64,000 nucleotides of DNA from an uncultured Prevotellaceae bacterium. GTDB taxonomy: Bacteria; Bacteroidota; Bacteroidia; Bacteroidales; Bacteroidaceae. Below the pieces are notes generated by a model. It did no database searches, had not been told where the DNA came from, and saw only the letters and a list, made by a program, of their open reading frames with translations. Shown one piece after another: positions 1-64,000 of this stretch (within the stretch, counting starts at the first letter, position 1; each line of letters begins with the position of its first letter). The stretch is taken from the NCBI GenBank assembly GCA_902778535.1, contig CACYYG010000003.1, positions 13,345 through 77,344 on the forward strand, given 5' to 3'. A program made the translations under genes and the position numbers.

Positions 1-3000
1 ACCACAAGTGTCAGTAGGGTGGTGTCATCGAAGTCATATTCCTTTATCTTGGAGAACTTTCCACTGCTCAGGAACTTGAAGAATCCGATTGGCTCAACAT
101 AATTTTCGGGATCTTCCCATTCCGACAGTACATTCTTTCTGATTCTGCTTGTCTTAATTGCATCTTCTTTCGATGTTACAAGAGGGGCATTTACAGCAAC
201 AATTTCTTGATTGGGGATAGGAATGGCCTCCTGGACTTCTTCAACAACAGGAACAGCTTGCAGTTTACGGCTTACTCTCTGGTACTCATTGAACTGTATT
301 TCGTTGAGTCTTCTCTTCGTGCCTGCCTTGCGGACATACCACTCATTCTTGTAAGGCAGTCCCGATTGTATAGGTAGGATTTCTAAAATTAGGACATCCT
401 TATCCGTGTTATCTTCATCGAAGCAGATTCTCTTTATGTATGTTGTGGCAATACTGTTATCCCATTCCAGAGCGACCGCATCGACTATCGACCTAACATA
501 TTTTTCTTTATCGCCGTAATAAAGCGACGTATTCAAGTCATCTTCCACGCCTATACCATATCCGAAGTTGTTTACTCCAATGTAAAGTGTACCACCTCTG
601 GTGTTGAAGAAAGAATCAATCACCTTCAGTATCTCATCTTTTTGCTTCTCTGGATTGGGTAGACCACTATTATCATCAGCTGCAAACACGAAACTTGTTT
701 TGTACTCCGTTTCCTCAGTCTCTTCTCCTGTGCCATAGAGCTTCAACCCTGTCTCATATCCCTTCAGATTCAGTAATTGGATTATTTTGTTGTGGATATT
801 TGTGGCACTGCTTTCCAATCTGTTTGCCTTGGTGATATTATATGCCAAAACAAGGGATGCCAGGTTTTTCAATGACATATTTGTATTAGCGAGAGTTACT
901 AAATCCATGTTATGCTCTTCCCTGCCAATGAAGCTGACTGTTTGGAGTTGCATGAATCTATCCCTCAATACTACATTATTACTGAAAAGCTCAGCATTAG
1001 CATTTGCGAGTTGTGTCAGTTTATCTTCATCAACCTTTGAATTCTGGGCGAAATCATGGAGCATGGTTATGATATCCATCCTGCCCTTATAGTAAGCTGC
1101 CTGAGATTCCCAACCAATCAAAAGGCATAGGAGTCTTGCAAAGCCTAGATAATTGTATGACTTGACGTACTCCGAATCTATCAGGGCCATCCTGTCAATC
1201 ATGTAGATAACTTCTCTTACATACGATTCATCGATCAGTTTATCGCTCTCCAATATCTGATCTTCCTCCTCCTCCGAAATTTTCTCTGGTATTTTGCCGA
1301 CACTGGCATCTTCCATGAGATTTTTGAAAGCAGTGTTCAGGTCAAAATCAAACGATGTGAAATCCACGATGTCACAGGATATATGGAATGTGCCAGAACC
1401 TGAGCCTTTCAGTCTGCATCGGACTATACTGTTCTTGCCTATTCCTTCAAAATCACCTGCATTTCTGATACTTACGCTGACACCTTCTTTTGTGATCGCA
1501 GGAGCGTTTCCATACATGTTCGGAGTGTTACCTACAGAACAAATGATATCTTCATCATCTGAATAATAGTCGTTGCCAAAATAGTTCTTCAAATCATCGA
1601 GCATGGAGAAATGGAACAGATCATCTTCCACGTCGATAATCTGTGCTTGGAAAACGTAACGGCTACCGTCTGAGGCATAGAAGTGGCGGAGTGAAGTAGT
1701 AATGGAGTACCCTACGATGTCGTTTATATAGATGAAACCATTGCCACCAATCTCGTCCTCTATCTGACAGTAGTATTTACTCCTGTCATCAATATCTTGC
1801 CCGGTAAAGGTAATCTTTACAGTATCATCTAATCGGTGCTGCTTTTTGTTTTTCTTTGCAACAACCAAAGGTTTCTTGTTACTATTGAAGAATTCTGATT
1901 CTATCTCTTGCCAAACGGACTGGTATGGGCTTATATCATTAGACTTGACGGACGATAAACTCGTTTCAGTCTTTGTAGGTAAGAATACCTGTAGGTTTTT
2001 CCATAGCCCCAAATCACTTGGAAACACAGGACGGAGGCTCTCTTTATCACCTGCTGTTTGCAGATGAATTCCATTACCTGAGATAACAAGTCTTCCGTTG
2101 CCCTGGGAGAAGGAGTTTATCGTGTCTATGTTAGCACAAGGAGAACTGTAGATGTAATGGGGCAGCATCTTCACTGCATCTAGCGAATACACTGGAAGCT
2201 TTGCAGACGAATGGAATAAGTTATAATATGCCGCGTTAACATGTTTTTCAGAACTAGATGGATAAAGGTAAGATGACAGCACGCACAATCTTGCGGCGTT
2301 AAGCCGATAATCTGCAACACCAGACATATTTGAATCCTTGATGAGTAGCAGTTGGATAGCCAATGCCAACATATTGGTGTCAATTAACGCCTGGTTATCT
2401 TTGGTTTTGTCAATCCTACCGTCACATTCTCTTATATAGAGTTCAAGCAATTTTATCAAAGCACTGCTAAATGGCTCTCTTTCCCATATTTTGATGTCTT
2501 TGTTGCTGATGATGTCTAACAGCTCTTTTATCCGACTGTTCATCAGGTCTGGCCTGCGTAGGAATAGGGCAGATAGAATATTAAAGTTCTTTGTTGGATG
2601 ATAAACAAAACCAGATACCTTTAGTTTATTGAAAATGTTGTCGATAAATTGAGTAGGTGTATCTTGTTCCGTCGTTTCATTTCCGATAAGTTCAGCAGCC
2701 CTTATGTAATAGCCGATTTGCTCAATGAGGGAAGTAAGCCTCTCTTGATAGAAGTCCCTTTCATTATAGCTGCAAATATTTAGAAGATCAGACAGCTCTA
2801 ATAAGTCAGAGCAATCTCGTCTTACTGTTTGTAAATCCATTTTTTTGTTTAATAAGCTTTGGATCCATCGATGGCATTGGGATTCATAGGATTTTTCTTT
2901 TTCTTCGGTAAGTAATAACTTAACAAACTCTTTTGTATTCCAAGATATTTCTCTGGATTCAAGTAATTCGGTTAGTTTGCCTTCAGTCAGGTTGTCATTG

Positions 3001-3245
3001 CTTTGCTCAAACTCGCTTATGTCTACAAGTTCAATTTTAGGATGCTTTTCGCTAACTGCTAACACCCGACATTTCACTGTTTGTCCCTTAAACAGTATAA
3101 GTTTTGCCGTACCTTGGAGATATGACGTTATTCCTGTTTTCTCATCGATTAATTCACAATAGTTATTGAACAGTGATTTTACTTTGTAATCAATTATGTC
3201 ACCTATTTTATAGGCTTGGCGTGGGGTTTGTTTCTCTTGCTCCAT
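1..3245 (-). CDS. Large (>1080 aa, 3'-truncated by the window edge) protein with S1/OB-like domains and an AlbA_2 (Schlafen-like) domain
   Basis: Manual translation of the minus strand gives one open frame from ATG 3245 (alternative ATG 3293) to position 1; it is absent from the ORF track because its stop lies outside the window. N-terminus YKIGDIIDYKVKSL...GQTVKCRVLAV is S1-like; ~725-320 reads ETEYKTSFVF...ILKVIDSFFNTRGGTLYIGVNNFGYGIGV, the AlbA_2 signature. Confidence 0.85.
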   Translation of the reverse strand, partial: MEQEKQTPRQAYKIGDIIDYKVKSLFNNYCELIDEKTGITSYLQGTAKLILFKGQTVKCRVLAVSEKHPKIELVDISEFEQSNDNLTEGKLTELLESREISWNTKEFVKLLLTEEKEKSYESQCHRWIQSLLNKKMDLQTVRRDCSDLLELSDLLNICSYNERDFYQERLTSLIEQIGYYIRAAELIGNETTEQDTPTQFIDNIFNKLKVSGFVYHPTKNFNILSALFLRRPDLMNSRIKELLDIISNKDIKIWEREPFSSALIKLLELYIRECDGRIDKTKDNQALIDTNMLALAIQLLLIKDSNMSGVADYRLNAARLCVLSSYLYPSSSEKHVNAAYYNLFHSSAKLPVYSLDAVKMLPHYIYSSPCANIDTINSFSQGNGRLVISGNGIHLQTAGDKESLRPVFPSDLGLWKNLQVFLPTKTETSLSSVKSNDISPYQSVWQEIESEFFNSNKKPLVVAKKNKKQHRLDDTVKITFTGQDIDDRSKYYCQIEDEIGGNGFIYINDIVGYSITTSLRHFYASDGSRYVFQAQIIDVEDDLFHFSMLDDLKNYFGNDYYSDDEDIICSVGNTPNMYGNAPAITKEGVSVSIRNAGDFEGIGKNSIVRCRLKGSGSGTFHISCDIVDFTSFDFDLNTAFKNLMEDASVGKIPEKISEEEEDQILESDKLIDESYVREVIYMIDRMALIDSEYVKSYNYLGFARLLCLLIGWESQAAYYKGRMDIITMLHDFAQNSKVDEDKLTQLANANAELFSNNVVLRDRFMQLQTVSFIGREEHNMDLVTLANTNMSLKNLASLVLAYNITKANRLESSATNIHNKIIQLLNLKGYETGLKLYGTGEETEETEYKTSFVFAADDNSGLPNPEKQKDEILKVIDSFFNTRGGTLYIGVNNFGYGIGVEDDLNTSLYYGDKEKYVRSIVDAVALEWDNSIATTYIKRICFDEDNTDKDVLILEILPIQSGLPYKNEWYVRKAGTKRRLNEIQFNEYQRVSRKLQAVPVVEEVQEAIPIPNQEIVAVNAPLVTSKEDAIKTSRIRKNVLSEWEDPENYVEPIGFFKFLSSGKFSKIKEYDFDDTTLLTLV

Positions 3246-3349
3246 AGGGTTTAGCTCATTTTTCTGGTTTATTGTTTGATAAGATATTACCATCAATATA
3301 CAATTATTCTTTATCACTCAGAATCAAAGGTTCATCAATGGATATTAAG

Positions 3350-3550
3350 CTATTCGGTAATTAAATCTCTTTTTTCACACTCTAGTAACTCTGCAATCTT
3401 GTCTATCGTCGGTAGTGTAGGTTGAGTTATATTACTACACCACTTCGATACTGTAACAGCAGTTACGCCCAACTGTTCAGCAAGCCATACACCAGTCTTG
3501 TCTTTCTCAACCAATACAAGTTTTAGACGATTTAATTTCTTCTTATTCAT
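3350..3550 (-). CDS. XRE/Cro-C1 family HTH transcriptional regulator (66 aa)
   Basis: MNKKKLNRLKLVLVEKDKTGVWLAEQLGVTAVTVSKWCSNITQP is a typical Bacteroidetes HTH_3 protein. True start is ATG 3550, not the track's 3715. Confidence 0.9.
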   Translation of the reverse strand: MNKKKLNRLKLVLVEKDKTGVWLAEQLGVTAVTVSKWCSNITQPTLPTIDKIAELLECEKRDLITE

Positions 3551-3573
3551 ATTTAATTCCTTAAATTTCGATG

Positions 3574-3581
3574 CAAATATA
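3574..3581 (-). promoter_or_regulatory. Bacteroidetes sigmaA -7 box (TATATTTG) for the XRE gene
   Basis: Matches TAnnTTTG on the minus strand, 24 bp upstream of ATG 3550. Confidence 0.6.
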
Positions 3582-3724
3582 ACTATAAAAGTTGAGAACA
3601 GAGAGCATGGCTTATTAAAACTTATTAAAAAGAGTTCTTGTGGGCTTGTTTTGGAGCCAAAATGGAGACAATCTGATTTTTTTTTTCTAATTTTGTACCC
3701 AATAGAAATAAACAATTAGCAAAA

Positions 3725-4696
3725 ATGGAAAAAGCTTGTTTTACGAATATAAGTAGTGAGATAATTTCATTACTTAATAATGCAAAAAGTGAGGTATTGG
3801 TTGCAATGGCATGGTTTACCAGTGCAGAATTATTTGAAGCATTACAATCCTGTATAAGTAGAAAAGTACATGTTGAACTCATTCTGTTAGATAGTCCAAC
3901 AAACTTTATGTATTATGCTCCTGATTTCAATAGACTTCTAACTCCTCATAGCTGTTTAAGAATAGCAAAGCAAGATGTTGGAATTATGCATCATAAATTT
4001 TGTATAATAGACAGCAAGTTGGTAATTACAGGCTCATATAATTGGACATACAGAGCAGAAACCTATAATATCGAAAACGTGTTAATTACAGATGTTTCTT
4101 CCATAGTTTATTCTTATAGACAAGAATTTGACCAGTTGGCTTCAAACATTGAAATTTCAACTTATAGTCCTAGATTAACTTGGAATGAGATTCAACAACG
4201 GGATGATGTGGATGTTCGTGAGATTAATTATGAGATAAAACATATTTGCAAAACTCGAAATCTTCCAGTCATGAATGTTATCAAAGCGAGCACTGTTGTG
4301 CAGGTTGTAGAAACAAAACGTATACCGTATGCAAATAGGTATATTGGTATAGAAGTTATTGATAACAACAAGAATTATTTTGATTCGTTTATTGAACCCA
4401 GGGAGCAGCTTCCAATCAAAACTAAAACTCACAATTTATATTTTGACAGCATGAATGAGACTGTGTTTCCCTGTACATTCATCTGTGGAACTACAAACAA
4501 CAGGGATTCAGCTCAACTTATCAAGGAAGTCAATTTGATTGACCTAACAAAGGGAATTTCAGATCTAAATCTATTGATTCAATTTTCTATGTCGCTAGAT
4601 GTAAATGGAAGTTTACGAATTGACATTACTTGTCCGGCTACTGGCAAAAAAATGATGATAAGTGATATCAACTCTAATTATGTAAAATATGAGTAA
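3725..4696 (+). CDS. Phospholipase D-family (single HKD, Nuc-like) protein fused to a C-terminal Hsp70 substrate-binding-domain-like region
   Basis: HHKFCIID...TGSYNWT HKD motif at ~3989-4050. C-terminus IGIEV...IEPREQLPIK...FSMSLDVNGSLRIDITCPATGKKMMI aligns by eye with DnaK LGIET...IAKNTTIPTK...[26 protein letters not shown]. Confidence 0.8.
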   Translation: MEKACFTNISSEIISLLNNAKSEVLVAMAWFTSAELFEALQSCISRKVHVELILLDSPTNFMYYAPDFNRLLTPHSCLRIAKQDVGIMHHKFCIIDSKLVITGSYNWTYRAETYNIENVLITDVSSIVYSYRQEFDQLASNIEISTYSPRLTWNEIQQRDDVDVREINYEIKHICKTRNLPVMNVIKASTVVQVVETKRIPYANRYIGIEVIDNNKNYFDSFIEPREQLPIKTKTHNLYFDSMNETVFPCTFICGTTNNRDSAQLIKEVNLIDLTKGISDLNLLIQFSMSLDVNGSLRIDITCPATGKKMMISDINSNYVKYE

Positions 4697-7334
4697 AGTA
4701 GTTAGCAAATACAGGTCTATTGTTAGGGAAATAAATAGAGCATTCTATCTATTTCAAGAGCTTTCAAATGATGAATTGAGACATGAGATGATTATGATAG
4801 AGCAGGCTGTCGAGCAAAGTAATTATAAAGCAGACTGCTTAGAGGAAAATCTCGTAAAAGTGTTTGCTATCGTAAAAGAAACTGCAAGACGCTTTTCAGA
4901 AGGGAATATTATCGTTTTAGCAAATGACTACGACAAGTACCTTTCAGAGACGTATGATTTTGTTGTTATAGAAAACGACAAGGCAATATATAAAAACAGG
5001 TGGGATGCTGGCGGAGTACCATTTGAGTGGAACATGGTACACTATGATGAACAGCTATTGGGTGGTATATTACTTCACAATGGTTATGCGGTTGAAATGC
5101 TGACGGGAGAGGGGAAAACTCTTGTCGCCACCCTACCTGTTATGTTGAATGCTCTTACGCATGATGGAGTGCACATGATGACCGTGAATAGCTATTTGTC
5201 AAAGCGAGATTTTGAACTCACACGTCCTTTGTATATGTTCTATGGGCTTACGGCAGACTGTATTGAGTATTATCCTAATGGAAGCGTTAGGCGCAAGAAA
5301 GCCTACAAAGCAGATATTACGTTTGGAACTAATTCTTCATTTACTTTTGATTATTTGTATGATCACCTTGCTATGGACCCTTCAGAATGTGTTCAACAGA
5401 AACACACATTCGCAATCATCGATGAGTTGGATTCAATACTGATTGATGATGCAGGAACTCCACATGTCATAGGCGGTGGCAACTATTATAATCATGGCAA
5501 ATATTATGAGGAGAATCTTCCAATAATAAAAGAACTTTTGGAATCAGGGAACGCTCTTTCTCTCTACGAATCGGATTCTTTGCATAAAAAGGCTGAATTC
5601 ACAAAGGATGGAAAGGCATGGCTTGCTGCAAAAAAACAGATTCCGGATTTATTTGCTGTTGAGAAAACCTATGAAATTGATGATTTTGACGAGCTTATTC
5701 CAACAGAAAAGAATGAATTATTAGAAAAAATGTTCATTCAAAATGTCCTTTATCAGTTGCTCGTTGCTTTTACAGTTTATGAGAAGGATATAGACTATGT
5801 CGTAGATAATGGTAAGATTAAAATAATTGACCAAAATACAGGGCGCATTAAAGAAAGTAACAGGTGGGAACATGGATTGCATTCTGCCATAGAAGTGAAG
5901 GAAGGGGTTAAGGTTCAGGATGATTTTGACGGTATGGCCGTCATATCGTTAAAGAACTATTTCAAGCTATATCACAAAGTCGCAGGTATGTCAGGAACGA
6001 TCATGGCTGTGAAAGACGAGTTGGAAGATGTCTATGGCTTGAAGTGTGAATCATTACCCACCCACAAACCTCTTATCCGCTTAGACATGCCATTACGGGT
6101 TTATAGGACAGAGGAACAAAAAGAAAAAGCTATTATTGATCTCATCATAGAAAACAAGAAAAATGGTCGGCCAACATTGTTAGGATGCATCAACATAAAA
6201 CGTTGTGAAAATATTGCTTGTCTGCTTGAAGTACAAAATATACCATTCAATCGTTTAGATGCTAAAACCATCAAAGGAGAAGCAGTCACCATTGCAAAAG
6301 CCGGAATCGGGAATACTATTACAGTAGCTACAAGCGTTGCAGGACGTGGAACCGACATCAAGCCATCGCAAGATGCGCTCGACAATGGTGGACTGATGGT
6401 CATTGGTACCGATTTGTTTGACTCAGTCAGAATAGACAATCAGTTGAAAGGAAGGACGGGAAGACAAGGCAATCCTGGCTCTTCCGTGTTTTTTGCATCT
6501 TTAGAAGATTCTATACTACAATACCTTAGCAAAGAAGATCAAATCCAATTAGAAATGATTTTTAATAACAAACAGGCCAACGAACTCAATGATACTCAGG
6601 TCTTGTCTTTCTTCGCAAAAGCCCAGTCTAACAGAGAGTCCTTGTCATATCAAAGTAGAGTAAGCACGGCGCGAAAGGATGATGTTGTTGCTCCACGCAG
6701 GTTGAGATTCTATAGCCAGCGTAATGAATTGCTCTTTAATCCAAATAGTGCTATTACGTTAGTTGAACAAATTGCCAAAGCCAACAACGTTCCCATTGAA
6801 ACTATAGACAAACATTTGAACGAATTATACCAGACCACCAAAGAATTACTTAATAGAAGTCTTAGAAATAATCCATACGCTTTACGAGCCTTAGTGGCTT
6901 TCTCTAACAACAGACATTCATTTGCCATCCATTTAAATATTCATTCTGTTATTAATAGTTGTGTTGACTTTGAGACAGAGTTTAAGAGGCAAGTATTACT
7001 GCAAGTCTCAGATAAGGAATGGAAAAAATTTGTCATCTATATGATGGGGGATTTGGATAACCATGAAATCGATTTGCTAGATGAAAGATATGAGAAGATG
7101 ATGGATAAAATAAAAGCCATTGTCCTTAGTAGGCTTACAAATTCCACAATCATTTTCGATGAAAAAAAGCAAGAAGATTACATTTATAGAAAAGAGGAAC
7201 CTTCTTCCGAGCCAGTAAAATCTCATAACACCATTGCCCCCGATGATCCCTGCCCATGTGGCAGCCAAAAAAAATACCGTGAATGTCATGGTCGAGGCAT
7301 TCACGGCACTCCTATGAAGAGACGTAGACGTTAG
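4689..7334 (+). CDS. secA: Divergent SecA paralogue (881 aa) with C-terminal SEC-C motif
   Basis: MVHYDEQLLGG, MLTGEGKT, IIDELDSILIDDA, YFKLYHKVAGMSGT, VATSVAGRGTDIK, DNQLKGRTGRQG and PCPCGSQKKYRECHG. Start overlaps the PLD gene by 8 nt. Confidence 0.9.
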   Translation: MSKVVSKYRSIVREINRAFYLFQELSNDELRHEMIMIEQAVEQSNYKADCLEENLVKVFAIVKETARRFSEGNIIVLANDYDKYLSETYDFVVIENDKAIYKNRWDAGGVPFEWNMVHYDEQLLGGILLHNGYAVEMLTGEGKTLVATLPVMLNALTHDGVHMMTVNSYLSKRDFELTRPLYMFYGLTADCIEYYPNGSVRRKKAYKADITFGTNSSFTFDYLYDHLAMDPSECVQQKHTFAIIDELDSILIDDAGTPHVIGGGNYYNHGKYYEENLPIIKELLESGNALSLYESDSLHKKAEFTKDGKAWLAAKKQIPDLFAVEKTYEIDDFDELIPTEKNELLEKMFIQNVLYQLLVAFTVYEKDIDYVVDNGKIKIIDQNTGRIKESNRWEHGLHSAIEVKEGVKVQDDFDGMAVISLKNYFKLYHKVAGMSGTIMAVKDELEDVYGLKCESLPTHKPLIRLDMPLRVYRTEEQKEKAIIDLIIENKKNGRPTLLGCINIKRCENIACLLEVQNIPFNRLDAKTIKGEAVTIAKAGIGNTITVATSVAGRGTDIKPSQDALDNGGLMVIGTDLFDSVRIDNQLKGRTGRQGNPGSSVFFASLEDSILQYLSKEDQIQLEMIFNNKQANELNDTQVLSFFAKAQSNRESLSYQSRVSTARKDDVVAPRRLRFYSQRNELLFNPNSAITLVEQIAKANNVPIETIDKHLNELYQTTKELLNRSLRNNPYALRALVAFSNNRHSFAIHLNIHSVINSCVDFETEFKRQVLLQVSDKEWKKFVIYMMGDLDNHEIDLLDERYEKMMDKIKAIVLSRLTNSTIIFDEKKQEDYIYRKEEPSSEPVKSHNTIAPDDPCPCGSQKKYRECHGRGIHGTPMKRRRR

Positions 7335-9802
7335 TTTTCCTTTACGAAAGGAACCAAGAAATCGTTGATATACAAGAAGAAAGAAATTGATCTGTCGGGA
7401 TTTTTAACAGCCAGCATTGGATTACAGGTATTTATGGACTCATCTGCGGCCTTTTTGGCTATAAGTTCCATTGATGCAGGTGTATATGTACCAGCTTTTT
7501 CTGTCGAATATGTATAGTCGCCTATATAGTCAATAATACCCTTTGAAGTTCTGAAAGCATCCTCTAATAGAGGCTTTGCGTTAATAGCATCTATCATGTG
7601 CGTAACCATAATAAGTTGGCCATCCCTGCTATAGCTTCCAAGTAAATATCCTATTGGCCCGTCAGTAATGTCATCCATATCTTCTCCGTCAAATATTGTT
7701 TCTGAACTAATAGCCATTCGAATGCCATAACCATCGAGTTTATAAGTTTCTAAACGATCAGCAACCACGCCTCTATTATCATGTGACCATATTGTGCTAT
7801 GTAGGTGCTCTCCTTGTCCTATTTTAATATTTAATTCACGTACAAAGAGATTTACAAGCGAAGCTATGTCACTATTTGTAGCGAGGAAAGTTGGTGAATA
7901 GCAGCCGCTCCCTTCAAGATAGAAGTTCTTGGTATCTTGTTCTATACGTGATAAGTACGCTTTACGTAACTCAAAAGGATTACCGTCTTTTGAAGAAATA
8001 CATAATAGATTTGATGAATGGTTTGTAATACATAAACTGACGATATCCGTTTCGGGAACGGCATAGCTAATGAAATGAAGCATTTCGTTACTTCCTGTGC
8101 AATCAATTATCAAATCGTAATCCTTTATCTGTTTTATGCTATCCTCTTGGTTACAGTAATTGATATTTCCATAGAAGGAGCCGCCTTCATAAGTGTAGTC
8201 ATTGACATTGTCATGTTGATGCCAGTAACCATTATCTTTGATTTCCTTTGTTTTTATAAATGGGTTTATTGAGAGTAGTCTTTTTTTAAGAGCATCAACC
8301 TTACTTGTCCCCAAATCAGATAGTAGATATATGCTTCTGCAAATATTCCCAGGTTCTACAATGTCACTATCCCATAGTCCCATAATAGTAACTCCACTTC
8401 TTGCTAATGATTCGGCAATCATGGAACCCAATGCCCCAAGACCAACTAGTGCAATTCTCTTGTTTTGGAGTTGTTGCGAAAATAATCCTCTGCCAAAGAA
8501 CAAATTGTTATCAATAATCTGTGGGAGTTGAAGCTGCAATGGGAAAGATATAGGTTTTCTCAGGTTTATGTCCCTCAAATTCAGATTAAAAGACATTTCA
8601 TCGTATTGACCTGCTTGTCTGTTTGTATAGCATAAAAGCCAAGTGGTTTTTTCTGAATCTCTTATGCCCAATGCAAAACAGTGGTATTCATAAGGGTAAA
8701 CATATATGGCATAGTCCTCCTCAGCTTGTCTTGCATATTCTTCTTCCAACTCTTCTTCTGTCATTTCGTCAAGGTCTTTGGCTGGTCCGGAAAGTGAAGC
8801 GAAAGGTCTATAACCGTTATATTTCTTTATTTCTTCTTCAAGTCTAACAAGACATTCGTTTAGCAGTGTCTTTTGTTGAGGCAACACCTTTGTTTGGACA
8901 TAATCAGGATTTTTATTTATACGTGCTGGGAGGTATGACTCTTCTTTTGCCAGTTCTTCCTTTATCCCAGTTAAGATAATGTTAGCTTCTTCAAAAGAAT
9001 AGTTGTTAAAACTGATTCTATAAGAGCCACCTTCAGCCCATGACTTGCTTAGATTAAAACCATGTAATAAATGCTCACACGTTTTCTCATCCCAGTCATA
9101 CTGATTCTTAAGGAGTATAAAATCTCTATAAGTATCAATATTCTTGGGGGCTTCATCAACTATTATATATGGTAACTCATAATTTGCCAATTCTTTGTTT
9201 TGGAGAGCATAAAAACGTTTATCTGGTGTCTTGATGCAATGGATAGTACCCATTTTTTCTTTAAAATAATCCATGTCATTGGAGAAATCTCCAACAAAAG
9301 TCAAAATAGCATCACCATGATATTCACTTAACTCATCACTGTTCTCCCAACTATAAGCACTCTCGAAAGCTAGTGCATTTCTTACGTTTTCGTCTTCGAT
9401 AACAGCTTCTAAGTCTGGCCGCATTTGACGACCTATCCATTCTTTAAGACGGAGAACTTCTATCTCTAATTGGTTCTCGGCGGTTTCAGCAAAGGGTGTA
9501 TTCAAGCAAAACCATCCACCATATTTCTCAGCCTTTGGATCCTTTCTCGGATTGTAAATCAAATGAGGATACCCAAACAGTGATTTAGTTCGAAACATCA
9601 ACTTCTGATGTGGAAAGGACATTGGGATTTCCACTCTCAGTTCAAGTGGGTGAATTGTATTGAGAACTTCAATACGACCCACATAACATTTTTTTTCTTC
9701 CTTGTCTTCTGATTCCTTGAATTCCTCAATGACACTAAAGCCTGGATGATTCTGGAAGAATGAAGTGTAGAAAGAAGCGTCTTTATACTCGAACATAGCC
9801 AT
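7331..9802 (-). CDS. E2-like + ThiF/E1 + degenerate JAB fusion (823 aa), Cap2-like conjugating enzyme
   Basis: N-terminal E2-like YPHL...WFCLN (C99); ThiF motifs VGLGALGS and DSDIVEPGNICRS; E1 catalytic-type GSGCYSPTF (C634); C-terminal GYLLG...YIGDYTYST...NPMLAV is JAB/MPN-like but lacks HxH. Confidence 0.85.
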   Translation of the reverse strand: MAMFEYKDASFYTSFFQNHPGFSVIEEFKESEDKEEKKCYVGRIEVLNTIHPLELRVEIPMSFPHQKLMFRTKSLFGYPHLIYNPRKDPKAEKYGGWFCLNTPFAETAENQLEIEVLRLKEWIGRQMRPDLEAVIEDENVRNALAFESAYSWENSDELSEYHGDAILTFVGDFSNDMDYFKEKMGTIHCIKTPDKRFYALQNKELANYELPYIIVDEAPKNIDTYRDFILLKNQYDWDEKTCEHLLHGFNLSKSWAEGGSYRISFNNYSFEEANIILTGIKEELAKEESYLPARINKNPDYVQTKVLPQQKTLLNECLVRLEEEIKKYNGYRPFASLSGPAKDLDEMTEEELEEEYARQAEEDYAIYVYPYEYHCFALGIRDSEKTTWLLCYTNRQAGQYDEMSFNLNLRDINLRKPISFPLQLQLPQIIDNNLFFGRGLFSQQLQNKRIALVGLGALGSMIAESLARSGVTIMGLWDSDIVEPGNICRSIYLLSDLGTSKVDALKKRLLSINPFIKTKEIKDNGYWHQHDNVNDYTYEGGSFYGNINYCNQEDSIKQIKDYDLIIDCTGSNEMLHFISYAVPETDIVSLCITNHSSNLLCISSKDGNPFELRKAYLSRIEQDTKNFYLEGSGCYSPTFLATNSDIASLVNLFVRELNIKIGQGEHLHSTIWSHDNRGVVADRLETYKLDGYGIRMAISSETIFDGEDMDDITDGPIGYLLGSYSRDGQLIMVTHMIDAINAKPLLEDAFRTSKGIIDYIGDYTYSTEKAGTYTPASMELIAKKAADESINTCNPMLAVKNPDRSISFFLYINDFLVPFVKEN

Positions 9803-9808
9803 CTCTAT

Positions 9809-9946
9809 TTATGCGTGACCTCTTGGAGAAGGTGTTGAGGTCGGTGGATTCTGTGTTGATACTCTCGCCTCAGGTTCTTTACGAGTAGTTCTGAGGACAG
9901 TCCGATTTGACGGGCCAATACCATTGTATGAAGGATTGTTATTCAT
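9809..9946 (-). CDS. Unannotated 45-aa low-complexity peptide MNNNPSYNGIGPSNRTVLRTTRKEPEARVSTQNPPTSTPSPRGHA, candidate E1 substrate/modifier
   Basis: ATG 9946 to TAA 9809; the stop is 6 nt before the E2-E1 ATG; a -7 box lies just upstream. Below the ORF-track size cut-off. Confidence 0.7.
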   Translation of the reverse strand: MNNNPSYNGIGPSNRTVLRTTRKEPEARVSTQNPPTSTPSPRGHA

Positions 9947-9976
9947 AAGTAATATTCATTTGATTATATGATTTTG

Positions 9977-9984
9977 CAAAAGTA
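9977..9984 (-). promoter_or_regulatory. -7 box (TACTTTTG) of the peptide/E2-E1-JAB operon
   Basis: Perfect TAnnTTTG on the minus strand ~30 bp upstream of ATG 9946. Confidence 0.65.
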
Positions 9985-10192
9985 CAAAAAAAGAGGGAAT
10001 TACTTGTCAATTAAGATATAAAAAAGAATAAAATGGCGTTTTGAGTATGTAATTATGGCAAAATGAATATTTTTTTCCAGATACGTATTAAACTAACATG
10101 TCAGTAAACAGTTGTTACATGTTAGAAGGGGGAAAAGAGTCAGTCTGTGTGTAAGCTTCTTTTGACAGTTTTTTTATTCATTATTTCAAACC

Positions 10193-10297
10193 AAACTCTT
10201 GATTTAAGCCGTTTACGACTTCCTCGGTCGTAAAAGTGTTAAATCAAGAGTTTGTGCCTCTGAAATTCTTTTCCCCATCATAATTGCCTTTACTTTG
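10193..10297 (+). promoter_or_regulatory. tra operon promoter: nested inverted repeat (10193-10253) containing the motif TCGTAAAAGTGTTAAATCA (10228-10246), plus -7 box TTACTTTG (10290-10297)
   Basis: 15-bp perfect outer arms AAACTCTTGATTTAA/TTAAATCAAGAGTTT and 8-bp inner arms TTTACGAC/GTCGTAAA; the same motif recurs at 28125 and 52886. Confidence 0.7.
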
Positions 10298-10324
10298 CAC
10301 CACGAAAATTCAAAGAAACGTATT

Positions 10325-10843
10325 ATGAGTATATTTGGCATTTATGCATTGATTTGTACTTTCCTGCTGCTGGTCTACTATATGGTTCTCATCTGGTTTG
10401 ACCTTCACGGCAGCAAGGGAAGCAAGAAAGAAGAGGCAGAGACCATCTTCACCGATGACATGGTCGATACCGAGGCATCCACCACTGTTGAGGAACTGGC
10501 CGGTGGCGGCTATCGTCTTGGCTATTCCGATGACGGAGAGCTTCAGGATGAAGAGGCGCAGGATGAAGAGGCGCAGGATGAAGAGGTGACTGTCATACCC
10601 GATGATCAGCTGGAGCCAGCCCCTGGTGATTCTTCTGATGTCTCTTCAGGTGACAACGGTGAGGGAAATGACGCTTCTGAGGACGGTCCTTCGTATGACC
10701 AGGCCATGAAGGTACATAACGAGTCGATGAACGAGGTCACCCACAGCCACCAGATGCGTTGTGAGGGTGCTGAGATGATGGCCATGATGACGGCTCCCAT
10801 CCAGCAGAAGAATCGGTTGCAGAGAACACGAACCACCTGTTAA
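10325..10843 (+). CDS. Single-TM, acidic protein at the head of the tra operon (TraD-like position)
   Basis: N-terminal hydrophobic segment followed by an Asp/Glu-rich tail; first gene after the promoter. ATG 10325 preferred over the track's TTG 10295. Confidence 0.6.
   Translation: MSIFGIYALICTFLLLVYYMVLIWFDLHGSKGSKKEEAETIFTDDMVDTEASTTVEELAGGGYRLGYSDDGELQDEEAQDEEAQDEEVTVIPDDQLEPAPGDSSDVSSGDNGEGNDASEDGPSYDQAMKVHNESMNEVTHSHQMRCEGAEMMAMMTAPIQQKNRLQRTRTTC
10544..10588 (+). repeat. 15-bp tandem repeat x3 (CAGGATGAAGAGGCG), encoding QDEEA x3
   Basis: Directly visible; the third copy ends GTG. Confidence 0.9.
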
Positions 10844-10844
10844 A

Positions 10845-11192
10845 GTGAAAGCTATGAGACGTGTCAAGACAAGAATACTGCTAGCCCTGCTGTCTGTCCT
10901 CCCGCTGGCACAGCCGTCCTATGCCCGTGGTGGTGGCGTCGACTACAGCCAGTCGGCTCAGGCTCTTCATGAGATGAATGTATATATTCTTCTCATTATG
11001 GGCTATGTCACTGAGATCTGCTTTGCCATTGCTGCTCTGCTCTCGACCTACAGTGCCTTGGTGCTGTATCAGAAGGTCTCTTCCGGTGAACAGGGCTTCA
11101 CGAAGGGAGTCCTTGTCCTCATCGGTGGTATTCTCTTCATGATTGCCTCCACGTATGTCATGCCCGCCTTCTTTGGAATCAGGAACATGTGA
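10845..11192 (+). CDS. traE: DUF4134/TraE-like pilin (VirB2-like), copy 1
   Basis: Signal peptide plus two hydrophobic helices ending MPAFFG; upstream of TraF/TraG. Confidence 0.7.
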   Translation: MKAMRRVKTRILLALLSVLPLAQPSYARGGGVDYSQSAQALHEMNVYILLIMGYVTEICFAIAALLSTYSALVLYQKVSSGEQGFTKGVLVLIGGILFMIASTYVMPAFFGIRNM

Positions 11193-11241
11193 TTTTTCAT
11201 TTCGATATGCTTTAGGTTAAATTTTAAAAAAGTAAAACAAC

Positions 11242-11631
11242 ATGAAGAAGTTCGTTAAGAACGTTGCCTCCAACCTCGGAGGCTGTCTGCTCCGTAAGGG
11301 AAAGCAGATTGTGAGAAGTTCCCGTGCCCTCGTCACGGTAGTCATGGCCCTCGTTGCCGGAACGGTGTTCGCCCAGAGCGGTGATGTCAGTGCCGGTGCC
11401 AGTGCCCTTCAGGGTGTCACTAGTGACATTGCGGCTTACCTGCCCTATGTCCAGGCCCTCATCTACATCATCGCTGCCGTGCTGACCGCCCCCAACGCCA
11501 TCGGCGTGTTCCACGAGTGGCAGAACGGTGACCAGGAGGCCAAGAAGCACACTATCGCCCTCGTCGGCGGTGCCATCTTCCTCGTCGTGGCCGTGCAGAG
11601 CCTGCCTCTGTTCTTCGGTGCCGGTGACTAA
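11242..11631 (+). CDS. traE: DUF4134/TraE-like pilin (VirB2-like), copy 2
   Basis: GDVSAGASAL...YLPYV...NGDQEAKK...SLPLFFG family pattern. Confidence 0.8.
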   Translation: MKKFVKNVASNLGGCLLRKGKQIVRSSRALVTVVMALVAGTVFAQSGDVSAGASALQGVTSDIAAYLPYVQALIYIIAAVLTAPNAIGVFHEWQNGDQEAKKHTIALVGGAIFLVVAVQSLPLFFGAGD

Positions 11632-11649
11632 TCCTAATCATCACTGAGC

Positions 11650-11940
11650 ATGGAGAGCAATGAACATCCCGGCTATGTCACCTCCAAGGGGCTTCAGCGC
11701 CCCCTGGAGGTCTTCGGGCTGCGCGGAAGGTACATCTATTGGGCCGTCGGCACAGTCGTGGCTACCTTCCTGCTGTTCGTTGTCGGGTTCATCTTCTCAG
11801 GGTTCACCGTCGGTCTCATCATGAGTACAGCCGTGCTGGGTGCCGGCGGTGGACTTACCTTTATCAAGCAGAGCAAGGGGCTGTACAGTAAAAAAGACGA
11901 CAATGGAGTCTTCATTTTCGCCCGCAGCATCGGCGAGTAA
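11650..11940 (+). CDS. traF: DUF4133/TraF (VirB3-like)
   Basis: KGLQRPLEVFGLRGRYIYW motif, two TM segments, directly upstream of the VirB4 gene. Confidence 0.85.
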   Translation: MESNEHPGYVTSKGLQRPLEVFGLRGRYIYWAVGTVVATFLLFVVGFIFSGFTVGLIMSTAVLGAGGGLTFIKQSKGLYSKKDDNGVFIFARSIGE

Positions 11941-11951
11941 TAAGATATGTT

Positions 11952-14894
11952 ATGATATCATTGATTTGCATATTGGTTTTCGTTTCCGTTCTCATCGGCA
12001 TGGGTATCTCCGTCAAGGCCTTCGGCACTGGCGGCAAGCGTGCCCGTATCTTCCAGGACATCTATTTCAGCATCGAGGATGTTGATGGTATCGGCATCAT
12101 CTATACCAAGACGGGAGAGTATTCCGCCATCATTAAGATGGATAATCCCGTCCTGAAGTTCTCCGCTGACGAGGACAGCTACTATGGCTTCGTGAACCTG
12201 ATGACCTCCGTTGTCACCACGCTTGGCGAGGGCTATGCCCTGCACAAGCAAGACATCTTCGTCCACAAGACTTTCGAGCGTCCCGCCGACGAACCTGTGG
12301 ACAACGGCAAGCGTTTCCTCTCCGAGTCCTATTTCCGTTTCTTCAAGGGCCGTCCCTATACGGCCAGCAGCACCTATCTTGTCATCACCCAGGAGAGCAA
12401 GAAGGGAGGTCTCTTCACTTTTGAGAGCAAGAAATGGGGTGACTTCCAGATGAAGATCCAGAAAGTCTATTCGCTGCTTTCCGACAGCGGCATCACCTGT
12501 TCCTTCCTCAGTATGAAGGAAGCCCGTGAGTATGCCGACCGTTTCTTCGCCGTCAACTTCAACGACAAGGTCTTTTCCATGACCGACTTCAAGGTTGACA
12601 GCGAAGGAATCCGCATGGGCAACAGGCAGTGCAAGGTCTTCAGCCTGATAGACCTCGACAGCGTAGGACTCCCCAATGTCCTCCGTCCCTATACCGAGCT
12701 TCATGTCGATAACGCCACCATGCCCGCCGATCTCATGGGCGACATCGACCATGTGCCTGATGTGGACACCCTTGTCTACAACCAGGTTCTGTTCATCCCC
12801 AACCAGAAGAAGGAGCAGAACAACCTGGAGAAGAAGCAGAACAAGCACCGTGCCATGGCCAACCCCGCCAACATGATTGCCGCCAAGGACATCGAGGAGG
12901 CCCAGGAGGTCATGGCCCGTGAGAACCGCCAGCTTGTCTATTCCCATTTCAACATGCTTGTCAGCATCGGTGCCGACAAGGACATGGACAAGGTCACCAA
13001 CCATCTGGAGAATATCTTCTCCAAACAAAATATCCGTATCAGCCGCCGGGCGTACAACCAGCTGGAGCTTTTCGTGGCCAGCTTCCCCGGTAACTGTTTT
13101 TCTTTGTCGCCCAAGTACGACCGTTTCCTCACGTTCTGTGAGGCCGCCATCTGCCTGATGTACAAGGAGCGTCAGACGCAGGGTGACATCACCCCGCTGC
13201 GCTGCTACTATACCGACCGTCAGGGCGTGCCCATGGCCGTTGACATCACCGGCAAGGAGGGCAAGAAGAAATACACCAATAACAGTAATTTCTTCGTGCT
13301 GGGTCCGAGCGGCAGCGGAAAAAGTTTCTTTATGAATACCGTTGTCCGCCAGTATTACGAGCAGGACACCGATGTCGTCATCGTCGATACCGGCGACAGC
13401 TATGAGGGTATCTGCGGCTATTTCGGCGGTGTCTATATCAGCTACAGCAAGGAACGTCCCATCTCCATGAACCCCTTCAAGGTCACGGAGGAGGAGTACA
13501 CCCAGAACTTCGGAGAGAAAAAGAACTTCCTCAAGAGCCTTATCTTCCTCATCTTCAAGGGCACCGAGAAGCCCACGAAGATTGAAGAGACCATCATCAA
13601 CCAGACCATCGTCGAGTACTACCGTGAGTATTTCACGCCTTTCAGGGGCTACAGCGACACCGAGCGTCAAGAGCTTGCTGACCGTCTCGTTCTCCAGTAC
13701 AAGAAGGACGGCACTTTCGACACCTTTGAGAAGGACTTCGAGAAAGCCTATATGGAGAAGCATGGTGTCAGTCTCACCGAGGAGGAACAGGAGCGTCAGG
13801 ACAGGCTGATGAACAAGGAGCGTAAGCTTGACAACCTTATCAATGACGATGCCGCTACTGAGGGAGAAAAGCACTCCGCCAGGGTGCGTCGTGAGGAGGT
13901 GCACCATGAGCTGATGAAGCTCACCGAGCTTACCGCCAGCAGTTTCGATGACAAGATCAGCCGTGATATCATCAAGATGGAGATGCAGCGCAGCAAGCTC
14001 CGTGTTTCCGAGCTGAGTTTCAATACTTACTATGAGTTTGCCGTGGAGCGCATCCCCCAGATACTGAAGGAGCAGCATGTGGACTTCGCCATCCATGACT
14101 TCGCCACCATCCTGCAGCCGTTCTACAAGGGTGGTGAGCTGGAGTACACGCTGAACAACGATATGGACAGCACCCTTTTCGATGAAAAGTTCATTGTCTT
14201 CGAGATTGACAAGGTGAAGGACGACCCCATCCTTTTCCCCATCATCGTGCTCATCATCATGGATGTGTTCACCCAGAAGATGCGCATCAAGAAAGGCCGC
14301 AAGTGCCTGGTCATCGAAGAGGCGTGGAAGGCCATTGCCACCCCCGTCATGGCAGAGTACATCAAGTACCTCTATAAGACCGCCCGCAAGCATTGGGCGA
14401 TGGTCGGTGTGGTGACGCAGGAGATCCAGGACATCACCAGCAGTGAGATTGTCAAGGAGGCCATCATCAACAACTCCGACGTCTTTATGCTTTTGGACCA
14501 AAGCAAGTTCAAGGACAAGTTCGATGACATCAAGGCCACGCTGGCCTTGACGGACATCGACTGTAAGAAGATCTTTACGATTAACCGTCTTGACAACAAG
14601 GAGGGTCGCAGTCCCTTCAAGGAGGTCTTCATCAAGCGCGGCACAGAGGGAGATGTCTTCGGTGTCGAGGAGCCGAGGGAGTGCTATATCAGCTATACCA
14701 CGGAGAAGGCCGAGAAGGAAGCCCTGAAAGTCTATGTCCGCCATTACGGTGGTGACTACCAGAAGGCCATCGTTGCCTTCATCCATGATTGGGAACGCAG
14801 CGGCATCGGCAAGTCTCTGGAGTTCGCCCGCAAGGTGTTGAAGGAAGGCGTTCTCAACCTCCCCGCAAGGAGTGTGAGGATGATACAAGCATAG
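11952..14894 (+). CDS. traG: TraG / VirB4-family T4SS ATPase
   Basis: Walker A GPSGSGKS, VIVDTGDSY, Walker B LVIEEAW, TARKH...VTQ. Confidence 0.95.
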   Translation: MISLICILVFVSVLIGMGISVKAFGTGGKRARIFQDIYFSIEDVDGIGIIYTKTGEYSAIIKMDNPVLKFSADEDSYYGFVNLMTSVVTTLGEGYALHKQDIFVHKTFERPADEPVDNGKRFLSESYFRFFKGRPYTASSTYLVITQESKKGGLFTFESKKWGDFQMKIQKVYSLLSDSGITCSFLSMKEAREYADRFFAVNFNDKVFSMTDFKVDSEGIRMGNRQCKVFSLIDLDSVGLPNVLRPYTELHVDNATMPADLMGDIDHVPDVDTLVYNQVLFIPNQKKEQNNLEKKQNKHRAMANPANMIAAKDIEEAQEVMARENRQLVYSHFNMLVSIGADKDMDKVTNHLENIFSKQNIRISRRAYNQLELFVASFPGNCFSLSPKYDRFLTFCEAAICLMYKERQTQGDITPLRCYYTDRQGVPMAVDITGKEGKKKYTNNSNFFVLGPSGSGKSFFMNTVVRQYYEQDTDVVIVDTGDSYEGICGYFGGVYISYSKERPISMNPFKVTEEEYTQNFGEKKNFLKSLIFLIFKGTEKPTKIEETIINQTIVEYYREYFTPFRGYSDTERQELADRLVLQYKKDGTFDTFEKDFEKAYMEKHGVSLTEEEQERQDRLMNKERKLDNLINDDAATEGEKHSARVRREEVHHELMKLTELTASSFDDKISRDIIKMEMQRSKLRVSELSFNTYYEFAVERIPQILKEQHVDFAIHDFATILQPFYKGGELEYTLNNDMDSTLFDEKFIVFEIDKVKDDPILFPIIVLIIMDVFTQKMRIKKGRKCLVIEEAWKAIATPVMAEYIKYLYKTARKHWAMVGVVTQEIQDITSSEIVKEAIINNSDVFMLLDQSKFKDKFDDIKATLALTDIDCKKIFTINRLDNKEGRSPFKEVFIKRGTEGDVFGVEEPRECYISYTTEKAEKEALKVYVRHYGGDYQKAIVAFIHDWERSGIGKSLEFARKVLKEGVLNLPARSVRMIQA

Positions 14895-14972
14895 CACCTT
14901 CAGGAGGTTGGAATTACAAACAGTTATATAAATATTAAATTATTTGTTTCAATAATAAAATAAACGAAAGAT

Positions 14973-17600
14973 ATGGTTCGGATACTGTTCATCGTCCTTC
15001 TCGTTGCCCTTGGCGTCGACAGCCATGCCGCCACGTACTATTCGGTCAATTTCGACCGCAAGACGGAGGCTGCCATGGCCTCCACCTATGCCTTGGAGGT
15101 AGCCACAGAGGCCCTGAACAACGAGTCCGTCCAGAAAATCCTCGACCATTACACCAGTGCCGAGGTCGCCACGGCCGGCATCTTCGCCTCCAAGTGGTTT
15201 GACCGCAAGGCGCTCACCAACGTAGGGCCTTTCGGCACGTCCCAGGAGAACTACTACTATGCCCGCATCCGTCGTCTCGTGGTGGACTGCATCCGTCCGA
15301 AGATTTGGAGTGTCGGCAGTCTGATGGTCAAGCACCCCGACAAGGCTCTCTATTGGGGGCCGTACCTCTATAAGACCTGTAACGAGGTCGTCCAGCTGTG
15401 CATGCAGTTCGAGACCATCGTCACCAACGGCAGGCTCACTTTTGAGGACATCGCCGCACAGGGAGCGTTCCTTGTCATCGGTGACGACCTGAAAGTCCTC
15501 TTCGACCTTGCCAAGCTCGGCGAGGTGGACTGGTCAGCTGTCTGGGACCATCTAGTGGACTTCGGTAGCGGTCTGACGAAGGAAGACCTGAAGGAAGACC
15601 TCGACAACCTCCTCAATGCCGGTACTGCCATAGCGGGAGCTGGTGCAGCCGTCCTCGACTCCACCTGGACGAATGCCAGCAAGATAGGCACGGTGTTCCA
15701 CCAGAAGCCGCGTGAGATTATCCGACTGTACTATGAGTTCCGTGACCTCTATGAGACCTTCTCTGACCCCAATGCCATCAAGGACCTCGTGATGGCCCAG
15801 CTCCTCTCCACTGACAGCACGGGTGTTGCCCGTCTGTTTACTACAGACGGCTATCATGTCACGAGCTACGTCAGTGACTATATCAAGGAGATGCAGGGGC
15901 AGTACTATACCCAGCGGTGGTATATCTACTCCCGTGACAGCGGCAGCCGGAAGCTCTGCGACTACAACCCCACGCCACAGTCCGACTATGATGACAGTTG
16001 GCCTGAGTGGAGCCATTTCATCAGTCCACGGGATAACGAGTATTGCCACAAAATGTCAAGGTCCGAAATAGAGACGTGCAGAGCACGCTCCGAGTCGTAT
16101 GCCGGTTGGAGTCAGGCACGTGTCAATGAGTATAACGCATCCAACGGCCACAATGCCTATATCAGCTACCAGCTGAAGCATGAAGACCGCCGTGAGAGCT
16201 ATAAGAACAGTGTATTCGGCAGCAGACATCACAAGCGCCACTGCTTCTATGCCTATGCCATCCAGGTCTGGGATGTCTGGGACTTGCAGGATGTTGTCTA
16301 TGAAGAGGTCTTTGACAGCCAGACGATGGATCCGAATGCTTTCCGCAAGATGATGGAGGCAAAGCTGCTGGAGTACAACAGCCGTGGTGAGGATGATGCA
16401 AATCCCAAGACCTACTATATCGGCATGGACGAAAAGCGTTACTACCAGGCTGCTGATGAGAAGAAGCTCAACGGCTGTGTCAGCGTCAGCTTCACGCTGA
16501 ACTGCCATGACGGAGCCAAGCTCGGCGAAGGCTGCTTTCAGTGGAAGGAGAACGGTGACCAGTACCACTGCCTCAATGAAGACTCTAAGCGTTTCGCTAT
16601 GCAGTCCTCCCTCTCCAGTGGCCCTGACACTGGTGACATCGACGCAGAGATCAGCACGTGGGCAAGCACCGTCACCGACCTTCAGAACCAGATCAATGTG
16701 TTGGAGGCCGAGAACCGTGAGCTGCTGGCAGAGATCAGCAGGGTCAGCGTCGAGGAAGCCGTGGAGCTGCGGGCACGGTATAATGAGAACCTGTCACGTA
16801 TCAACACGCTGCGCACACAGCTCACCACTGCCCAGCGGGAGCTGAACCGTCTGCAGCAGGGCAAGAGTGACATGCTCAACGACTACTACGACGAGGAGGA
16901 CGGCTCCTACCGTATTCCTGCCCTGATGCATGACCTGGAGGGAGCGTACAGCATCGAGTGGTCTGATGCAGGCTCCTGGGACGGCTATACCTTCACCCGG
17001 AAGGGCTATGTGCGTGGCATGAACGGCTCCGTCACCCTGACATGCCGTCTGAAAAAGGTGCGCGGCGAGTCTTGGCTCATCAATTTCTGGGGAGTCCGTC
17101 TCATCCGTATCCACCGTGCCATCCTCGGTGTCGATTGGGAGCTGACAGCCGAGTATTCCTCCTCCGATGTCGTGGACATCATGGAGCTTGCCCCGAACCT
17201 TTCTGACAGTGAGAAGGCCGATGCCGTCAACCGGCGTATGCAGGAGATTCTTCAGGAATATCCCTCGTGCAGCGTTGATGTGGACTATGCCTATTCCGTC
17301 CCTCCCGAGACGGCCGATGATGATGACTCCTATCACCTGCTTTGGGTGTCCGACCGTTTGCGCATTGCCCGTCAGGTGGACTACCGACTGTCGCGCATCT
17401 ATGCCGAGCTGCTCCTGCTGGAGAAGTTCATGTACAGCCGTCAGTCCCTGCTGGACTACCTGAAAGCTGAGGTGTTTGGCGGTCTTGCCGGTGATGTCCG
17501 TAATGTCACCCTCCGTAACAGCTTACGTCACTGGCGTAACAGTGGCCGTCGTGCCTGGAGCGGTGACGGTGCCTATCTGGAGGAAGATGAAACCCCGTAA
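14973..17600 (+). CDS. Secreted 875-aa conjugation-associated protein with a coiled-coil segment
   Basis: Signal peptide (…DSHA), heptad-rich region near 16640-16870, position between traG and traJ. Confidence 0.7.
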   Translation: MVRILFIVLLVALGVDSHAATYYSVNFDRKTEAAMASTYALEVATEALNNESVQKILDHYTSAEVATAGIFASKWFDRKALTNVGPFGTSQENYYYARIRRLVVDCIRPKIWSVGSLMVKHPDKALYWGPYLYKTCNEVVQLCMQFETIVTNGRLTFEDIAAQGAFLVIGDDLKVLFDLAKLGEVDWSAVWDHLVDFGSGLTKEDLKEDLDNLLNAGTAIAGAGAAVLDSTWTNASKIGTVFHQKPREIIRLYYEFRDLYETFSDPNAIKDLVMAQLLSTDSTGVARLFTTDGYHVTSYVSDYIKEMQGQYYTQRWYIYSRDSGSRKLCDYNPTPQSDYDDSWPEWSHFISPRDNEYCHKMSRSEIETCRARSESYAGWSQARVNEYNASNGHNAYISYQLKHEDRRESYKNSVFGSRHHKRHCFYAYAIQVWDVWDLQDVVYEEVFDSQTMDPNAFRKMMEAKLLEYNSRGEDDANPKTYYIGMDEKRYYQAADEKKLNGCVSVSFTLNCHDGAKLGEGCFQWKENGDQYHCLNEDSKRFAMQSSLSSGPDTGDIDAEISTWASTVTDLQNQINVLEAENRELLAEISRVSVEEAVELRARYNENLSRINTLRTQLTTAQRELNRLQQGKSDMLNDYYDEEDGSYRIPALMHDLEGAYSIEWSDAGSWDGYTFTRKGYVRGMNGSVTLTCRLKKVRGESWLINFWGVRLIRIHRAILGVDWELTAEYSSSDVVDIMELAPNLSDSEKADAVNRRMQEILQEYPSCSVDVDYAYSVPPETADDDDSYHLLWVSDRLRIARQVDYRLSRIYAELLLLEKFMYSRQSLLDYLKAEVFGGLAGDVRNVTLRNSLRHWRNSGRRAWSGDGAYLEEDETP

Positions 17601-17605
17601 ATGTA

Positions 17606-18367
17606 ATGATGATGAATAACAGATATATGATTTTCAAGCGGTTGATGGCTTTTCTGCTGTTGCTTGTGCCCGAGGTGGCCCAGGCGCAGTGGGCCTTTGA
17701 TGTCGGCACGGTCGAGGCGATGGTCGCCGACCACAAGCGTATCCGTTCCGTCCTTATCGCCCGCAGCACCGTGGAGCAGGCCAACCAGTTGCTCCATGAT
17801 GCCAGCAAGGATGCGAATGTAGGATACAAGGAACTGAATGTCGACCTTGACAAGTACACCCGCTGCTTCGACCTCATCGACCTCATCCTACAGGGCACGT
17901 CCACTGTCTTCGCCGTCAGGAACACCATCTCTGACGTGTCCGACAAGGTTGGCAAGTACCGGGACTTGCTGCAGACCTATAGTGACAAGTGCCTGCTCAA
18001 GGGTGATGTCGTGTCCAGCGACACCATTATCATCGGTATCAGCCAGCGGACGATAGCGCGTATCGTCGACGATGCAGATGACCTCGTGGACTCGTTCCAG
18101 GACCTCCTGGCCATCTATGCCGTCGGAGCTGCCACCGACGCCCCGGAGAGCAAGACCGTGATGATGATTGGTGTGCTGCGGGCCATCAACGGCAGCCTGG
18201 AAGACATACGGCTGTCTGTCAATGCCGCCTATATCGACCTCTGGAAGTATATCCGTGTCCGTACCACCTACTGGAAGGATGCCATCTACCAGGCCAGGAG
18301 TCTCACGGAGATTGCCAATGATGCCTTCAGCCGCTGGAAGGTGGCTGCTGATGTTTTTGACTATTAG
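17606..18367 (+). CDS. Secreted helical conjugation protein (TraI/VirB5-like position)
   Basis: Signal peptide (AQA-Q), predicted all-helical, within the tra operon. Confidence 0.6.
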   Translation: MMMNNRYMIFKRLMAFLLLLVPEVAQAQWAFDVGTVEAMVADHKRIRSVLIARSTVEQANQLLHDASKDANVGYKELNVDLDKYTRCFDLIDLILQGTSTVFAVRNTISDVSDKVGKYRDLLQTYSDKCLLKGDVVSSDTIIIGISQRTIARIVDDADDLVDSFQDLLAIYAVGAATDAPESKTVMMIGVLRAINGSLEDIRLSVNAAYIDLWKYIRVRTTYWKDAIYQARSLTEIANDAFSRWKVAADVFDY

Positions 18368-18383
18368 AGAAAGGAGAACGACT

Positions 18384-19109
18384 ATGAATACTATATCCAA
18401 GATGATGGCTGCCCTGCTGCTGATGGCCGTGACGGTGCCTGTCACTGCCCAGACGTACAACCATGACGCATCCGTCTACAACCAGTTCCTCGTCGGTGAG
18501 ACCGGCGGCGGCTCCCTCACGCCCCAGCTTTATTATGATGCCACCCACAACAGTTACCAGAAGTGGGCCTACATGGAGAACAAGAATTTGTTCCGTGGCC
18601 AGCTCACCCTTGTCCTGGAGCGCGAGAAGCCGATGGCCGAGCAGATAGACTCCGCCCTGACGTACCGTGCGAAGATCGAGGCCATGAATGTCACCGACCG
18701 CACGCCCAAGGCCCTCGACTTGGCATGGCAGGCAGAGAAGGGTAAGATTGAGAAGAAGTTCCAGTTGTTCCGCGAGAACATCAACAAGATCACGATGAAG
18801 GGCGGGACGTCGCAGGACTATCGTGACTGGCTGGAGATATACAACTGCCTCCAGACGGCGCTGCAGGCCGTCCGTGATGCCTACATGCCGCTCAATGAGC
18901 GTAAGAAGCAGTATCTGGAGATCTACCATGACATCGTGCTGCGTAACAACCAGCTCGTCCAGTTCATCACTTCCCGTTCCTACGGCAAGGAGGCCGATGA
19001 GTTGCTGCGCAGTAAGGTCAGTCCCCGTTATGTGCGTCTCAGCGGCTACACCTCCGATGCCATGGGGCGCTGGAAGGTGGCGATGGCTGCCGGTGTCGTT
19101 GGAGAATAG
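18384..19109 (+). CDS. Secreted conjugation protein (DUF5045-like)
   Basis: True start MNTISK at 18384; signal peptide (VTA-Q); directly upstream of traJ. Family label is from recall only. Confidence 0.6.
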   Translation: MNTISKMMAALLLMAVTVPVTAQTYNHDASVYNQFLVGETGGGSLTPQLYYDATHNSYQKWAYMENKNLFRGQLTLVLEREKPMAEQIDSALTYRAKIEAMNVTDRTPKALDLAWQAEKGKIEKKFQLFRENINKITMKGGTSQDYRDWLEIYNCLQTALQAVRDAYMPLNERKKQYLEIYHDIVLRNNQLVQFITSRSYGKEADELLRSKVSPRYVRLSGYTSDAMGRWKVAMAAGVVGE

Positions 19110-19130
19110 TAACGAATAAACGATTTACAT

Positions 19131-20264
19131 ATGTCAGTATCAGGATTACTACTACAGGCCGGTGGCGGCCTTGTCGATGCCCTTGACAGCATCAGCAGCA
19201 ACGTGGGTGTTGAGCTGTTCGAGGAGGAGATCGATGACGTCATCTTCCAGACTAATGAGTTCCTCACCGATGCCACCTTCACGGGTGACAACGGCCCGTT
19301 CTGGTGGATATTACAGATGAGCATGTGCCTCGGTGCCCTCTTTGCCATCATCATGGCGGCCGGCATGGCCTACAAGATGATGGTGAAGGGCGAGACCTTC
19401 GACCCCCTGAAGATCGTCAGGGTGTTGGGTATCGCCTTGGTCATGACACTATGGTATGGTGACTTTAGCGTCCTCGACGGTCTCGCCTATATCCCCAACT
19501 GCATCGGTTCCTACACCCATGACCTCTATGAAGCGGAGGCGGCGCAGGTGCAGGACAGGTATGCCCAGCTCATGCCTCTCATCGTGCAGCGTGACTCCCT
19601 GACGCGTAATGCCCAGGGCGAGATCAATGCCGCCGCCAACAGCGTCAGCGGCAATGGTGTCCAGGAGTCCGTCAGCGAGGGCATGGGGCTGGAGGCTGCC
19701 ACCAGCTCCACCGTGTCGGCAGAGAAGGCCAAGACGATGACGCTCTATGCGGGCCTGATGGTCTTCTTGGACAAGATCATCATGTTCATTGCCCTTGTCG
19801 CCTTCCGTATCGGCTGGTGGGGCACCATCTACTGCCAGCAGATACTGCTGGGTATGCTCACCATCTTCGGTCCCATCCAGTGGGCCTTCTCACTGCTCCC
19901 GAAGTGGGAGGGTGCCTGGGCGAAGTGGATAACGAGGTATCTCACCGTGCATTTCTACGGCGCGATGCTTTACTTCGTGGGGTTCTATGTCCTGCTGCTC
20001 TTCGACATCGTGCTCAGCGTGCAGTATGAGAACCTCACCGCTATCTTAGAGACCCAGCAGACCTTCAACGGCTATCTGCAGAACACCATCATGACGGCAG
20101 GCTACCTCCTCGTGGCGAGCATTGTAGCCCTGAAGTGCCTGAACCTCGTCCCCGACCTTGCCGCGTGGATGATTCCCGAGGGTGACACCGCCTTCTCCAC
20201 CCGTAATTTCGGTGAGGGTGTTGCCAGTCAGGCAAAGGCCAGTGCCACCTCCATTATACGATAA
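19131..20264 (+). CDS. traJ: TraJ (VirB6-like polytopic membrane protein)
   Basis: Multiple TM helices; LTIFGPIQWAFSLLPKWEGAWAKWITRY is TraJ-like; upstream of traK. Confidence 0.85.
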   Translation: MSVSGLLLQAGGGLVDALDSISSNVGVELFEEEIDDVIFQTNEFLTDATFTGDNGPFWWILQMSMCLGALFAIIMAAGMAYKMMVKGETFDPLKIVRVLGIALVMTLWYGDFSVLDGLAYIPNCIGSYTHDLYEAEAAQVQDRYAQLMPLIVQRDSLTRNAQGEINAAANSVSGNGVQESVSEGMGLEAATSSTVSAEKAKTMTLYAGLMVFLDKIIMFIALVAFRIGWWGTIYCQQILLGMLTIFGPIQWAFSLLPKWEGAWAKWITRYLTVHFYGAMLYFVGFYVLLLFDIVLSVQYENLTAILETQQTFNGYLQNTIMTAGYLLVASIVALKCLNLVPDLAAWMIPEGDTAFSTRNFGEGVASQAKASATSIIR

Positions 20265-20281
20265 TCAAACAATATTTCGAT

Positions 20282-20896
20282 ATGGTAATCAAGAATCTGG
20301 AAAACAAAATCAAGCTGGTGCTTATCATTTGCTGCCTGTTCCTTACCGGCTGCGTTGTCATCAGCGTGTCGAGTCTCTTTGTCGCCAAGGGCATGGTCGA
20401 TGATGCTCAGAAGAAGATCTACGTCCTTGACGGCACCGTCCCCGTTCTCGTGCAGCGCACGACGATGGATGAGACGCTGGACGTCGAGGCGAAGAGCCAT
20501 GTGGAGCTGTTCCACCATCTCTTCTTCACCCTCGCCCCTGATGACAAGTACATCAATTACACGATGGAGAAGGCCATGTACCTCGTCGACGAGTCCGGTC
20601 TGGCGCAGTACAACACCCTGAAGGAACGCGGTCTGTTCCAGAACATCATCGGCACGAGCAGTGTCTTCAGTATCTTCTGTGACAGCATCGCCCTGAACAC
20701 GGAGGAGATGACCTTCACCTACTATGGCCGGCAGCGCATAGAGCGCAGGACGAACATCCTCTACCGTGAGATTGTCACCACGGGCGGCCTGAAGCGTGTC
20801 CCCAGGACAGAGAATAACCCTCACGGTCTGATGATTGTCAACTGGCGCACCATCCTCAACAAGGACATCGAGCAGCGCAAGAAGAGTGATTTCTAA
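20282..20896 (+). CDS. traK: TraK (VirB8-like)
   Basis: HVELFHHLFFTLAPD and RTENNPHGLMI motifs. Confidence 0.95.
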   Translation: MVIKNLENKIKLVLIICCLFLTGCVVISVSSLFVAKGMVDDAQKKIYVLDGTVPVLVQRTTMDETLDVEAKSHVELFHHLFFTLAPDDKYINYTMEKAMYLVDESGLAQYNTLKERGLFQNIIGTSSVFSIFCDSIALNTEEMTFTYYGRQRIERRTNILYREIVTTGGLKRVPRTENNPHGLMIVNWRTILNKDIEQRKKSDF

Positions 20897-20913
20897 TGAT
20901 GGAGGAGTGAGCT

Positions 20914-21243
20914 ATGGGATTCAAGAAGTTTTTCCTGGGTGAGCCGATGCCCGACAAGAACGATCCGAAGTACCGGGAGCGCTATGAGCGTGAGGTGGCT
21001 GCCGGCCGCCGGTTCGCCGATGCCGTCGGCATCAGCTGGCTGGCGCGTAAGATACATACGGCCGCCTGTCATAACAAGACCCTGTTCCTTGTCGTCGCCT
21101 TCGGCATCGTCCTCGCCTGTTTCACCTTCAATGTCGTCACGATGGTGAAGGTGTTCAACCGCAGCAACAGCAAGGGCAGCAATGCCGTTGAGCAGGTGGA
21201 CAGGGCCATGCAGCACCGTAACGGTGATGCTCCAGTACAATAA
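20914..21243 (+). CDS. traL: TraL-like small membrane protein
   Basis: Single TM, located between traK and traM. Confidence 0.6.
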   Translation: MGFKKFFLGEPMPDKNDPKYRERYEREVAAGRRFADAVGISWLARKIHTAACHNKTLFLVVAFGIVLACFTFNVVTMVKVFNRSNSKGSNAVEQVDRAMQHRNGDAPVQ

Positions 21244-21265
21244 TGGAAATAAAACAACTAACGAT

Positions 21266-22489
21266 ATGAAAAAGATTAATTTCAAGCAGAGCAAGTATAT
21301 ACTGCCTATAGGCGTATACCTCCTTGCGTTGTTCATCGGCTATCAGGTCATCCGTCTCTTCACCATCGAGGTTGAGGACAAGGGTGACGCCAGTCTTGTC
21401 ACCACCGACTATCTCAATGGTGAGCTTCCTTCCGCCAATGTCAGTGACCGTCTGGGCAGCAAGCGTGAGAACATGCAGCACAGCTTCGGCTATATCACCG
21501 ACAACAGTGCAGTAGAGAATATCGTCGATGATACCGACAGTCTACGTCGCAAGGAAGACTACAGCACGCAGTATACCGATGAGGAGCGGGCCGCCTTGGA
21601 GCGTCAGGCTAAGGAGGCTGAGGATCGCAAGCGTTACGAGGAGCTGCAGGCTCGTCTTCAGGGGGGTGACCGTCAAGGGCCTCCCATGGGAGCCGGTGAC
21701 TTCGTGCTGCCGATGAGTGATGAGGAGCGTGAGCATGCCCTCCAGAGCCGTCGCAGCCGTGAGATGGAGGAAATGGAGGCTGCCTTGGGTCTCGCCCGTT
21801 CGCAGGGTCGTGGCCGTCTTGCCAGTCCGGATGATGTCCTGCCCGCAGACACCGTGACGGACGATGACGATGATGTTGTCGGTCAGGCCGATGCCGTCGC
21901 CGTCCTCGATGACGATGCTGAGAGCCAGACCGTCGTCAAGAAGCGTGCCGACACCAGTGACTATTTCAACACCCTCAGTGAGAACGCTCCTGAGTCACAT
22001 CTCATCAAGGCCATCATTGATGAGGAGGTGAAGGCTACCGAAGGCAGTCGTGTGCGCCTACGTCTGCTCGATGATATTGAGGTCGGTGACATCCCCATGA
22101 AGAAAGGCAGCTACCTCTATGCCACGATGAGCGGCTTCAGCAAGCAGCGTGCCAAGGGCAAGGTGGAGAGCATCATGGTCGGTGACGAGCTGTTTAAGGT
22201 TGGCCTGACCATCTTCGACACCGATGGTCTCGAAGGTCTTTATGTCCCTGGCTCTCAGTTTATGGAAACCGTCAAGGACGTGGGCGGTTCTGCCATGCAG
22301 ACCAATATGAATCTCAATGACGGCGGCAGCAACGGCAACAATGTCGAGCAGTGGGCGATGCAGGGCCTCCAGAATGCCTATCGGCGCACCTCCAATGCCA
22401 TCAGCAAGGCCATCAAGAAGAACCGTGTCCGTCTGAAATACGGCACACAGGTCTATCTTGTTAATAGTAAGGACAAGAAGAAGCGTTAG
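21266..22489 (+). CDS. traM: TraM (VirB10-like)
   Basis: IKAIIDEE...GSRVRLRLL...FDTDGLEGLYVP; start MKKINF at 21266. Confidence 0.9.
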   Translation: MKKINFKQSKYILPIGVYLLALFIGYQVIRLFTIEVEDKGDASLVTTDYLNGELPSANVSDRLGSKRENMQHSFGYITDNSAVENIVDDTDSLRRKEDYSTQYTDEERAALERQAKEAEDRKRYEELQARLQGGDRQGPPMGAGDFVLPMSDEEREHALQSRRSREMEEMEAALGLARSQGRGRLASPDDVLPADTVTDDDDDVVGQADAVAVLDDDAESQTVVKKRADTSDYFNTLSENAPESHLIKAIIDEEVKATEGSRVRLRLLDDIEVGDIPMKKGSYLYATMSGFSKQRAKGKVESIMVGDELFKVGLTIFDTDGLEGLYVPGSQFMETVKDVGGSAMQTNMNLNDGGSNGNNVEQWAMQGLQNAYRRTSNAISKAIKKNRVRLKYGTQVYLVNSKDKKKR

Positions 22490-22542
22490 CTATTTTTCCA
22501 TATACCGATATAATTAAATAATTCAATAATAAAATAATTATT

Positions 22543-23397
22543 ATGCGAGTCAAGAGAACAACCTTTTGTGGCGCGATGCTCCTGTGCGCCCTGCTGGTGT
22601 CAGGCACGCTGTCTGCCCAGCAAACCTACAATGAGATGGAGCAGCTCACTGTCAATGAGCATGTCACCACCGTCATCACCTCCCCAGAGCCTGTGCGTCT
22701 GGTGGACATCTCCACCGGCCTCGTGGCGGGTGACAAGCCCATCGAGAATGTCATCCGTCTGAAGCCCAAGGAGGGCGGCCATGAGGATGGTGAGGTGCTG
22801 GCCATCGTTACCGTCGTCGGTGAGCGCTACCGTGCGCAGTATGCCCTTGTCTATACGACGCGCCTGGAGGAAGCCGTCACCGACAAGGAGGTGCTTCTTA
22901 CCGAGCAGACCGCCTTCCATAACCCTGCCGTCAGCATGAGTACCGAGGAGATGGTACGTTTCGCCCGCCGTATCTGGAACAGCCCTGCCAAGTACCGTAA
23001 TGTCTGTTCCAGGCACCGTAAGATGGTGATGCGCCTGAACAACATCTATTCCGTGGGTGAGTATTTCTTCATCGATTTCAGCGTGGAGAACAAGACCAGC
23101 CTTCGCTTCGACATTGACGAGCTGCGCTTCAAGCTCGCCGACAAGAAGCAGCAGAAGGCCACCAATGTGCAGATGGTCGAGCTGGAGCCGGTCCTGCTCC
23201 TCGACAGGAGTGCCAGCTTCCGTCATGGCTACCGCAATGTCGCCGTCCTGAAGAAGATGACATTCCCCGGTGACAAGGTGCTGAGTATCGAGCTGAATGA
23301 GAAACAGATCAGCGGCCGCACCATCACGATGACCATCGACTATGAGGATGTCCTTGCTGCTGACAGTTTCGATGCCTTGCTTTTAAAGGAAGAGTAA
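22543..23397 (+). CDS. traN: TraN (DUF4138, VirB9-like)
   Basis: Signal peptide; TTVITSPEPVRLVDIS...NVIRLKP; KMTFPGDKVLSIELNEKQISGR. Confidence 0.9.
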   Translation: MRVKRTTFCGAMLLCALLVSGTLSAQQTYNEMEQLTVNEHVTTVITSPEPVRLVDISTGLVAGDKPIENVIRLKPKEGGHEDGEVLAIVTVVGERYRAQYALVYTTRLEEAVTDKEVLLTEQTAFHNPAVSMSTEEMVRFARRIWNSPAKYRNVCSRHRKMVMRLNNIYSVGEYFFIDFSVENKTSLRFDIDELRFKLADKKQQKATNVQMVELEPVLLLDRSASFRHGYRNVAVLKKMTFPGDKVLSIELNEKQISGRTITMTIDYEDVLAADSFDALLLKEE

Positions 23398-23413
23398 CCA
23401 AAATCTGTGAGCC

Positions 23414-23941
23414 ATGAACAAAGTATATCATCAAGTGTTCTTCGGATTGGCACTGCTTGTCCTTTCCGTCTGTTCCGTCCTGCCCGTGCGTGCCCAGGGC
23501 AGTAACCAGGACCGTCTGATGCTCAGTGTCGGTGCCCTCTATGAGCGTGGCTTCGATGCCACCGTCGCGTGGGAGCATGAGACCAAGTACCACCATGCCT
23601 GGGAGTATTTCGCCACTGGCTACCTGAAGTACTGTGACGACCCCGATGCGGGTCATGTCACCACGAAGTCCTTCTGGGACAGCTATAACACCTGGCATGT
23701 CGGCATCGCCTACAAGCCCTGTGTCAGCCGCGGCCGCAACCACCACGGCAATGCCCGTCTTGGCATCAGCGGCGGCAGTGACCGCCACCGTTTCGTCGGC
23801 GGCATCCATGTCGGCTATGAGCACAGCTATGCGCTGAAGCAGGGCTGGCAGCTCTTCTTTCAGGTGAAGGAGGATGTCATCATCAAGGGTGACGACCTCT
23901 TCCGTACCGGCGTTGCCGTCGGTGTCAAAGTACCTCTGTAA
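23414..23941 (+). CDS. traO: TraO-like outer-membrane beta-barrel
   Basis: Signal peptide, alternating aromatic beta-strands, follows traN. Confidence 0.65.
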   Translation: MNKVYHQVFFGLALLVLSVCSVLPVRAQGSNQDRLMLSVGALYERGFDATVAWEHETKYHHAWEYFATGYLKYCDDPDAGHVTTKSFWDSYNTWHVGIAYKPCVSRGRNHHGNARLGISGGSDRHRFVGGIHVGYEHSYALKQGWQLFFQVKEDVIIKGDDLFRTGVAVGVKVPL

Positions 23942-23965
23942 TCACACATTTACATTATTATACCT

Positions 23966-24643
23966 ATGAAAAAGATGTTTATAATACCATTGATGGCGCC
24001 CCTGTGCCTGTTGTCTGCCTCTTGTGATGAGCATGAGGCCATAGACCTTGACGTGCATACGGGCTATATCCTCTGTGATGACGGTCAGGTTCTTGATGAG
24101 GATACCTATTTCGCCCAGGATAAGCGAAAGGCCGTCGCCGTCGTCTTCGCTCCACAGACGGAGGAGCATCCCGTGCTCGCCGTCCTGCTGGACGAGATCT
24201 CACCCGTCGCCTTCTGTGACACGCTGGGCATGGAGCAGGGTACCAGCTGTGACGAGTCCGCCTTTGACGGCTATGCGAACACCACGGCCATGCAGAACAG
24301 CCGTGACCAGCGTACCGGCAAAGGCTCCCCTCTGGCTGATGAAGCCTTCACCTATCATTATTTCTGGCAGAGCGACTATATCCCGAGTGTCGCGGAGATG
24401 GGGCTGCTGTTCATTGCCAAGGAGCATGTCAATCCCATCATCGTGCGTTGTGGCGGTACCCCGCTCAGCATCGATGCCGACGGTGGCGGCTGCTGGTACT
24501 GGACAAGTACTGAGGTGGAGCCGAACAAGGACAACCAGGCATGGCTCTTCTCCATGAGTGACGGCAGCCGCCATAAGACTCCCAAGACTAATACTTACCG
24601 TGCGCGTGCCATTGTCGAGTATAATCCGTTGAACATATATTGA
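23966..24643 (+). CDS. Lipoprotein with DUF1566/Lcl-like C-terminal domain
   Basis: Lipobox LSAS-C followed by acidic DEHE; YIPSVAEM and WYWTSTE motifs. Confidence 0.7.
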   Translation: MKKMFIIPLMAPLCLLSASCDEHEAIDLDVHTGYILCDDGQVLDEDTYFAQDKRKAVAVVFAPQTEEHPVLAVLLDEISPVAFCDTLGMEQGTSCDESAFDGYANTTAMQNSRDQRTGKGSPLADEAFTYHYFWQSDYIPSVAEMGLLFIAKEHVNPIIVRCGGTPLSIDADGGGCWYWTSTEVEPNKDNQAWLFSMSDGSRHKTPKTNTYRARAIVEYNPLNIY

Positions 24644-24658
24644 AGAAAGGATATTGCC

Positions 24659-25273
24659 ATGGGTTGGGGAAAGACATTGGGAAAGAACCTCGTCCGGGGC
24701 ACCGGCTTCGGGCTGAGGCACACCAAGGGCGCCTTGGTCGTCGGAGGTGTCGGCTACGGCATCTATTCGGGACAGGGCGCGTTGAACACCTGGGGCGACT
24801 GGGCCTTGGGAAAGGACAGGATGGACCAGCTGAAGAAGGACGGCGTGGCTCCTGTCATCGGTGATGCCCTCCTGGGTGAGGGCGGTACGGACAAGGCCGT
24901 CGAGAAGGGCAAGGACCTCATCAGCGGTGTCGGTGATGCCCTCGGAGGTGTCAGGGAGGGAGCGTCAGGCCTTTTCGGCGGTCTCGGCAACCTCGTCAGT
25001 GGCATCTTTGGCGGCGGCACCAGCAGCCTTGTCGGCCTTATCGCTGCGGGGATGATGCTCTTCGGCAATTTCGGCTGGATGGGTAAGATTGTCTGCGGCC
25101 TTATCGCTGCCATGTCCTTCGGGCTCTTCGGCGGTCAGCAGTCATCACAGGCCCAGCAGCTTGCCGCTGCTCCCCTGCGGGGGCAGGACGGTGGCCGTCA
25201 GCAGTCTTTGCTGCCTGAGACGGAAGGAGATGATGAAGAAAACGGACAAGTAATCTACAGACCAAGGAGATGA
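24659..25273 (+). CDS. Gly-rich membrane protein of unknown function
   Basis: ORF with backbone codon bias; hydrophobic Gly-rich helices. Confidence 0.65.
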   Translation: MGWGKTLGKNLVRGTGFGLRHTKGALVVGGVGYGIYSGQGALNTWGDWALGKDRMDQLKKDGVAPVIGDALLGEGGTDKAVEKGKDLISGVGDALGGVREGASGLFGGLGNLVSGIFGGGTSSLVGLIAAGMMLFGNFGWMGKIVCGLIAAMSFGLFGGQQSSQAQQLAAAPLRGQDGGRQQSLLPETEGDDEENGQVIYRPRR

Positions 25274-26118
25274 ACTATTCAAAGGATATGCTCTTGGAGT
25301 CACAGAGTGGCTTCATGATGCCGTTTGCCTCGGCAGACGATGAGGAGATACAGGTAACCCTGGGTTATGGTGAGCAGAGGCATCCCGTCACGGGTCAGCC
25401 ATTCCATCACAGGGGTGTGGACTTCGTGTGCAGCGACAAGCCGCTGTTCGCCCTGGCTACGGGCACTGTTGTCGGTGCCGGCACCGATGCCGTCCATGGG
25501 AACTATATCATCACCAAGTATGGCAAGTACGAGGTGAAGTACGGTCATCTGAGCGAGGCCTATGTCGGCTATGGCAAGGGCGTAGTTGCCGGTCAGGAGA
25601 TTGCCCGCAGCGGTGACTTCCTCCATTTTGAGGTGTCCTTCTCCGGTCAGGAGATGGAGCCGATGGAGTTCCTTGGCATGATTTACGGCAACATCCTGCA
25701 GCTCCAGTCCATGGGGATGAAGGGCGGCAACATCTTTGCCAGCATGGGGGTGAAGGTCAGGACGGACTATGACAAGGACCAGGAGGAGATCGAGCAGATG
25801 ATGCAGCGGTGGCTCGGCAGCTATATGTATGACATCATGCGGGGCACCTATGTCCCGCCGAAGCGCATGGAGTCATCCCTGCGGAATATCTTCGCTCAGT
25901 CTGCTGACAAGAACTATTTCTATGAGGCCATGCCATCAGTCGGCAATCCCTTGGGCCTGAGCAGTCGCGGTGCCCCTCTTGCAGCCCGTTTCCAGAACCT
26001 CCTTATCAGTGACTTCCTTAACTATATGGCTGTGTGCCATGACACCTACCTGTCCACTTGGGACGATGCTCAAAAAAAAAAGCTTCTGAGCAGGCAGCCG
26101 CCGACGGCTACTATGTAG
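25270..26118 (+). CDS. M23 family peptidase
   Basis: HRGVD, YGHL and LHFEV zinc motifs; ATGA overlap with the upstream gene. Confidence 0.85.
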   Translation: MNYSKDMLLESQSGFMMPFASADDEEIQVTLGYGEQRHPVTGQPFHHRGVDFVCSDKPLFALATGTVVGAGTDAVHGNYIITKYGKYEVKYGHLSEAYVGYGKGVVAGQEIARSGDFLHFEVSFSGQEMEPMEFLGMIYGNILQLQSMGMKGGNIFASMGVKVRTDYDKDQEEIEQMMQRWLGSYMYDIMRGTYVPPKRMESSLRNIFAQSADKNYFYEAMPSVGNPLGLSSRGAPLAARFQNLLISDFLNYMAVCHDTYLSTWDDAQKKKLLSRQPPTATM

Positions 26119-26399
26119 ACCCGCTCGCCAGCCTCCAGATCCTCGATGCCCAGAGCTATGACGTCAGCCGTACCGCCTCCGTCTTCGCTGACAGTAGCGG
26201 TCATCGCTGGTGGACGAAGGCGTGGTTCAATGGCCGTGAGAAAGGCGAGAAGGCCGTAGAGATACCACGTGCCATGGCTGTCAAGTTCGTCAATGACGAG
26301 ATTGGCAAGGATGCATGGCTGACACGTTTCTATCCGAAGCAGATGAGCGTGCTCAGCAATGCCATCGCCCAGACCAGACAGCAGCTGTTAGGACTATAA
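26058..26399 (+). CDS. Hypothetical protein in the -1 frame of the M23 gene (possibly its frameshifted C-terminus)
   Basis: Only a TTG start before the A10 run; backbone-like codon usage after 26082. Confidence 0.6.
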   Translation: MGRCSKKKASEQAAADGYYVDPLASLQILDAQSYDVSRTASVFADSSGHRWWTKAWFNGREKGEKAVEIPRAMAVKFVNDEIGKDAWLTRFYPKQMSVLSNAIAQTRQQLLGL

Positions 26400-26410
26400 A
26401 TGTTACTGCT

Positions 26411-28105
26411 ATGGAAGAGAAACAGATTGAAAAGATGTTCATTGACTCCGAGTATTGTGTCAATGAGTATTTCAGGCAGCATATCCTCCCGAGGCTCGAA
26501 CAGCATCTGTCGTGCCGTGAGAACAGCCGTCTGGGCACGATGGCTACGGGCTTCGGTGTCAGGAGTACCTTCTTTCCCGGTGAGGAATATGCCACCGATG
26601 TCACCCTCAGCTGTCCTGCCAATGACATTGACAAGACCATGCAGGACTTGAACCGTGACGCGGCATTCTCCCATGACCTGGAAGTGATGGCTGCAGGCTG
26701 GCGTACGGCAGCCGTGGCGAAGGTTGGCGAGGAAAGATACCGTCAGCTCTGTAACGAAGCCGGTGGTGACATCGCCTCCAGCTATATCAACTACCGCTTG
26801 ATGATGAAGATGGTGGATTATGAGGTGGAGAGGAACCCCATCAAGGGTTCTGCCGACTATGTCTTCAGCGAGGCCCGCAAGTCGTCGCTCCTGGATCTCC
26901 TCAGTGCTCCCACCTCCGAGCTCCAGAAGTTCATTGACAGGAAGTGTGTCGAGAAATACGACCCAGGGCTGTTGGAGCAAGGTGCCGGAAAGGCCCTCGG
27001 TGCCGTCACCGACCTCGTGCTCCTTGCCCCCATCGCTCCTGCCTCTGGCGGTGCTGCCAGCTGGGGACGCCTTGGCAAGTTCATCGCCGTTGACATGGGC
27101 TTCTCCGCCATTGAAGATGTCTGTGAGTGTAACGACTATGACCAGAATGTCAGCCAGCTCGTCAGTCTCGGCATCTTCGGCAGGCGAAGGGATGTCTTTG
27201 CTGGTTTCGCCAGCCAGAGCACCGCTGTCAGTCCCTACGGCAATGACTATGTAGAGACGGCCAATGAGCAGATGACCAATAAGATTATCAGGCGTTCTTC
27301 CAACAATCCTTTCCTGTTGTGCGGCGACAGTCTTGTCTCGCCCTTAGGTGCCAATGCCATCCAGGGATATATGCAGATGCCGGAAGTACCAGATTATACG
27401 GCGCAGCTCCGTCAGGCTGGCGAGCTGCATTTTGCCATACGTAAGAAGTTCGGCGCCCGTGAACATGTCCCTGCATCAGAGGTGGAGCAGCAGGAAGAAC
27501 AGGTGTCCGAACGGCGGCAGGAACAGTCTGTCAGTGGATGGGGTACAGCCCTCGACAGCCTCGGCCTGAGTGGTTTCGGTGATGTCGGCAAGAACCTCGG
27601 CTATGTCATCGCCATGCTTCCAGACCTGCTCATCGGAATGTTCACCGGCCAGACCAAGCGGCTCAATATCTCCGACAATCTCATGCCCATTGCCGCCATC
27701 TTCGGTGGTATGTTCGTCAGCAACCCCATGCTGAAAATGCTGCTCATCGGTCTCGGTGGTGCGAACCTGCTGAACAAGGCAGGTCATGAGGCCCTTGACC
27801 ATGCCGACATTGTGGGTGACATGCCACGGCAGTACAAGGCCTATCAGGATGAAGTTCTCGACCGTCGCATCCAGCATCCCGTCATGCAGGGCAACACCCT
27901 TGTCGCCGACATCGACGGCGTGCCGATGGTGCTCACCGTCTCTGATGTTGCCGTCGATGCCTACTGTAAGGGGGCACTCCCGCTGAACACCTTCTGCAAT
28001 GCTGTCCTTCGTGCCTGGGACCATAGGCAGGAACTGGCCTCACAGCATTATGAGGAAGGTGTAGGCGAGGAGCAGGAAATCGTCCGTTCACGGGGCCTTC
28101 AATAG
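26411..28105 (+). CDS. Conserved-looking hypothetical membrane-associated protein (564 aa)
   Basis: Start MEEKQ at 26411; hydrophobic segments; last gene before the next promoter. Confidence 0.7.
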   Translation: MEEKQIEKMFIDSEYCVNEYFRQHILPRLEQHLSCRENSRLGTMATGFGVRSTFFPGEEYATDVTLSCPANDIDKTMQDLNRDAAFSHDLEVMAAGWRTAAVAKVGEERYRQLCNEAGGDIASSYINYRLMMKMVDYEVERNPIKGSADYVFSEARKSSLLDLLSAPTSELQKFIDRKCVEKYDPGLLEQGAGKALGAVTDLVLLAPIAPASGGAASWGRLGKFIAVDMGFSAIEDVCECNDYDQNVSQLVSLGIFGRRRDVFAGFASQSTAVSPYGNDYVETANEQMTNKIIRRSSNNPFLLCGDSLVSPLGANAIQGYMQMPEVPDYTAQLRQAGELHFAIRKKFGAREHVPASEVEQQEEQVSERRQEQSVSGWGTALDSLGLSGFGDVGKNLGYVIAMLPDLLIGMFTGQTKRLNISDNLMPIAAIFGGMFVSNPMLKMLLIGLGGANLLNKAGHEALDHADIVGDMPRQYKAYQDEVLDRRIQHPVMQGNTLVADIDGVPMVLTVSDVAVDAYCKGALPLNTFCNAVLRAWDHRQELASQHYEEGVGEEQEIVRSRGLQ

Positions 28106-28124
28106 CTTTTTCCCGCTGTTTCTG

Positions 28125-28194
28125 TCATCAAAGTGTTAAATCAAGAGTTTGTGCCCTCCAGATTCCGCTGTTGGGCAGAATCTTCTTTATTTTG
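28125..28194 (+). promoter_or_regulatory. Promoter of the DUF1896/polyvalent-protein operon: motif copy (28125-28143) plus -7 box TTATTTTG (28187-28194)
   Basis: 26-bp identity (28130-28155) with 10233-10258 and the same spacing to the -7 box. Confidence 0.7.
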
Positions 28195-28221
28195 TGCCTT
28201 GAAATCTATCATTCACCCATA

Positions 28222-28431
28222 ATGACCAAAGAAGAAATGACCTATTACCGTCTCTATCTGAAGGACTACCTCCGTCAGCAGCATGACCCTCGTGCCGACG
28301 ATGAGGAGTTCCTCCGTGCCCGTTCTGACAGGGCAGAGGAAGCCTATGAGCAGGGCCGTCGTGAGGGCCTTGCCGTCTGGCAGGCCCAGGAGCGTGCCAT
28401 CAGGTCGCTGACGGCAGAACTGGACAGTTAG
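28222..28431 (+). CDS. DUF1896 family protein
   Basis: [14 protein letters not shown]...[13 protein letters not shown]; usual position upstream of the MTase-helicase in Bacteroidetes elements. Confidence 0.8.
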
Positions 28432-28435
28432 GACT

Positions 28436-31400
28436 ATGGCATACAACAAGTCAGAGAAGCTGAGAGATAATATCGCGGCCATCAGGACGGCCTTTGATAT
28501 TGAGCGTTCCGGGCGAGAGGCAACGGAGCAGGAGAAGGCCGTGCTCAGGAAGTACAGTGGTTTCGGAGGCTTGAAGTTCATTCTCAACCCTTGTGCCGAT
28601 GATGGTGACATTGAGAAGTGGAGCCGCTCCGACCGTCCTTTCTTCACCGCCACCCGTGAGCTGTATGGCGTGCTCAGCGACTATGCCCGTGATGGCTACG
28701 AATACCGTGACTTCGTGCGTAGCATCCGCAACAGCATCCTTTCCGCCTTCTACACGCCAGTCCCCGTCGTGCAGGCCATCGCCGGTGTCCTAAAGGACAA
28801 GGGTCTGGAGGTCAAGCGCTATCTCGATCCCTCTGCAGGCAAGGGCACTTTTGTAGAAGCGTTCAAACAGGCATACCCTGATGTCTCTGCCACGGCCTTT
28901 GAGAAAGACCTCATCACGGGTAAGGTGCTGAAAGCCCTCTATCCCCATGACCAGGTGCATGTCGATGGCTTTGAGACCATCGATGCCTCCCGCCGTGGGA
29001 CATACGATGTGGTGTCCTCGAACATCCCCTTCGGCGACATCTCCGTCTTCGATGACGGCTTTGCCCGTTCCGGCAATGCTGTCAGGGCGGCAGCCACGAA
29101 GACCATTCACAACTATTTTTTCCTGAAGGCCCTCGACCAGCTCCGTGAGGGCGGTTTTGTTGTCTTCATCACCTCGCGTGGCTTCATGGACTCGCCTTCC
29201 AACAATGCCATCCGTGAGGAGATTATCAGGAATGCCCGCCTTGTAGGTGCTTTCCGCCTTCCCGATGGCCTGTTCGCCGACGAGGCAGGGACGGAGGTCG
29301 GCAGCGACCTCGTCATCCTCCAGAAATACACGGGCTACGACTCCTCCCTGGATCCTGACAGCCTCGCTTTCTGTAAGGTGGAGAAAGGCTTTAAGGCCAT
29401 GAGCGGCGAAGACTACACAGGCATATCCCTCAACAGTCACTGGTGGCAGTCTATGATGGCCCCGGACTCCGAGGCTTTCATCTCCACCAGGATGGAGCGA
29501 GGCACTGACCCTTACGGCAAGCCGACCCTCGTGTTCACCCATGATGGTGACATGCAGGCCATCGCCAGCCTCCTGACGCAATATATGTCCCGTGACCTCT
29601 ATCGTGAATATGTTGACTATTACAAGCTCCATGCTCCGAAGCCCAGGCAGGAGGAGCAGGTCACGGTGTTGTCACAGCCCAAGCCGCAGCAGTCGCGTCC
29701 TGTGCAGCAGGAGCAGCCGGTGCAGCTCAGCCTCTTTGACCTCTGGGCCGAGGAGGTGACGAGCCAGGAGAAACAGCCGTCCATGGAGCCGCGTCCCTTT
29801 GCAGGTGACATCCTCCCTCACTACCGTAACGGCATCCTCGTCGAGGACGGTGGGCAGATGGGCTATCTCACGGGTGTAGGCTATGAGAATACTTTTACCC
29901 CGACTGAGCTGTCTGACGACCAGTCTGGCCGCCTGAGGCTCTATGTGAAGGTCAGGGATGCCTACGAACAATTGTACAAGAAAGAGTCCGAGCAGAAGGT
30001 GGAGCAGCCGTTGCTGCGTGAGGAGCTTAACCGTCACTATGACAATTTCCTCATTCGCTACGGGTTCCTCAACGACCGTAGGAATGCCCGGCTGCTGCTG
30101 ATGGACGTGCAGGGCCGTGATGTGCTGTCGTTGGAGAACAGTGAGGACGGCAGGTTCGTCAAGTCCGACATCTTCCTCCGTCCCGTGTCCTTCAATATCC
30201 ATTTGGATGGCCATGTAGAGACGGCTGTCGATGCCCTGTCTGCCTCCCTCAACCGGGGTGGCGGTGTTGACCTGGAGTATATGGCCTCTATCAGCGACTA
30301 CACCGAGGAGGAACTGCGTGACCAGCTGAAGGAGCGCATTTACTTCAATCCCCTGGCTGGCGGCTATGAGATTGGCGACAAGTTCCTCGCTGGCAATGTC
30401 GTGGAGAAGCTTGATGCGCTGAGAAGCTGGCCGTTGAATGATGACTTGAAGCCCGAATTCAAGGAGGAGCTGGAGCGTTCAATCACTGCTCTGGAGGGTG
30501 TCGTGCCTACGCCCATCACCTATAGTGAGCTGGACTTCAACTTCGGCGAGCGTTGGATGCCCAAGGCCTATTTCTCAGCGTTCGCCACCGAGTTCTTTGA
30601 GACGGATATAAAGATTGACTATGCCCCGCAGCTCGATGAGTTCGTTGTCGATGTGTCGGGCTACAGTGCCAAGCTCAGCCAGGAATTCGCCGTGACGGGT
30701 GAGACGAAGACCTACGATGGTGAAGACATGCTTCGCCATGCCCTGTACAACACCGTTCCAGTGATACAGAAATGTGTCGGTTACAAGCCCAATGGTGACC
30801 CCATCATGGGGCCTGACCATGAGAAGATACAGCTGGCTGCCAGCAAGGTCGACCAGATACGTGATGGTTTCACGGAGTGGATTGACCGTCATCCTGACGA
30901 GTGGAAGAAGGCTCTTGCCGACTTGTACAACAGGAAATACAACTGTTTCGTCAAGGCCAGCTATGACGGCTCCCACCAGACCTTCCCCGGTCTCGACCTG
31001 AAGGGCCTTGGCGTCAGCAAGTATCAGATAAAAGACATCTACAAGTCGCAGAAGGACTGTGTGTGGATGCTCCTTCAGAACGGCGGCGGCGTGTGCGACC
31101 ATGAGGTCGGCACGGGCAAGACGCTCACCATGTGCATCGCTGCCCATGAGATGAAGCGTCTCGGCCTTGCGCATAAGCCCATCATTATCGGCATGAAGGC
31201 CAATGTCGCCGAGATTGCCGCCACCTATCAGGCCGCCTATCCTGGTGACCGCCTCCTCTATGCCACGCAGAAGGACTTCTCCGACCGCCAGAACTTCTTC
31301 AACAGGATGAAGAACAACGACTACGACTGTATCATCATGAGCCATGACCAGTTCACGATGATACCGCAGTCCGCCGACATCCAGCAGAAGGTCATCCAGG

Positions 31401-34400
31401 AGGAGATCGATGCCATCGACGAGGCGCTGGAGGTCTATGCGCGTCAGGGGCACAGCGTCAGTGGTCGTATGCGCTCAGGCCTGGAGAAGCGCAAGCAGAA
31501 CCTTGAGACCCAGCTGCTGACCCTCAATGCCGCCCTTGCCAGCCGTGCCGATGATGTCGTCGACTTCAAGACGATGGGCATCGACCATATCTTCATCGAC
31601 GAGAGCCAGGCCTTCAAGAACCTCGCCTTCTCCACCCGCGACAGCCGTGTGGCCGGTCTCGGCGACCCCAAGGGCAGCCAGCGTGCCCGTAACCTCCAGT
31701 ATGCCATACGTACTATCCAGGAGCGCACGGGGCGTGACCTCGGTGCGACGTTCCTCTCCGGCACCACCATCAGCAACAGCCTCACGGAGCTGTACCTGCT
31801 GTTCAAGTACCTCCGTCCGAAGGCCATGTCCATGCAGGACATCAACAGCTTCGATGCCTGGGCAGCCGTCTTCGCCCGCAAGAGCCGTGACTATGAGATC
31901 AATGTCGCGGGCAGCATCGTGATGAAGGAGCGTTTCAGGCAGTTCATCAAGGTGCCTGAGCTGGGCGCCTTCTATAACGAGATTACCGACTATAAGACTG
32001 CCGCCGACGTGGGCCTGCAGCGTCCTGACATGGACGTGCAGCTGGTGAACATCCAGCCCACCGAGGACCAGCAGGACTTCCAGCGGCGTCTGTTGCAGTT
32101 CGCCGAGAGCGGTGACGGTGACCTTGTCTTCCGTCCTCAGCTCAGTGACAGCGAGCAGAAGGCCAAGATGCTCCTGGTGACGAACATGGGCAAGAAATGC
32201 TCGCTCAGTCCCAGGCTTGTCAATCCCGGCTACCATGAGGGTGATGGCACCAAGATTGGTGTCGCTGCAAGGAATATCAGTGAAATCTATTATCAGTATA
32301 ATAAGCAGCGGGGCACACAGTTCGTTTTCTGTGACCTCTCCACGCCGAAGAAAGGAGAGTGGAGTGTCTATCAGGAGCTGAAAGACCGGCTTGTCAACGA
32401 GCACCATATCCCTGCCGACCAGATACAGTTCATCCAGGATGCCGGCACGGAGAAGAAGAAGAAGGAGTTCATCGACAGGATGAACCGTGGTGACATCCGT
32501 GTGATGATCGGCTCCACCACCATGCTCGGCACCGGTGTCAATGCCCAGCAGCGTGCCGTCGCCGTCCATCACCTCGACCTGCCGTGGCGTCCCAGTGACA
32601 TGGAGCAGCGCAACGGGCGTGCGCGGAGAAAAGGCAATGAGGTGGCCCGTGACTATGCGGGGAACACCGTGAAGTGCTTCGTCTATGCCGTCGAGCGCAG
32701 TCTTGACAGCTATAACTTCTATCTCCTGCAGGCCAAGAGCGAGTTCATCCGCCAGATGAAGACGGGCGCCTTGGCCAAGCGCAGCTTCGACCAGGGCGGC
32801 GAGGATGAGGACAACGGCATGCCGTTTGCCGAGTATGTCGCCATCACCAGTGGCAACAACGACCTGCTGGAGCGTGCCAAGCTGGAGAAGCGCATCCTTG
32901 GCTTGGAGGCTGAGCGCAAGGCCTTCTACAAGCAGCAGCAGGTGACGCAGCAGCGGCTGAACTTCTCCCGGGAACAGGTTGCCCATTTCGATGCCGTCAT
33001 CGGAAAGCTCAATGCCGACAAGAACGCCTTGGAACAGGCCCTGAGAGGTGCTTACCCGGACAGTTCCGATGTCTTTGAGGAGCTGCGCACGCCTCCCTCC
33101 GTCTTTGCTTTTCGTCCTGTCGAAGACCCTCAGCTGCACAGGGTGCGTCTTGACATGGCGCTTCCCAATCCCTATGGTGACTACCTGCAGCAGGCCGCAC
33201 GTCAGGAGGTGAATGGCGAGGTCGTGGTGGCCCGTCTCACCGTGGATGGCCTGGACTGGCCGATAGCCATGTCCTCCAAGACCGAGTACAACCCCAATAC
33301 AGGTGTCAGTCGCTGGGTTGGGAACAAAGTCTCTGTTGTCGGTGGCAGCGGTCTTCACTATACCTATAACAACGGTAAGGTACCGCTCTCTGACAAGGCC
33401 CTCGCCTCCAGGTATCCCTTGGAAGCTCTCTCCCGCATCCCTGAGATCATCAGGGACCAGCAGCGGCAGCAGGAGTCTTATGCGAAGCAGATCCCCGAGC
33501 TGGAGCGCATCGCTGGCAAGGTGTGGGAGAAGACCGGGCAACTGAAGGAGCTGAAAGAGCAGCTGCAGGCCCTTGACCGCAAGATCCAGCAGGACATGGA
33601 CGGCAGGGTGGCACAGGCCGCACAGGCTGCGAAGCCCGAGGAGCTGCCCTTCACCATCACCCACAAGCAGTGGGGCCGTGACCCGTGGGAATTACAGTTC
33701 AAGGTGGCAGACTATCCCTTCCTTAACCATGCCGACCGTGACGGCATGGCGGAGAAATACCATGGCTACTTCCGTATCTATGACGGTATCGTTACTGGCA
33801 ATTTCCGTCATCAGTTCGGTGCTGAGGAGGCCATGAAGGAGCTTTCGAAGCTCAATCTGGAGCACAAGGATGATGTGGAATGGCTGAAGACCGCCGTCAA
33901 GGATGTCCGTGATGCCTCCTGCATCCCCTCCGTACATCGTCTGCGCGAGCTGGGCTATGACCGTTTCGGCAGGTCGTTGACGGGGGGTAATGCCAGGTCG
34001 CTGCGTGCCGTCAGCCTCGGTCCTTATCAGGATGAACGTGTCAGGGCACTTGCCCATGGTGTCAAGGACGGCCATGGCGTGGCCCTCGACGTGGCGGCTG
34101 CTGCCATGGCGAAGGCTTTGGAAGGCACGCCAGTGTCGAAGAATGCCGTTCTCGTGGGCATGCCAGGGCATAAGGGCTATGGCGGCTCCGCCCAGCGTCT
34201 TGCCAAACGTCTCTCCGAGCTATCTGGCATCCCGTATGCCGACGTCCTCGCCAGTGGTGAGCATGAGAGCCTCTATGAATGGAAGAAAGAGCATCCCGGT
34301 GAGGAACTGCCCGAGCTGTTCTTCACCGAGGATGAGCGCACTCCCGTCCCCAAGGGCAGGACGCCCATCATCATCGACAATGTCATTGATACGGGTCATA

Positions 34401-37400
34401 CCGCCTGGGCCGCCGTCGAGGCGCTGGAGGCTGAACCGCTCCTCTTTACTGTCGGCAGCACCGGCCATGAGGACAGCGAGGGTCATGACATCAGGCTGTC
34501 GGTGCTTCCAAAGGGTGTTGACCTCATCGTGGGTGCCATGCCCGATGGTGTGGGACTGACAGGACTCTCAAAGGAAGAATTCGAAGCCTTGCTGAAAAAG
34601 GCACAGGCTGATGCCGACCCGGAAGCCCGCCGTGACCTCCGCAGGCGTGGCGTGGACTGGTACACCGGCCAGCCCGCCTATCTCGTCGCCCATATCGTGG
34701 ACAAGTATGAGAAGGTCTTCTCCAACGAGATAGAAGGTCCCGTCAGGGAGCTGACGGACAAGGGAGCGTCTGCACAAATCTTCCAGAGAGAAGAGCTGCG
34801 TCATCTGACAGACAGTGAAAAGACATCCTTTGATGAGCTCATCGAGAAAGTGAAGGACAATCCCAAGAGTGGCTACAGCTACCAGCAGCTGTATGACAAG
34901 CGCCGTCTGTTGGTTGTCCATGACTATTTGAAGGAGAAGGCTGCCCGTGCCATCGAGCAGGAGGCCCAGCGGAAAGAGCAGGGCACGCTGCGCTATGACG
35001 TGGCCAACAACCAGTGGAGCGGCATTCCCTCTGACGTGACGGTCTACTGTAATGGTGAGCCGGACAGGATTCATGAGGTTTACGGCTATACGCCCAACAA
35101 TGACATCGACCTTGTCTATTTCAAGGCTGAGACGGAGGAGGCCAGCTTCGCCTTTGTCCGTGTCTGGGTGGACGACCACCAGGCCGAGACCCCTGCACAG
35201 CTTGTCATCCGCCTGGAGAAGGAGGGCTATGATGTGGGCCTTCATGGTGAGCGTGGCCGTTATGTGGACTTCGACACCTGGGATGAAGCTGTGCAGTTCG
35301 AGCAGCATGTGCGTGACATCGAGCGTGAGGTACATGCGCCCAAGGCTGCAAGTGAGCGAGTGCAGAGTGATGCTCGCATCAACTCTGCCGAGCGTGGGCA
35401 GGCTCGACCGAAGGTCAAGGCTGAGGTGAAGGAGCTTGAAAGCCCTATCATGCGGCAGTTCCATGACCTGAAGGCCAAGCACCCCGACGCGCTCCTCCTA
35501 TTCCGCGTCGGCGACTTCTACGAGACCTATGAGAACGATGCCGTTGAAGCCTCCCGCATCCTCGGCATCACCCTTACCCACCGTCATCCCACTGCCAGTT
35601 TCCGTTCCCCGAAGGAAGCCATGGCAGGTTTTCCGTTCCATGCCCTTGACACGTTTTTGCCCAAGCTGATCCGTGGCGGCAAGCGCGTGGCCATCTGTGA
35701 CCAGCTCGAAGCGCCCAAGGCCACGGCCAAAAGATCTGTCACGGAGATGGTACAGCCCGGCTTCCGTCCCCGCCTGCAGATGGTGGAGTCAGTGGAGGAC
35801 ATGAAGAATGTCCTTCCCCGCGATGCCCTTCTCCGTGACGCCCTCATTGAACGTATGCGTGAGGCCGGTATCAGGGTGACTACCGATGTAGCCGCTGCCG
35901 AGCGTGTCCTTGCCCAAGAGACCGTGCGTCAGCATGCCGGATCCGCTGCTCCTGTCTTTGTCAGCAATGCCCGCCGTGCTGTGGAGCGCATCCTTCAGGA
36001 CAGGGCCACTCCTGACCAGTGGCTGCGCATGATAGAACGGGCAGGAGGCATCAAGGCCGGTGAAGACCGTTGGATGGGCCTGTCCCTGTGGCTGATGGAC
36101 TCCAAGGAGCGCACCCTGACGAAGCGGCAGGTGCTGGAGTTTATCGATGACCATCAGATACGGGTGGAGGAAGTGCGCTACCGTGAGCCGTCCCCCGTGA
36201 CGGACAGCCTGCGCCTCGACATGATGAACGAGGAGTTCTGGGAGCTGATGGCCGACGGCGAGGAAGCCACCGGCTCGCTCTATGTCGATGACCATGCCCG
36301 ATGGGCTTGGGATCGGTTGGTCGAGCGCTATGGTGATGACTTCCGCAAAAACACCCAGTTTGAGAACGACCCAGTGAAAGGCTGGCATCTGAAGCCTTTC
36401 GAGTGGTACGAGGGCAAGGGGCCGTCAGCGAAGGCTGCCGACTACTACGGCATTGACAGGACTATCAACGACACCCGTCTGGAGTATACCACGGGCGGGC
36501 TGGAGAACAAACGTGAGATAGCCCTTGTCGTGCCGGGCATCGAGAGCTGGCGTGACACGGACGATGTCCATTTCGGTGATGCCGGTGACGGGCGTGCCGT
36601 GGCCTGGGTGCGCTTTGGTGATGCCGTCAGCCAGCAGGAGCGCAGCGAGGAAGAGATACAGGCCATCATCCAGTCCATGCCTTCCGCCGACCAGTGGAAA
36701 GAAGTGAACTATTTCCATGCCGTGCCAGGGTACAGGAACTTCTACAACCTGAACCGCAACAGTGTCTCTTATGCCGACTGTATTCTCGAGAAGGACGGGC
36801 AGTATTCCATCCTGCTCAGCCAAGAAAGCACGAAGTCGTTGATGGACGGTGAACGGAATGTCGCTGCTGCGAAGCGTGTCGGCGGCATCTTCAGCAGTCT
36901 GGCAGACGCCGTTGATACCTACAATGAGTTTGTCGCCCGTCGTGACCGCTTCATCGAGGAGAAGACGCTGGTCATCGACGAGATACAGAGCCAGCGCCAT
37001 CAGGAGGGCCGTGAGAGGGGTTACAACCCCAAGGTGGACATCCGTGGCTATGCGGTGCAGACAGACGAAGACGGTAACTATCTGGTCACCCATCCCGATG
37101 GTGTCAGCGAGGACGGGCTGGAGCGTATCGCCTCACGTACCATCCGTTTCTACGATGCCGGCAGCCCTGAGAGGGCCATCCTCCTTGCAGCCCGCCTAGA
37201 CCAGAATATCTATCCGTCCTCGCGTGTCCCCGCCGCCCCCTTTGAGAAGAACTGGCATGAGCTGGCCATGAAGCGGATGCTTCGCTATGCTGCAGAGAAC
37301 GGCTATGACCGGGTGGCATGGACAACCGGCAACCAGCAGGCAGAGCGCTACAGCCTCGGTGAGCATATCGACTTTGTGAGTGCCGAGCCTTACGAGGCGC

Positions 37401-40400
37401 AGCTCCCGTCGGAGTCCAGTGGCTTCGATGTGACGCTGCACACCCGTGGCATGGCCACCGTTGACCTCTTCGTCACCCGTGATGGCATCATACAGAGCGG
37501 CTATTATGGCGACAAGGAAGACTATTTCGCCGGCCAGCCGCTCGCCAAGGTCGTCGGCAAGAGCCTCACGGAAAAGATTCTTGCCGTTCAGGACTGGCAG
37601 CGTTTTGACAGTGAAGACCTTCATATCGGGGCAGAGGGCATGAACACGTTCTATGACACGATGCTTGTGAACTTCGTGGACAAGTATGGTCGGCAATGGG
37701 ACGTGAAGACCGAGGATGTGGAGATGCGCCACCTTGACATCACGGGCAGGATGCACTCCGTCGCTGTCACGCCGCAGATGCGTGACGATGTGAGGAAGGG
37801 CCAGCCGATGTTCTTCCTGGACGGCAGCCGTCAGGCTTATGGCTTCACCTATGACGGGGAGGTCTATGTCGACAGGCGTGTCGCCACTGCTGAGACTCCC
37901 ATCCATGAGTACACCCACCTGTGGGCTGAGGTACTGCGCCAGCGCAACCCGAAGGAATGGGAGAACATCGTCTCGCTGATGAAGGGGTGCCCGGAGCTGT
38001 GGAAAGAAGTCACTGGGCGTTACGCCCATCTGCATGATGAGAGTGACATCGCCGAGGAAGTTCTTGCCCACTATAGCGGGCAGCGGGGCTACCAGCGGCT
38101 GATGGCTGACTATGGTCGCCGTCAGGACGTGACGGGCCATGCCATCCTCGACATTCTCTCGGAAGCCCTTGCAAGGCTCTGGAAGACTGTTGCCGATTTC
38201 CTGCATATCCACTATACCACCAAGGAACAAGTCGCCGACCAGGTGCTGAGTGACCTGCTGAACCGTGTCAATCCCTTGGACTACAAGACAGAGGTCATTT
38301 CTGCCGGAGCGGTCCTCTCAGGCCGTATAACGGAAGATGTCGTGCGTGCCATGTCTGAGCAAGGCACACGGTTCGAGACCCTTCATTCCCTCCATGACCG
38401 TGCGGACTATCTCACCTTTGGCGAAGTCAAGGACTATGGTGGAAAGCCTTTTGTTGATGTCATCAGCCATTACCCCAATGGCAGGGCGGCCCGTCTTAGT
38501 TCACCTCTGGACAGCGAGATGCGCTACCTGAACGATGAAGTCATCAAGATGACCGTGAAGGACGACCTCATCCTGCGGCTGCCGCCCTCGGGTGCATACC
38601 GCGAGAGCCAGGAAGAACAGGTCGAAAGCGCGTATTTCAAGGAGTGGTTCGGTGACTGGCAGCATGACCCTGAGAAAGCCTCCAAGGTTGTGGATGCTGA
38701 CGGGCGTCCGCTTGTCGTGGAGCATGGCACCCATGCCTCGTTCACAGAGTTTGACATCAGCCGCCTGGGTCAGAACAGCGGTGATGCCGGGCATTACGGT
38801 GCAGGCTTCTACTTCGGCACCAAGGCACCCGGATGGCTGGAAGCTCCTGTCACCATGAAGGCCTATCTTGACATGAAGCATCCATTCGAGATCGATGCTG
38901 GCATTCAGAGGAATATCTATGACTATCTGAAGGAGCATTTTGACCAGCCGGCCCTGCGCAAGCTGGTGCTTACCGAGAATGGCAAGGAGCTGACCCTTGG
39001 CGACTACATTGACCATATCAAGGCTGTTGACAACCTTATCAGTGGCAATATGCCATATGTCGAAGAGCAGATGTCGAAGGATGCCGAGCTTCAGTATTAT
39101 AAGCCCGATGTCCGTCTGGATGTATGGCGTGAGCATGAGCTTTCGCGCCGTACCGGCTTCATCATCCCCGGTTCCCTTCCATACGTCATAGGTGAGATGA
39201 TCGGCTCCGAGAACTTCACTATAGGCTTGAAGGAAGATGGCTATGACGGTGTCATTGCCACTCACCACTATGATGATGGTCACGAATACAAGGATTACGT
39301 CGTATTCGAGCCAGGCCAGATTAAGTCCGCCACGGACAATGTGGGGCTGTTCAGCAAGAAGTCCAATGACATCCGCTATCATCTTTCAGGTGAAGAGGTA
39401 TACACCACAGTAATGAAGGAAGGAACGCAGCCCAGTGTCTCTTCCCGCCATCTGACACCCCAGGACCGTGAGGCCGGAGGTGCCCTTGTGGACCATCTGG
39501 CCAGGATGGGCATCACTGTCCATACCGACAATAATGAGAACCGCCGCATCCTGAAGGCTGCCCGACTAGACAACAGCGAGGCTGGCAAGGTACGCCATTT
39601 CAAGACCCAGGACGGCAATACCTATGGCTTCGCCTATAAGGGACAGCTGCACCTCGACCTGCGGAAGATTGATGCGGAGCTGCCTCTCCATGAATATGCC
39701 CACCTCTGGTGTGAGGCCCTGCGCCGCATCAATCCTGAGAACTGGAACCGTGTCGTGTCCATGCTCAGGGACGATGCCGCTTCCTGGCAGTTCGTCCGTG
39801 CCGCCTATCCCGAGCTCCAAGACGCCGATGATGTCGCCGAGGAGGTCATCGCCCATTACAGTGGCCGGCATGGCGCTGAGAAGCTGCGTGACGAGCTGGC
39901 ACGGATGACCCCTCGTGATGCCAACTATGGCAGCCGTTGGGGCAATATCTTCCAGAATGTCAGCAAGGCCATCCAGGACTTCTGGAAGCATGTCGGCGAC
40001 TCCCTGAACATCCAGTACGTCAGTGCCGAGGATGTCTACGACCAGATCCTTAATGACTTTGCCAAGAAGGTCAATCCCGTGGCAAAAGTTGAGAAATACC
40101 TCAAGGAGCGTGACAGAATTTATGAGCAGTGCGTCGAGGGCGGTGACCTCGACACGGCAGCGGCCATGTTCGAGGAAGCCCTTCAGGAGCACGTCGGGGG
40201 TGGTGTGACGCCATTCATGGCCGTTGACGGCTATCGTGGCAAGCTCGACCGTCTAGCGCGTGATGTCAAGGGCGGCTCTGACGATGCCATCCGTCGTGCC
40301 GCCGCCCTCATGGCACCTCTCGTCCCCGTCTATTCCGTGCTGGTGCCTGCTCCCGGCCATGAGGGCTATGCCACTGACATGCTGGCTCTTGCCAATGCCA

Positions 40401-43400
40401 TCTCCCAAGAGACGGGTGCCCCTGTCGCCGATGTCCTGAAAGGGGATCCCAGGGAACGCCAGTATGACGTGAAGAAGGCCACCGGCAAGCCGATGACCGC
40501 CGATGCCATGGGCATCCGCATGGAAGGCGTGTTGCCTCAGGGCTATATGCCTGTTGTCATCGACAATGTGGTGCACAGCGGTAATACCGCCGAAGCCTGT
40601 GTCAGGGCCTTGGGAAAGGGTGTCGTGCTCTCACTGGCCAGTGCCGTCAGCCAGGAGCGCCATGTATCTTCGCTGATGAGCCTGGAGCCTGTCGTCTATG
40701 ACAAGGAAGGTGTGCTCATACCCCTCAGCGAGCGTTTCAACCTGAAAAGCAGATACCTCGGCAGGGCGATGGAGTACCGTCCTCTGGATGAGGGATTGCA
40801 TGTGGCCGAGCCGTTGACCATAGACATCCGCACGGGAAACAGTCATAGCCCGCTTGACAGCTATCTCGGTTCCAAAGCCGTCTATGACGCCGTTCTCTCC
40901 TTGTCAGGAAGCCGAGACAAGCTGGTGGCAGGCTATGAAGATCCTGACAGCGGCGACTATGTGTTTGTCGGCACCCATGCCCATGTCATGCGGTCGTATG
41001 ACAAGGAGCATCTTGGCAGCTTCTCGCAACATGACGGCCATGATGCCGTGTATCGTATCCACCTGTCAGATGGCAGCTTGTATTCTGTCTCTATCCTCTC
41101 TGCAAGCCTGGTCCATGACGGGTATAACCTTGCTGTCATAGGCAAGGAAAAGGTTCGGGAGCTGATGGACTCGAAAGGTCATGCGACGCTTCAGAGCCTA
41201 TCGCGCCCTGTCGTCCGCAGTGCCGTGCAGCTCGACCTATTCAGGGATGCACCTGCCATGGAAGAATCTACGGAAGCTGCCGCTGTCCATGCCAGTCAGG
41301 GAAGTACTGAAGACACCTCCCTCGACCTCACCGCCCTCCACCTGCGCGACCTTGCAGATGGTGAGCAGTGCTTCGTGGAACGCCGCTACCGTGAGAACGG
41401 CTTCTTCAGTTTTGTCGGTGGCGAGTCAATAGATTCCGCCGAGGATGTGGCTTTCATCTTCAGAAGTCTTGAAGACCAGAGCGTGGAGAACAGCTTCCTT
41501 GCCATGGTGAAGGACGGCAAGCCGTTGGTCATCCATCTGGGCATAGGTACCTATAATGAGGTGCCTGCTCCCATCGAGAAGGCTCTTGTCGCCTTCAATG
41601 AGCTGAAACCGGATAAGGTATGGTTCGTCCATAACCATCCCAGCGGGTCGCTGAAGGCCAGCTTCCTTGACATGAAGATGCATCAGCGCATGCAGGAGGT
41701 CTTCGGTGCTGCCGTGCAGCCGAGTATCATCATTGACACCACGTCAGGAAAATACGGGGAATACACTGATGTGTACAGTGTTGACCTTCCGCTCTCGGGT
41801 AATGACGAAAGCCACATGGTATCTGTGCCTACCTTCCAGTTCGACCGCCAGGTCTTTTCCAAGGGATGGAACCCAGAGCATTCCATGATGGCATCATCGG
41901 CAGCCTCCATCGCCGGTTTTGTCAGCAGCCAACGCCTTGGTGAGCGTGACAAGCTCAGCCTTATCGTGCTTGACCAGGCACAGCATATCACGGGGAATGT
42001 CTTCATTCCCTGGAACACTACCAAGGCTATTGTCAAGGGTGGCCATGCCGGTGAGCTTGCCGGCTATGTCCACCAGATGGGCGGCAACCGCTGCATCATC
42101 TATGGCAGTGAGGACGGTGTGCGCATGACAGATACGGAAACGATGACCATGCTCTCCAAGCAGCTGAAGTCCTTTGGAGTGCGCCTTGAAGACATCATGT
42201 CCGTCAGCAGGAGTGCTTTCCAGGAAGGCATCTTCTATGCCAAGGAGGAAGACAGGGGTTATAGTATGGCCGGTGAAGCCGTCATCGACGAGACGGTAAG
42301 GCCCATCCAGGGGCTGGAGAACTATTCAGAGGCTGAGATACAGGACTCTGTCAGGGAATATTTCGGTTCCATGCTGGAAGGAACGGATGTTGATGTTGAG
42401 ATTGTCGGAATGAAAGTCATCGGCAGCCGTATGGAAGGTACAGGCACGGCAGACAGCGACCTTGACGTTCTCTTGGAGTACAAGGGCGATTTCAGCGAGG
42501 ACAGTCTCTTCAACATCCTCAATGATGCCGATGACCGCCTGTATATTGAGGGCATCCCTGTTGACATCAATCCCATCACGGAAGGCAAGAGCGGTACCAT
42601 CCGCGAGTTTCTGGAGCGTAATGCGGGCTACAGGAAGGCGGAACCTGTTGATAACGATACAGCGAAGAAGTCTATGAACCATGATGAGAACGACATGTAT
42701 GTGGAGCCAAAAAAGTCTTCACATCGAGATTTAGACGCTACTGTCAGGCAGTTGTTGTCCCGTGATGACTCTTTCCGCTATCAGATGCTTGATCGTCTGC
42801 GTGTTGACTGTAACTATTTCCTTGGTCATGGCGGAAGGTATGAGGGCAGCCTCTGGGCCGGAAATGTCAATGACCATATAGCTGTCATGAAGGAGCTGTG
42901 GAAGTCCCTTCCCGAGAAGCCGGAATGGCTGACGATGGAGCAGATTGACGCATATGCCAGGGACATGGGGGCAGGGCTGGACTCTGCCGTCGAGCATTAC
43001 TCGGATGAGCAGTCTGCCATTGTCAAGGATGCCGTCTGTGATTACCTTCAGGGTGTTCGTGATGACTATTACCCCCATGCGATGATGGAAAGGGCTGAAA
43101 TCGACATGGCCGTCCATCATGAAGATGTGCGTTCCACCGAGGATGCGGCCCGTGTCGCCCATGAGGTCAGCGTGGAGATGCTCCTTCGTGCGGAGTCCGT
43201 GGAGCCGGGTATCGTGGAGCGATATACAGGAGAGTCCTTGGGCATGGAGGCAAGACGTATGGCTTCTGATGCCACTGCATACGCCAGTACTGTGCTGTAT
43301 AACAGGGAGAATGACATGGAGCGTAAGCTGGAAGAAAAAGTGTCTGTCCTTAATATAGCCCTGAAGACGGCACGGCCATCTGACTTACGTGCCATGGGCA

Positions 43401-46400
43401 TGAATGCTACATTGTATTCGATAGAGAAAAAGGATGATGCCCATTTCGCCCTGATAGAGCATGACGGTGATGATACCCGTTTCGCCACCAGCTGGATTTC
43501 AGCCGTGGCCGTCGAGGGACATATGGATGTCATCCTAGGTGCAGTCACCGAAAACCAGCAGAAAGAAATAGCCGCTGACGAGTATATCCGTCAGGAGTTT
43601 CAGGAACATCTTGACAGCCTTCGTGACATCCTTGGCGAGGCAAGGGACATGATTGCGGACAAGATTGTCATCCGTCCCGTGACGATTGAGTTGGGAGGAG
43701 AGTCCGCGACTGTTGAACAGATAGAAGAGATTAACGGCAAGTACCTTGCGGGCAACAGCCAGGACTTGTTGTCAGACCTTTGCAGCTACCGTGACGTAAC
43801 GGAACTGGCCACTGCCGTCCGTGAGGCCCAGATGGCACATCTGTTAGGCAACGGACAGATAGACTTCGTGAAGCGTACTGGCTCACCCCAGAAGTTCGTC
43901 AATGACACCCTCACGAATGAGATGGCATATATCAGGGACATCAGCTGCCATGAAGGGCGTGTCAGCATCAACGGAGCCATAGACATGGACGGAACACCCG
44001 GCTATGTTGTCGGGCTGAAGGACTTGCAGCCTGACGGCATCCGTCATCTGTTGGAGGAGGTCAGGAAGGTAGTGGAGTGGAAGCCGGAGCTGAACCTCAC
44101 CGCAGACCAGGCCCTGATGGTGGCCGAAGCTCATCACCTCTATGATGAGGTGGAACAGGACATCAAGGGCGGCCTGGAGCCGGAGCTGGCATTGCAGAAA
44201 TACCATATCATGCCGGATGAGGAACGTCTGGCCGAGATCATTCAGATGAACGACCCTACGCAGCTGCCGCCTGTCGATGCCGTCAGGCTTCTGCTTGACA
44301 AGGCTATCCCCAATGACGGCGATGTGCTGCACCTCGACGGGAGCGGTGCCCCCATTGACCTGCAGTACCAGTCCTTCGGATGGCAGCAGCTGGACGACGT
44401 AAAGTATATCAGGCATATCGGTGACGGCTATGTCGCTGGTAACGGCGAGATGTCTATTGATGTCAGCCGTCTTGCCTCCGGTCCCGATGGTGACTATTTG
44501 GTGAAAATCATTAACGACAATATTAAACTCATGGAGGACAAAACTATGGAAGAAAAGAAACAAGAAGTGGCACAGGTGCAGCAGGAGCAGCAGCCTGAGC
44601 AGAAGAAGAAAGGCTGGAATATCGACTACACGAAGTATTCCATGCCGGAGGGAGTCAGCGTCGAGAAAGCCCAGGTGTTCAAGCTGACTCGCGGTGAGAA
44701 CGAAGGACGATGGGCCGTCACTGCCGTCGTTGACGGGCAGCGCAAGACCCAGGTCATGTTCAAGAACGATGTAGACGCTTTCTTCGAGAAGGATGAGCAG
44801 GGACAGCTTAAGCCAACCAACCCTACTGCCGAGCAGCTGGTGGCCAAGTATTTCGCGCCGAAGGCTCAGGAGCAGGCTGCCGCTGTCCAGGAAGAACAGG
44901 GACAGCAGGCTCAGCAACAGGAGCCTGAGCAGCAGGAGGTCCAGGCCACGCAGGATGCCGGAAAGCGCAAAGGCTGGAATATTGACTATACGAAGTATTC
45001 CATGCCGGAGGGCGTGAATGTCGAGAAAGCCCAGGTGTTCAAGATGGATCAGGGTGACAATGCCGGCAAGTATGCCATTTCTGCCGTCATCGACGGACAG
45101 CGCAAGACCCAGGTCATGTTCAAGAATGACGTCGATGCCTATTTCAGTAAAGATGAACAAGGCAACCGCAAGGCTACTGCCGAGCAGCTAGTAGCCAAGT
45201 ATTTCTCTCCTAACACGCAGAAGCAGCCCATCCCCGTCAAGGAGGAACAGCAAGAGCAGCGGGCTGGGGAAAAGCAGGAGGCCCAGGCCAAGCAGGATGA
45301 TGGCAAGCGGAAAGGCTGGAATATCGACTATTCCAAGTATTCCATGCCCGAGGGTGCGGTCGTTTCCAACTCCTTTGTCAAGAAGGATGACAAAAGCGGC
45401 AAGTACCGTCTCTTTGCCACCATCAACGGTGAGTTCCGCTCTGCCGACCTGTACCCCAACGACCGTCAGGCTTTCTTCGAGAAGAACGAGGCCGGTGAGC
45501 GTAAGGCCACCACGGAGCAGCTTGTGGCTAAGTATTTCTCCAAGTCCACGGCTGAGAAGATGGGGCTTGCTTCCGTGGCAGAACAGCCACGGCAAGAGAC
45601 AAAGCATCTCGGTACCTATGATGTGCCCGTCTGGGCGGTGGCCGCCTTGCAGAACGGCACCGATGCCTATGATGGTCTGCAGGAGGATGAGATTTCGGAG
45701 ATAGAGCATTTCCAGGAGCAGTTCGACGGCCCGCTCTCCTTCGATGTCCATATGGAAGACCGTAACGAGTTCAATCCCTCGCCCGCCTTCGGTGCTGCCT
45801 GTGAGACTGTCAAGGTCGATGTGTACACCTTCGTGGAGAAGGTGAGCCGTGCACAGGCCGAGGTGCGTGAGAACCTCGAAGAAGATAAGGTCGCCGAGGA
45901 CATCAATAAGGAGCATGAGGAGAAGAAGCAAGAGGAGCAGAAGAAGGAGGGCAAGCAAGATGTGTCCGCCGGTCTGGCTCTCCAGACCGCCCTCTTGGTC
46001 GGTGCCCTCCATGCAGCTGCAGAGAAGGATGGCATCTGGATGAACAGGCTGTGCAAGCAGGCTCCCGCTTTCATGGGCAAGGACACGAAAATCACTCCGT
46101 TTAACAGCATGGTGATGGCTTTGCACTCCGATGCCAATGGCTACAAGAGCAATCTCTATACCACCTTCGCCGCTGCCAAGAATGACGGTGTCAGCGTCCG
46201 TGGCAAGGAAAAGGGACTGCCTTATAACTGGTATGATTGGGACAAGTACGTCAACAAGTACGTCAATAATGATGTCATCGACCGTGCCGCCTACCAGGCT
46301 CTGCCGCAGGAAGAGCGTGAGCTGTACCGTGTCCAGGGCAAGAAGGAGATGAAGCCCATCTTCAATATCGACCAGACGACGCTGCCGATGGAGAAAAAGG

Positions 46401-48220
46401 AGGAGTACAAGACCCTCGTGGGTGCTGTTGACCAAGAGACGCAGGAAGAAATGTCGCCAGCAGAGAAACAGGCTGCCCGTCAGGAGCGTTTTGCGGAGAT
46501 GACCGAGAAATATCCCGACAGCGTCAAGCTCTTCCGCGTCGATGACGGCTATGAGATCTATGGCGAGGATGCTGAGAAGGCTGCGGACATCCTTAGCCTT
46601 CCTCTCGTCAAGGAAAAGGATGGCGATGCCAATGTCCTTTCTACCTCCGTCAGTTTCCCGATGGAAGACCTCGATGCCTATATTCCAATTCTTGTCCATG
46701 AAGGCACAAAGATAGCCATCTGTGATGACCTGGAGGATGCTGACCTACGCCGTCACACCCCGGAGGCTGAGCTGTATGCCGCCTCCGACAAGCTGGTGGA
46801 AGCTATCCGCCTGACGGGTGTTGACATCGACAGCAATGGTGTCACCCGTTATGATGCTGGAAAGAACACACTCTATGTCGCTGACCGCACGCAGACGAAG
46901 CCAGGTCAGGAGATGACCCTTGCCATCGACCGTGCCTGTGATGTCTACCGTGCCGCCGTCGCCTACACGGGTACTGAGGACAGGCTGAATCGCGGACAGC
47001 GCGAGCGGATGCTTCCTGAGGACCGTGACAAGTATGACCGTCTCGTCCAGGAGCTGACGGCAGGTGTGATGATGACCCGTCAGGGCCTTCCCGCCACTAT
47101 CAGCGAGAAGAACCGCGAGTTGGTTCCCTATTGGGAGCGTGAGCTGAAGGAAGACCCGAAGCTCCTTGACAGCGTGGAGCGTGACGTGAACAATGCCGTG
47201 CAGGTGCTAGACAAGGTTGCTGCAGGACAGCAGGTGGACTATGCCGCCATGCGTGGTGAGCGTCCTGCGGTCATGACACGCCCTAGGATGTATACCATTG
47301 CCAGCGAGCTGGCCACCATTCCGAGCACTGAGCATAAGCAGGCAGTTATCGTGAAGGATGAGAAAGCAAAGGCTGCTTCCGTTATACTTCCCTCCGGGGC
47401 TTCGTCGGAGATGAACAACGAGATCCCGGGCATGAACAAGAACCGCTATGTCGTTGCGCTGAAGCGTGAGGGCTTTGACGATGTGAAGTTCTACAATGCC
47501 GGTGGTGCTCTCGGCCTTAACCAGCCCAATGAGTTCTTTGCTGACAAGCAGGTGGAGGTGGCTCACCTGAAGCAGTACGAGCTGATTACGGACGAGCGCA
47601 TCGACTTGTCGGCAGAGCTGGCAAGAACCAGCCAGGTGGAGATAGAGAAGGTCACTGCCATCAGGAATGACAAGGAGGATTGGGTGTTCTATGTGAAGCC
47701 TACCGAGGGTGAGGCTGTCACCATTATGCCGGATGCTGCCGACCTCCATCGCTTCTTCAATGCCGTCAAGGATGAGAATTTCGATGACGTGCGTCAGGAA
47801 ATGGGTAGGAAATACTATGCCCTTGCCCAGCAATTCCCTCATCTGAAACAGGACTTCATCATGCCCAAGGTGGAGAATGTGGACCTGTCACGAATCAGCT
47901 ACGCCACAATGTTCAAGTCCAAGTTCCATGAGGGCAAGGCTTGTGTCACGTGTGTCTATGATGACGGCAAGAAGCTGGCTACGGAGATTGACCGTGGCAG
48001 CAAGGAGTGGCAGCGTCTCTGGCTCGTCGATGACCAGAAGGGCTATAAGATTGCCGTGGCTGCGAAGCTCTTTGAGAATGAGCTGAACAAGGGCCAGGAG
48101 AAGAATGTCGTTCAGGCCCAGGACGAGCCGGTCAAGGAAACAGAGATGGTCACCGTCGATGACGACCAGGAAGAGGTTGAGGAAGAGCAGCAGGTAACAC
48201 GTCCTTCTTTCCACAGATAA
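28436..48220 (+). CDS. Giant (6594 aa) polyvalent protein: N6-adenine MTase + SNF2 helicase (DarB-like) followed by PRTase, MutS-I, zincin, ART-like, RadC/JAB, nucleotidyltransferase, LPD11-like, repeat and ArdC-like domains
   Basis: LDPSAGKG (~28820), NIPF (~29021), DHEVGTGKT (~31097), IDESQAFKN (~31595), MEQRNGR (~32600); downstream motifs are itemised in the findings. Confidence 0.92.
44600..45545 (+). repeat. Three ~350-nt coding repeats beginning K-G-W-N-I-D-Y-[TS]-K-Y-S-M-P-E-G
   Basis: Copies start at ~44602, ~44965 and ~45305, each ending in EQLVAKYF and separated by Q/E-rich linkers. Confidence 0.9.
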
Positions 48221-48227
48221 TTTTTCC

Positions 48228-48270
48228 GCTCATGGGTATGCCTGGAAGGTGTACCCATGAGCATTTTCCT
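48228..48270 (+). terminator. Intrinsic terminator after the giant gene
   Basis: Perfect 11-bp arms GCTCATGGGTA (48228-48238) / TACCCATGAGC (48252-48262), extendable with G-U pairs, followed by ATTTTCCTT. Confidence 0.65.
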
Positions 48271-48277
48271 TTACGAT

Positions 48278-49750
48278 ATGGAGAAACAGGCATTTTTCGA
48301 GAAATACGCTCCCTGGGCGATGGAGCAGCAGCAGAAATATGGCATTCCCGCCTCCGTCACGCTGGCACAGGCAGCTATAGAATCCTCCTGGGGTGAGAGT
48401 TCCCTTTCCAGGGAGGATAAGAATATGTTCGGCATCCATGCCACCCGGGGCTGGGTCAACAGCGGCAAGCCCTATGTTGAGCGTAATGACATGGGGATGG
48501 TGAAGTTCTGCAAGTACGGCAGCGAGGCAGAGAGCTTTGAGCATCATTCCCGCTTCCTGATGGAGAACCAGCGTTATTCCCGCTGCTTCACCTACGCCAG
48601 CGATGACCATGCCCACTGGGCACAGGGTATCTGTGATGCGGGCTATGCCTACCGTCCCCCTGACAATCCTGACCGTTATGCCAAGACCATTGAGGCCATC
48701 ATCAACGGCAACCATCTGGAGCGTTATGACCAGATGGCCATTGCCGATGCCCGGCAGAAGGGTCTTGACATTGGGTATATGAGAGGGCAAACGACAGACT
48801 TCCTGGTCAGTGCGGCGCAGCAGGAACATGCGGGTGCTGCCGTGTCCGGCAACTATGCCTTCCCATTGTCAGGGGAGCTTGTGATGACCGACGGTTTCGG
48901 CAAGAGTCCCACTAGCTACAGAGGCCATACCCATAATGGCATTGACCTCCGTGCCAATCATGTCGATGTCTTCGCTACTGAGGATGACGGCAAGGTGGTC
49001 GGTGTCGGCAGCGATGCCGTTAGCGGCAAGTATGTCATCGTTGTCTATGACCGTCCTGATGGGTCGAAGTGGCGTGTATCCTATTGTCACCTCTCTGAGC
49101 AGGATGTCTCAGTGGGAGATACTGTTACGGCTGGCATGAAGGTCGGTGTATCTGGCAATACCGGCAACAGCACGGCACCGCATCTGCACCTGACCGTCAA
49201 GCGGCAGGAGGCGGGTGAGGACTCTTTCAAGGCCGTTGATCCCTTGGGCTACCTCGCCGAGATTGCCGTGGCCGGTCGGCTGGAGGGAACCGTTACTAAA
49301 AAGGGCACGGGTGAAGACCTGCTTGCCGACTTGAAGCAGAACATCCGTATTGACGATGCCGGACGTCGGCAGGCTGAAGCCGTCATGGATGACGACAGTC
49401 TTCTCGCCAGTCGGAGCCAGTCTTCAGACCCCAAGGACTGGCTTGGCCTGCTTTTGGCCAGTCAGGGAGGCGAGGGCGCCAGCCAGAGCGCTGGCATCAG
49501 CGGTCTCATCTCCACCTTGTTCATGGGTGTCATAGCCCTGGCCATGCAGCTCGACCATGGAGAAAGCCAACAGCAAGAAGACAGCCAGCACAGGATGACA
49601 GCCCTCTCTGACAGTCAAGAAGACCGTGCCACCGTCATCGAGCGCAGGCGCAACTGTGCCGACGTGAATGCCCTGCGGCAGAACGCCTCCCTTAATTTCG
49701 ATATAGACTATCCAGAAGAACAGCAGGCCAACAATGTGCGCCTGGCTTAA
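48278..49750 (+). CDS. Glucosaminidase (GH73/FlgJ-like) + M23 peptidase
   Basis: IPASVTLAQAAIESSWG...NMFGI; HNGIDL, YCHL and HLHL motifs. Start 48278 preferred because ATG 48257 lies in the terminator stem. Confidence 0.88.
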   Translation: MEKQAFFEKYAPWAMEQQQKYGIPASVTLAQAAIESSWGESSLSREDKNMFGIHATRGWVNSGKPYVERNDMGMVKFCKYGSEAESFEHHSRFLMENQRYSRCFTYASDDHAHWAQGICDAGYAYRPPDNPDRYAKTIEAIINGNHLERYDQMAIADARQKGLDIGYMRGQTTDFLVSAAQQEHAGAAVSGNYAFPLSGELVMTDGFGKSPTSYRGHTHNGIDLRANHVDVFATEDDGKVVGVGSDAVSGKYVIVVYDRPDGSKWRVSYCHLSEQDVSVGDTVTAGMKVGVSGNTGNSTAPHLHLTVKRQEAGEDSFKAVDPLGYLAEIAVAGRLEGTVTKKGTGEDLLADLKQNIRIDDAGRRQAEAVMDDDSLLASRSQSSDPKDWLGLLLASQGGEGASQSAGISGLISTLFMGVIALAMQLDHGESQQQEDSQHRMTALSDSQEDRATVIERRRNCADVNALRQNASLNFDIDYPEEQQANNVRLA

Positions 49751-49774
49751 TTTCATTAACAAACCTTTTTCGAT

Positions 49775-50416
49775 ATGATTAAATGTGAAGTAACCAAGCT
49801 CTGTGCCGTCATCGACCGTCAGGCACAGGTCAAGCAGGGAAAGGACGGTCATTCGTTTCTGTCTTTCGTTGTGAAGCTGACCATCACCGGACGTGACGGA
49901 AGCAAGGCAGTTATCTCTGTCACCGTGTCTGTCAATGGGGACGAGAGTCAGGCTGGTCTCTACTACACGGGAAGGCGTGTGTTGATGAGCGGCACACTCA
50001 TCCCTCGCAAGAAGGGTGACACCGTATTCTTCAACCTACGTGCGGAACAAGTAGAGTTCGTCAGCAATGCTGAGGATGATACCATCGAGGGTGACATGCA
50101 CTTCCAGGGGAAGACCGGCAAGGATCGTCCTGGCAAGCCGGCCGTCGAGCAGCGTACCGACAAGAAAGGCAACACTTTCCTTACCTTCCCGGCTTATTCG
50201 TCAGAGCGTGACGGTGAAGGCCGTGAGTACCTCTGGGTGCGTTTCCTTGACTTCTCTCCCGAGAACAGTGATTTTGTACAGGCAGGAACCTTCATCGACG
50301 TGAAGGGGACGCTGCAGATAGGAGTCTATAACAACAAGCCAGACTTCGGTTGTATCGTCAGGGAGATTCAGCCGTGGGTAGTCAAAAAGGAGGAAAGCAA
50401 TGAGACAGAACAATAA
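49775..50416 (+). CDS. ssb: Single-stranded DNA-binding protein with two tandem OB folds
   Basis: Two SSB-like halves (…SFLSFVV…GRRVLMSGTL and …TFLTFPAY…GTFIDVKGTL) and an acidic tail. Confidence 0.7.
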   Translation: MIKCEVTKLCAVIDRQAQVKQGKDGHSFLSFVVKLTITGRDGSKAVISVTVSVNGDESQAGLYYTGRRVLMSGTLIPRKKGDTVFFNLRAEQVEFVSNAEDDTIEGDMHFQGKTGKDRPGKPAVEQRTDKKGNTFLTFPAYSSERDGEGREYLWVRFLDFSPENSDFVQAGTFIDVKGTLQIGVYNNKPDFGCIVREIQPWVVKKEESNETEQ

Positions 50417-51698
50417 TCAAACTGGCTCCGGCGAGTCCAGACGTGGCCACTGGCAGAAGCCGGACAACACCCCTAACAGTGAGGAACGGGCCTTGCAGCG
50501 CTTCGCCCAGATGATGATTGAGAAAATATCATCATTCCAGGGCGACTGGAAGAAGCCGTGGTTTACCGAGGGGGCTCTTACCTGGCCGAAGAACCTCTCC
50601 GGCAGGGAGTATAACGGCATGAACGCGATGATGCTGATGATGCACTGTGAGAAGGAGGGCTTCAAGCTTCCCGTCTTCTGTACCTTTGACCGTGTTACCA
50701 GTCTGAACTACGGAAAGGACAAGGAGGGTGGCCGTGTCGCTGCTGCCGATGCACAGGGCAACGAGCTTCCGCGTGTCTCGGTGAACAAAGGGAGCAAGTC
50801 CATCCCTGTCTTCATCACCACCTTCACCTGCGTGGACAAAGAGACGAAGGAGAAAATCAAGTATGACGATTACAAGCGCCTGTCTGCTGAAGAACAGAAA
50901 GGATATAATGTATATCCGAAGCTCTCTGTATATAACGTCTTCAATGTCGACCAGACCAATATCAAGGAGGCACGTCCAGAACTCTATCGTAAGCTGGAAG
51001 AGCAGAATCAGTTGGTACGTCCTGAGGTGAAAGAGGGAGAGATGTATTCCTTCGAGCCGGTAGACCACATGATCGAGCACAACGAATGGATCTGTCCCAT
51101 CAAGCCTACCCATGGTGACAATGCCTATTACAGCATCTCGAAGAATGAGATTGTCATCCCTGAGAAGAGCCAGTTCAAGGACGGTGAGTCTTTCCTGGGT
51201 AACCTGTATCATGAAATGAGCCATTCAACTGGTGCCGAGGGTGTCCTGAACAGACTGAAGCCTTCTGCCTTCGGCAGTAAGGAATACGGCATCGAGGAGC
51301 TTACTGCAGAGATGACGGCGGCCCTCGTCTGCCAGCGCTATGGCATGACCAAGCACCTGAAGGAAGACTCTGTCGCCTATCTGAAAGGATGGCTGGACAC
51401 CCTCAAGGAAGAACCGACCTTCATCAAGACCGTATTGAATGACGTGAAGAAGTCCTCCAGCATGATTATTGACCGGATAGAGACCGTCAAGCGTGACATG
51501 GAGGTCAAGCTCGATGTCAGGGAAGACGAGACACAGACTGTCGCCATCGATGAGTCTGGTGATGCACAGCTGGTCGAGGGTGAGAGCCTTGGAGCTGACA
51601 GGAAGCAAGGTGACAATGAGGAAAACTCCGAGGATGAGGAAGAGGAGCAGGAGGAGGAAACGAAGCGTGTTGCCCGCAGCCTCGGACGTGGACGCTAA
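50400..51698 (+). CDS. ardC: ArdC-family antirestriction protein (ssDNA-binding N-domain + zincin metallopeptidase)
   Basis: WKKPW...PKNLSGREYNGMN; HEMSHSTG; YGIEELTAE. Confidence 0.9.
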   Translation: MRQNNNQTGSGESRRGHWQKPDNTPNSEERALQRFAQMMIEKISSFQGDWKKPWFTEGALTWPKNLSGREYNGMNAMMLMMHCEKEGFKLPVFCTFDRVTSLNYGKDKEGGRVAAADAQGNELPRVSVNKGSKSIPVFITTFTCVDKETKEKIKYDDYKRLSAEEQKGYNVYPKLSVYNVFNVDQTNIKEARPELYRKLEEQNQLVRPEVKEGEMYSFEPVDHMIEHNEWICPIKPTHGDNAYYSISKNEIVIPEKSQFKDGESFLGNLYHEMSHSTGAEGVLNRLKPSAFGSKEYGIEELTAEMTAALVCQRYGMTKHLKEDSVAYLKGWLDTLKEEPTFIKTVLNDVKKSSSMIIDRIETVKRDMEVKLDVREDETQTVAIDESGDAQLVEGESLGADRKQGDNEENSEDEEEEQEEETKRVARSLGRGR

Positions 51699-51701
51699 TT
51701 G

Positions 51702-51750
51702 AAAAACCACCGTACTACTTTCACAAGCAATACGGTGGGTGCTAACAAAA
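51702..51750. terminator. Probable bidirectional terminator between convergent genes
   Basis: CCACCGTA (51707-51714) / TACGGTGG (51731-51738) stem preceded by an A-run, which is a U-tract for the minus strand. Confidence 0.65.
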
Positions 51751-51782
51751 AAATCACAAGAGGAAATGATGCAAAGACAATC

Positions 51783-52004
51783 TTATATCTCTGAATTTTG
51801 TTCTATCATCAATTGCTCTTCGGCAAACAGCTCTGCAGCTTCTTCATCTTGTTGGAGGTTATTCTCATTACAGAAATCTACGAACTGCTGCCGACGTTCC
51901 GGGGAGAGGTGGCATATCAGCTGACAGCGGGAAATCTTTCCCTCCTGGAAGAGTCCTATCAGGATGTCTTCCCTATAATATCCTTTGAGGTCAATTCTTT
52001 CCAT
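51783..52004 (-). CDS. Small hypothetical protein (73 aa)
   Basis: ATG 17 nt downstream of the DUF4099 stop, on the same strand. Confidence 0.55.
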   Translation of the reverse strand: MERIDLKGYYREDILIGLFQEGKISRCQLICHLSPERRQQFVDFCNENNLQQDEEAAELFAEEQLMIEQNSEI

Positions 52005-52021
52005 AGTTCTTGTTTTTATGG

Positions 52022-52786
52022 TTATCTGTGCTGTGCCATGCTGCCCATCTGCGCAGCGGCGGCACGCTGTCTTCCTGCACGGAGCTGTTCGGCTCCCATC
52101 TCATCCGTATATTCCTCTTCTGGCACGTATGACAGGTTTCCGAGGTCGTCAGACAGCCAGCAGCCGTAAAGCCCGAAGTTGTAATGTGGAAGCTTCTCCA
52201 CTTCCGTTTCTTCCTTCCATGCCATCATGCTTCCCTTGCTGATACGGATGCCCATATTGTCGTTCAAGTCGATGCCGATGGAGAATGTCTCTTTCTTGCC
52301 TCCCAACTGTACGACCTCTCCGTTCATCAGCTTGGTATAGTTTGCACGACTGAGTGAAATCTCTGAGGCGAGGATGTTCAGGTTCTGCCTGATGATGTCC
52401 TTTGGGATGGAGATGACCTGCTGGATGGCATCGTCAAACTGGATGTAGTTGTTGTCCTTGACCATCACCATGCCGCTCTTCAGCATTTTTTGCTGTTCCG
52501 GGGTGTATTCGCTGAGGTCATTGGACTCCCATCTAGGAATGAACACTGCGTTCACGGAACCGTCTGATGTACGGATGAGGGAGATACGTGCAAAAGAGAT
52601 CACGTCATCACCATCCACCGTCTTCGTCTTCAGGGGAAGAAGAGGAGTCTCTCGGGAGGACAGCAGACGAATCATCACACTCTGCGGGAGGTCATCAATC
52701 ATTTCCTGAGTGAGACCGAATTTTGCCAGGTCATCATAGGGGATGTCCTGCTCTTTGAATCTTTCCAATCTAGGCATATTCTTCAC
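52022..52786 (-). CDS. DUF4099-family protein
   Basis: FKEQDIPYDDLAKFGLTQEMI...ARISLIR pattern typical of Bacteroidetes conjugative elements. Confidence 0.75.
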   Translation of the reverse strand: MKNMPRLERFKEQDIPYDDLAKFGLTQEMIDDLPQSVMIRLLSSRETPLLPLKTKTVDGDDVISFARISLIRTSDGSVNAVFIPRWESNDLSEYTPEQQKMLKSGMVMVKDNNYIQFDDAIQQVISIPKDIIRQNLNILASEISLSRANYTKLMNGEVVQLGGKKETFSIGIDLNDNMGIRISKGSMMAWKEETEVEKLPHYNFGLYGCWLSDDLGNLSYVPEEEYTDEMGAEQLRAGRQRAAAAQMGSMAQHR

Positions 52787-52806
52787 GTTTTAAATATTTC
52801 TTGATG

Positions 52807-52955
52807 CAAAATTACGAGAATCTGTATGAACGGCTGAAAAATAAAGGCTATAAGTCTTGATTTAACACTTTTACGACCGTTTGGCTCGTAAAAGTGTTAA
52901 ATCAGGAGGTTTATAGTCCCATTTTCGTATGCAAAAAGGAGGATGCTTATTTTTG
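52807..52955. promoter_or_regulatory. Divergent promoter pair sharing a 19-bp perfect inverted repeat (52858-52876 / 52886-52904)
   Basis: -7 boxes TAATTTTG (minus, 52814-52807) and TATTTTTG (plus, 52948-52955), each 62 bp from a motif start. Confidence 0.75.
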
Positions 52956-52976
52956 CAATGAATATATTTTTTGTTT

Positions 52977-53996
52977 ATGAAGAATTATTATCTATTGCTG
53001 GCCACCATGGTAATTGTTTCATTATTTCCATCTGTGACGCATGGCCAAGAAAGTAAAGAGGGAAGGTCATACTGGATAGACCGCTACCTGAGTGTCAGCT
53101 ATCCGTTGGCAAATATTGAGGTCACATCGCCCTTTGGCGAGCGCAATGATCCCTTCACGGGTCAGCGTACGAGCCATTCCGGTCTTGACCTGCGTGCTAG
53201 TTATGAGCAGGTCATGGCCATGTTTGACGGTCGCGTCGAGCGTATAGGTAATGATGACCGCTCAGGAAACTTCGTTATACTACAACATGGGGAGTATACC
53301 GTATGTTATTGTCATCTGTCAAAGGTGCTTGTCTATAAGGATGATTCCGTCTACGCAGGTTTGCCTGTAGCAGTGAGCGGAAGTACAGGACGCAGCTCTG
53401 GCCCGCATCTTCATATCACCGCAAGGAGAAATGGAAAACTGGTCAATCCATATAGCCTGTTATTATATATTAGAAATACACGTGAGGAATGTGTCAAGGC
53501 TTTACAGCCGGTTACAGCAGTACCAAAAGACAAGAAGACTTTCTTCCAGCAATATGCCACAGTTGCGATGGAGCATCAGCGTCGATATGGCATCCCTGCC
53601 TCTGTGACCCTTGCACAGATGGCCCTGGAGAGTGGCTACGGCGAGTCCGAGCTGGCACGCAAGGGTAACAATTTCTTCGGTATTAAGGTGGGCAGCTCAT
53701 GGAAAGGAGCGAGGAGCTGGCATGATGATGATGTTCCTGGGTATTTCAGGAACTATGATTCTGTGTGGGAAAGCATTGAAGACCATTCTCGTCTTTTGAT
53801 GACAGACAGGTACAAGCGTTGTCGATACTACGATAGTACCGACTACCATAATTGGTTAGTAGAGATAAAACGTGCAGGCTATGCCAGTGCCAAGGATTAT
53901 GTAGAAAGTTGCGAAAGTGTTATCAAAAAATACAAGTTATACAACTACGACAGGGAAGCAGCGTCTTATGCCTTTTTTCATCCCTCAGAGCTATAA
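52977..53996 (+). CDS. M23 peptidase + glucosaminidase (GH73)
   Basis: HSGLDL, YCHL, HLHI; then IPASVTLAQMALESGYG...NFFGIK. Confidence 0.88.
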   Translation: MKNYYLLLATMVIVSLFPSVTHGQESKEGRSYWIDRYLSVSYPLANIEVTSPFGERNDPFTGQRTSHSGLDLRASYEQVMAMFDGRVERIGNDDRSGNFVILQHGEYTVCYCHLSKVLVYKDDSVYAGLPVAVSGSTGRSSGPHLHITARRNGKLVNPYSLLLYIRNTREECVKALQPVTAVPKDKKTFFQQYATVAMEHQRRYGIPASVTLAQMALESGYGESELARKGNNFFGIKVGSSWKGARSWHDDDVPGYFRNYDSVWESIEDHSRLLMTDRYKRCRYYDSTDYHNWLVEIKRAGYASAKDYVESCESVIKKYKLYNYDREAASYAFFHPSEL

Positions 53997-54423
53997 CGAC
54001 TTATCCAGTCGGCTAGCGTAGAACGAGGCCACAATGGCTTCCGGAAGAACAAGTCGATGTAGAAGCAGAAGAGGATCCGCTGGAGTACCGCATCGACGGG
54101 ACGAATGCTTTCGATACGTTGTAAATAGGCTGTGAAAAATTCCTGCATTATGATATCTACCCTGACACAATAGGCGGCATCTTGCAGTCTTCTACTCAAA
54201 CAGGTCTAATTATCTAAGAGAATTTGTACTCTTGCCCCAAAAACTGATAGTTATGAGTAAAGAAAGTCAGACAATTTCGACGAGTAAATATCATCTCTCG
54301 CATACGACATTGATGAAGCATTTCTTGAAACACTCAAGAAACATGGTGATTTTGTGATATCGATGTTATGCGCGTACATATTAAAAAAAATAAAAAATAT
54401 TTCATTTTTTGCTTCAAATTTGC

Positions 54424-54600
54424 TAACTTTGTAGCCAATTAGCAGTTTTGGCGTAAGCCTTCACCGCTACCCGACAAAGACCAATAAGGCTAAAAGCCTA
54501 AAACATAGAAATATAGAACTCCCTTATAGCGAATTAAAAGGTTTGGTCACCTGTCGAGTCGCTATTTGGGAGTTTCTACGTTTAAAGAGTTTAATATCAA
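54424..54600 (+). promoter_or_regulatory. -7 box TAACTTTG (54424-54431) and a ~180-nt structured 5' leader
   Basis: Perfect -7 box; several complementary segments before ATG 54619 (see findings). Confidence 0.55.
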
Positions 54601-54618
54601 CTACTAAATAATTAAATC

Positions 54619-55251
54619 ATGAGTAAACTTAAAGATTTAGCATTTTCACTAAACTTATCAGCAGGAATACCTGGTATGAATATACAATCTAAGACTGCTG
54701 ACAAATTTCAGGAGTATGCAGATGCTTTATACGACTATACAACAAAAAATCTAGAAGATTTTTTATCAATAAGTGATAATGATGGTTATCACGTAGGAAT
54801 GGCATTTAGCCACATCTTAGAACATACTTCTTACAAAGAATCTGACAATGTTTTCAATGAAGAAAACAACAAATTTAACATGTCTCTTCACTGTACAGTT
54901 ATAGGTCTGTGGAGAGGTATACAAATGGGAACGATGCAATCAGTCATTGCTGCGCAAAGGTTAATTTATCTTCTAGAAAAGTATAAAACCCATTTCGACA
55001 TTATGTATGCCAAATTGACAGGAATGTCATTAAATGATCTAATGGAATCTGATAAAGAAGATGTAGAAGCGAAGAAAGAGAACATATGCAAGTGCATCCT
55101 GTATTATTTGATACAAATTACAAAGGCACAAGACGCTTTCAAAGATGCTAACATGAAAGCTTGTGAAATAGGAAAGAAATACCTAGACGTGATGCATGAT
55201 GAATATTGTGAAGATTTAAAAGGCTTTTCTTTGTTTGGCATCATAATGTAA
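54619..55251 (+). CDS. Hypothetical helical protein (210 aa)
   Basis: Long ORF in AT-rich DNA; first gene after the leader; no recognised motif. Confidence 0.7.
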   Translation: MSKLKDLAFSLNLSAGIPGMNIQSKTADKFQEYADALYDYTTKNLEDFLSISDNDGYHVGMAFSHILEHTSYKESDNVFNEENNKFNMSLHCTVIGLWRGIQMGTMQSVIAAQRLIYLLEKYKTHFDIMYAKLTGMSLNDLMESDKEDVEAKKENICKCILYYLIQITKAQDAFKDANMKACEIGKKYLDVMHDEYCEDLKGFSLFGIIM

Positions 55252-55263
55252 AAATTATATAAT

Positions 55264-55590
55264 ATGCAAATTAACGCAAACAACATAAGTCCTATCGTTT
55301 TCGAAAAGGCAAAAAAATATCTCCCAGTAAGACTGTCAACAACATCTTTTGATGGTATCGGTGAATGTATGTGCATTGTTGCTAACAGAGCTGATGGCAT
55401 GACAACAGAAATAGTTGAGAACATAAATTCAGAAGTATTTATCACACTGATGAATTCAGCGCTATACGAGGATATAAAACGTCGAGTTTTGAATATGGAC
55501 TATTGGGTTCCCAATAAATGGTATAACACGATTATTGGCTTCGCTGATGGTATAGAACGTAAAATTCATTTAGATTGTGACGTTTTCTAA
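55264..55590 (+). CDS. Hypothetical protein (108 aa)
   Basis: Tight operon spacing (12 nt before, 21 nt after). Confidence 0.6.
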   Translation: MQINANNISPIVFEKAKKYLPVRLSTTSFDGIGECMCIVANRADGMTTEIVENINSEVFITLMNSALYEDIKRRVLNMDYWVPNKWYNTIIGFADGIERKIHLDCDVF

Positions 55591-55611
55591 AGTTCTCAAA
55601 TACAAATAGAA

Positions 55612-56676
55612 ATGGCATCTTGGCAACACAGAGATATAAAAGTTAATGGTGTGCCTGTTAAAGCGCAGGCTCCTATTATCGTTTCTGCAAGCAGAAGTAC
55701 TGACATTCCTGCTTTTTATGCAGATTGGTTCTTCGATAGGTTAGGAAAAGGGTACTCAGCATGGACAAACCCTTTCAACGGCGTAAAGTCATATATATCA
55801 TACGACCTAACACGCTTCATTGTATTCTGGTCTAAAAATCCTGAGCCTTTAATACCCTATTTGCACATACTAAAAGAGAAGAATATAAAGTGCTATATTC
55901 AATACACGTTGAATGACTACGAGGAAGAAAAACTTGAAAAGGTTCCACTTCTCGTAAAACGAATTGAAACATTCAAGTCACTTGTTAAGATATTAGGTAA
56001 AGGTGCTGTTATTTGGCGTTTTGACCCAATGATTCTTACAGATAATATTAGTGTAGAACTACTTCTTGAAAAAGTTAAGAATATAGGTGACCAATTGAAA
56101 GGATATACTGAGAAACTTGTTTTCAGTTATGCTGACATCGCTATGTATTCAAAAGTAAAGCGAAATCTCAAGACAAATGGAATACCTTATCATGAGTGGG
56201 AAGCCTCTCAAATGGAAGAATTTGCAGAGAAACTATCTGCAATGAATGAAGAAAGAGGATGGAACTACAATCTTGCTACATGTGGCGAGAAAATTAATAT
56301 TGAAAAATATAAAATTCTTCATAACCGATGTGTTGATGGCGACTTAATTACCCGTCTAGCCTGGGAAGACAAAGAACTAATGAAGTTCATGGGAGTGAAG
56401 ATTGAAAATGTTCCGCAACCTTCTCTTTTCGGAAGCATCGAATTACCAGAAGGCGCAATTCTTCTTCCTCAGAATCACTATTTCATAAGCACTCATAAGA
56501 AAGATCCAGGGCAACGCCAGTTCTGTGAATGCATGGCATCGAAAGATATAGGTGAATATAACACATGTCCTCACCTTTGCGAGTATTGTTATGCCAATGC
56601 GACTAAAGAACTAGCACTAGACAATTGGAAAAAGCATCAAGAAAACAAATACAGTGATACGATAACAGGAAAATAA
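55612..56676 (+). CDS. DUF1848 family protein (radical-SAM/SPL-like)
   Basis: IVSASRSTDIPAFY, IVFWSKNP, IWRFDP, DIGEYNTCPHLCEYCYAN (CxxxCxxC). Confidence 0.88.
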   Translation: MASWQHRDIKVNGVPVKAQAPIIVSASRSTDIPAFYADWFFDRLGKGYSAWTNPFNGVKSYISYDLTRFIVFWSKNPEPLIPYLHILKEKNIKCYIQYTLNDYEEEKLEKVPLLVKRIETFKSLVKILGKGAVIWRFDPMILTDNISVELLLEKVKNIGDQLKGYTEKLVFSYADIAMYSKVKRNLKTNGIPYHEWEASQMEEFAEKLSAMNEERGWNYNLATCGEKINIEKYKILHNRCVDGDLITRLAWEDKELMKFMGVKIENVPQPSLFGSIELPEGAILLPQNHYFISTHKKDPGQRQFCECMASKDIGEYNTCPHLCEYCYANATKELALDNWKKHQENKYSDTITGK

Positions 56677-56678
56677 TT

Positions 56679-59600
56679 ATGCCCGGCTTCATAGAAACAT
56701 TCATAAGTAGAGGAGATTTCTCATTTAAGGGAATGAGAAATACTGCTATTGCACTACTTCCGAGAAGCAGGATGGAGCGCGACAAGCTCTATAATGACTT
56801 GAAACGAGGTATAGGCATACTAGATGACGATGATCACTTGAATATGTATCTAAATAGTTTTGGCAAAATGCACAAAGCAAAACTTGATACAGCATTCAAT
56901 TGTATTCAAAACCCCTCTGAGCTATTCAGAAATCCTGTAGATGTATATGATTGGGGATGCGGACAAGGTACTGCTACAATTTGCCTTCTTGATTTTTTAA
57001 AGGAAAAATCAATTAACGCTAACATCAGGTCAATAAACCTTATTGATCCTTCTTTGGCGGCTGTTGAAAGGGCAACAGATGTTATCGGATGCTACAGTGA
57101 CTACCAAATTAACCAAGTCACAAAGGTATTTGATGATTTACAATCAGAAGATCTTTCACATTCTGAAAATCTAAAAATACATCTATTCAGTAACATTCTC
57201 GACGTATACATGTTCGACCTTGCACAATTCATCCATCTTTTTCAAGAATCGTTCAAGGGCGACAACTATTTCATTTGTGTTGGACCGTACTATGCAAACA
57301 ATAACCGTGTAGATGAGTTTATTGCCGCAACCGACCCTGACACCATGTTTGCAATAGCGAATAGGGAAAGAGGAAAGTGGTTGAATGAATGGACTATATC
57401 ATTAAGAGTATTCTGCAAAACATTTGCTCAGACAGAAACTGTTCAGAATATTAGAAAGCGTATCGAGGAATCTCAAAAGAAACAACAATTTTTTGCTGGC
57501 TATATCCTGGACGCAGTTGCTGAAGAATATAAAGGCACCGACATAGAAGAGATTACTGAGGAACTGTTTAACTCTCTTTCGGCCTTTGACGTTAAATCGA
57601 ATTTGCCACTTGATACGAATAGTGAATGTAACTCAAAACTTGCTATTATAGCAAACATAATATCAAGAGGCTTACCAACTAAAGCCCCAATATATTTAGA
57701 AAATCTTTTTTCAGAAATCTATGGTATTTCGAAGAAACCCGAGGAAGGATCTATTTTAGAATTTCCATCTACCCACAAGATCAATGCAACAAATATTAAT
57801 GATGCATTGCATATAATAGACCCACGCTTTGATGTAGAAACGTATGATGGTGATATGCTGGAAAGTAGTTTCGAAAAATCATTTATCGAAAACTACCTCA
57901 AAAACTCAGATAGTCAATATCTGATTCAATTATTGGAACCGCAGCGTCCACTTTCTACCATTGTGGATATTCCTGACCGAAAGTTTAGCAAAGACCAAAG
58001 GGTTGACTTTGCTTTAGAAATACCCTATGGGGATTCGGATACTGGCTTTATCATAGAAGTAGATGGTAGACACTATCATTCTAATATTTTCCAACGCTTA
58101 AGAGATGAGCGAAGAGATCGGATGTCTTTAAATAGAGGTTGGGACACTTACCGTATCGACCAGATACAAAATACCGCGTTCATAGATAATTGGGAAAAAG
58201 AAGCGTCAACCTCTCAATATCTGTCTAAGATAAAGACAAATAACTCCAAGTCAATAACTGGTGCTTGGAAAGACACCTTACAAATTGTCTTGGCGCCTAT
58301 TGCTATAGCGCGAATAGAAAGAATGCTTGTTGAAGCAATGATGTCAGGTGCTTTAGATCTAAATTCTGAAACATGGAATATCGTAGTGGTTGAAAGAGAC
58401 GTACCTTGTGCAGCCATTGCTTTATATGACCTCCAAGAAAGGTATAACATGCTTAGCGGTCTTGCTGGTGACTTTGACAAACTGCCACGGATTAACCTAT
58501 CCATTGTCTCTACAAACGAGTTTTGTGATTCAAAGTTGCACTTGGATTTTAAGGCATCAACAGACATGCCAAAGGCACATTTTGACCTGTGCATTGATAT
58601 TTCCATGCTGCTTCGAGACAATATAGATGCACTACCTTTGCATATAGATGCAGACGCTTTTTATCTTGTGCGTTCATCTCACTACAAGAAACGCGAAAGA
58701 ATTATCTGTTCAGCAGAGAACATACAGTATCCTGCTCTTGTTACAAGAGATGAAGCAGGAGCCTACAAGAATATAAAAGAACGTGAAGGCTTCCTAACAT
58801 ATTTTCTTCGTGATATATTCCGTAAGCCTTCATTTAGGCCTGGTCAACTCCCAATACTTAGCCATGCACTTGCAGATAAGACAACAATTGGTTTACTTCC
58901 TACAGGAGGTGGAAAATCTCTGACTTACCAGTTATCATGTATCTTGCAACCTGGCGTTTCCATCATTGTGGACCCATTGGTTTCTCTGATGGTAGACCAA
59001 GTAAGAGGGCTGCAAGATATTCGCATAGATGCTTGTGGTTGTGTACATAGTGGCATGAATGGGATGGAGAAAGCGAAAAAGCTAAACCTTTTACAGAAAG
59101 GGGCTGCCTTCTTGATGCTTCTGTCGCCAGAGCGCTTTATGATGGAAAACTTTAGGGATAGCCTTTTAACTATGACTGAAAAGAACCATATCTATTTCTC
59201 CTATGGAGTAATAGATGAAGTCCATTGCGTTTCAGAATGGGGGCATGATTTCCGAACATCATACCTACATTTAGGACGAAATATGATTAACTTCATGCAC
59301 ACTAAATCTGAAAGGCCTCTTTCAGTTATAGGCTTGACAGCTACTGCTTCCTTCGACGTTCTTGCAGACGTAGAAAGAGAGTTAACACTTGGGGGAAATC
59401 TGGCTATAGATAGCGAAGCTGTTGTTAGACCCGAAAATGATGCAAGGCCCGAGCTGACATATCGCATTATTAATATACATGCAGACTACGAGACCTTAAG
59501 GGATTCTACAGAGCCATATATACTTAACATAAATAATGACTGGGACCTAAAAGATGTAGTTGCAGAAGCAAAGAAAAAGGAATTGGAACAAATCTTCAAA

Positions 59601-61886
59601 ATTGTTCCTGAAGATATTGACTCTCTCAATTCGACTAATGAGTCTTGCAGGGTGCCAAATTACGCTTCATCAGCTTTCTTCACTCCTACAAGTCAGCATA
59701 AATACACAAATGCCGGCATTGTTTTCTGCCCTCATGCAAGAGGAACATTTGGTGTTCAAACAAATGAATGGGGTACGAGAATTGGCATCTCAGAAACTCT
59801 TTCAGAAGAAAATGATTTCTTGAAGGTCGGAAAATTCGTAGGTGGTGACAAACCATCTGGAGACATGAAATCCTTTAACGAAAACGACCAGAATTTGATG
59901 GTTGCCACAAAAGCCTTTGGAATGGGTATTGACAAACCCAATATTCGATATACAGTTCATATCAACCATCCTGCTTCTATAGAAAGTTACGTACAAGAGG
60001 CAGGCCGTGGTGGACGTGATAGAAAAAATGCCATTTCATATGTGCTTTTCGAAAATACAGAATATGTCCATTTTACTGTTGACAAGATAAACGACATACG
60101 TTATTATATGGGGGCTGCTGACCCAGTCTGGCTAGAGAGATACATTAACAAATTTGTTTTACTGAACGATATTCCTGAATTGTGTGCAAGAAACGGAGCA
60201 AATGCGGAACAAACGACATCGCTCATCAATATATTACATACATATAATTATCTTGAGAATGTTGACAAGAATATCGACCTGTGGTTTCATAACGAATCAT
60301 TCCGAGGACTTTTCAAAGAAAAAGTGATTCTGACTGAAATGACAGACCGCATTTTGAATGTCAAGCCTTCATATATATTAGAAGTTCAAGGTATGCTTCG
60401 GGAACTGACAGGTAACAACGATGTTAGTCTCAGAGTTGATAGGAACCGAAACAGTGTCATTCTATTTTCTGAAGAAGACAACCACAACCAATACGGATAC
60501 TTATTCTTAGACCGATTGTATCCAATATACAGAAACGTGAATTTCGACTATGCCACTTGCCAATATGTTACTAACAGCTTAATATCAATCTTACAGAGAT
60601 ACGAAGATCATTCAGCAACTTTTCTTCTCCGTCCATTGGAAGGTGAAGACAATCTTGCTGAAGGCATTTATAGTGCGATGGCTCAAGCCGATGAAGATGG
60701 GTATGTTTATGTAACCGTTTCTTGGGAAAACCAAATTCAACAGGCCCCAGAAGATTTTGAACGTAGCATAAGAGAAGAAATAAAAAGAATTGCAGATTCA
60801 CAACAATGGCAGAATATCGATGAAGCAAGATATGGTAGACTCAACCTCAGAAAAGTTGGAGACTTTGATGAATTGATTGCCCAAATTGCTAGATGTTCAA
60901 ATGATTCACGTTGGTTAAGAAACCATGGTAACGAGCAATTGTATAGACAACTTAATCTCTGTTTTTGCAAGAAAAGAGACAAAAATGATACCGATAAGGC
61001 TATATACCGAATGTGCTGTATCGGATTGGTAGAAGACGTCACTATCGATTATTTGTCACAAACATACGAGCTTAAAATTAAAAAACGGACAGACGAAGAG
61101 TTCAGGCAATACATGCTTGATTTCTTTAGAAAGTATTATTCTCTTGAACAGGCTCAAACAAGAGTTAATCAAATAGACCAGCAAAGAGGTCGTAACTATC
61201 TCGACAAATGCCTTGGATATTTAACAGCATTTGTATATGAAAACCTAGAAAAGAAACGCTACCGTGCAATCGAAGACATGAGGATTGCTTGTGAAGATAG
61301 CATCACAGAAAGAGAGAAAACAAATAGTGACGAATGGTTGAAAGAATTTATTCACCTATATTTCAACTCTAAATACGCAAGAACGGGGTATCAGGTAAAT
61401 GGAGCCGACTATTCTCTTACTGATGACACGGATGAGAGAGGAGAAGATACTTATGATGTTGTAAAAAAATATATAGACATCATACCAAATGATGGTTCTG
61501 GAAGCGAGATTGATAATGTGAAACACCTATATGGTGCCACTTTGTTATGTCTTAGAGCGCACCCCGATAATCCCGCATTGCAACTCCTTCTAACTTACTG
61601 TATTACATTCTTAGGTGCAGGAACTAACGAGACTTTGAAAGCCAATGCCTTCAATGGTTATATGGATGGTTTTATGACACTATATAAAAAGGACAAATCT
61701 AATTTCTGGAACAACATGAGCCATTTTAATTCTTGTTTGGCTGCAAAAGTTCATAATGATGATGATTATATTAGAGAGAACATAATTGAGAAAGGTAAAG
61801 AAACGGTAACCCTATTCATTCATGAAGAGAGATTAAATGAAATTTCATCTTCATACCTTCAATTTCCTGAAGAAACCGATAATTAA
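56679..61886 (+). CDS. 1735-aa RecQ-family helicase with N-terminal SAM-MTase-like and DUF559/Vsr-like nuclease domains
   Basis: DWGCGQG (~56949); RVDFALE...IEVDGRHYH (~58000-58080); LPTGGGKS (~58895); DEVHCVSEWGHDFR (~59215); ATKAFGMGIDKPN (~59905); YVQEAGRGGRD. Confidence 0.9.
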   Translation: MPGFIETFISRGDFSFKGMRNTAIALLPRSRMERDKLYNDLKRGIGILDDDDHLNMYLNSFGKMHKAKLDTAFNCIQNPSELFRNPVDVYDWGCGQGTATICLLDFLKEKSINANIRSINLIDPSLAAVERATDVIGCYSDYQINQVTKVFDDLQSEDLSHSENLKIHLFSNILDVYMFDLAQFIHLFQESFKGDNYFICVGPYYANNNRVDEFIAATDPDTMFAIANRERGKWLNEWTISLRVFCKTFAQTETVQNIRKRIEESQKKQQFFAGYILDAVAEEYKGTDIEEITEELFNSLSAFDVKSNLPLDTNSECNSKLAIIANIISRGLPTKAPIYLENLFSEIYGISKKPEEGSILEFPSTHKINATNINDALHIIDPRFDVETYDGDMLESSFEKSFIENYLKNSDSQYLIQLLEPQRPLSTIVDIPDRKFSKDQRVDFALEIPYGDSDTGFIIEVDGRHYHSNIFQRLRDERRDRMSLNRGWDTYRIDQIQNTAFIDNWEKEASTSQYLSKIKTNNSKSITGAWKDTLQIVLAPIAIARIERMLVEAMMSGALDLNSETWNIVVVERDVPCAAIALYDLQERYNMLSGLAGDFDKLPRINLSIVSTNEFCDSKLHLDFKASTDMPKAHFDLCIDISMLLRDNIDALPLHIDADAFYLVRSSHYKKRERIICSAENIQYPALVTRDEAGAYKNIKEREGFLTYFLRDIFRKPSFRPGQLPILSHALADKTTIGLLPTGGGKSLTYQLSCILQPGVSIIVDPLVSLMVDQVRGLQDIRIDACGCVHSGMNGMEKAKKLNLLQKGAAFLMLLSPERFMMENFRDSLLTMTEKNHIYFSYGVIDEVHCVSEWGHDFRTSYLHLGRNMINFMHTKSERPLSVIGLTATASFDVLADVERELTLGGNLAIDSEAVVRPENDARPELTYRIINIHADYETLRDSTEPYILNINNDWDLKDVVAEAKKKELEQIFKIVPEDIDSLNSTNESCRVPNYASSAFFTPTSQHKYTNAGIVFCPHARGTFGVQTNEWGTRIGISETLSEENDFLKVGKFVGGDKPSGDMKSFNENDQNLMVATKAFGMGIDKPNIRYTVHINHPASIESYVQEAGRGGRDRKNAISYVLFENTEYVHFTVDKINDIRYYMGAADPVWLERYINKFVLLNDIPELCARNGANAEQTTSLINILHTYNYLENVDKNIDLWFHNESFRGLFKEKVILTEMTDRILNVKPSYILEVQGMLRELTGNNDVSLRVDRNRNSVILFSEEDNHNQYGYLFLDRLYPIYRNVNFDYATCQYVTNSLISILQRYEDHSATFLLRPLEGEDNLAEGIYSAMAQADEDGYVYVTVSWENQIQQAPEDFERSIREEIKRIADSQQWQNIDEARYGRLNLRKVGDFDELIAQIARCSNDSRWLRNHGNEQLYRQLNLCFCKKRDKNDTDKAIYRMCCIGLVEDVTIDYLSQTYELKIKKRTDEEFRQYMLDFFRKYYSLEQAQTRVNQIDQQRGRNYLDKCLGYLTAFVYENLEKKRYRAIEDMRIACEDSITEREKTNSDEWLKEFIHLYFNSKYARTGYQVNGADYSLTDDTDERGEDTYDVVKKYIDIIPNDGSGSEIDNVKHLYGATLLCLRAHPDNPALQLLLTYCITFLGAGTNETLKANAFNGYMDGFMTLYKKDKSNFWNNMSHFNSCLAAKVHNDDDYIRENIIEKGKETVTLFIHEERLNEISSSYLQFPEETDN

Positions 61887-61898
61887 AATCAATAAAAT

Positions 61899-62882
61899 AT
61901 GCCACACGACATTAATTCTGCATTAGAGAGACTTGAGCAGAATCTCGAAAATCTTGATTCTGCAAGGGAACAGGTATTAAACACTGTCAACGCCAGTAAT
62001 AAACTTACGGATATCGTTGGTATTTACGTTACTTCCGTACAAAAGTTAGTAAATAATCTTCAAGCATGGTCAGAAGATCTTTCCGCACGTGAAGCATCAT
62101 TGAAAGCAGAAACAAAATCTTCAATCGATGAAATTAAGAATTCATGCAATTTGGTTATTAACTCTTTTAGCACTAAAGCTGCTAGTCTTTCTGATAGTTT
62201 CAAAACAAAAACAGAAGAAACTATCAAATCTTTTTCGGACGAAAATACAAATCTCAAGCAAAGCATCGAGAATTTAAATGGCCTCCAAGCTAAAATACAA
62301 GCATCAGTTGAGGAGATTACTTCTATAAAAGTATCTATAGATCAAATATTGAAAGACCTAAATGATTCTCAATCTAAACAAGATGAAGACCTGAGAGTTA
62401 TCAAGGAGGATATTTCTAATTTGCCAACAACAATAAAAAATGCAGAAACTACCATTACTCAGAGTATTAGTAATACTGAAAAAACACTTTCATCTGTTTT
62501 ATCCCAAATAAAAACAGACGTTAATGCTTGCATCAACAAAGGAAATGAGATTACTAGAGATATTTCATCTTTGCAAGAAACTGCTGGCGCCATTCAATCT
62601 GCTATAGCAGATCTTTCATCTACCCAATCCCAGATAATAACCTCGGCAAAAGATGAAATCATAACCAGTATTTCAGAAAAAAGCAGTAGCTTAAATGCTA
62701 GCATTGAAAGCCTGAAGGCTACCTGTCAAACAATATCATCCTCTATTACCAATCATGCGAAAGAATTAAAGGATGAAATAGTAGCAGCAAGAAACGAATC
62801 TGCTAAAGCATCTAAAATCAACCGAATAATATTGATAATAGGAATTATTGTATTAGCCATACTTCAATTACTAATAAAGTAA
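61899..62882 (+). CDS. Coiled-coil protein with C-terminal TM anchor
   Basis: Heptad-rich S/I/L/E/K/T sequence ending RIILIIGIIVLAILQLLIK. Confidence 0.8.
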   Translation: MPHDINSALERLEQNLENLDSAREQVLNTVNASNKLTDIVGIYVTSVQKLVNNLQAWSEDLSAREASLKAETKSSIDEIKNSCNLVINSFSTKAASLSDSFKTKTEETIKSFSDENTNLKQSIENLNGLQAKIQASVEEITSIKVSIDQILKDLNDSQSKQDEDLRVIKEDISNLPTTIKNAETTITQSISNTEKTLSSVLSQIKTDVNACINKGNEITRDISSLQETAGAIQSAIADLSSTQSQIITSAKDEIITSISEKSSSLNASIESLKATCQTISSSITNHAKELKDEIVAARNESAKASKINRIILIIGIIVLAILQLLIK

Positions 62883-63008
62883 ATGCAAGAGTCGCGAAAC
62901 TCTCCTTTTGCATAAAGGCGTGAATGCATTGCTATATTCTGCAGTTTTGTTCCGATAGAATTTCTGCAAGGCTTTGTACGTCGAATAATTAGCGAATACT
63001 TTAATATG

Positions 63009-63040
63009 AAACGGCAGACCGTGAGGCCCGCCGTTTTTTA
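63009..63040 (+). terminator. Possible terminator for the right-island operon
   Basis: AAACGGC/GCCGTTT stem followed by a T-run. Confidence 0.45.
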
Positions 63041-63090
63041 TATCAAATACCAGTGATAGCCCCATTCAAGCTATCATATCATATTTGTTA

Positions 63091-64000
63091 TTATTTTTTG
63101 AACTCCATTTGTATTTCCAATATCATGTCTTTCACATCTTGGTTTACACGCTCAAAATTTGCATAAAGTATGCGCTCCCGTGCATCCACAGACGGGAATG
63201 TGTAGAACTTAGGCAGAGGATGGTTAGCGTAATCCGCTTCCTCTGCCTTTATCTCATTCATGTCAAAGTTAGTCTTGCAGTAGAATTTGGAGGTACGGAA
63301 CTCCTCCGCTTTCTGGATGTCCATTGAGCCGTTATGTCCCGTCTTGGTGACCACGAAGTCGCGTGCCACCTGTCCTGCTATCCATCCCGTAGGCATGTCC
63401 GAGATCTTTGATGCCGGAACGAGGTTGTCCATATTCTCGTTCAGGTTGATGGAAGTGCGGTCACGGTCAATGGTAATGCCCTTCTTCAGTTGCACCACCT
63501 TTCCGAAGATGTCCCCTGACAGCCACTCCAGCGTCTCTTTGGCGCGTGCTGAGCCGCTGACAACGTTACCGACGGTCGTGATAATCTTCTGCATACCCAC
63601 CTTGCCATAGTCAGCCTCCAGCTGCGGCAGCTCCTGGAATCCCAGCGCCACCGACACCTTGTTCGAGCGTGCCGTACCTATCAGGCGGTCAATCTTATAG
63701 AAGAACAGCGTCGGCAGCTCATCGACGATGATTGAGACAGGCACGTTCTTTCCCTGCCCACTGTTGACGCGGGTCACGAGGCGGTTCAGGATTAGGGCGT
63801 TGAGAGCACCGATGATGCTCTCCATCTCCGGGTCATTGGCGATAAGAAGGTAGGAAGGATGCTTCGGATCGCTGACCTTCAGGTCGAAGTCATCGCCGTC
63901 GCGGTGGAAAATCCAGTACGACTCCTTTGTGGATAGTCGTGATGTCTGTACGCGCAGGGTGCCAATCATGCCTTCCAGCTGTTCCATGGCCTTGTTCTCA
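63091..64000 (-). CDS. mobC: Type IV coupling protein (VirD4/TraG-family, Bacteroidetes MobC), 3' part only
   Basis: IIVDELPTL, TARSNKVSVALGFQELPQL; the frame is open to the window edge. Confidence 0.9.
   Translation of the reverse strand, partial: ENKAMEQLEGMIGTLRVQTSRLSTKESYWIFHRDGDDFDLKVSDPKHPSYLLIANDPEMESIIGALNALILNRLVTRVNSGQGKNVPVSIIVDELPTLFFYKIDRLIGTARSNKVSVALGFQELPQLEADYGKVGMQKIITTVGNVVSGSARAKETLEWLSGDIFGKVVQLKKGITIDRDRTSINLNENMDNLVPASKISDMPTGWIAGQVARDFVVTKTGHNGSMDIQKAEEFRTSKFYCKTNFDMNEIKAEEADYANHPLPKFYTFPSVDARERILYANFERVNQDVKDMILEIQMEFKK

What the first reader, a model, noticed from the sequence alone, without database searches (positions are those of the whole stretch)
3725..4696. 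PLD-family nuclease fused to a stand-alone Hsp70 substrate-binding-like domain
Seen: a single HKD motif (HHKFCIID...GSYNWT) followed by ~115 aa matching the DnaK SBD-beta pattern at both ends, with no Hsp70 ATPase domain and no lid. Known: single-HKD PLDs (Nuc, BfiI, DISARM DrmC) are dimeric nucleases, and SBD-beta binds extended hydrophobic peptides. Inference: a nuclease gated by peptide binding, or carrying a DnaK decoy for phage chaperone-hijacking proteins. I do not recognise this architecture.
Basis: partly seen in the sequence, partly recalled or inferred. Interest (0 to 1): 0.75.

Follow-up and report, generated by a model that had tools for sequence, protein, structure and literature searches.

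The report
Nuclease fused to chaperone peptide clamp
This gene fuses a DNA/RNA-cutting enzyme to the peptide-gripping half of an Hsp70 chaperone and always sits beside a ubiquitin-type ligase, a tiny peptide and a SecA copy, which looks like an undescribed bacterial immune module.

Summary
Observation confirmed. ORF 3725-4696 (+) encodes 323 aa. Residues 1-148 are a single-HKD PLD domain of the Nuc/NucT/Zucchini nuclease type. Residues ~200-323 are a true homologue of the Hsp70/DnaK substrate-binding beta-sandwich (SBD-beta), with no ATPase domain and no lid. A family profile hits only Hsp70 SBDs in the PDB (E 1e-9). The domain model (pLDDT 91) superposes on DnaK and Hsp70 SBDs at 2.5 Å.

The protein belongs to a wider, sparse Bacteroidota PLD-SBD family. 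Most members are stand-alone genes in defence islands, and Pfam detects HSP70 in them directly. The window's protein sits in a derived clade that is always linked to three partners:
- a Cap2-like E2-E1(-JAB) ligase;
- a conserved 42-53 aa peptide ending in Ala;
- usually a SecA paralogue.

One sub-variant lacks SecA but keeps an active JAB, and its peptide has extra residues after the Ala.

Best reading: the SBD is a clamp for an extended polypeptide that gates or recruits a dimerisation-dependent nuclease. In this clade the ligand is probably the module's own peptide tag. The mechanism is inferred, not shown. No paper or PADLOC model describing this architecture was found.

The parts
3689..3696 (+). 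Bacteroides-type -7 promoter box TAATTTTG, 29 nt upstream of the PLD-SBD start codon
   Evidence: Read directly from the sequence. It matches the TAnnTTTG consensus known for Bacteroidota, a comparison I make from my own knowledge. The sigma-70 scan was not above shuffles.
3725..4696 (+). PLD-SBD gene (323 aa): the nuclease effector with a chaperone-derived clamp
   Evidence: ORF. At least 314 homologous clusters of the same length. Full-length model pLDDT 82.
3725..4168 (+). PLD domain, aa 1-148, single HKD, Nuc/NucT/Zucchini type
   Evidence: Pfam PLDc_2 1e-25. PDB sequence hits to MitoPLD/Zucchini 1.9e-14, NucT 4.5e-8 and Nuc 1e-7. Foldseek NucT E 1.5e-8, TM(target) 0.75-0.77. NCBIfam best hit is nuclease NucT, below cut-off.
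3989..4042 (+). Catalytic motif H89xK91xxxxD96xxxxxxG103S104xN106
   Evidence: Invariant columns in alignments A1 and A2.
4169..4321 (+). Conserved helical middle region (R150, L151, W153, N168, E170, I171) followed by a hydrophobic linker-like stretch VVQVVETK (aa 192-199)
   Evidence: Conserved columns. Helices 153-157 and 164-177, with low pLDDT over 181-200. MAFFT places the DnaK interdomain linker VLLLDV on VVQVVETK. The PLD domain plus the first part of this region (about aa 1-165) recurs with a different C-terminal domain in RT-linked systems.
4322..4693 (+). Hsp70 SBD-beta homologue, aa 200-323: an eight-strand sandwich plus a short C-terminal strand, with no lid
   Evidence: Profile against PDB returns only Hsp70 SBDs, best 1.1e-9. 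Domain model pLDDT 91.3; Foldseek top 50 are all Hsp70 SBDs at rmsd ~2.5 Å. Mapping to verified DnaK numbering: G400=G208, I401=I209, P419=P230, V436=F248, I438=C250, I472=I285, G482=G295, L484=L297.
4689..7334 (+). SecA paralogue (881 aa) with DEAD motor, preprotein-binding domain, wing/scaffold and a C-terminal SEC-C zinc motif. Its ATG overlaps the PLD-SBD stop by 8 nt.
   Evidence: Pfam SecA_DEAD 1e-81, SecA_PP_bind, P-loop_SecA, SecA_SW and SEC-C. The housekeeping SecA (1127 aa) lies elsewhere at G000:C9. Overlap tATGAGTAA. It follows PLD-SBD in every locus of the main clade.
7331..9802 (-). E2-E1-(degenerate JAB) fusion, Cap2/Cap3-like (823 aa), convergent with the SecA-like gene; the stop codons overlap by 4 nt
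   Evidence: PADLOC E1-E2 2.4e-70 and Pfam ThiF. NCBIfam 6A-MBL cap2_3 scores 84.9 bits, below its 320 cut-off. The E2 Cys (WFCLNTPF), GxGAIGS, GNICRS and GCYSPTF motifs are invariant in 12 loci. The JAB HxH is replaced by Y-x-Y-S type residues.
9809..9946 (-). 45-aa peptide gene (MNNNPSYNGIG...TPSPRGHA), the likely E1 substrate or tag
   Evidence: Conserved as protein in 14 loci with an invariant C-terminal PSPRGHA (RPYA in the divergent loci L016-L018). No family match.

Best explanation
The gene encodes the nuclease effector of a horizontally acquired, defence-island module.

Shown:
- It is a single-HKD PLD of the Nuc/Zucchini nuclease type fused, through a short helical region and a hydrophobic linker, to a genuine homologue of the Hsp70 substrate-binding beta-sandwich that lacks both the ATPase domain and the lid.
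- It belongs to a Bacteroidota-wide PLD-SBD family whose other members are stand-alone genes in variable defence neighbourhoods.
- The window's clade is a derived, monophyletic branch. It is always linked to an E2-E1(-JAB) ligase with intact catalytic cysteines and to a 42-53 aa low-complexity peptide with a conserved C-terminus ending in Ala. It is usually also linked to a translationally coupled SecA paralogue.

Inferred:
- Like Nuc and Zucchini, the single HKD must pair with a second copy to form an active site, so activity depends on oligomeric state.
- The SBD acts as a clamp for an extended polypeptide segment, and occupancy of the clamp decides whether or where the nuclease is active. 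In the stand-alone relatives the ligand would be a phage-derived or stress-exposed polypeptide.
- In this clade the ligand is most likely the module's own peptide. The E1 adenylates it at its C-terminal Ala, passes it to the E2 cysteine and ligates it to a target. The PLD-SBD then reads the tag and cuts nucleic acid nearby, or is released from inhibition.
- The SecA paralogue, a polypeptide-threading motor, would act on the same tagged or extended chains.

My odds: domain identities 0.95; effector of a conserved conflict module 0.8; SBD binds an extended peptide that controls the nuclease 0.5; that peptide is the module's own tag 0.3.
For: Domain identities.

Cleft positions equivalent to DnaK I401, V436, I438 and I472 remain I/V/L, L/F/I, C/L/I and I/V/L in 31 members. 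Solo relatives keep G400, P419, T428, D431, N432 and Q433.

The four-gene unit was found in every locus with enough flank. These are the window, L001-L006, L009, L013-L016, L096 and L098/L099, with SBD identity down to 29%.

A three-gene co-directional variant (peptide -> E2-E1-JAB -> PLD-SBD, no SecA) in L017/L018 shows that PLD-SBD is tied to the peptide and ligase rather than to SecA.

Where JAB is intact, the peptide carries 2-3 residues after the conserved Ala. Where JAB is degenerate, the peptide ends at the Ala.

The same PLD domain plus the first part of the middle region carries a different C-terminal domain in RT-linked systems, so the C-terminal domain is the system-specific adaptor.

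In the tree, the module clade is one branch with 100/99 support and length 0.87, separate from 19 solo proteins.

Neighbourhoods are defence islands: BREX plus TIR, RloB/AAA_21, PIF1-DUF7017 (TOTE), GmrSD, CBASS, RT.

The module's GC is 0.36-0.39 in a genome of GC 0.527.
Against: No binding, nuclease or defence activity has been measured. AF-multimer could not be run, so no model of the SBD with the peptide exists.

The 23 stand-alone relatives have no peptide, no E2-E1 and no conserved neighbour at all. The SBD therefore does not need the tag in most of the family, and the ligand in this clade could equally be a phage protein.

The module-clade SBD has diverged from the canonical cleft: loop L1,2 is longer and variable, the arch residues are not conserved, and Cys replaces I438. 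That fits a new ligand but also fits loss of peptide binding.

The peptide's N-terminal motif (PSYNGIG) is not universal: it reads LYNPSKPGL in L098, NNYQGAS in L016 and GLYIGKK in L017/18. Hydrophobic cleft positions are also core positions of the sandwich, so their conservation is weak evidence.

The 'module' label in the tree was checked by context for only about a third of the rows.
Confidence: 0.5

Rival explanations
1. Phage-protein sensor or decoy. The SBD does not read the module's peptide. Instead it captures a phage polypeptide, either an abundant unfolded structural protein or a phage factor that normally engages host DnaK, and this capture switches on the nuclease. The ligase, peptide and SecA paralogue would form a separate arm or regulator.
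For: The 23 stand-alone PLD-SBD genes have no conserved partner and sit in defence islands or on a viral contig. Their SBDs are closer to canonical Hsp70 than the window's: Pfam HSP70 up to 60 bits, and real DnaKs score 87 bits against their profile. They keep the L3,4 loop T428/D431/N432/Q433.
Against: This does not explain why the window's clade is never found without the peptide and E2-E1, nor why its SBD sits on a long derived branch. I know of no phage protein that targets the DnaK SBD in Bacteroidota.
Confidence: 0.2
2. Structural or docking domain. The SBD fold has lost client binding and serves only to dimerise the single-HKD PLD, or to dock it onto the E2-E1 ligase or the SecA paralogue. 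It might do so by binding the hydrophobic linker VVQVVETK of a second protomer, as lidless BiP oligomers do.
For: A single-HKD PLD needs a partner subunit (my own knowledge of Nuc and Zucchini). Lid-truncated oligomeric BiP (7a4u, 7a4v) ranks among the best fold matches. A linker-like hydrophobic stretch precedes the SBD. The cleft loops are divergent in the module clade.
Against: Nuc-type PLDs dimerise through the PLD domain itself. The PLD domain plus the start of the middle region works with other C-terminal domains. In the model the linker is disordered and not in the cleft (pLDDT 59-64).
Confidence: 0.15
3. Nucleic-acid-binding SBD. The Hsp70-like domain binds RNA, as was proposed for the Hsp70-like units of CoCoNuT systems, and targets the nuclease to RNA or ribosomes.
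For: The CoCoNuT analysis argues that Hsp70 NBD/SBD units in McrBC-type systems may bind RNA (PMC11090510 and PMC10542128). Zucchini, the closest PLD, cuts single-stranded RNA (my own knowledge).
Against: The reported Hsp70-RNA binding involves the NBD as well, and the NBD is absent here (text). Nothing in the SBD is enriched in basic residues. The strict link to a peptide and a peptide ligase points to protein ligands.
Confidence: 0.07
4. Not a defence nuclease. The PLD acts on phospholipids or has a housekeeping role, and the gene neighbourhood is coincidental.
For: Weak NCBIfam hits to cardiolipin synthases, far below cut-off. MitoPLD was first described as a cardiolipin hydrolase.
Against: The best matches are nucleases: NucT, Nuc, Zucchini, DrmC, DpdK. 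There is no membrane segment. Distribution is sparse: apart from the window's own genome, only 1 of 300 evenly drawn Bacteroidota genomes has a full-length match. GC is foreign. Neighbours are defence islands. Gene order is conserved with overlapping stop and start codons.
Confidence: 0.05

Closest known systems
Nuc / NucT / Zucchini (MitoPLD) single-HKD PLD nucleases, and defence PLDs such as DISARM DrmC and Dpd DpdK
   Same: One HKD motif per chain with the GSxN and NxEN elements, the same fold (Foldseek E ~1e-8), and about 150 aa.
   Different: None of these carries an Hsp70 SBD. All equivalog models score far below their cut-offs (DrmC 31.9 against 133; NucT 50.5 against 297). No DISARM or Dpd genes are nearby.
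Hsp70/DnaK substrate-binding domain (SBD-beta)
   Same: Homologous by profile (E 1e-9) and by fold (rmsd ~2.5 Å over ~120 residues). Hydrophobic cleft positions are kept, and a hydrophobic linker-like segment precedes the domain.
   Different: No nucleotide-binding domain and no helical lid, so no ATP-driven cycle. Loop L1,2 is longer and Cys replaces I438. It is fused to a nuclease rather than to an ATPase.
Hsp70-like NBD/SBD units in CoCoNuT / McrBC-type restriction systems (PMC11090510)
   Same: A chaperone-derived domain recruited into a prokaryotic conflict system next to nucleases.
   Different: Those units keep the NBD together with the SBD, are fused to McrB or McrC, and are proposed to bind RNA. 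Here the SBD-beta is alone and fused to a PLD.
Cap2 (E2-E1) / Cap3 (JAB) conjugation in Type II CBASS, Type II Pycsar and 6A-MBL systems (Ledvina 2023 and Jenson 2023, as cited in PMC11601596)
   Same: The neighbouring 823-aa protein is an E2-E1-JAB fusion with conserved E2 and E1 cysteines. Its closest named family is the 6A-MBL cap2_3 protein.
   Different: There is no CD-NTase, cyclase or MBL gene. The presumptive E1 substrate is a free 45-aa peptide, not the tail of a signalling enzyme. The effector is PLD-SBD, and a SecA paralogue is present. The cap2_3 model scores 84.9 bits against its 320 cut-off.
Pup-proteasome pathway (Pup, PafA, Mpa) of actinobacteria
   Same: By analogy only: a short disordered tag ligated to proteins and then read by a binding module and a polypeptide-threading ATPase.
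   Different: The ligase chemistry is unrelated (glutamine-synthetase-like PafA against E1/E2), the tag sequence is unrelated, and there is no proteasome.

Membership tests
PLD superfamily, single-HKD nuclease branch (Nuc/NucT/Zucchini) | HxK(x)4D(x)6GSxN motif present and conserved | tested here: met
   H89, K91, D96, G103, S104 and N106 are invariant in 31 sequences.
PLD superfamily, single-HKD nuclease branch (Nuc/NucT/Zucchini) | Family model above the curated threshold, and fold match | tested here: met
   PLDc_2 scores 90.5 bits against 27. Foldseek gives NucT and Zucchini at E ~1e-8, TM(target) up to 0.77.
PLD superfamily, single-HKD nuclease branch (Nuc/NucT/Zucchini) | Homodimer forming one composite active site; phosphodiesterase activity on nucleic acid | not testable with these tools
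   Needs a multimer prediction or biochemistry.
Hsp70 family (as a chaperone) | Actin-like nucleotide-binding domain coupled to the SBD | tested here: not met
   Residues 1-148 are PLD. No HSP70 NBD match appears in Pfam or in the fold search.
Hsp70 family (as a chaperone) | Alpha-helical lid (SBD-alpha) after strand beta8 | tested here: not met
   The protein ends at residue 323, 8-10 residues after the last sandwich strand.
Hsp70 SBD-beta domain (homology at domain level) | Eight-stranded beta-sandwich superposable on DnaK 393-502, and sequence-profile homology | tested here: met
   TM(query) 0.64-0.73 and rmsd 2.4-2.6 Å. Profile E 1.1e-9, with only Hsp70 SBDs returned. Pfam HSP70 passes in 9 of 10 distant relatives.
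Hsp70 SBD-beta domain (homology at domain level) | Substrate cleft residues (DnaK I401, T403, M404, F426, A429, Q433, V436, I438, I472) | tested here: inconclusive
   Positions 401, 436, 438 and 472 stay hydrophobic, but the arch (404/429) and Q433 are not kept in the module clade. Q433, N432 and T428 are kept in solo relatives.
Hsp70 SBD-beta domain (homology at domain level) | Binds extended hydrophobic peptides | not testable with these tools
   Needs a binding assay or complex prediction.
DISARM (DrmC) | DrmC equivalog score, and DrmA/DrmB/methylase neighbours | tested here: not met
   NF038319 scores 31.9 bits against 133. No DISARM genes lie within 10 kb.
Type II CBASS / 6A-MBL (Cap2-based systems) | E2-E1 (Cap2) protein in the operon | tested here: met
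   PADLOC E1-E2 2.4e-70. Catalytic motifs are invariant.
Type II CBASS / 6A-MBL (Cap2-based systems) | CD-NTase (CBASS), or the 6A and MBL proteins, plus the cap2_3 equivalog score | tested here: not met
   No such gene occurs in the conserved unit in any of the ~17 loci. cap2_3 scores 84.9 bits against 320.

The most novel reading that the evidence does not exclude
The module is a tag-and-read immune pathway built from proteostasis parts. A Cap2-like E2-E1 ligase attaches a Pup-like, intrinsically disordered 45-aa peptide to phage or host proteins. A lidless Hsp70 clamp fused to a nuclease and a cytosolic SecA-derived motor then both recognise the extended tag: one cuts nearby nucleic acid, the other unfolds or extracts the tagged protein. 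This would be the first case of a chaperone substrate-binding domain and a Sec motor repurposed as readers of a ubiquitin-type modification in bacteria.
Probability: 0.25. Interest if true: 0.9.

Novelty: new variant of a known kind. Interest (0 to 1): 0.75.

Why it matters
PLD nucleases and Cap2-type ligases are known building blocks of bacterial immunity. Three features here are not described in PADLOC-DB v2 or in any paper I could find in the held library:
- a stand-alone Hsp70 peptide clamp used as the regulatory domain of a nuclease;
- a free disordered peptide as the apparent substrate of an E1-E2 enzyme;
- a second, cytosolic SecA in the same module.

If the clamp reads a peptide, this gives a simple and testable way for a cell to turn 'a polypeptide is exposed or tagged' into 'cut nucleic acid'. 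It would also extend the bacterial roots of ubiquitin-like signalling to a tag that is not a beta-grasp protein. The stand-alone PLD-SBD relatives offer a one-gene system in which to test the principle.

Tried and rejected
- Single-sequence searches did not see Hsp70: Pfam at E<=0.1, and phmmer of aa 150-323 against 1.8 billion representatives found only the same architecture. A family profile was needed.
- I suspected that the gene upstream of the stand-alone PLD-SBDs might encode a split-off Hsp70 ATPase domain. Rejected: those genes are heterogeneous (TOTE DUF7017/S1CSD, GmrSD, SMODS CD-NTase, iREC, AlgX-like, Ymh), and no neighbour family recurs in more than 3 of 23 loci.
- A 470-aa SBD-containing ORF in L034 looked like a second kind of SBD fusion. 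It is an ordinary DnaK in the flank.
- The PLD-SBD or SecA-like C-terminus as the E1 substrate. Rejected: the PLD-SBD ends vary (..VKYE..YDEENGR..VTNML), and the SecA-like ends are basic tails after the SEC-C motif.
- Membership in DISARM, Dpd, Mokosh or CBASS. Only the PLD or E1-E2 parts match, below family cut-offs.
The full-length alignment found one viral-contig PLD-SBD, L101.
- Six literature searches bearing on this architecture and a full-text look at a domain-centric discovery paper found nothing. The library lacks most subscription-journal papers, so absence is not proof.
- The sigma-70 promoter scan was at background and the terminator scan below it.
- Model coordinates are not exposed, so I could not check what the C-terminal strand (..YVKYE) or the two conserved cysteines (C250, C303) contact.
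Full report
**What is at the coordinates.** ORF 3725..4696 (+) encodes 323 aa. Residues 13-138 match Pfam PLDc_2 (1e-25, 90.5 bits against a 27-bit cut-off). The motif H89-x-K91-x4-D96-x6-G103-S104-x-N106 is complete and invariant in 31 homologues that fall to 35% identity. By sequence, the nearest solved proteins are mouse MitoPLD/Zucchini (1.9e-14), H. pylori NucT (4.5e-8) and Salmonella Nuc (1e-7). The AF2 model gives the same set by fold, with NucT at E 1.5e-8 and TM(target) 0.75-0.77. PADLOC and NCBIfam match only through the PLD part (DrmC, DpdK, MkoB/C, NucT), all far below equivalog cut-offs. The N-terminal half is therefore a single-HKD PLD of the nuclease branch. Nuclease activity itself is inferred.

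**The C-terminal domain.** Alone, the sequence does not reach Hsp70: Pfam finds nothing at E<=0.1, and phmmer of aa 150-323 against 1.8 billion representatives returns only ~320-aa proteins of the same architecture.
- A profile of aa 186-323 from 31 members (A4) was searched against all PDB sequences. Every one of the 60 matches listed is an Hsp70-family substrate-binding domain: HSPA2 1.1e-9, Hsc70 4.3e-9, Kar2 5e-9, DnaK 2.5e-7.
- Three members hit Pfam HSP70 individually, best 7.5e-8.
- The domain model has pLDDT 91.3 and pTM 0.80. Its 50 best Foldseek PDB matches are all Hsp70 SBDs, with TM normalised to the query of 0.64-0.73 and rmsd 2.4-2.6 Å over ~120 columns.
Aligned to the family, it gives G400=G208, I401=I209, P419=P230, V436=F248, I438=C250, I472=I285, G482=G295 and L484=L297. 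The DnaK interdomain linker VLLLDV falls on the conserved stretch VVQVVETK.
- There is no nucleotide-binding domain and no lid, since the chain ends just after strand beta8.

**The gene is part of a conserved module.** The next gene (4689..7334) starts 8 nt before the PLD-SBD stop (tATGAGTAA). It is a complete SecA paralogue: SecA_DEAD 1e-81, preprotein cross-linking domain, P-loop, wing/scaffold and SEC-C motif. The housekeeping 1127-aa SecA is elsewhere in the genome.
- Converging on the SecA-like gene, with stop codons overlapping by 4 nt, is an 823-aa E2-E1 fusion. It scores 2.4e-70 against PADLOC E1-E2, and its closest named family is the 6A-MBL cap2_3 protein, at 84.9 bits and below cut-off.
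- Upstream of the ligase gene lies a 45-codon ORF (9809..9946, -).
- The same four genes, in the same order and orientation, surround every homologue for which enough flank exists. These are L001-L006, L009, L013-L016, L096 and L098/L099, with SBD identity down to 29%.
- The small ORF is conserved as protein, with an invariant end ...TPSPRGHA. In the divergent B. fragilis locus it ends ...APASRPYA.
- The E2 cysteine (WFCLNTPF), the E1 nucleotide loop and the E1 cysteine loop (GCYSPTF) are invariant in 12 loci.

**An informative variant.** In L017/L018 the order is peptide -> E2-E1-JAB -> PLD-SBD on one strand, with no SecA gene adjacent. There the JAB metal site is intact (EWHTHPE...SGTD), and the peptide carries 2-3 extra residues after the conserved Ala (...PAPRPYA-SE and -YKY). 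In all ten main-clade loci the JAB motif is degenerate (YIGDYxYS) and the peptide ends exactly at the Ala. This is the pattern expected if the peptide's C-terminal Ala is the E1 substrate and JAB is needed only when it must be exposed. It covers only two lineages. It also shows that PLD-SBD is tied to the peptide and ligase more tightly than to SecA.

**A wider family.** The profile also found PLD-SBD proteins of 326-361 aa in Flavobacteriales, Chitinophagales, Cytophagales, Sphingobacteriales and Bacteroidales, plus one on a viral contig.
- In 9 of 10 tested, Pfam HSP70 passes its gathering score on model positions ~390-500 (up to 60 bits). A profile of their SBDs scores real DnaKs at 87 bits.
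- They keep DnaK's G400, P419, T428, D431, N432 and Q433.
- They have no E2-E1, peptide or SecA-like neighbour, and no neighbour family recurs in more than 3 of 23 loci.
- The adjacent genes are a mix of known conflict systems: TOTE, GmrSD, CBASS and iREC.
- In a maximum-likelihood tree the module-linked proteins, including the variant, form one branch (100/99, length 0.87), apart from 19 of the 20 stand-alone proteins. The twentieth, from viral contig L101, groups weakly with the module branch. Context was verified for about a third of the rows labelled 'module'.
- The family is sparse. Of 300 evenly drawn Bacteroidota genomes, only one besides the window's own has a full-length match.
- The PLD domain plus the first part of the middle region (about aa 1-165) also occurs with an unrelated C-terminal domain behind a reverse transcriptase (L019, and L001 1-2566). 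The C-terminal domain is therefore the exchangeable, system-specific part.

**Setting.** The module has GC 0.36-0.39 in a genome of GC 0.527 and lies beside conjugation genes. Related copies sit next to BREX plus TIR, RloB/AAA_21, PIF1-DUF7017 and RT systems. A Bacteroides-type -7 box (TAATTTTG) lies 29 nt upstream of the start codon.

**How it most likely works.**
- Shown: the domain identities, the conserved linkage and the intact catalytic motifs.
- Inferred: a single-HKD PLD must pair to form an active site (established for Nuc and Zucchini). The SBD is a clamp for an extended polypeptide, and clamp occupancy controls where or whether the nuclease acts.
- In stand-alone relatives the ligand must come from outside the gene, from a phage or from stress-exposed chains.
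- In the window's clade the SBD has diverged on a long branch and is never separated from the peptide and its ligase. The most economical ligand is therefore the peptide tag, free or after ligation to a target.
- The SecA paralogue, a motor that binds and threads unfolded chains, would act on the same substrates.
- My odds are 0.5 for peptide-gated control of the nuclease and 0.3 for the module's own peptide as the ligand.

**Rivals.** These are a phage-protein sensor or decoy (0.2), a purely structural docking or dimerisation role (0.15), RNA binding as proposed for CoCoNuT Hsp70-like units (0.07), and a non-defence lipid enzyme (0.05).

**Comparison with what is known.** The protein works like a sensor-effector nuclease of defence islands. 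Its partner ligase is a relative of Cap2/Cap3 of Type II CBASS, Pycsar and 6A-MBL, which conjugate the tail of their own signalling enzyme (PMC11601596). The module fails membership of each: there is no CD-NTase, cyclase or MBL, and equivalog scores are below cut-off. Hsp70-like units are known in CoCoNuT/McrBC systems, but with their ATPase domain and fused to McrB or McrC. I found no paper or PADLOC model with a PLD-SBD fusion, a SecA paralogue in a defence module, or a free peptide as a Cap2-type substrate. The library is incomplete, so this is absence of evidence only.

**Verdict.** I rate it a new variant of known kinds of system, with a credible chance of being a new principle. Interest 0.75.

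Noticed in passing
whole genome G000 (not in the window): No dnaK is detectable in the window's own 3.9-Mb assembly (100% complete, 55 contigs). The PF00012 search finds only a 354-aa MreB-like hit. tblastn with E. coli DnaK 389-607 finds nothing, and blastn with a same-genus dnaK locus matches only a flank at C2:45926. All 8 relatives have DnaK at E ~1e-259. This is either an assembly gap or a real loss; it is unexplained.
   Followed up: partly
L017 323-3778 and L018 287-3745: A three-gene co-directional variant: peptide (50-51 aa, with 2-3 residues after the conserved ...RPYA) -> E2-E1-JAB with an intact JAMM site -> PLD-SBD (358 aa), with no SecA paralogue. In the main clade the JAB site is dead and the peptide ends at the Ala.
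   Followed up: yes
L019 4456-8182; L001 1-2566: The same PLD domain plus the first part of the middle region (aa 1-165, 36-45% identical) carries a different, unidentified C-terminal domain (393-397 aa proteins). It sits behind a reverse transcriptase and a ~310-aa protein, which looks like an RT-linked three-gene system sharing the effector.
   Followed up: partly
L021, L024, L029, L030, L032-L034, L039, L042, L045, L048, L052, L054, L055, L057, L058, L062, L064, L069, L076, L078, L082, L101: Stand-alone PLD-SBD genes (326-361 aa) with a more canonical Hsp70 SBD occur across Flavobacteriales, Chitinophagales, Cytophagales and Sphingobacteriales, and on one viral contig (L101). No neighbour is conserved, so they are candidate single-gene defence systems.
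   Followed up: yes
L001 4431-7881; L002-L005 14327-16975; L039 3123-6843: A TOTE-type pair (a PIF1-like helicase with a TBP-TOTE domain, plus a DUF7017/S1CSD protein) lies next to PLD-SBD genes in three otherwise different contexts, once directly upstream of and co-directional with a stand-alone PLD-SBD. This could be defence-island coincidence or a functional link; I did not resolve it.
   Followed up: no
L003 8968-11616: In one metagenome contig the SecA-like gene is split into three ORFs (542 + 246 + 78 aa) while its neighbours are intact. This is a decaying copy.
   Followed up: no
window 1-10000 and 54000-64000 against 10000-53000: GC is 0.36-0.41 at both ends of the window and 0.49-0.59 in between, against a genome mean of 0.527. 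The PLD-SBD module therefore lies in low-GC acquired DNA, flanking a stretch that carries conjugation genes (a TraG-like ORF at 11952-14894).
   Followed up: partly
window 3-3317 (-) and 3350-3553 (-): A protein of more than 1105 aa with a C-terminal Schlafen/AlbA_2 domain (Pfam 8.6e-7) and a small HTH_3 regulator lie just upstream of the module. They are not conserved next to it in other loci.
   Followed up: no
window 4472-4474 and 4631-4633 (C250 and C303 of the PLD-SBD): Two cysteines in the SBD are conserved in the module clade: C250 at the DnaK I438 pocket position (17 of 31 sequences) and C303 (28 of 31). Neither is conserved in the stand-alone relatives (Cys in only 1-2 of 10 at each position). 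Their role is unknown, and I could not measure their distance because model coordinates are not exposed.
   Followed up: no

What the first reader, a model, noticed from the sequence alone, without database searches (positions are those of the whole stretch)
4689..7334. Mobile SecA paralogue with intact motor but apparently eroded two-helix finger
Seen: all DEAD-motor motifs are present with substitutions (MLTGEGKT, DELD...IDDA), as are the Bacteroidetes-type W-x-MVHYD segment and SEC-C. The C-terminal wing/scaffold looks shortened, and between LLQVSDKEWK and MMDKIK I find no (G/S)Y-x-QKDP-type finger tip. Known: that finger pushes substrate into SecY, and accessory SecA2 systems usually come with SecY2 or a dedicated substrate. 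None is present here. Inference: a repurposed ATPase (sensor, unfoldase or decoy) rather than a secretion motor.
Basis: partly seen in the sequence, partly recalled or inferred. Interest (0 to 1): 0.72.

Follow-up and report, generated by a model that had tools for sequence, protein, structure and literature searches.

The report
SecA-derived motor in defence-like cassette
This gene is a spare, remodelled copy of the bacterial secretion motor SecA that has lost the parts needed to work at the membrane channel and is always found with a ubiquitin-type ligase, a nuclease and a small tag peptide, which points to an undescribed mobile, probably anti-phage, system rather than protein export.

Summary
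ORF 4689-7334 encodes an 881-aa SecA homologue. All ATPase motifs, the PPXD, scaffold/wing and SEC-C zinc knuckle are present. A 13-residue deletion removes the tip of the two-helix finger.

This is a fixed, conserved feature, not erosion. All 30 diverse family representatives (down to 32% identity) share the deletion, and all also lack the N-terminal amphipathic lipid-binding segment. The family shares a Bacteroidota-specific NBD1 insert, so it likely derives from a Bacteroidota SecA. The genome keeps a separate 1126-aa housekeeping SecA and has one SecY.

- In 67 loci, the SecA-like gene sits next to a Cap2-like E2-E1 ligase (65; the other two are cut by contig ends).
- It also sits next to a nuclease (59/59), either PLD type or restriction-endonuclease-like.
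- A conserved tail ending R[GA][HY]A is present in 58/58 loci. It is either a free ~45-aa disordered peptide or fused to the nuclease C-terminus.

The cassette is low-GC cargo beside a conjugative element. It is sporadic (2 of 201 species in the family) and absent from the phage and plasmid collections searched.

Best reading: a cytosolic polypeptide-handling ATPase in an undescribed four-part conjugation-plus-nuclease defence-like system. Its exact role is inferred, not shown.

The parts
3725..4696 (+). PLD-family nuclease (323 aa) with a C-terminal ~140-aa domain. Overlaps the SecA-like start by 8 nt.
   Evidence: PLDc_2 1e-25. Closest solved relatives are Zucchini/MitoPLD, Nuc and NucT. The HxK(x4)D(x6)GSxN motif is invariant in 9 orthologues. 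A profile of the C-terminal domain (218-317) gives only weak hits (E 0.2-0.6), and the bulk of them are Hsp70 substrate-binding domains in one register; this is tentative.
4689..7334 (+). SecA-like ATPase, 881 aa (P0001)
   Evidence: Model pLDDT 90.6. The Foldseek top 36 hits are all SecA; the best TM-scores are to SecY-bound SecA 6itc_A (0.70/0.80), 5eul and 3dl8.
4905..5033 (+). Bacteroidota-type insert in NBD1 (res 73-115, ending W-x-MVHYD)
   Evidence: Shared by the family and by ~1100-aa Bacteroidota housekeeping SecAs, and absent from 10 other canonical SecAs. Predicted as a small beta-sheet.
5097..5120 (+). Walker A, MLTGEGKT (res 137-144)
   Evidence: T139-T144 are invariant across 44 family and canonical sequences.
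5415..5456 (+). Walker B / DEAD box, IIDELDSILIDDAG (res 243-256)
   Evidence: D245, E246 and D248 are invariant in 44 sequences.
5499..5903 (+). Preprotein cross-linking domain (PPXD), minimal size
   Evidence: SecA_PP_bind 4.8e-18. Lacks the ~100-aa insert of the genome's own housekeeping SecA. Family conservation 0.70.
6069..6593 (+). NBD2 with GRGTDIKP and QLKGRTGRQGNPG motifs
   Evidence: P-loop_SecA 1.7e-43. R553, G554, D556, Q585 and G588-G594 are invariant.
6594..6959 (+). Helical scaffold and wing domains (res 636-757)
   Evidence: Long helix 636-683, two further helices and a beta-hairpin at 733-750. The hairpin stretch also aligns in the genome's own housekeeping SecA.
6960..7142 (+). 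Shortened two-helix finger (res 758-818). The 13-residue tip, with its conserved Tyr/QKDP, is deleted at about res 786-796.
   Evidence: Conservation 0.74.
7245..7331 (+). SEC-C zinc knuckle (res 853-869) followed by a polybasic end (KRRRR)
   Evidence: C855, C857, C866 and H867 are invariant in 24 close members. The knuckle is present in about 25 of 30 representatives, and most of those that carry it end in a basic tail.
7331..9802 (-). Cap2-like E2-E1 fusion ligase (823 aa). Convergent, with its stop codon overlapping the SecA-like stop by 4 nt.
   Evidence: ThiF 3.4e-20. PADLOC E1-E2 PDLC00827 2.4e-70. Best solved relatives are CBASS Cap2 7tsq/7to3. NCBIfam 6A-MBL cap2_3 scores 84.9 bits, below its 320 cut-off. 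E2-like YPHLI...WFCLN and E1 GCY.PTF motifs are conserved in the orthologues printed.
9809..9946 (-). 45-aa disordered tail peptide, MNNNPSYNGIG...VLRTT...TPSPRGHA, 6 nt upstream of the ligase gene
   Evidence: 32 distinct orthologous peptides. Exactly one ORF ending R[GA][HY]A* occurs in each of the 58 loci that reach the ligase start, with no other six-frame hit in 686 kb.

Best explanation
P0001 is a cytosolic, SecA-derived ATPase. It is one of four obligatorily linked parts of a mobile cassette:
1. a nuclease effector, either PLD type with an extra C-terminal domain or, in other lineages, restriction-endonuclease-like;
2. the SecA-like motor;
3. a Cap2-like E2-E1 ligase;
4. a disordered tail ending ...PRG[HY]A, encoded as a free ~45-aa peptide or fused to the nuclease C-terminus.

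Shown:
- The motor, PPXD clamp, scaffold/wing and zinc knuckle are intact and under constraint.
- The two elements canonical SecA uses at the membrane and SecY (the N-terminal amphipathic helix and the finger tip) are deleted family-wide.
- The four genes stay together through gene-order shuffling, effector swapping and fusion.

Inferred:
- By analogy with Cap2 acting on CD-NTase tails, and with 6A-MBL, the ligase adenylates the tail's C-terminal Ala and conjugates it (with the nuclease attached or bound) to a target.
- The SecA-like protein no longer pushes chains into SecY. It uses its ATP-driven polypeptide clamp in the cytosol either to capture or present an unfolded polypeptide (the tail or the target) or to sense such a polypeptide during infection, and so couples recognition to nuclease action.
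- The overall role is most likely defence of the host or its conjugative element against phages or other mobile DNA.
For: - Paralogue status: separate housekeeping SecA, distinct clade at 100/100, below all SecA and SecA2 cut-offs.
- Intact ATPase: Walker A/B, motif III and the arginine-finger motifs are invariant in 44 sequences.
- Full SecA architecture in a confident model.
- Loss of the finger tip and of the N-terminal amphipathic segment in all 30 representatives.
- One SecY in a 100%-complete genome.
- Linkage: 65 of 67 loci have the ligase adjacent (the other 2 are cut by contig ends), 59/59 have a nuclease, and 58/58 have a tail motif with no spurious hits.
- Four different gene orders keep the set together.
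- Rosetta-stone fusion: the restriction-endonuclease-like effectors end ...SPRGYA...SSRGYA and ...SSRAYA, matching the free peptide's end.
- Ligase relatives are CBASS Cap2 and 6A-MBL cap2_3.
- Both effector types look like nucleases: catalytic HKD invariant; DUF559/Vsr-like PD-(D/E)xK motif.
- Defence or mobile-element neighbourhoods: RT, helicase and Zeta toxin; MmeI-type RM; IetA-like ATPase; Schlafen-AlbA_2 and a conjugation module in the window.
- Low GC and sporadic distribution, 2/201 species.
- An ISL3 insertion disrupts the ligase gene in one lineage.
- No shift to basic pI that would suggest a nucleic-acid motor: median 6.09 versus 5.92.
Against:
- Nothing shows that the SecA-like protein binds the tail, the ligase or the nuclease.
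- Its role could be indirect.
- PADLOC recognises no system here, and P0001 hits only through its SEC-C knuckle, so 'defence' rests on context.
- Two of three restriction-endonuclease-type effectors carry an N-terminal transmembrane-like helix. This keeps a membrane-related or export-related role open.
- The Hsp70-SBD-like call for the PLD C-terminal domain is sub-threshold, E 0.2-0.6.
- The model's closed-clamp state is a prediction, not evidence of substrate binding.
Confidence: 0.6

Rival explanations
1. Nucleic-acid motor. The SecA-like protein has reverted to a DEAD-box/SF2-type translocase or sensor on phage RNA or DNA. It recruits or licenses the adjacent nuclease, as helicase-plus-PLD pairs do in DISARM (DrmA/DrmC) or Mokosh (MkoA/MkoB).
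For: - SecA's NBDs are DEAD-like, and P0001 also hits Helicase_C at 1e-05.
- The PLD partner hits DrmC, MkoB and DpdK models weakly.
- Both effector types are nucleases.
- The C-terminal end is polybasic.
Against: - The polypeptide-specific modules (PPXD, wing, scaffold) are retained and conserved as strongly as the motor.
- SecA-type versions of the motor motifs are unchanged.
- Overall charge is acidic, like canonical SecA.
- The invariant partner is a protein-conjugating enzyme with a peptide substrate.
- No nucleic-acid-binding domain has been gained.
Confidence: 0.15
2. Specialised secretion or membrane-insertion motor (a Bacteroidota 'SecA2'). It exports or inserts the cassette's nuclease or another dedicated substrate through the housekeeping SecYEG.
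For: - Full SecA architecture.
- Two restriction-endonuclease-type effectors begin with a strongly hydrophobic helix, KD19 of 3.2 and 2.8. This is the kind of signal SecA recognises.
- The SEC-C knuckle is retained.
Against: - The finger tip with the conserved aromatic residue and the N-terminal lipid-binding segment are deleted in every member.
- There is no second SecY.
- The PLD effector and the peptide have no hydrophobic leader.
- The partners are cytosolic enzymes that need ATP and a free C-terminus.
- It scores below all SecA2 model cut-offs.
Confidence: 0.1
3. Decoy or guard. The protein mimics housekeeping SecA so that a phage factor that targets SecA binds it instead and triggers the ligase/nuclease module.
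For: - It derives from the host-phylum SecA and keeps its lineage-specific insert and overall surface architecture.
- It has lost translocation-specific parts.
- It sits in a defence-like cassette.
Against: - The ATPase site is strictly conserved, which a passive decoy would not need.
- It is only about 41% identical to the genome's own SecA, with a long branch. This is a poor mimic.
- No phage inhibitor of Bacteroidota SecA was found in the literature searches.
Confidence: 0.08
4. Chance neighbour. A decaying SecA duplicate that merely sits beside unrelated defence genes.
For: Defence islands accumulate unrelated genes. PADLOC does not recognise a system.
Against: - 24 orthologues at 57-99% identity, plus about 30 clusters down to 32%, all have intact frames and invariant catalytic motifs.
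- Linkage to the ligase and nuclease survives four gene orders and an effector swap.
Confidence: 0.02

Closest known systems
Housekeeping SecA (Bacteroidota type, NCBIfam PRK12901; solved B. subtilis and T. maritima SecA-SecYEG complexes 3dl8, 3din, 5eul, 6itc)
   Same: - Five-domain architecture and all ATPase motifs.
- The Bacteroidota-specific NBD1 insert and the SEC-C zinc knuckle.
- The best structural matches are SecA chains only.
   Different: - 41% identity to the genome's own SecA.
- Lacks the N-terminal amphipathic segment and the 13-residue finger tip.
- Lacks the large Bacteroidota PPXD and other inserts.
- Adds a polybasic C-terminal end.
- Non-essential, sporadic and low-GC.
- Embedded in a ligase/nuclease cassette.
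Accessory SecA2 systems of Firmicutes and Actinobacteria (TIGR03714, TIGR04221, TIGR04397, NF012136; structures 4uaq, 6sxh)
   Same: A second, non-essential SecA paralogue beside the housekeeping copy.
   Different: - SecA2 proteins still work in export, and some come with SecY2/Asp proteins or dedicated exported substrates (established knowledge).
- Here there is no SecY2, and scores are below all SecA2 cut-offs.
- The finger tip is deleted, and the partners are cytosolic conjugation and nuclease enzymes.
Type II CBASS Cap2 (E2-E1 fusion) acting on the CD-NTase C-terminal tail (Ledvina et al. 2023 and Jenson et al. 2023, as summarised in PMC13276650)
   Same: - The cassette's ligase is a Cap2 homologue.
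- A disordered C-terminal tail on, or beside, the effector is the likely conjugation substrate.
   Different: - No CD-NTase, no cyclic-nucleotide effector and no separate Cap3.
- The tail can be a free peptide.
- A SecA-like ATPase is an obligatory extra component.
6A-MBL anti-phage system (ubiquitin-related elements plus an MBL-fold protein; cited in PMC13276650 and bioRxiv 10.1101/2025.09.30.679545)
   Same: - A cyclase-less Cap2-type module paired with a nuclease-like effector.
- NCBIfam 6A-MBL cap2_3 is the best NCBIfam hit of the ligase.
- An earlier scan note reports a similar ...R[YH]A tail label in that clade (unchecked lead).
   Different: - The ligase scores 84.9 bits against a 320 cut-off, so it is not an equivalog.
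- The effector is PLD or PD-(D/E)xK type, not MBL.
- The SecA-like motor has no counterpart.
Pup-Mpa/proteasome tagging in Actinobacteria (established knowledge)
   Same: A small, intrinsically disordered tag conjugated through its C-terminus, plus an ATP-driven polypeptide-handling machine encoded nearby.
   Different: - Different ligase chemistry: PafA versus E1-E2.
- Different motor fold: AAA+ ring versus a SecA SF2-type clamp.
- No protease; a nuclease is present instead.
- This is an analogy only; no homology was tested or claimed.

Membership tests
SecA preprotein translocase (housekeeping) | DEAD-type motor with Walker A/B and arginine-finger motifs | tested here: met
   Invariant in 44 sequences. 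SecA_DEAD 9.9e-82.
SecA preprotein translocase (housekeeping) | PPXD, helical scaffold and wing domains | tested here: met
   Pfam hits. Model pLDDT 90.6, TM up to 0.80 to SecA.
SecA preprotein translocase (housekeeping) | Two-helix finger with conserved tip ([YL]xQ[KR]DP...) | tested here: not met
   13-residue deletion at the tip in all 30 family members. The tip is present in all 14 canonical SecAs and in the genome's own SecA.
SecA preprotein translocase (housekeeping) | N-terminal amphipathic lipid-binding segment | tested here: not met
   Absent from all 30 family members. Present in most canonical sequences aligned.
SecA preprotein translocase (housekeeping) | Reaches curated equivalog score | tested here: not met
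   PRK12901 662 versus 1493; TIGR00963 528 versus 800.
SecA preprotein translocase (housekeeping) | SecYEG-coupled preprotein translocation | not testable with these tools
   Needs biochemistry or secA(ts) complementation.
Accessory SecA2 system | Reaches a SecA2 model cut-off | tested here: not met
   TIGR03714 450 versus 930; TIGR04221 382 versus 725; TIGR04397 499 versus 1085; NF012136 353 versus 1100.
Accessory SecA2 system | SecY2/accessory Sec proteins or a dedicated exported substrate nearby | tested here: not met
   One SecY in the genome. Neighbours are a PLD nuclease, an E2-E1 ligase and a peptide.
Type II CBASS | Cap2-type E2-E1 ligase | tested here: met
   PADLOC E1-E2 2.4e-70. PDB Cap2 7e-15.
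Type II CBASS | CD-NTase and a nucleotide-activated effector | tested here: not met
   No such hit for any cassette protein in Pfam, NCBIfam or PADLOC.
6A-MBL system | cap2_3 equivalog | tested here: not met
   NF058523 84.9 bits versus cut-off 320.
6A-MBL system | MBL-fold effector | tested here: not met
   The effector is PLD or DUF559-like.
Helicase + PLD systems (DISARM, Mokosh) | DrmA/MkoA-type helicase partner and system-specific PLD | tested here: not met
   The PLD hits DrmC/MkoB only weakly (1e-13 to 1e-06), and P0001 hits no DrmA/MkoA model.

The most novel reading that the evidence does not exclude
The SecA fold has been recruited to a non-secretory immune pathway. A cytosolic SecA-derived clamp works with a Pup-like disordered peptide tag, conjugated by a Cap2-like E2-E1, to capture or thread a tagged or unfolded (for example, freshly injected or nascent foreign) polypeptide and so direct a nuclease to the invader. 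This would be the first 'tag-and-thread' defence built on SecA, and the first non-translocon function for this motor.
Probability: 0.3. Interest if true: 0.9.

Novelty: new variant of a known kind. Interest (0 to 1): 0.8.

Why it matters
SecA is among the best-studied molecular motors, and it is known only as the SecYEG-coupled secretion ATPase (with SecA2 variants that still export). Here is a large, conserved family that:
- keeps the motor and the polypeptide clamp;
- has cleanly removed the membrane- and channel-facing parts;
- is genetically locked to a ubiquitin-like ligase, a tag peptide and a nuclease.

That would be a natural separation-of-function experiment on SecA. It would also add a new component class to bacterial ubiquitin-like immune systems (CBASS type II, 6A-MBL, Bil/Bub).

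The fusion of the tail to the nuclease in some lineages, against a free peptide in others, gives a testable model of how the tag and the effector are connected. The cassette is present in a cultured strain, Phocaeicola barnesiae DSM 18169, so genetics and biochemistry are feasible.

Tried and rejected
1. The first structure run, with a shallow 24-sequence alignment, gave pLDDT 64.8. Only its C-terminal part was used. It was replaced by the 44-sequence run.
It was redone with closer sequences.
3. No family member was found in the phage records, IMG/VR contigs or PLSDB plasmids. Hits there are housekeeping secA. So no copy was found on phage or plasmid records in these collections; whether the cassette itself moves by phage or plasmid was not tested.
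4. Literature searches for SecA combined with defence, PLD, Cap2, E1 or JAB terms found nothing relevant.
5. The sigma-70 promoter and terminator scan was uninformative: counts were at shuffle level, and Bacteroidota promoters are not covered.
6. Pfam found nothing for the PLD C-terminal domain or for the N- and C-terminal parts of the ligase.
7. BLASTP found no similarity between the PLD protein and the restriction-endonuclease-type effectors.
8. I tried to fetch the genome's DnaK for a profile comparison with the PLD C-terminal domain.
10. A global charge shift towards nucleic-acid binding was tested and not found.

Full report
**The gene.** ORF 4689-7334 (+) is open and encodes 881 aa. It matches every SecA domain model: SecA_DEAD 9.9e-82, P-loop_SecA 1.7e-43, SecA_PP_bind 4.8e-18 and SEC-C 7e-07. 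The wing/scaffold model matches only weakly, at 29.7 bits over profile positions 7-152 of 200. It scores far below every curated SecA and SecA2 cut-off (for example PRK12901 662 versus 1493, TIGR03714 450 versus 930). Solved SecAs align at about 1e-115.

**Paralogue status.** The genome (100% complete, 3.9 Mb) has a second SecA_DEAD gene on another contig, a 1126-aa Bacteroidota-type housekeeping SecA. It has only one SecY. P0001 is 41% identical to that housekeeping copy.

**The finger.**
- A profile of 24 close homologues aligns to B. subtilis SecA (1tf2) through to the C-terminus. The single gap is 13 residues long and falls exactly at 'gihlrayaqtnpl', the tip of the two-helix finger.
- In a 44-sequence alignment, all 14 canonical SecAs (including four ~1100-aa Bacteroidota ones) carry [YL]xQ[KR]DPLxEYKxE there. 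All 30 representatives of the paralogue family, down to 32% identity, have the same deletion.
- The genome's own SecA reads ...NASYEQKDPLLIFKLE.
- A confident AlphaFold model (44-sequence alignment; pLDDT 90.6, pTM 0.86) shows the remnant as a short hairpin: helix 758-785, turn, helix 797-818.
- The remaining hairpin is as conserved as the motor (0.74 versus 0.74-0.82). This is a fixed deletion, not erosion.
- From established knowledge, the finger tip sits at the mouth of SecY and its aromatic residue matters for translocation (Erlandson et al. 2008).

**A second loss.** The canonical N-terminal amphipathic '...(K/R)(I/L)FG...' segment is missing in all 30 family members. From established knowledge, this segment tethers SecA to acidic lipids and is needed for high-affinity SecYEG binding.

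**What is retained.**
- Walker A (TGEGKT), the DExD box, GMSGT, GRGTD and QLxGRxGRQG are invariant across all 44 sequences.
- The PPXD is present at minimal size and conserved (0.70).
- The scaffold and wing are about as long as in B. subtilis. They are 'shortened' only against the insert-rich Bacteroidota SecA.
- The zinc ligands of SEC-C are invariant in close members, and the knuckle is present in about 25 of 30 representatives. It is usually followed by a polybasic end.
- Foldseek returns only SecA chains. The highest TM-scores are to SecY-bound, closed-clamp SecA: 6itc_A 0.70/0.80, plus 5eul, 3dl8 and 3din.
- Family pI is acidic, like canonical SecA: median 6.09 versus 5.92.

**Origin.** The family shares a ~49-residue NBD1 insert (ending W-x-M-x-HYD) with Bacteroidota housekeeping SecAs only. 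In a maximum-likelihood tree the family lies on one side of a 100/100 branch of length 0.79. With three clades, the unrooted tree is compatible with a Bacteroidota origin followed by accelerated divergence.

**Distribution.**
- More than 120 close homologues of about 880 aa exist, and about 30 clusters at 50% identity.
- All named sources are gut or rumen Bacteroidales. They include a cultured strain, Phocaeicola barnesiae DSM 18169.
- Among 201 species genomes of the same family, only the window's genome and one other carry it, while nearly all carry the ~1100-aa SecA.
- No copy was found in the phage records, IMG/VR or PLSDB.

**Context, the main new result.**
- In the window, the gene overlaps by 8 nt an upstream PLD-family nuclease gene (3725-4696). 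It also converges, with a 4-nt stop overlap, on an 823-aa Cap2-like E2-E1 ligase gene (7331-9802). Six nucleotides upstream of the ligase gene lies a 45-aa ORF, MNNNPSYNGIG...TVLRTT...TPSPRGHA.
- I collected 67 loci (686 kb) from exact-protein look-ups, GTDB genomes and a metagenome scan, and scored them with tblastn and a motif search.
- The ligase is adjacent in 65 loci; the other two are cut by contig ends.
- A nuclease is adjacent in 59 of the 59 loci that include the SecA-like N-terminus.
- All 58 loci that reach the ligase start contain exactly one ORF ending R[GA][HY]A*. There is no other six-frame occurrence of that pattern anywhere in the 686 kb.
- Gene order differs between lineages: PLD>SecA<ligase<peptide; PLD>SecA>peptide>ligase (L021); peptide>ligase>PLD>SecA (L022); nuclease>ligase>SecA (L019, L020); SecA<ligase<nuclease (L016). 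The set nevertheless stays together.

**Effector swap and fusion.**
- In three lineages (P0146, P0150, P0152) the PLD gene is replaced by a 409-510-aa protein. Two of these proteins, compared directly, are 42% identical over 227 aa, and the same two give marginal DUF559/Vsr-like hits. All three carry a PD-(D/E)xK-like motif (PDLxYI...FIDIExDEPY...GW.V.RF).
- These proteins have no separate peptide gene. They themselves end ...AKSPRGYA...TPSSRGYA and ...APSSRAYA.
- The free peptide's C-terminal label is therefore fused to the effector. This is the arrangement known for Cap2 substrates (CD-NTase tails), and an earlier scan note proposes the same for 6A-MBL.
- The free peptides form 32 distinct sequences. 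They share an N-terminal PSYNG(I/L)G, a central (K/R)TVLRTT and the C-terminal TPSPRG[HY]A.

**The PLD partner.** It keeps an invariant HxK(x4)D(x6)GSxN motif, and it is closest to Zucchini/MitoPLD, Nuc and NucT. A profile of its C-terminal ~100 residues gives only weak PDB hits (E 0.2-0.6). The non-PLD ones are all Hsp70 substrate-binding domains, aligned in one register. This is suggestive, not established. If it is real, the PLD type could hold the free peptide non-covalently, while the restriction-endonuclease type carries it covalently.

**Mobility and setting.**
- The genome is 52.7% GC and the cassette genes are 33-38% GC.
- The low-GC block abuts a conjugation module: TraG-like ATPase 11952-14894, a 6594-aa ORF, ArdC, and a coupling protein at 63091-63987.
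- Elsewhere the cassette sits next to reverse transcriptase, helicase and Zeta-toxin genes, an MmeI-type RM, an IetA-like ATPase, or VapE/DUF5906 genes.
- In one lineage an ISL3 transposase truncates the ligase gene.

**Interpretation.**
- Shown: this is an intact, selected SecA-derived ATPase that has lost both translocon- and membrane-facing elements, and it is genetically locked to a Cap2-like ligase, a nuclease and a conjugatable tail.
- Inferred: it acts in the cytosol as an ATP-driven polypeptide clamp (sensor, presenter or unfoldase) within a conjugation-plus-nuclease defence-like system.
- Rivals: a nucleic-acid motor, a specialised export motor, and a decoy. The export reading is kept open by the N-terminal hydrophobic helices on two restriction-endonuclease-type effectors.
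- I found no description of such a system in the searchable literature. PADLOC 2.0 does not recognise it.

**Limits.** Many of the 67 loci are near-duplicates; roughly 15-20 distinct lineages are represented.

Noticed in passing
window 9809-9946 (-): An unannotated 45-aa disordered peptide gene with an invariant C-terminal ...PSPRGHA. Orthologues were found in every locus that reaches the ligase start. In restriction-endonuclease-type cassettes the same tail is fused to the nuclease C-terminus.
   Followed up: yes
window 3725-4696 (+), residues ~218-317: A profile of the C-terminal domain of the PLD nuclease gives only weak PDB hits (E 0.2-0.6). Its non-PLD hits are all Hsp70 substrate-binding domains in one register. 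It may be a peptide-binding module.
   Followed up: partly
L016:6560-8035 (-), L020:136-1668 (+): Two restriction-endonuclease-like effectors of variant cassettes start with a strongly hydrophobic, transmembrane-like helix and carry a long charged linker before the conjugation tail.
   Followed up: partly
L027-L029 (e.g. L028:3784-4893): An ISL3-family transposase truncates the E2-E1 ligase gene in one lineage of the cassette. This is an apparent inactivation event.
   Followed up: partly
window 28436-48220 (+): A single 6594-aa open reading frame inside the ~55% GC conjugative region. It looks like a polyvalent giant protein.
   Followed up: no
window 55612-61886 (+): A second low-GC cargo block: a DUF1848 protein followed by a 1735-aa DEAD/Helicase_C protein with a weak REase_MTES_1575 hit. 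It lies between ArdC and lytic-enzyme genes on one side and the conjugative coupling protein on the other. This may be another defence pair.
   Followed up: no
window 3-3317 (-): A protein of more than 1105 aa with a Schlafen AlbA_2 domain, directly upstream of the cassette. It has no PADLOC hit.
   Followed up: no
proteins P0183 (4930 aa), P0237 (2073 aa), P0230 (1756 aa), P0180 (1554 aa): SecA-like motor regions embedded in very long proteins turned up in the representative search. Their nature is unknown.
   Followed up: no
genome G000: Neither the HSP70 Pfam model nor a DnaK signature motif found a DnaK gene in this nominally 100%-complete genome. It may be masked, missed by the first-look filter, or truly absent.
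   Followed up: partly
P0001 residues 850-871 versus PADLOC E2 models: Several CBASS-type E2 models match P0001 only through its SEC-C knuckle. SEC-C-type zinc knuckles therefore recur in ubiquitin-like defence modules, which may point to a docking role.
   Followed up: no

What the first reader, a model, noticed from the sequence alone, without database searches (positions are those of the whole stretch)
3725..7334. PLD-Hsp70SBD + SecA-like two-gene operon as a candidate proteostasis-mimic defence system
Seen: the genes overlap by 8 nt (translational coupling), are AT-rich, and lie among other defence-like cargo. Both borrow domains from host protein-handling machines (DnaK, SecA) and are paired with a nuclease-type effector. 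Inference: a guard/decoy system that detects phage proteins targeting SecA or DnaK, or unfolded phage proteins, and fires the PLD. It matches no system I can name.
Basis: inference. Interest (0 to 1): 0.75.

Follow-up and report, generated by a model that had tools for sequence, protein, structure and literature searches.

The report
Nuclease–SecA pair in peptide-tagging cassette
The nuclease gene and the SecA-like gene are real and always travel together, but they are one half of a mobile four-gene cassette, not described in the literature I could search, that also encodes a tiny peptide tag and a ubiquitin-type ligase and looks like a new bacterial defence system.

Summary
Observation confirmed. 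ORFs 3725-4696 (323 aa) and 4689-7334 (881 aa) overlap by 8 nt in a 33-39 % GC island of a 55-59 % GC conjugative element. Gene 1 is a single-HKD nuclease (Zucchini/Nuc type) fused to a lidless Hsp70 substrate-binding beta domain (AF2 + Foldseek: the 50 listed hits are all Hsp70 SBDs; relatives hit Pfam HSP70). Gene 2 is a second SecA. Its ATPase motor and preprotein clamp are intact, but it lacks the N-terminal lipid helix and has a two-helix finger 13 residues shorter; the genome keeps a housekeeping SecA elsewhere.

The "two-gene operon" is incomplete. In 16 distinct loci (Bacteroidales, some Clostridia) the pair converges on a 45-aa disordered peptide gene plus a Cap2-like E2-E1-JAB ligase. 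One copy is bracketed by a 300-nt direct repeat, so the four genes insert as a unit. A SecA-less variant exists (tag, ligase, nuclease-SBD). There the JAB is active and the tag carries 2-3 extra C-terminal residues. With SecA the JAB is dead and the tag ends at the Ala.

Best reading (0.55): a defence cassette of the E1-E2 peptide-conjugation kind, with nuclease-SBD as effector or reader and the SecA paralogue as a cytosolic polypeptide motor. The guard/decoy idea has no support. I found no description of it in the literature. No function has been tested.

The parts
3688..3695 (+). Candidate Bacteroidota -7 promoter box TAATTTTG, 30 nt upstream of the nuclease-SBD start codon
   Evidence: Read directly from the sequence. 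The match to the TAnnTTTG consensus rests on my own knowledge of Bacteroides promoters and is not tested. The sigma-70 scan was uninformative.
3725..4696 (+). Nuclease-SBD gene (P0001, 323 aa): single-HKD PLD-family nuclease (aa 13-138), helical linker, lidless Hsp70 SBD-beta-like domain (aa ~201-323)
   Evidence: Pfam PLDc_2 at 1e-25. The family profile matches Zucchini/mitoPLD at 1.8e-20, Nuc at 2.5e-14, and NucT. The HKD motif is invariant in 30 homologues.
4325..4693 (+). Hsp70 substrate-binding beta-sandwich domain of P0001 (no nucleotide-binding domain, no alpha-helical lid)
   Evidence: AF2 model m3559e3daa702 has pLDDT 81.5. All 50 listed Foldseek PDB hits are Hsp70 SBDs. hhalign against E. 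coli DnaK 389-540 is colinear at E 0.015. Pfam HSP70 hits in relatives: P0290 2.7e-6, L019 0.0042, P0287 0.04. Precomputed PF00012 appears on 9 family members.
4689..7334 (+). SecA paralogue (P0002, 881 aa): intact DEAD motor, PPXD clamp, scaffold, SEC-C zinc finger and polybasic tail. It lacks the N-terminal amphipathic helix and has a shortened two-helix finger.
   Evidence: Pfam hits. It matches PDB SecA at 5e-115. The family profile is colinear with B. subtilis SecA, with 13 residues missing from the finger. It is 35 % identical to the genome's own SecA and shares the Bacteroidota NBD1 insert. AF2 gives pLDDT 83.7, and the top 36 Foldseek hits are all SecA. NCBIfam scores 662 bits against a SecA cut-off of 1493.
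4689..4696 (+). 8-nt overlap ATGAGTAA (stop of the nuclease-SBD gene, start of the SecA-like gene): translational coupling
   Evidence: An overlap of 8-23 nt recurs in most related loci; L106 has a 13-nt gap instead.
7331..9802 (-). Cap2-like E2-E1-JAB triple fusion (P0003, 823 aa). The E2 Cys (WFCLN) and E1 Cys (GCYSPTF) are present; the JAB metal site is degenerate (DYTYS). Its stop overlaps the SecA-like stop by 4 nt.
   Evidence: PADLOC E1-E2 PDLC00827 at 2.4e-70 and ThiF at 3.4e-20. The best NCBIfam hit is 6A-MBL cap2_3, 84.9 bits against a cut-off of 320.
9809..9946 (-). 45-aa peptide gene MNNNPSYNGIGPSNRTVLRTTRKEPEARVSTQNPPTSTPSPRGHA: candidate C-terminally activated tag
   Evidence: ORF. 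It is conserved upstream of the ligase in the related loci where that region is readable, with the motifs PSYNGIG and TPSPRG[HY]A-stop.
9977..9984 (-). Candidate -7 box TACTTTTG, 30 nt upstream of the peptide start codon
   Evidence: Read directly from the sequence. The consensus is from my own knowledge and is not tested.

Best explanation
The two genes are the effector/reader arm of a mobile four-gene conflict cassette at 3688-9984. One arm is [HKD nuclease-Hsp70 SBD-beta -> SecA paralogue]. It converges on the other arm, [45-aa disordered peptide -> Cap2-like E2-E1-(dead)JAB].

Shown:
- The domain identities and the strict synteny across phyla.
- Insertion of the four genes as one unit.
- The link between JAB state, tag end and SecA presence.
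- The SecA paralogue has an intact ATPase and polypeptide clamp, but it has lost the N-terminal lipid helix and the full-length SecY-inserting finger.

Inferred:
1. The ligase adenylates the tag's C-terminal Ala and conjugates the tag to a protein target, as Cap2 does with the CD-NTase tail.
2. The two polypeptide-binding modules, the SBD-beta cleft on the nuclease and the SecA clamp, bind the extended tag or the tagged protein. The SecA motor works in the cytosol as an ATP-driven polypeptide handler, not as a SecYEG translocase.
3. This recruits or releases the dimeric HKD nuclease, which cuts nucleic acid and stops a phage or other invader, or the infected cell.
For: Conserved cassette:
- The nuclease-SBD, SecA-like, ligase and peptide genes are found together in L001-L009, L012-L017, L019, L022, L023 and L106, down to 36-38 % identity of the nuclease-SBD. 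This includes an Oscillibacter genome (L023).
- L018, L100 and L102 are short contigs that show the nuclease-SBD/SecA pair only.
- In L001 the four genes are bracketed by a 300-nt, 95 % direct repeat of the comM 3' end, 6948 nt apart.
- The neighbours are defence genes in most loci: TOTE helicase/DUF7017/WYL, AAA_21+RloB, RT, AbiEii, a PIN-helicase, YhcG, Eco57I, REase-ARP and Schlafen.
- The system is rare among species genomes (1 of 401 in the order; 12 of 185,579 species representatives) yet seen on hundreds of metagenome contigs. That is an accessory, horizontally moving pattern.

Tag chemistry:
- Every cassette with the SecA-like gene has a tag ending exactly at ...[HY]A and a JAB with Y-x-Y in place of H-x-H.
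- Every SecA-less cassette has an active JAB (EWHTHPE..SGTD; Prok-JAB 2.2e-11) and a tag with 2-3 extra residues after ...PRPYA.
- The E2 and E1 cysteines are conserved between 33 %-identical ligases.

Polypeptide modules:
- The SBD-beta fold and its sequence links to Hsp70.
- The PPXD clamp is retained.
- The finger is shortened, the N-terminus is missing, and the genome has a separate housekeeping SecA.

Nuclease type: Zucchini, Nuc and NucT are the best matches.
Against: - There is no experimental datum of any kind. Defence is inferred from context and from homology of the ligase to CBASS Cap2 and 6A-MBL.
- No target, no sensor step, and no physical link between tag, SBD and SecA has been shown.
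- The SBD is the fastest-evolving part (54 % mean pairwise identity against 66 % for the PLD domain), while the tag is highly conserved (87 % in L001). That fits an SBD facing a variable foreign ligand at least as well as an SBD that reads the tag.
- The SecA-less variant shows that the motor is not essential to the core chemistry.
- The JAB/tag/SecA association rests on only two clades, so it may represent a single evolutionary event.
- Some loci sit next to housekeeping genes: recA-dnaK in L023, dxs in L015.
Confidence: 0.55

Rival explanations
1. Helicase-nuclease reading. The SecA paralogue has been re-used as an SF2 nucleic-acid translocase that feeds or positions the HKD nuclease on invader DNA or RNA, as in the DISARM DrmA/DrmC or Mokosh helicase+PLD pairs. 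The ligase and tag only regulate this.
For: - Defence PLD nucleases usually partner with SF2 helicases; gene 1 hits DrmC, MkoB/C and DpdK PLD models.
- The SecA motor is DEAD-like (Helicase_C 1e-5; lower Foldseek hits to DinG, XPD and Hna helicases).
- Nearly all copies end in a zinc finger plus an RRRR tail that could bind nucleic acid.
- The nuclease is closest to Zucchini, which works with an RNA helicase (plus my own knowledge).
- Hsp70 units in CoCoNuT systems have been proposed to bind RNA (PMC11090510).
Against: - All SecA-specific polypeptide-handling parts (PPXD, scaffold, clamp) are retained and highly conserved, which a plain helicase would not need.
- The best structural matches are substrate-engaged SecA (TM 0.80).
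- The cassette is otherwise built around a peptide and a peptide ligase.
Confidence: 0.15
2. First reader's guard/decoy model. The SecA-like and DnaK-SBD-like parts mimic host SecA and DnaK. Phage proteins that attack those machines, or unfolded phage proteins, bind the mimics and trigger the nuclease.
For: - Both domains derive from host protein-handling machines; the SecA paralogue even carries the Bacteroidota-specific NBD1 insert.
- The SBD evolves fastest, as a sensor of foreign ligands might.
- Lidless DnaK-like domains are fused to other defence protease modules (PMC12642450).
Against: - The ATPase motifs are invariant and the SecA paralogue is the more conserved partner.
- The surfaces that couple SecA to membrane and SecY, the likely points of attack, are the ones lost.
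- The model ignores the peptide and ligase that always accompany the pair.
- I know of no phage inhibitor of SecA.
- The SecA-less variant keeps the nuclease-SBD.
Confidence: 0.1
3. Not immunity. The cassette is an addiction or competition module of mobile elements. The short, labile peptide is an antitoxin that plugs the SBD of a toxic nuclease, and the ligase and SecA motor control its turnover. Alternatively, it is a SecA2-like accessory export route for the nuclease as an inter-bacterial toxin.
For: - The cassette sits on an ICE cargo region and in insertion hot spots.
- It combines a small peptide with a nuclease that has a peptide-binding domain.
- One copy has a decayed SecA-like gene (L006).
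- Accessory SecA2 proteins exist (one search hits).
Against: - The peptide is co-transcribed with the ligase, not with the nuclease.
- The link between tag end and JAB state points to C-terminal activation chemistry.
- The nuclease has no signal peptide.
- The SecA paralogue lacks the lipid helix and the full finger needed for SecYEG export, and it fails all SecA2 model cut-offs.
Confidence: 0.15

Closest known systems
Type II CBASS Cap2/Cap3 (E2-E1 ligase and JAB peptidase acting on the CD-NTase C-terminus)
   Same: The ligase matches PADLOC CBASS E1-E2 models (best 2.4e-70). Both have an E2-E1 fusion with catalytic cysteines, a substrate activated at a small C-terminal residue of a flexible tail, and a JAB partner.
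   Different: There is no CD-NTase or cyclic-nucleotide effector. The substrate is a free 45-aa peptide. The JAB is fused and, in the SecA-containing form, dead. The effectors are a nuclease-SBD and a SecA paralogue.
6A-MBL anti-phage system (E2-E1-JAB triple fusion plus metallo-beta-lactamase; Iyer et al. 2006 class 6a; NCBIfam NF058523)
   Same: Both have the E2-E1-JAB triple-module architecture in a small operon with a hydrolase effector. It is the best NCBIfam hit for the ligase.
   Different: The score is 84.9 bits against a cut-off of 320. There is no MBL gene; the effector is an HKD nuclease fused to an Hsp70 SBD, plus a peptide gene and (in type A) a SecA paralogue.
Housekeeping SecA and accessory SecA2 translocases
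   Same: The full SecA fold is present (TM up to 0.80), with an intact DEAD motor, PPXD, scaffold and SEC-C zinc finger. It shares the Bacteroidota NBD1 insert, so it derives from a Bacteroidota secA.
   Different: It is a second copy on a mobile island. It lacks the N-terminal amphipathic helix, its two-helix finger is 13 residues shorter and lacks the conserved tip motif, and it scores below all NCBIfam SecA and SecA2 cut-offs. It is always next to a nuclease and a ligase, never next to Sec components.
Hsp70-derived modules in defence: CoCoNuT Hsp70-like NBD/SBD (PMC11090510) and lidless DnaK-like domains fused to EACC1 protease modules (PMC12642450)
   Same: Parts of the Hsp70 chaperone have been recruited into conflict systems, some without the lid.
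   Different: Here only the SBD beta-sandwich is present, with no ATPase domain, and it is fused directly to an HKD nuclease.
Pup-proteasome pathway (an analogy only)
   Same: Both use a small disordered ribosomal peptide tag ligated through its C-terminal end, together with an ATP-driven polypeptide-threading motor.
   Different: The ligase chemistry differs (E1/E2 against PafA), the motor differs (SecA-derived against an AAA+ ring), and the output differs (nuclease against protease). There is no homology.
Helicase + PLD defence pairs (DISARM DrmA/DrmC, Mokosh)
   Same: Both pair a single-HKD nuclease with an SF2-type ATPase in defence islands. Gene 1 gives weak DrmC, MkoB and MkoC hits.
   Different: The ATPase is a complete SecA, not a helicase. 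No other DISARM or Mokosh genes are present, and the PADLOC hits cover the PLD domain only.

Membership tests
SecA preprotein translocase (housekeeping) | DEAD-like motor with Walker A/B and arginine-finger motifs | tested here: met
   GEGKT, DELD, GRGTD and GRxGRQG are aligned and invariant.
SecA preprotein translocase (housekeeping) | Preprotein cross-linking domain and helical scaffold | tested here: met
   SecA_PP_bind at 4.8e-18 and SecA_SW at 8e-7. The AF2/Foldseek TM-score reaches 0.80 against 6itc_A.
SecA preprotein translocase (housekeeping) | Full-length two-helix finger with the conserved tip (LRxYAQxxPLxEY) that enters SecY | tested here: not met
   The family profile, aligned to B. 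subtilis SecA, is 13 residues shorter here and the motif is replaced by GNLDxHEIxLLDxKY. The BLAST alignment to the host SecA stops just before the finger.
SecA preprotein translocase (housekeeping) | N-terminal amphipathic lipid-binding helix | tested here: not met
   Residues 3-4 of P0002 align to residues 17-18 of B. subtilis SecA. The ORF cannot extend upstream.
SecA preprotein translocase (housekeeping) | NCBIfam equivalog cut-off; the sole secA of the genome | tested here: not met
   It scores 662 bits against a cut-off of 1493. A separate SecA lies on contig C9.
Accessory SecA2 | SecA2 model cut-offs and a neighbourhood with SecY2/Asp or dedicated exported substrates | tested here: not met
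   All four SecA2 models score below their cut-offs. The neighbours are a nuclease and a ligase.
Hsp70/DnaK | Substrate-binding beta-sandwich | tested here: met
   All 50 listed Foldseek hits are Hsp70 SBDs. Pfam HSP70 positions 392-493 match in relatives.
Hsp70/DnaK | Actin-like nucleotide-binding domain and alpha-helical lid | tested here: not met
   The protein ends at the last beta strand. The N-terminal half is a PLD domain.
PLD/HKD nucleases (Nuc/Zucchini type) | HxK(x)4D...GSxN motif, one copy per chain | tested here: met
   H89/H90/K91/D96/G103/S104/N106 are invariant in 30 sequences. Best matches are Zucchini at 1.8e-20 and Nuc at 2.5e-14.
PLD/HKD nucleases (Nuc/Zucchini type) | Homodimer forming one active site; nuclease rather than lipase activity | not testable with these tools
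   This needs biochemistry.
CBASS type II | Cap2-like E2-E1 ligase | tested here: met
   PADLOC E1-E2 models match, best 2.4e-70.
CBASS type II | CD-NTase and a cyclic-nucleotide-activated effector in the operon | tested here: not met
   None is present in the cassette in any locus.
6A-MBL | E2-E1-JAB triple fusion reaching the family cut-off | tested here: not met
   The architecture is present, but the score is 84.9 bits against 320.
6A-MBL | Adjacent metallo-beta-lactamase effector | tested here: not met
   There is no MBL gene in any locus.
DISARM / Mokosh | DrmA/B/(D,E,MTase) or MkoA/B partners | tested here: not met
   Only PLD-domain hits appear, and no partner genes.

The most novel reading that the evidence does not exclude
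A Pup-like tagging pathway built from borrowed parts. A ribosomally made, disordered 45-aa tag is ligated through its C-terminal Ala by an E2-E1 enzyme onto phage (or self) proteins. A SecA-derived cytosolic motor grips and threads the tagged polypeptide. An HKD nuclease with an Hsp70 SBD reads the same extended chain and is switched on. This would be the first SecA-derived motor in immunity and the first non-beta-grasp, free-peptide substrate of an E1-E2 cascade.
Probability: 0.25. Interest if true: 0.9.

Novelty: new variant of a known kind. Interest (0 to 1): 0.72.

Why it matters
E1-E2-based conjugation is now an accepted theme in bacterial immunity (CBASS Cap2, Bil, 6A-MBL), but what gets tagged and how the tag is read remain largely open. 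This cassette offers a very compact test case. It has a free 45-aa tag, one ligase, and two recognisable polypeptide-binding modules (an Hsp70 SBD-beta and a SecA clamp) wired to a nuclease.

It would also be the first case I know of where the universal secretion ATPase SecA has been duplicated, stripped of its membrane and SecY contacts, and moved between phyla on defence islands. That would show SecA can work as a soluble polypeptide motor.

The natural pair of variants gives ready-made genetic contrasts: with SecA, a dead JAB and a mature tag; without SecA, an active JAB and an extended tag. The system is common in gut Bacteroidales metagenomes, so it may bear on phage and plasmid dynamics in the gut.

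Tried and rejected
- Pfam on the C-terminal 184 aa alone gave nothing useful.
- phmmer of that domain against 1.84 billion representatives found only 41 clusters; the full-length ones have the same ~320-aa architecture, and none is an Hsp70. The link to Hsp70 therefore needed structure and relatives.
- A profile search against PDB sequences gave Hsp70 SBDs only at E~1.
- PADLOC found no system-level match for the pair.
- An order-level survey of 401 species genomes found only the window's own genome. Prevalence therefore had to come from metagenomes and the 185,579-species scan.
- A viral-contig scan found no cassette, only one stand-alone nuclease-SBD.
- A search of the window's own genome with PF00012, meant to fetch the host DnaK, found none. 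I used E. coli DnaK instead.
- The sigma-70 promoter and terminator scan was uninformative, with no terminator at the convergent junction.
- Nine literature searches and eight papers checked gave no description of a SecA paralogue with PLD, E1/E2 or defence.
- I considered and rejected an accessory SecA2 export reading and membership of DISARM or Mokosh (see the membership tests).
- Per-column conservation of the SBD cleft was inconclusive as to whether the ligand is the tag or a foreign peptide.

Full report
OBSERVATION

The two ORFs are exactly as described. ORF 3725-4696 (+) encodes 323 aa and ORF 4689-7334 (+) encodes 881 aa. They share the 8 nt ATGAGTAA. The surrounding 3-10 kb has 33-39 % GC, against 53-59 % in the adjacent region. 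That region carries a TraG/VirB4-type conjugation ATPase, so the genes lie in the cargo of a conjugative element. Other cargo nearby is defence-like:
- a 1105-aa Schlafen/AlbA_2 protein;
- further left on the contig, REase-ARP, NOV_C and an S24-peptidase/ImpB pair.

GENE 1: AN HKD NUCLEASE FUSED TO AN HSP70 SBD-BETA DOMAIN

Residues 13-138 match PLDc_2 at E 1e-25. A profile of 30 homologues matches solved Zucchini/mitoPLD (1.8e-20), Nuc (2.5e-14) and NucT. These are the single-HKD nuclease branch. The HxK(x)4D...GSxN motif is invariant.

It holds up on other evidence:
- An AlphaFold2 model of residues 140-323 has pLDDT 81.5. In the PDB its 50 listed hits are all Hsp70 substrate-binding domains: DnaK, BiP, Hsc70 and Kar2. 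E-values reach 2.7e-7, rmsd is about 2.6 A over about 120 columns, and TM-scores reach 0.68 against SBD-beta-only chains.
- hhalign of the family against E. coli DnaK 389-540 is colinear (IGIE/LGIE, LP/IPT, D-NG-L/DADGIL) at E 0.015.
- Relatives cross the sequence threshold. A stand-alone homologue on a viral contig (P0290) hits Pfam HSP70 positions 392-493 at 26.3 bits against a cut-off of 20.6. The B. fragilis copy scores E 0.0042. Nine family members carry a precomputed PF00012 hit.

The domain is only the beta-sandwich. There is no ATPase domain and no helical lid. By phmmer against 1.84 billion representatives, this version of the domain matches only 41 clusters. The full-length ones have this same ~320-aa fusion architecture; the rest are shorter fragments.

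GENE 2: A DERIVED SECA

All SecA domains are found: SecA_DEAD 1e-81, PPXD 4.8e-18, P-loop_SecA, SecA_SW and SEC-C. The ATPase motifs align with solved SecAs at E 5e-115 and are invariant in 28 family members. The AF2 model has pLDDT 83.7 and pTM 0.75. Its top 36 Foldseek hits are all SecA, and the best match is substrate-engaged SecA, with TM 0.80 to 6itc_A.

The genome has a separate housekeeping SecA on another contig. The paralogue is 35 % identical to it and shares the Bacteroidota-specific insert in NBD1. It therefore descends from a Bacteroidota secA. The Oscillibacter copy included in the alignment (L023) carries the same insert, which implies transfer across phyla.

Two features that couple SecA to the membrane channel are missing:
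- The protein starts at the equivalent of B. subtilis residue ~15, so the N-terminal amphipathic helix is absent. The ORF cannot be extended upstream.
- In a profile alignment, the two-helix finger is 13 residues shorter than in B. subtilis SecA. It lacks the conserved tip motif and is replaced by a family-specific, well conserved GNLDxHEIxLLDxKY.

NCBIfam scores it at 662 bits against a SecA cut-off of 1493, and below all SecA2 cut-offs. Nearly all copies end in a SEC-C zinc finger followed by a polybasic tail. I read it as a soluble, active polypeptide motor. The cytosolic location is an inference.

THE PAIR IS HALF OF A FOUR-GENE CASSETTE

The SecA-like gene converges, with 4 nt of overlapping stop codons, on a gene for an 823-aa protein at 7331-9802 (-). 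That protein matches PADLOC CBASS E1-E2 models (2.4e-70) and ThiF. Just upstream of it lies a 45-aa ORF at 9809-9946 (-).

Evidence that the four genes belong together:
- Synteny. I used tblastn of the four products on loci fetched through nuclease-SBD homologues. Every full-length homologue (36-57 % identity) in Bacteroidaceae, Muribaculaceae, Porphyromonadaceae, B. fragilis, other Bacteroidales and Oscillibacter has the SecA-like gene directly downstream. Wherever the contig reaches far enough, it also has the convergent ligase and, in most cases, the peptide. The short contigs L014 and L018 end inside or before the ligase gene.
- More divergent copies. Homologues at 35-38 % identity on short contigs also have an overlapping SecA-like gene downstream.
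- Specificity. None of 68 loci that match only the PLD domain has any of the partners.
- Coupling. The stop/start overlap between the nuclease and SecA-like genes recurs at 8-23 nt in most loci, although L106 has a 13-nt gap.
- Mobility as a unit. In a Bacteroidaceae genome (L001), the four genes and nothing else are bracketed by a 300-nt, 95 %-identical direct repeat of the 3' end of comM, 6948 nt apart.
- Promoters. Candidate Bacteroidota -7 boxes (TAnnTTTG) lie 30 nt upstream of the start codon of each arm. The consensus is from my own knowledge.

A SECA-LESS VARIANT, AND WHAT IT SAYS ABOUT THE CHEMISTRY

A sister clade of about 15 clusters at 90 % identity has a ~357-aa nuclease-SBD. It is arranged on one strand as peptide -> E2-E1-JAB -> nuclease-SBD, with no SecA-like gene. 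I saw it in four distinct contexts: L020, L021, L103/L104 and L105.

In these loci the JAB has the full metal site (EWHTHPE...SGTD; Prok-JAB 2.2e-11). The peptide carries 2-3 residues beyond ...PRPYA: SE, YE or YKY.

In all SecA-containing cassettes examined (12 distinct sequences), the JAB site reads DYIGD[YF]xYS, or DYIGDIFET in B. fragilis, with both metal histidines lost. The peptide stops exactly at ...PRG[HY]A...SRPYA or ...TRAYA.

The E2 cysteine (WFCLNTPF) and the E1 cysteine (G[ST]GCY[ST]PTF) are kept in both clades, at 33 % overall identity.

This pattern is what one expects if the peptide is a ubiquitin-like substrate. Its C-terminal Ala would be exposed by the JAB peptidase where needed, and then activated by the E1. 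The association is perfect, but it rests on two clades, so it may reflect a single evolutionary event.

The peptide also has a conserved N-terminal motif (PSYNGIG, loosely kept in both clades). In the SecA-containing clade it has a hydrophobic-basic stretch as well (TVLRTTRKE). These are candidate docking sites. That is inference only.

IS IT DEFENCE?

This is indirect but consistent.
- The ligase is homologous to Cap2 of type II CBASS. Its best NCBIfam hit is the Cap2_3 fusion of the 6A-MBL anti-phage system, well below the cut-off (84.9 against 320 bits). The 6A-MBL architecture was first noted by Iyer et al. 2006 (PMC1779556). It is cited as a validated system in PMC13276650 and bioRxiv 10.1101/2025.09.30.679545.
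- Neighbours across loci are mostly defence genes. They include TOTE helicase/DUF7017/WYL in three different arrangements, AAA_21+RloB, reverse transcriptases, AbiEii, an MZB helicase, a PIN-helicase, YhcG and an Eco57I-type enzyme. Some loci instead border housekeeping genes (recA-dnaK in L023, dxs in L015).
- The distribution is sporadic: 1 of 401 species genomes of the order, and 12 loci among 185,579 species representatives. Yet there are hundreds of 90 % clusters in metagenomes, some seen on more than 180 contigs.
- One copy has a fragmented SecA-like gene (L006).

I found no paper that links a SecA paralogue with PLD, E1/E2 or defence.

MECHANISM

Shown: the items above.

Inferred: the tag is activated at its C-terminal Ala and conjugated by the E2-E1 enzyme. 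The SBD-beta cleft on the nuclease and the SecA clamp bind the extended tag or the tagged protein. The SecA motor acts in the cytosol. The dimeric HKD nuclease is thereby recruited or released. I put 0.55 on this general reading.

Points that weaken it:
- The SBD is the fastest-evolving part (mean pairwise identity 54 %, against 66 % for the PLD domain), while the tag is very conserved.
- The SecA-less clade shows that the motor is an accessory to the core.

Rival readings:
- SecA motor as a nucleic-acid translocase for the nuclease: 0.15.
- Guard/decoy of host SecA and DnaK: 0.10.
- A non-immune addiction or export module: 0.15.

COMPARISON AND NOVELTY

The kind is known: a small operon built on an E2-E1(-JAB) ligase with a hydrolase effector (CBASS type II, 6A-MBL, Bil). 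Three things are new. The substrate is a free, disordered 45-aa peptide. The effector is an HKD nuclease fused to a lidless Hsp70 SBD-beta. And a SecA paralogue stripped of its membrane and SecY contacts has been recruited.

Hsp70-derived parts occur in other defence systems: the CoCoNuT NBD/SBD units (PMC11090510) and lidless DnaK-like domains on EACC1 protease modules (PMC12642450). None of these is an SBD-beta alone fused to a nuclease.

I therefore class it as a new variant of a known kind, with a 0.25 chance that it is something more unusual, namely a Pup-like tag-thread-cut pathway.

LIMITS

No multimer modelling was available. No experiment exists.

Noticed in passing
window 3351-3551 (-): There is a small ORF (about 67 aa; MNKKKLNRLKLVLVEKDKTGVWLAEQLGVTAVTVSKWCSN...) that looks like an XRE-type helix-turn-helix. 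It sits directly upstream of the 1105-aa S1/AlbA_2 (Schlafen-like) gene and is probably its regulator. The ORF list starts it at an upstream TTG (3350-3715). I read it from the sequence only.
   Followed up: no
L004 2431-7747; L005-L009 14327-16975; L014 241-5023: TOTE conflict-system genes (a PIF1-type helicase with TBP-TOTE, DUF7017/S1CSD-TOTE, WYL) lie directly next to the cassette in three different arrangements. In L014 the WYL gene ends 9 nt before the nuclease-SBD start. This could be island co-residence or a functional link. The window's own neighbour is an S1/OB + AlbA_2 protein instead.
   Followed up: partly
window 7239-7334 (P0002 aa 850-881) and PADLOC E2 models: The SEC-C zinc-finger tail of the SecA paralogue matches the C-termini of several PADLOC CBASS E2 models (PDLC00865/870/871/872, E 6e-4 to 6e-3) and PDC-S12. 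SEC-C tails therefore recur on ubiquitin-like defence enzymes. In the paralogue the tail is followed by a conserved RRRR run.
   Followed up: partly
L096 8001-9002 (IMG/VR contig IMGVR_UViG_3300045988_164461): A stand-alone nuclease-SBD fusion (333 aa, 28 % identical) sits on a viral contig, with no ligase, peptide or SecA-like gene nearby. It is the family member with the clearest Hsp70 sequence signal.
   Followed up: partly
L023 3205-6376 (Oscillibacter sp. MSJ-31): In this Firmicutes genome the cassette lies about 1.1 kb downstream of recA and the housekeeping dnaK. This is probably chance, but it is curious given the Hsp70-derived domain.
   Followed up: no
G000 whole genome: A PF00012 (HSP70) search of the window's own genome, rated 100 % complete, returned only a weak 28-bit hit and no DnaK. 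This may be a miss of the first-look filter or a withheld stretch rather than a real absence.
   Followed up: no
L006 8968-11616: In one metagenome copy the SecA-like gene is split into three ORFs (542, 246 and 78 aa) while the other three genes stay intact. This looks like decay of the motor in some strains.
   Followed up: no
window 54000-63000: A second AT-rich island (35-40 % GC) holds a 1735-aa ORF (56679-61886) and flanking genes. I did not examine it.
   Followed up: no

Follow-up and report, generated by a model that had tools for sequence, protein, structure and literature searches.

Four genes and a promoter element make up the locus described here, which lies in a window of 64,000 nucleotides (the whole stretch of DNA analysed). 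Their positions, and those of the protein domains, are collected in Table 1. A short peptide and a large protein featuring E2, E1 and JAB-like domains, referred to below as the ligase, are encoded in tandem, and the peptide gene ends 6 nt ahead of the annotated ligase ATG. A SecA paralogue and a nuclease of the PLD type are encoded on the opposite strand. The nuclease gene overlaps the SecA-like gene by 8 nt, and the latter is convergent with the ligase gene, the 3' ends of the two overlapping by 4 nt. Since the ligase homologues, as well as the database cluster, begin at Met3, the true start codon of the ligase is probably located at 9796, and the protein would measure 821 aa rather than 823. 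Read on the plus strand, the ligase coordinates yield nothing but stops. Long N-terminal extensions found in the homologues P0046, P0064 and P0103 have been discarded as mis-called starts, in which the peptide gene is read in another frame.

Table 1. Genes, protein domains and promoter element of the locus, with coordinates in the window.
Feature	Position	Strand	Remarks
Single-HKD PLD (Nuc/NucT-like) nuclease with C-terminal Hsp70 SBD-beta-like domain	3725..4696	plus	
SecA paralogue, 881 aa	4689..7334	plus	DEAD motor, PPXD, wing/scaffold, SEC-C zinc motif
E2-E1-JAB fusion gene (ligase)	7331-9802	minus	821/823 aa
Pseudo-JAB domain (predicted MPN-minus), aa 666-823	7334..7807	minus	JAMM E, H, H, S, D all replaced
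E1 (ThiF-type) adenylation domain, aa 431-665	7808..8512	minus	Cys634 on mobile crossover loop
Cap2-like linker/middle region, aa 131-430, with acidic insertion	8513..9412	minus	AlphaFold and Cap2 structural alignment
E2 (UBC-like) domain, aa 1-130	9413..9802	minus	catalytic Cys99 in WFCLN
Peptide gene, 45 aa, MNNNPSYNGIGPSNRTVLRTTRKEPEARVSTQNPPTSTPSPRGHA-stop	9809..9946	minus	first cistron
-7 promoter element, Bacteroidetes-type, TACTTTTG	9977..9984	minus	31 nt upstream of peptide ATG

The initial annotation had described the ligase as a fusion of E2, E1 and JAB domains, in which both catalytic cysteines and the ThiF nucleotide loop are intact, and this description holds throughout. The E1 domain is matched by Pfam ThiF (PF00899) with 72.6 bits against a cut-off of 28.1. 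The AlphaFold model of the full ligase aligns with Cap2 (7to3_A) over 755 columns (Foldseek, E 2.1e-19), and a Cap3/MPN fold is predicted at the C-terminus. Cap2 is the best match of the ligase by sequence and by structure, and the profile NF058523 'cap2_3' (6A-MBL) matches the E1 region only, with 84.9 bits against a cut-off of 320. The E2-E1-JAB architecture is common to >480 homologue clusters, and far exceeds chance expectation. In the E2 domain, C99 (in the motif W97-F98-C99-L100-N101) and H80 are conserved without exception in 74 sequences, whose identity goes down to ~20%. Invariant in the same set are the E1 residues G454/G456/G459, R438, D478, N486, R489, K501 and G633-C634; the nucleotide loop, the Arg finger and the Mg/ATP Asp and Lys by which ThiF enzymes are recognised are all present. 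C634 aligns with the position of the catalytic Cys of Cap2 (phmmer match to the structures 7tsq/7to3), and resides in loop 624-637, the sole segment of the ligase model with pLDDT <50. The middle region (aa 131-430) is confidently modelled, with pLDDT mostly >85, and falls within the Cap2 structural alignment; it is the portion that varies most within the ligase family.

The C-terminal domain is a different matter. In the alignment to relatives with an intact JAB, the stretch I-G-E-W-H-T-H-P corresponds to I-G-D-Y-T-Y-S-T (D762-T767), and Y-T-Y-S-T occupies the place of the metal site exactly as had been read at first sight. The dead-JAB domain has a deletion in place of the upstream JAMM Glu, and varies in the S and D columns. 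The survey of active versus dead homologues, suggested at that stage, finds a complete JAMM motif in none of the 188 family members, and an intact EHHSD set in 39 shorter relatives. The domain is homologous to active Prok-JAB domains, and is matched by the active JAB of P0163 in BLASTP comparisons (E 3e-15). Because the best 50 Foldseek matches of the whole-protein model are E1 and Cap2 proteins only, the C-terminal domain was modelled separately. The model of aa 665-823 (pLDDT 86.5) has Cap3 as top PDB match (9ild_A, E 2.9e-6, TM 0.66/0.69), followed by the MPN domains of CSN6, Rpn8 and Rpn11, and argues against the possibility, raised earlier, that the C-terminus is not of the MPN/JAB fold. 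Since the zinc-site residues E...HxH...S..D are gone, the domain is classed as MPN-minus, an MPN fold predicted to be devoid of the zinc site. Its dN/dS is ~0.09, a sign of strong purifying selection, and the domain is therefore regarded as a pseudo-enzyme, not as a product of decay. Having lost the JAB metal site, the cassette is devoid of an in-cis JAMM deconjugase, and no match above cut-off was obtained in a Prok-JAB profile search of the whole genome. Conjugation, first read as irreversible in cis, may still be reversed by a non-JAMM peptidase acting in trans.

In every homologous locus with upstream sequence, the ligase gene is preceded by an ORF ending with [PS]x[RK][GA][HY]A-stop, and the 38 distinct upstream peptides all terminate with [RK][GA][HY]A. 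The median dN/dS of the peptide is 0.16 (257 pairs), and conservation indicates that the 45-aa ORF is likely translated. Serine, threonine, proline, asparagine and glycine account for 52% of the peptide residues. A Pfam search of the peptide gave no match, and a beta-grasp or Ubl domain was not found in the cassette, peptide included. From its sequence, the peptide is probably a disordered tag of the ligase, and a candidate substrate of the E1 domain. CBASS cyclases, too, have tails with Ala or Gly as the last residue, which Cap2 conjugates (PMC11153139). A sigma-70 promoter and terminator scan (13 matches vs 10.7 expected) is uninformative for Bacteroidales sequence, and the -7 box TAnnTTTG was therefore used instead. 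The element TACTTTTG was spotted upstream of the peptide ATG by direct reading of the sequence. Of 43 distinct upstream regions from homologous loci, 30 feature a TAnnTTTG box ahead of the peptide ATG, at a spacing of 28-62 nt (28-48 nt in 29 of the 30).

The SecA-like protein is recognised by Pfam SecA_DEAD (9.9e-82) and other profiles, and falls far under the NCBIfam SecA cut-offs (662 vs 1493); the housekeeping SecA is encoded elsewhere in the genome. The nuclease matches Pfam PLDc_2 (1e-25), and is otherwise NucT/DrmC-like. The SecA-like protein is not represented by any PADLOC model, and the nuclease obtains only generic DrmC-like matches there. The C-terminal domain of the nuclease gives profile matches to Hsp70/DnaK substrate-binding domains in PDB (E 1.8e-8), which point to homology with Hsp70 SBDbeta, a domain of the peptide-binding type.

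The ligase gene had been called an orphan. The term does not apply, as a tail-bearing ORF is always present upstream, and the SecA-like and PLD-SBDbeta genes accompany it in loci that are long enough. Among ~90 loci, in which ligase identity ranges from 37 to 100%, the ligase gene resides in one type of cassette, surrounded by unrelated flanks, and those surveyed loci that are long enough combine the genes of peptide, ligase, SecA-like protein and PLD. Wherever a locus extends far enough, the SecA-like gene is linked to that of the ligase. The nuclease gene is missing from the divergent loci L096 and L100-102, which have no PLD match, and is therefore not universal; it is present also in the nearest active-JAB outgroup. 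The SecA-like/PLD pair is usually convergent with the ligase gene, and co-directional once; in L098 all four genes are co-directional, and form one operon.

The window neighbourhood includes PLD, SecA-like, HTH, AlbA_2 and tra genes. That CD-NTase, MBL and beta-grasp genes are not found next to the ligase, as first reported, is confirmed in this neighbourhood. The HTH and AlbA_2 genes (3-3715) were considered as cassette members and rejected, not being linked to the cassette in other loci. No tRNA marking an island boundary was found in the window. The distribution of the cassette is patchy: it is absent from 60 of 60 related genomes, and is carried by the cultured type strain Phocaeicola barnesiae DSM 18169. 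Tag peptide, ligase, and convergent SecA-like ATPase and PLD-SBDbeta nuclease constitute a conserved, horizontally mobile cassette. Such cassettes are common in mobile elements of gut and rumen Bacteroidales. A literature search on Cap2/JAB with PLD, SecA or Hsp70, on E2-E1-JAB and on SecA-like defence found no description of the cassette.

The variable middle of the peptide co-varies with the SBDbeta of the nuclease, not with the ligase. SBDbeta identity is 0.62 within peptide types and 0.27 between them, whereas in all other parts of the cassette identity drops only by ~0.1 between types. The locus L025 illustrates the point. Its ligase and SecA-like protein are 82% and 81% identical to those of the window, but its SBD and peptide only 26% and 49%; both are closer to those of other type-B loci, with 66-71% identity for the SBD and 72-83% for the peptide. 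Such co-variation could in part reflect shared ancestry of the cassette ends instead of contact.

A sister clade is formed by uncharacterised E2-E1-JAB fusions of ~690-790 aa with an intact JAB (P0163, P0277, P0288, P0297, P0302 and others), which score above the cut-off of Pfam Prok-JAB and retain EHHSD. They resemble the window protein in the E2-E1-JAB architecture and in the tail motif (...TPAPRPYA), and in the sister-clade loci L020 and L105 a free peptide and a PLD-SBDbeta partner are found, as in the window. In contrast to the window cassette, the sister clade is devoid of the SecA paralogue, and its tail, rather than being a free peptide, often belongs to a nuclease-like protein anchored in the membrane, or to the PLD. 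In the relatives the tail is borne by the gene immediately upstream, which encodes a SMODS cyclase, a PLD nuclease or a nuclease-like protein; the tail-bearing cyclase and PLD nucleases measure 340-410 aa. By analogy, the upstream partner of the relatives matches the CBASS logic, in which the upstream partner is the E1 substrate. In 7 of 9 active-JAB loci 1-3 extra residues follow the tail motif (SRH, YE, V, N, TI, YE, K), and the loci L109 and L107 have no extension. Residues past the motif are never found in dead-JAB loci, an association which corresponds essentially to one evolutionary transition, and is therefore not made of statistically independent cases.

Architecture, residue conservation, folds, gene linkage, tail motif and co-variation are established. 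The reading that we favour, and hold to be fairly likely, is that the ligase conjugates in the manner of Cap2, through its E2 and E1 domains, that the Cap3-like JAB fused to them is no longer catalytic, and that the four genes constitute a peptide-tagging cassette, whose tag is read by the nuclease. The disordered 45-aa peptide would be made from the first cistron, and the E1 domain would adenylate its C-terminal Ala, the invariant tail ...P-x-[RK]-[GA]-[HY]-A standing in for the LRGG of ubiquitin or the Ala/Gly-ended tail of CBASS cyclases. The peptide thioester would move from Cys634 to Cys99, and the peptide then onto a lysine of some target. The tag would be produced already mature, with nothing after the Ala; JAB proteolysis, it is proposed, became dispensable for this reason, and was lost. 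The MPN-minus domain may have been retained for binding or scaffolding, and it is plausible, as first suggested, that it binds the tag or the target. The Hsp70-type SBDbeta of the PLD nuclease would recognise the variable middle of the tag, and recognition would draw the nuclease, and perhaps the SecA-like unfoldase/translocase motor, to the tagged target. Judging from the genomic context, the cassette most likely serves as a defence against phages or other mobile DNA. An immune module working by 'tag, recognise, destroy', assembled from borrowed components of proteostasis, with a free, ready-made tag of 45 residues, an SBDbeta-nuclease reader, a SecA-derived motor and an MPN-minus adaptor, is a possible but tentative extension of this scheme.

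The target may be internal. The peptide would be ligated onto the PLD or SecA-like protein of the same cassette, and not onto a protein of an invader, priming or restraining its acceptor, much as conjugation by Cap2 controls the system's own enzyme in CBASS (PMC11153139; PMC11601596). The tight co-inheritance of the four genes, and the presence of the tail on the effector itself among relatives, fit this view. A non-covalent SBDbeta reader co-varying with the peptide would however be unnecessary if the peptide were covalently bound to the nuclease, and an internal target is considered unlikely.

It is likewise doubtful that the cassette serves the mobile element that carries it, in anti-defence, entry exclusion or competition between elements during ICE transfer. 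In the window and in Phocaeicola barnesiae, the cassette is part of low-GC cargo beside ICE tra genes, and lies between tra and mob/ParA genes of conjugative elements; the ICE of the window bears other polyvalent cargo. The ICE location fits equally well a function benefiting the element. Other copies, however, reside in chromosomal islands without tra genes, where the cassette adjoins type III CRISPR-Cas, RM systems or BREX, and a PLD nuclease is an effector typical of defence systems. McrBC (with BREX) and AbiE also figure among the neighbours outside the window.

There is a slim chance that no protein is tagged at all, and that the ThiF domain adenylates the peptide C-terminus in a RiPP-like chemistry, as MccB and PaaA do, to yield a modified or cyclised small molecule, the SecA paralogue aiding its export. 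MccB, a ThiF family member which acts on a short ribosomal peptide, is found among the structural matches of the ligase, the candidate substrate is short and not of the beta-grasp fold, and a SecA-type motor is linked to the ligase. On the other hand, the chemistry of MccB/PaaA has no use for an E2 domain with an invariant Cys and an HPN-like His, and the tail-bearing cyclase and PLD proteins of the relatives, given their size, cannot be RiPP precursors. Genes for a transporter, for immunity or for a leader peptidase are missing from the cassette, the 45-aa peptide lacks a signal sequence, and a nuclease with a peptide-binding domain suits a reader better than biosynthesis.

Very unlikely is also that the 'dead' JAB still removes the tag by means of a new, metal-independent site. 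Several polar residues around the former metal site, as H735, D762 and S766, are invariant in the core family, and serine-type peptidases replace JAB in Bub operons (PMC11601596). But H735 and S766 are not kept in the divergent dead-JAB members L087, L096 and L101, and the best fold matches of the domain include CSN6 and Rpn8, classical non-catalytic MPN-minus proteins. Finally, that the ligase is the remnant of a type II CBASS or 6A-MBL system, turning into a pseudogene after loss of its partner and JAB site, is effectively refuted: although PDLC00827, the CBASS 'E1-E2' model (2.4e-70), and cap2_3 are the closest profile matches, and the catalytic residues of the JAB have been lost, intact copies of the gene make up >480 clusters, both ligase cysteines are invariant, the dead domain is under the purifying selection reported above, the cassette has its own conserved partners, CD-NTase and MBL genes (the former expected next to all homologues of a CBASS remnant) are found in none of the ~90 homologous loci of the dead-JAB family, and a SMODS (PF18144) search of the whole genome gave no match.

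The peptide-tagging cassette resembles several known systems, and coincides with none of them. E2-linker-E1 architecture, fold and both catalytic cysteines are shared with the Cap2 of type II CBASS (Enterobacter cloacae Cap2-CdnD, 7TO3), and the fold of the C-terminal domain with Cap3 (Cap3-CD-NTase, 9ILD). As the candidate substrate here, the disordered, Ala-ended tail of CBASS is encoded directly upstream (PMC11153139). Unlike type II CBASS, the cassette lacks a CD-NTase, a nucleotide-sensing effector and a second-messenger step, and the ligase is partnered instead by a SecA paralogue and a PLD-SBDbeta nuclease. Whereas the CBASS tail belongs to an enzyme, the one here is a separate peptide of 45 aa, and the JAB is fused and catalytically void, not an active isopeptidase as Cap3. 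E2-E1-JAB triple fusions have been known since 2006 (Iyer et al. 2006, where row 6a corresponds to 6A-MBL; PMC1779556), and 6A-MBL is reported, in work cited in PMC13276650, to be anti-phage in Pseudomonas aeruginosa. As in the ligase, E2, E1 and JAB follow each other along one polypeptide in 6A-MBL, which likewise resides on mobile elements. Here, in contrast, the cap2_3 score is below cut-off, no metallo-beta-lactamase neighbour is found, the JAB site is lost, and the partner genes differ. Bil and Bub operons (PMC11601596) differ in the architecture of E1, E2 and peptidase, and the cassette has no beta-grasp Ubl.

Rpn8, CSN6 and eIF3f/h provide a precedent for the pseudo-JAB, each having an MPN fold without a metal site, which serves as a scaffold or binding module. 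Eukaryotic MPN-minus proteins work beside an active MPN+ subunit, whereas the pseudo-JAB forms one polypeptide with the ligase, and an active partner was found neither in the cassette nor elsewhere in the genome. Pup is a small, intrinsically disordered modifier which does not have the beta-grasp fold and features a conserved C-terminus, and the 45-aa peptide resembles it in these respects. Pup is attached by a glutamine-synthetase-like ligase (PafA) through the side chain of its C-terminal Glu. In contrast, the tail of the peptide ends in Ala, the adjacent gene encodes an E1-E2 enzyme featuring thioester cysteines, and no PafA-like domain was found among the genes neighbouring peptide and ligase.

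Known bacterial E1-E2 conjugation systems follow two logics: CBASS, Pycsar and 6A-MBL ligate the tail of their own enzyme, Bil and Bub use beta-grasp Ubls. If the peptide-tagging reading is true, a free disordered tag combined with Cap2-type chemistry would represent a new, third logic, and E1-E2 enzymes would need no ubiquitin fold. The family would also provide a natural evolutionary series, which starts with an effector tail and an active JAB, passes through a free, extended peptide whose JAB is still active, and ends with a mature free peptide and a dead JAB, so that the origin of a pseudo-deubiquitinase is directly testable. The cassette would borrow SecA and Hsp70 substrate-binding modules for a role beyond secretion and folding and, being common on the mobile elements of gut and rumen Bacteroidales, may influence phage and plasmid traffic in the microbiome.

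The ligase gene, which encodes an E2-E1-JAB fusion, was regarded in the initial annotation as an orphan, a view not borne out by the surveyed loci, in which the same partners recur with it. Homologous loci (L-numbers) were collected by a species-genome scan (10 loci), a metagenome scan (80 loci) and tblastn of the window's proteins. Contigs with 78%- and 58%-identical ligase homologues carry the same neighbours as the window within unrelated flanks, and in both the genes for a SecA-like protein and a PLD nuclease converge on the ligase gene, their ends abutting or overlapping. At ligase identities of 37–100%, the SecA-like gene resides in every sufficiently long contig, and so does the PLD gene, barring four divergent loci (L096, L100–L102) in which tblastn of the window's proteins gave no PLD match. 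A small ORF is found directly upstream of the ligase gene in every homologous locus. The gene order in L098 is PLD, SecA-like, peptide, ligase, on a single strand. This upstream, tail-bearing ORF and the SecA-like gene are obligatory partners of the ligase, and the PLD nuclease gene, which includes an Hsp70-type substrate-binding beta domain (SBDbeta), likewise in nearly all loci. L098 corresponds to metagenome contig JAEIGA010040346.1 (cassette at 812–6846, four genes co-directional), and its peptide is shorter and ends ...PSGRAHA. L096 and L100–L102 are the most divergent members of the dead-JAB family (37–40% identity; region upstream of 6001), and have the SecA-like gene 3' of the ligase on the same strand.

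Features of the cassette and its surroundings in the window
Feature	Position	Strand	Remarks
Gene with C-terminal Schlafen/AlbA_2 domain	3-3317	minus	>1100 aa; beside cassette
Small HTH gene	3350-3715	minus	beside cassette
PLD nuclease, 323 aa	3725-4696	plus	single HKD, NucT/DrmC-like
SecA paralogue, 881 aa	4689-7334	plus	DEAD motor, PPXD, wing/scaffold, SEC-C zinc motif; complete
Ligase ORF, 823 aa	7331-9802	minus	single ORF
Disordered peptide gene, 45 aa	9809-9946	minus	unannotated; MNNNPSYNGIGPSNRTVLRTTRKEPEARVSTQNPPTSTPSPRGHA; end ...TPSPRGHA
Bacteroidetes -7 box	9984-9977	minus	TACTTTTG; upstream of peptide gene
tra genes	10845-14894 onward	plus	two DUF4134 TraE-like, one DUF4133 TraF-like, TraG

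On translation, the plus strand of the ligase region is interrupted by stops throughout. The true ligase start is probably 9796, because homologues begin at the third residue of the window ORF (MF[ED]YKD). Pfam recognizes ThiF alone (aa 442–578), the PADLOC CBASS 'E1-E2' profile PDLC00827 covers aa 431–819, C-terminal domain included (2.4e-70), and the closest NCBIfam model, 6A-MBL cap2_3, reaches 84.9 bits (cut-off 320). The best PDB-sequence matches are Cap2 structures, with C634 aligned to the E1 cysteine of Cap2. E2 C99 and E1 C634, earlier described as intact along with the ThiF nucleotide loop, proved invariant in an alignment of 74 sequences (20–81% identity), as did H80 in E2, G633 next to C634, and the ATP-site residues R438, G454/G456/G459, D478, N486, R489 and K501. 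The AlphaFold model built on this alignment (pLDDT 89, pTM 0.74) is disordered solely in the loop bearing Cys634, and its top PDB match is Cap2 7TO3 (755 aligned columns, E 2.1e-19). Residue conservation and fold thus suggest a fully competent ligase half.

The assignment of the C-terminal domain to the JAB type, and the loss of its metal site, both proposed initially, are upheld. An exhaustive HMMER search retrieved a tier of relatives of ~690–790 aa, which align over the entire E1 and C-terminal region, feature the textbook JAMM motif NEFGG...IGEWH[ST]HP...YS..D and match Pfam Prok-JAB above cut-off. The C-terminal 145 aa of the window ligase alone match the active domain of one such protein (P0163) at E 3e-15; IGEWHTHP of the latter is aligned opposite IGDYTYST, in which the site reads Y-T-Y-S-T, in full agreement with the initial description. 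A survey of active versus dead JABs had been recommended. Among 227 proteins with a length of 650 aa or more, the complete E-H-H-S-D set is found in 39, all 662–788 aa long, and in none of the other 188, which make up the window's family. In these the Glu position is missing, the second His has mostly given way to Ser, and the residues at the first His, S and D positions vary. The same losses, plus a ~15-residue deletion in the dead clade, mark a 37-sequence alignment. Modelled separately (aa 665–823, pLDDT 86.5), the domain is structurally closest to Cap3 (9ILD_A, TM 0.66/0.69, E 2.9e-6), followed by CSN6, Rpn8, Rpn11 and other MPN domains. Because it is under strong purifying selection (median dN/dS 0.09, 13 pairs) and is conserved at least as well as the rest of the protein, the domain is best read, from alignments and model, as a maintained MPN-minus pseudo-enzyme, and not as a product of decay.

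The peptide gene stops 6 nt ahead of the annotated ligase ATG. An N-terminal (N)PS[YIT]NG and a C-terminus [PS]x[RK][GA][HY]A-stop, which is TPSPRGHA in 24, are common to its 38 distinct versions, whose middle part differs; S, T, P, N or G account for 52% of residues, and the median dN/dS is 0.16 (257 pairs). Since the ORF is conserved and preceded by a Bacteroidetes -7 box, found in 30 of 43 distinct upstream regions, it appears to be the leading cistron on the predicted ligase transcript.

The relatives whose JAB is active encode the same kind of tail in the gene that directly precedes the ligase gene and often overlaps it. This preceding gene encodes a free peptide in L020 (...TPAPRSYA+SRH) and L105 (...TPAPRPYA+YE), a nuclease-like protein of 340–410 aa in L104 (...PRPYA+V), L110 (+YE), L023 (...PQPYA+N) and L109 (no extension), a PLD nuclease in L106 (...TSYG+TI) and L111 (+K), and a SMODS cyclase in L107 (...SKFG). 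The arrangement resembles that of CBASS, where the cyclase has an Ala/Gly-ended tail that is ligated by Cap2 (PMC11153139; PMC11601596). In the 340–410-aa proteins, several of them membrane-anchored via an N-terminal transmembrane helix, a weak DUF559-like (PD-(D/E)xK-type) core is combined with a long tail that is rich in S/T/P/K and ends ...PAPRPYA(+0–2 residues); they appear to be forms of the tag carried by an effector. Of the 9 active-JAB loci, 7 have residues beyond the terminal small residue, and no dead-JAB locus does. L096 and L100–L102 follow the pattern: there the JAB is dead, and the tail (...SSRGYA-stop) is carried by a larger nuclease-like protein, not by a free peptide. These data are consistent with a JAB that would mature the tail, an activity no longer needed when the tag is produced in mature form; this is not proof, because the association of dead JAB and missing extension is essentially one evolutionary transition.

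The SecA-like protein scores far under the SecA equivalog cut-offs, and the housekeeping SecA of the same genome is encoded on another contig. The SEC-C tail of the cassette's SecA paralogue weakly matches PADLOC CBASS 'E2' models, so the motif may also be present in short CBASS E2 proteins. A profile built from the last ~125 aa of the PLD nuclease finds substrate-binding domains of Hsp70/DnaK in PDB (HSPA2, E 1.8e-8; DnaK 1DKZ, 6e-6); the protein is devoid of the Hsp70 ATPase domain. Peptides fall into two types, A (..TVLRTTRKE..) and B (..GLETERRV..). SBDbeta identity is 62% within and 27% between peptide types, whereas the gap is merely ~10 points for the ligase, the SecA-like protein and the PLD catalytic domain. 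L025 and the window are 82% identical in the ligase and 81% in the SecA-like protein, but 26% in the SBD and 49% in the peptide; compared with other type-B loci, L025 has SBDs 66–71% and peptides 72–83% identical, with ligases at just 56–64%. As the genes for the peptide and the SBD sit at the two far ends of the cassette, the pattern argues for selection on the peptide-SBD match.

Sequence, predicted structure and comparative genomics, from which all steps are inferred, make it reasonably probable that a peptide tag is ligated by the Cap2-type E2-E1 and bound by the nuclease SBDbeta. E1 would adenylate the terminal Ala of the peptide, which would pass from C634 to C99 in thioester linkage and be ligated to a lysine of a target. 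The SBDbeta domain would bind the middle of the tag, the constant N-terminal motif would contact a constant partner (the pseudo-JAB or the SecA-like protein), and the SecA-derived motor would engage the tagged or unfolded substrate. No JAMM deconjugase is found in the cassette and no Prok-JAB match above cut-off in the genome, and a JAB is thus unlikely to reverse the tagging; another, non-JAB peptidase may remove the tag.

Fused E2-E1 enzymes occur in CBASS, Pycsar and MBL pathways (PMC11601596), and 6A-MBL is listed as an anti-phage system (PMC13276650; 10.1101/2025.09.30.679545). The window ligase is Cap2-like by sequence and model, but in contrast to CBASS the cassette lacks a CD-NTase and an active Cap3; it differs from 6A-MBL in that the ligase is under the score cut-off and no MBL is present. 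Literature searches retrieved no E1-E2 system that uses a free disordered peptide, no family-wide dead JAB fused to a ligase, and no partnership of SecA-like and PLD-SBDbeta proteins. There is a substantial chance that this tag-and-reader logic is new.

The Schlafen/AlbA_2 and HTH genes beside the cassette were discarded as members, being devoid of linkage to it in other loci; an HTH and AlbA_2/HATPase pair also occurs in L001–L004, a few kb off. Elsewhere in the same genome, contig C16 (~50.0–53.9 kb; L009, L108) carries a second ThiF-family gene (458 aa), an adjoining gene whose 403-aa product gives a weak RING/U-box-like match and, ~3 kb away, a 606-aa ORF with a sub-threshold Prok-JAB match (20.8 bits). 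This region may constitute a further ubiquitin-like module.

The cassette is low-GC cargo (36–41% vs ~55%) beside TraE/TraF/TraG genes of a Bacteroidales conjugative element (ICE), and was found in none of 60 related genomes searched. It borders the tra operon, which begins where GC climbs from ~37% to ~55%; another low-GC block is at ~54–62 kb. In Phocaeicola barnesiae DSM 18169 it is likewise located between TraG/ParA and a relaxase of a conjugative element. This cultured type strain (L014, NZ_KB894650.1 73911–92355) has the full cassette, with a 52% identical ligase, and is a convenient experimental source of it. A function benefiting the ICE is a live alternative to defence. On the contigs with the 78%- and 58%-identical homologues, the neighbours of the cassette are type III CRISPR-Cas and type I RM systems, and zeta toxin/VapE/RT genes; cassettes of the sister clade, the active-JAB fusions, adjoin BREX and McrBC, RM, and AbiEi. 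In this context, the most likely role of the cassette would be defence against phage or foreign DNA.
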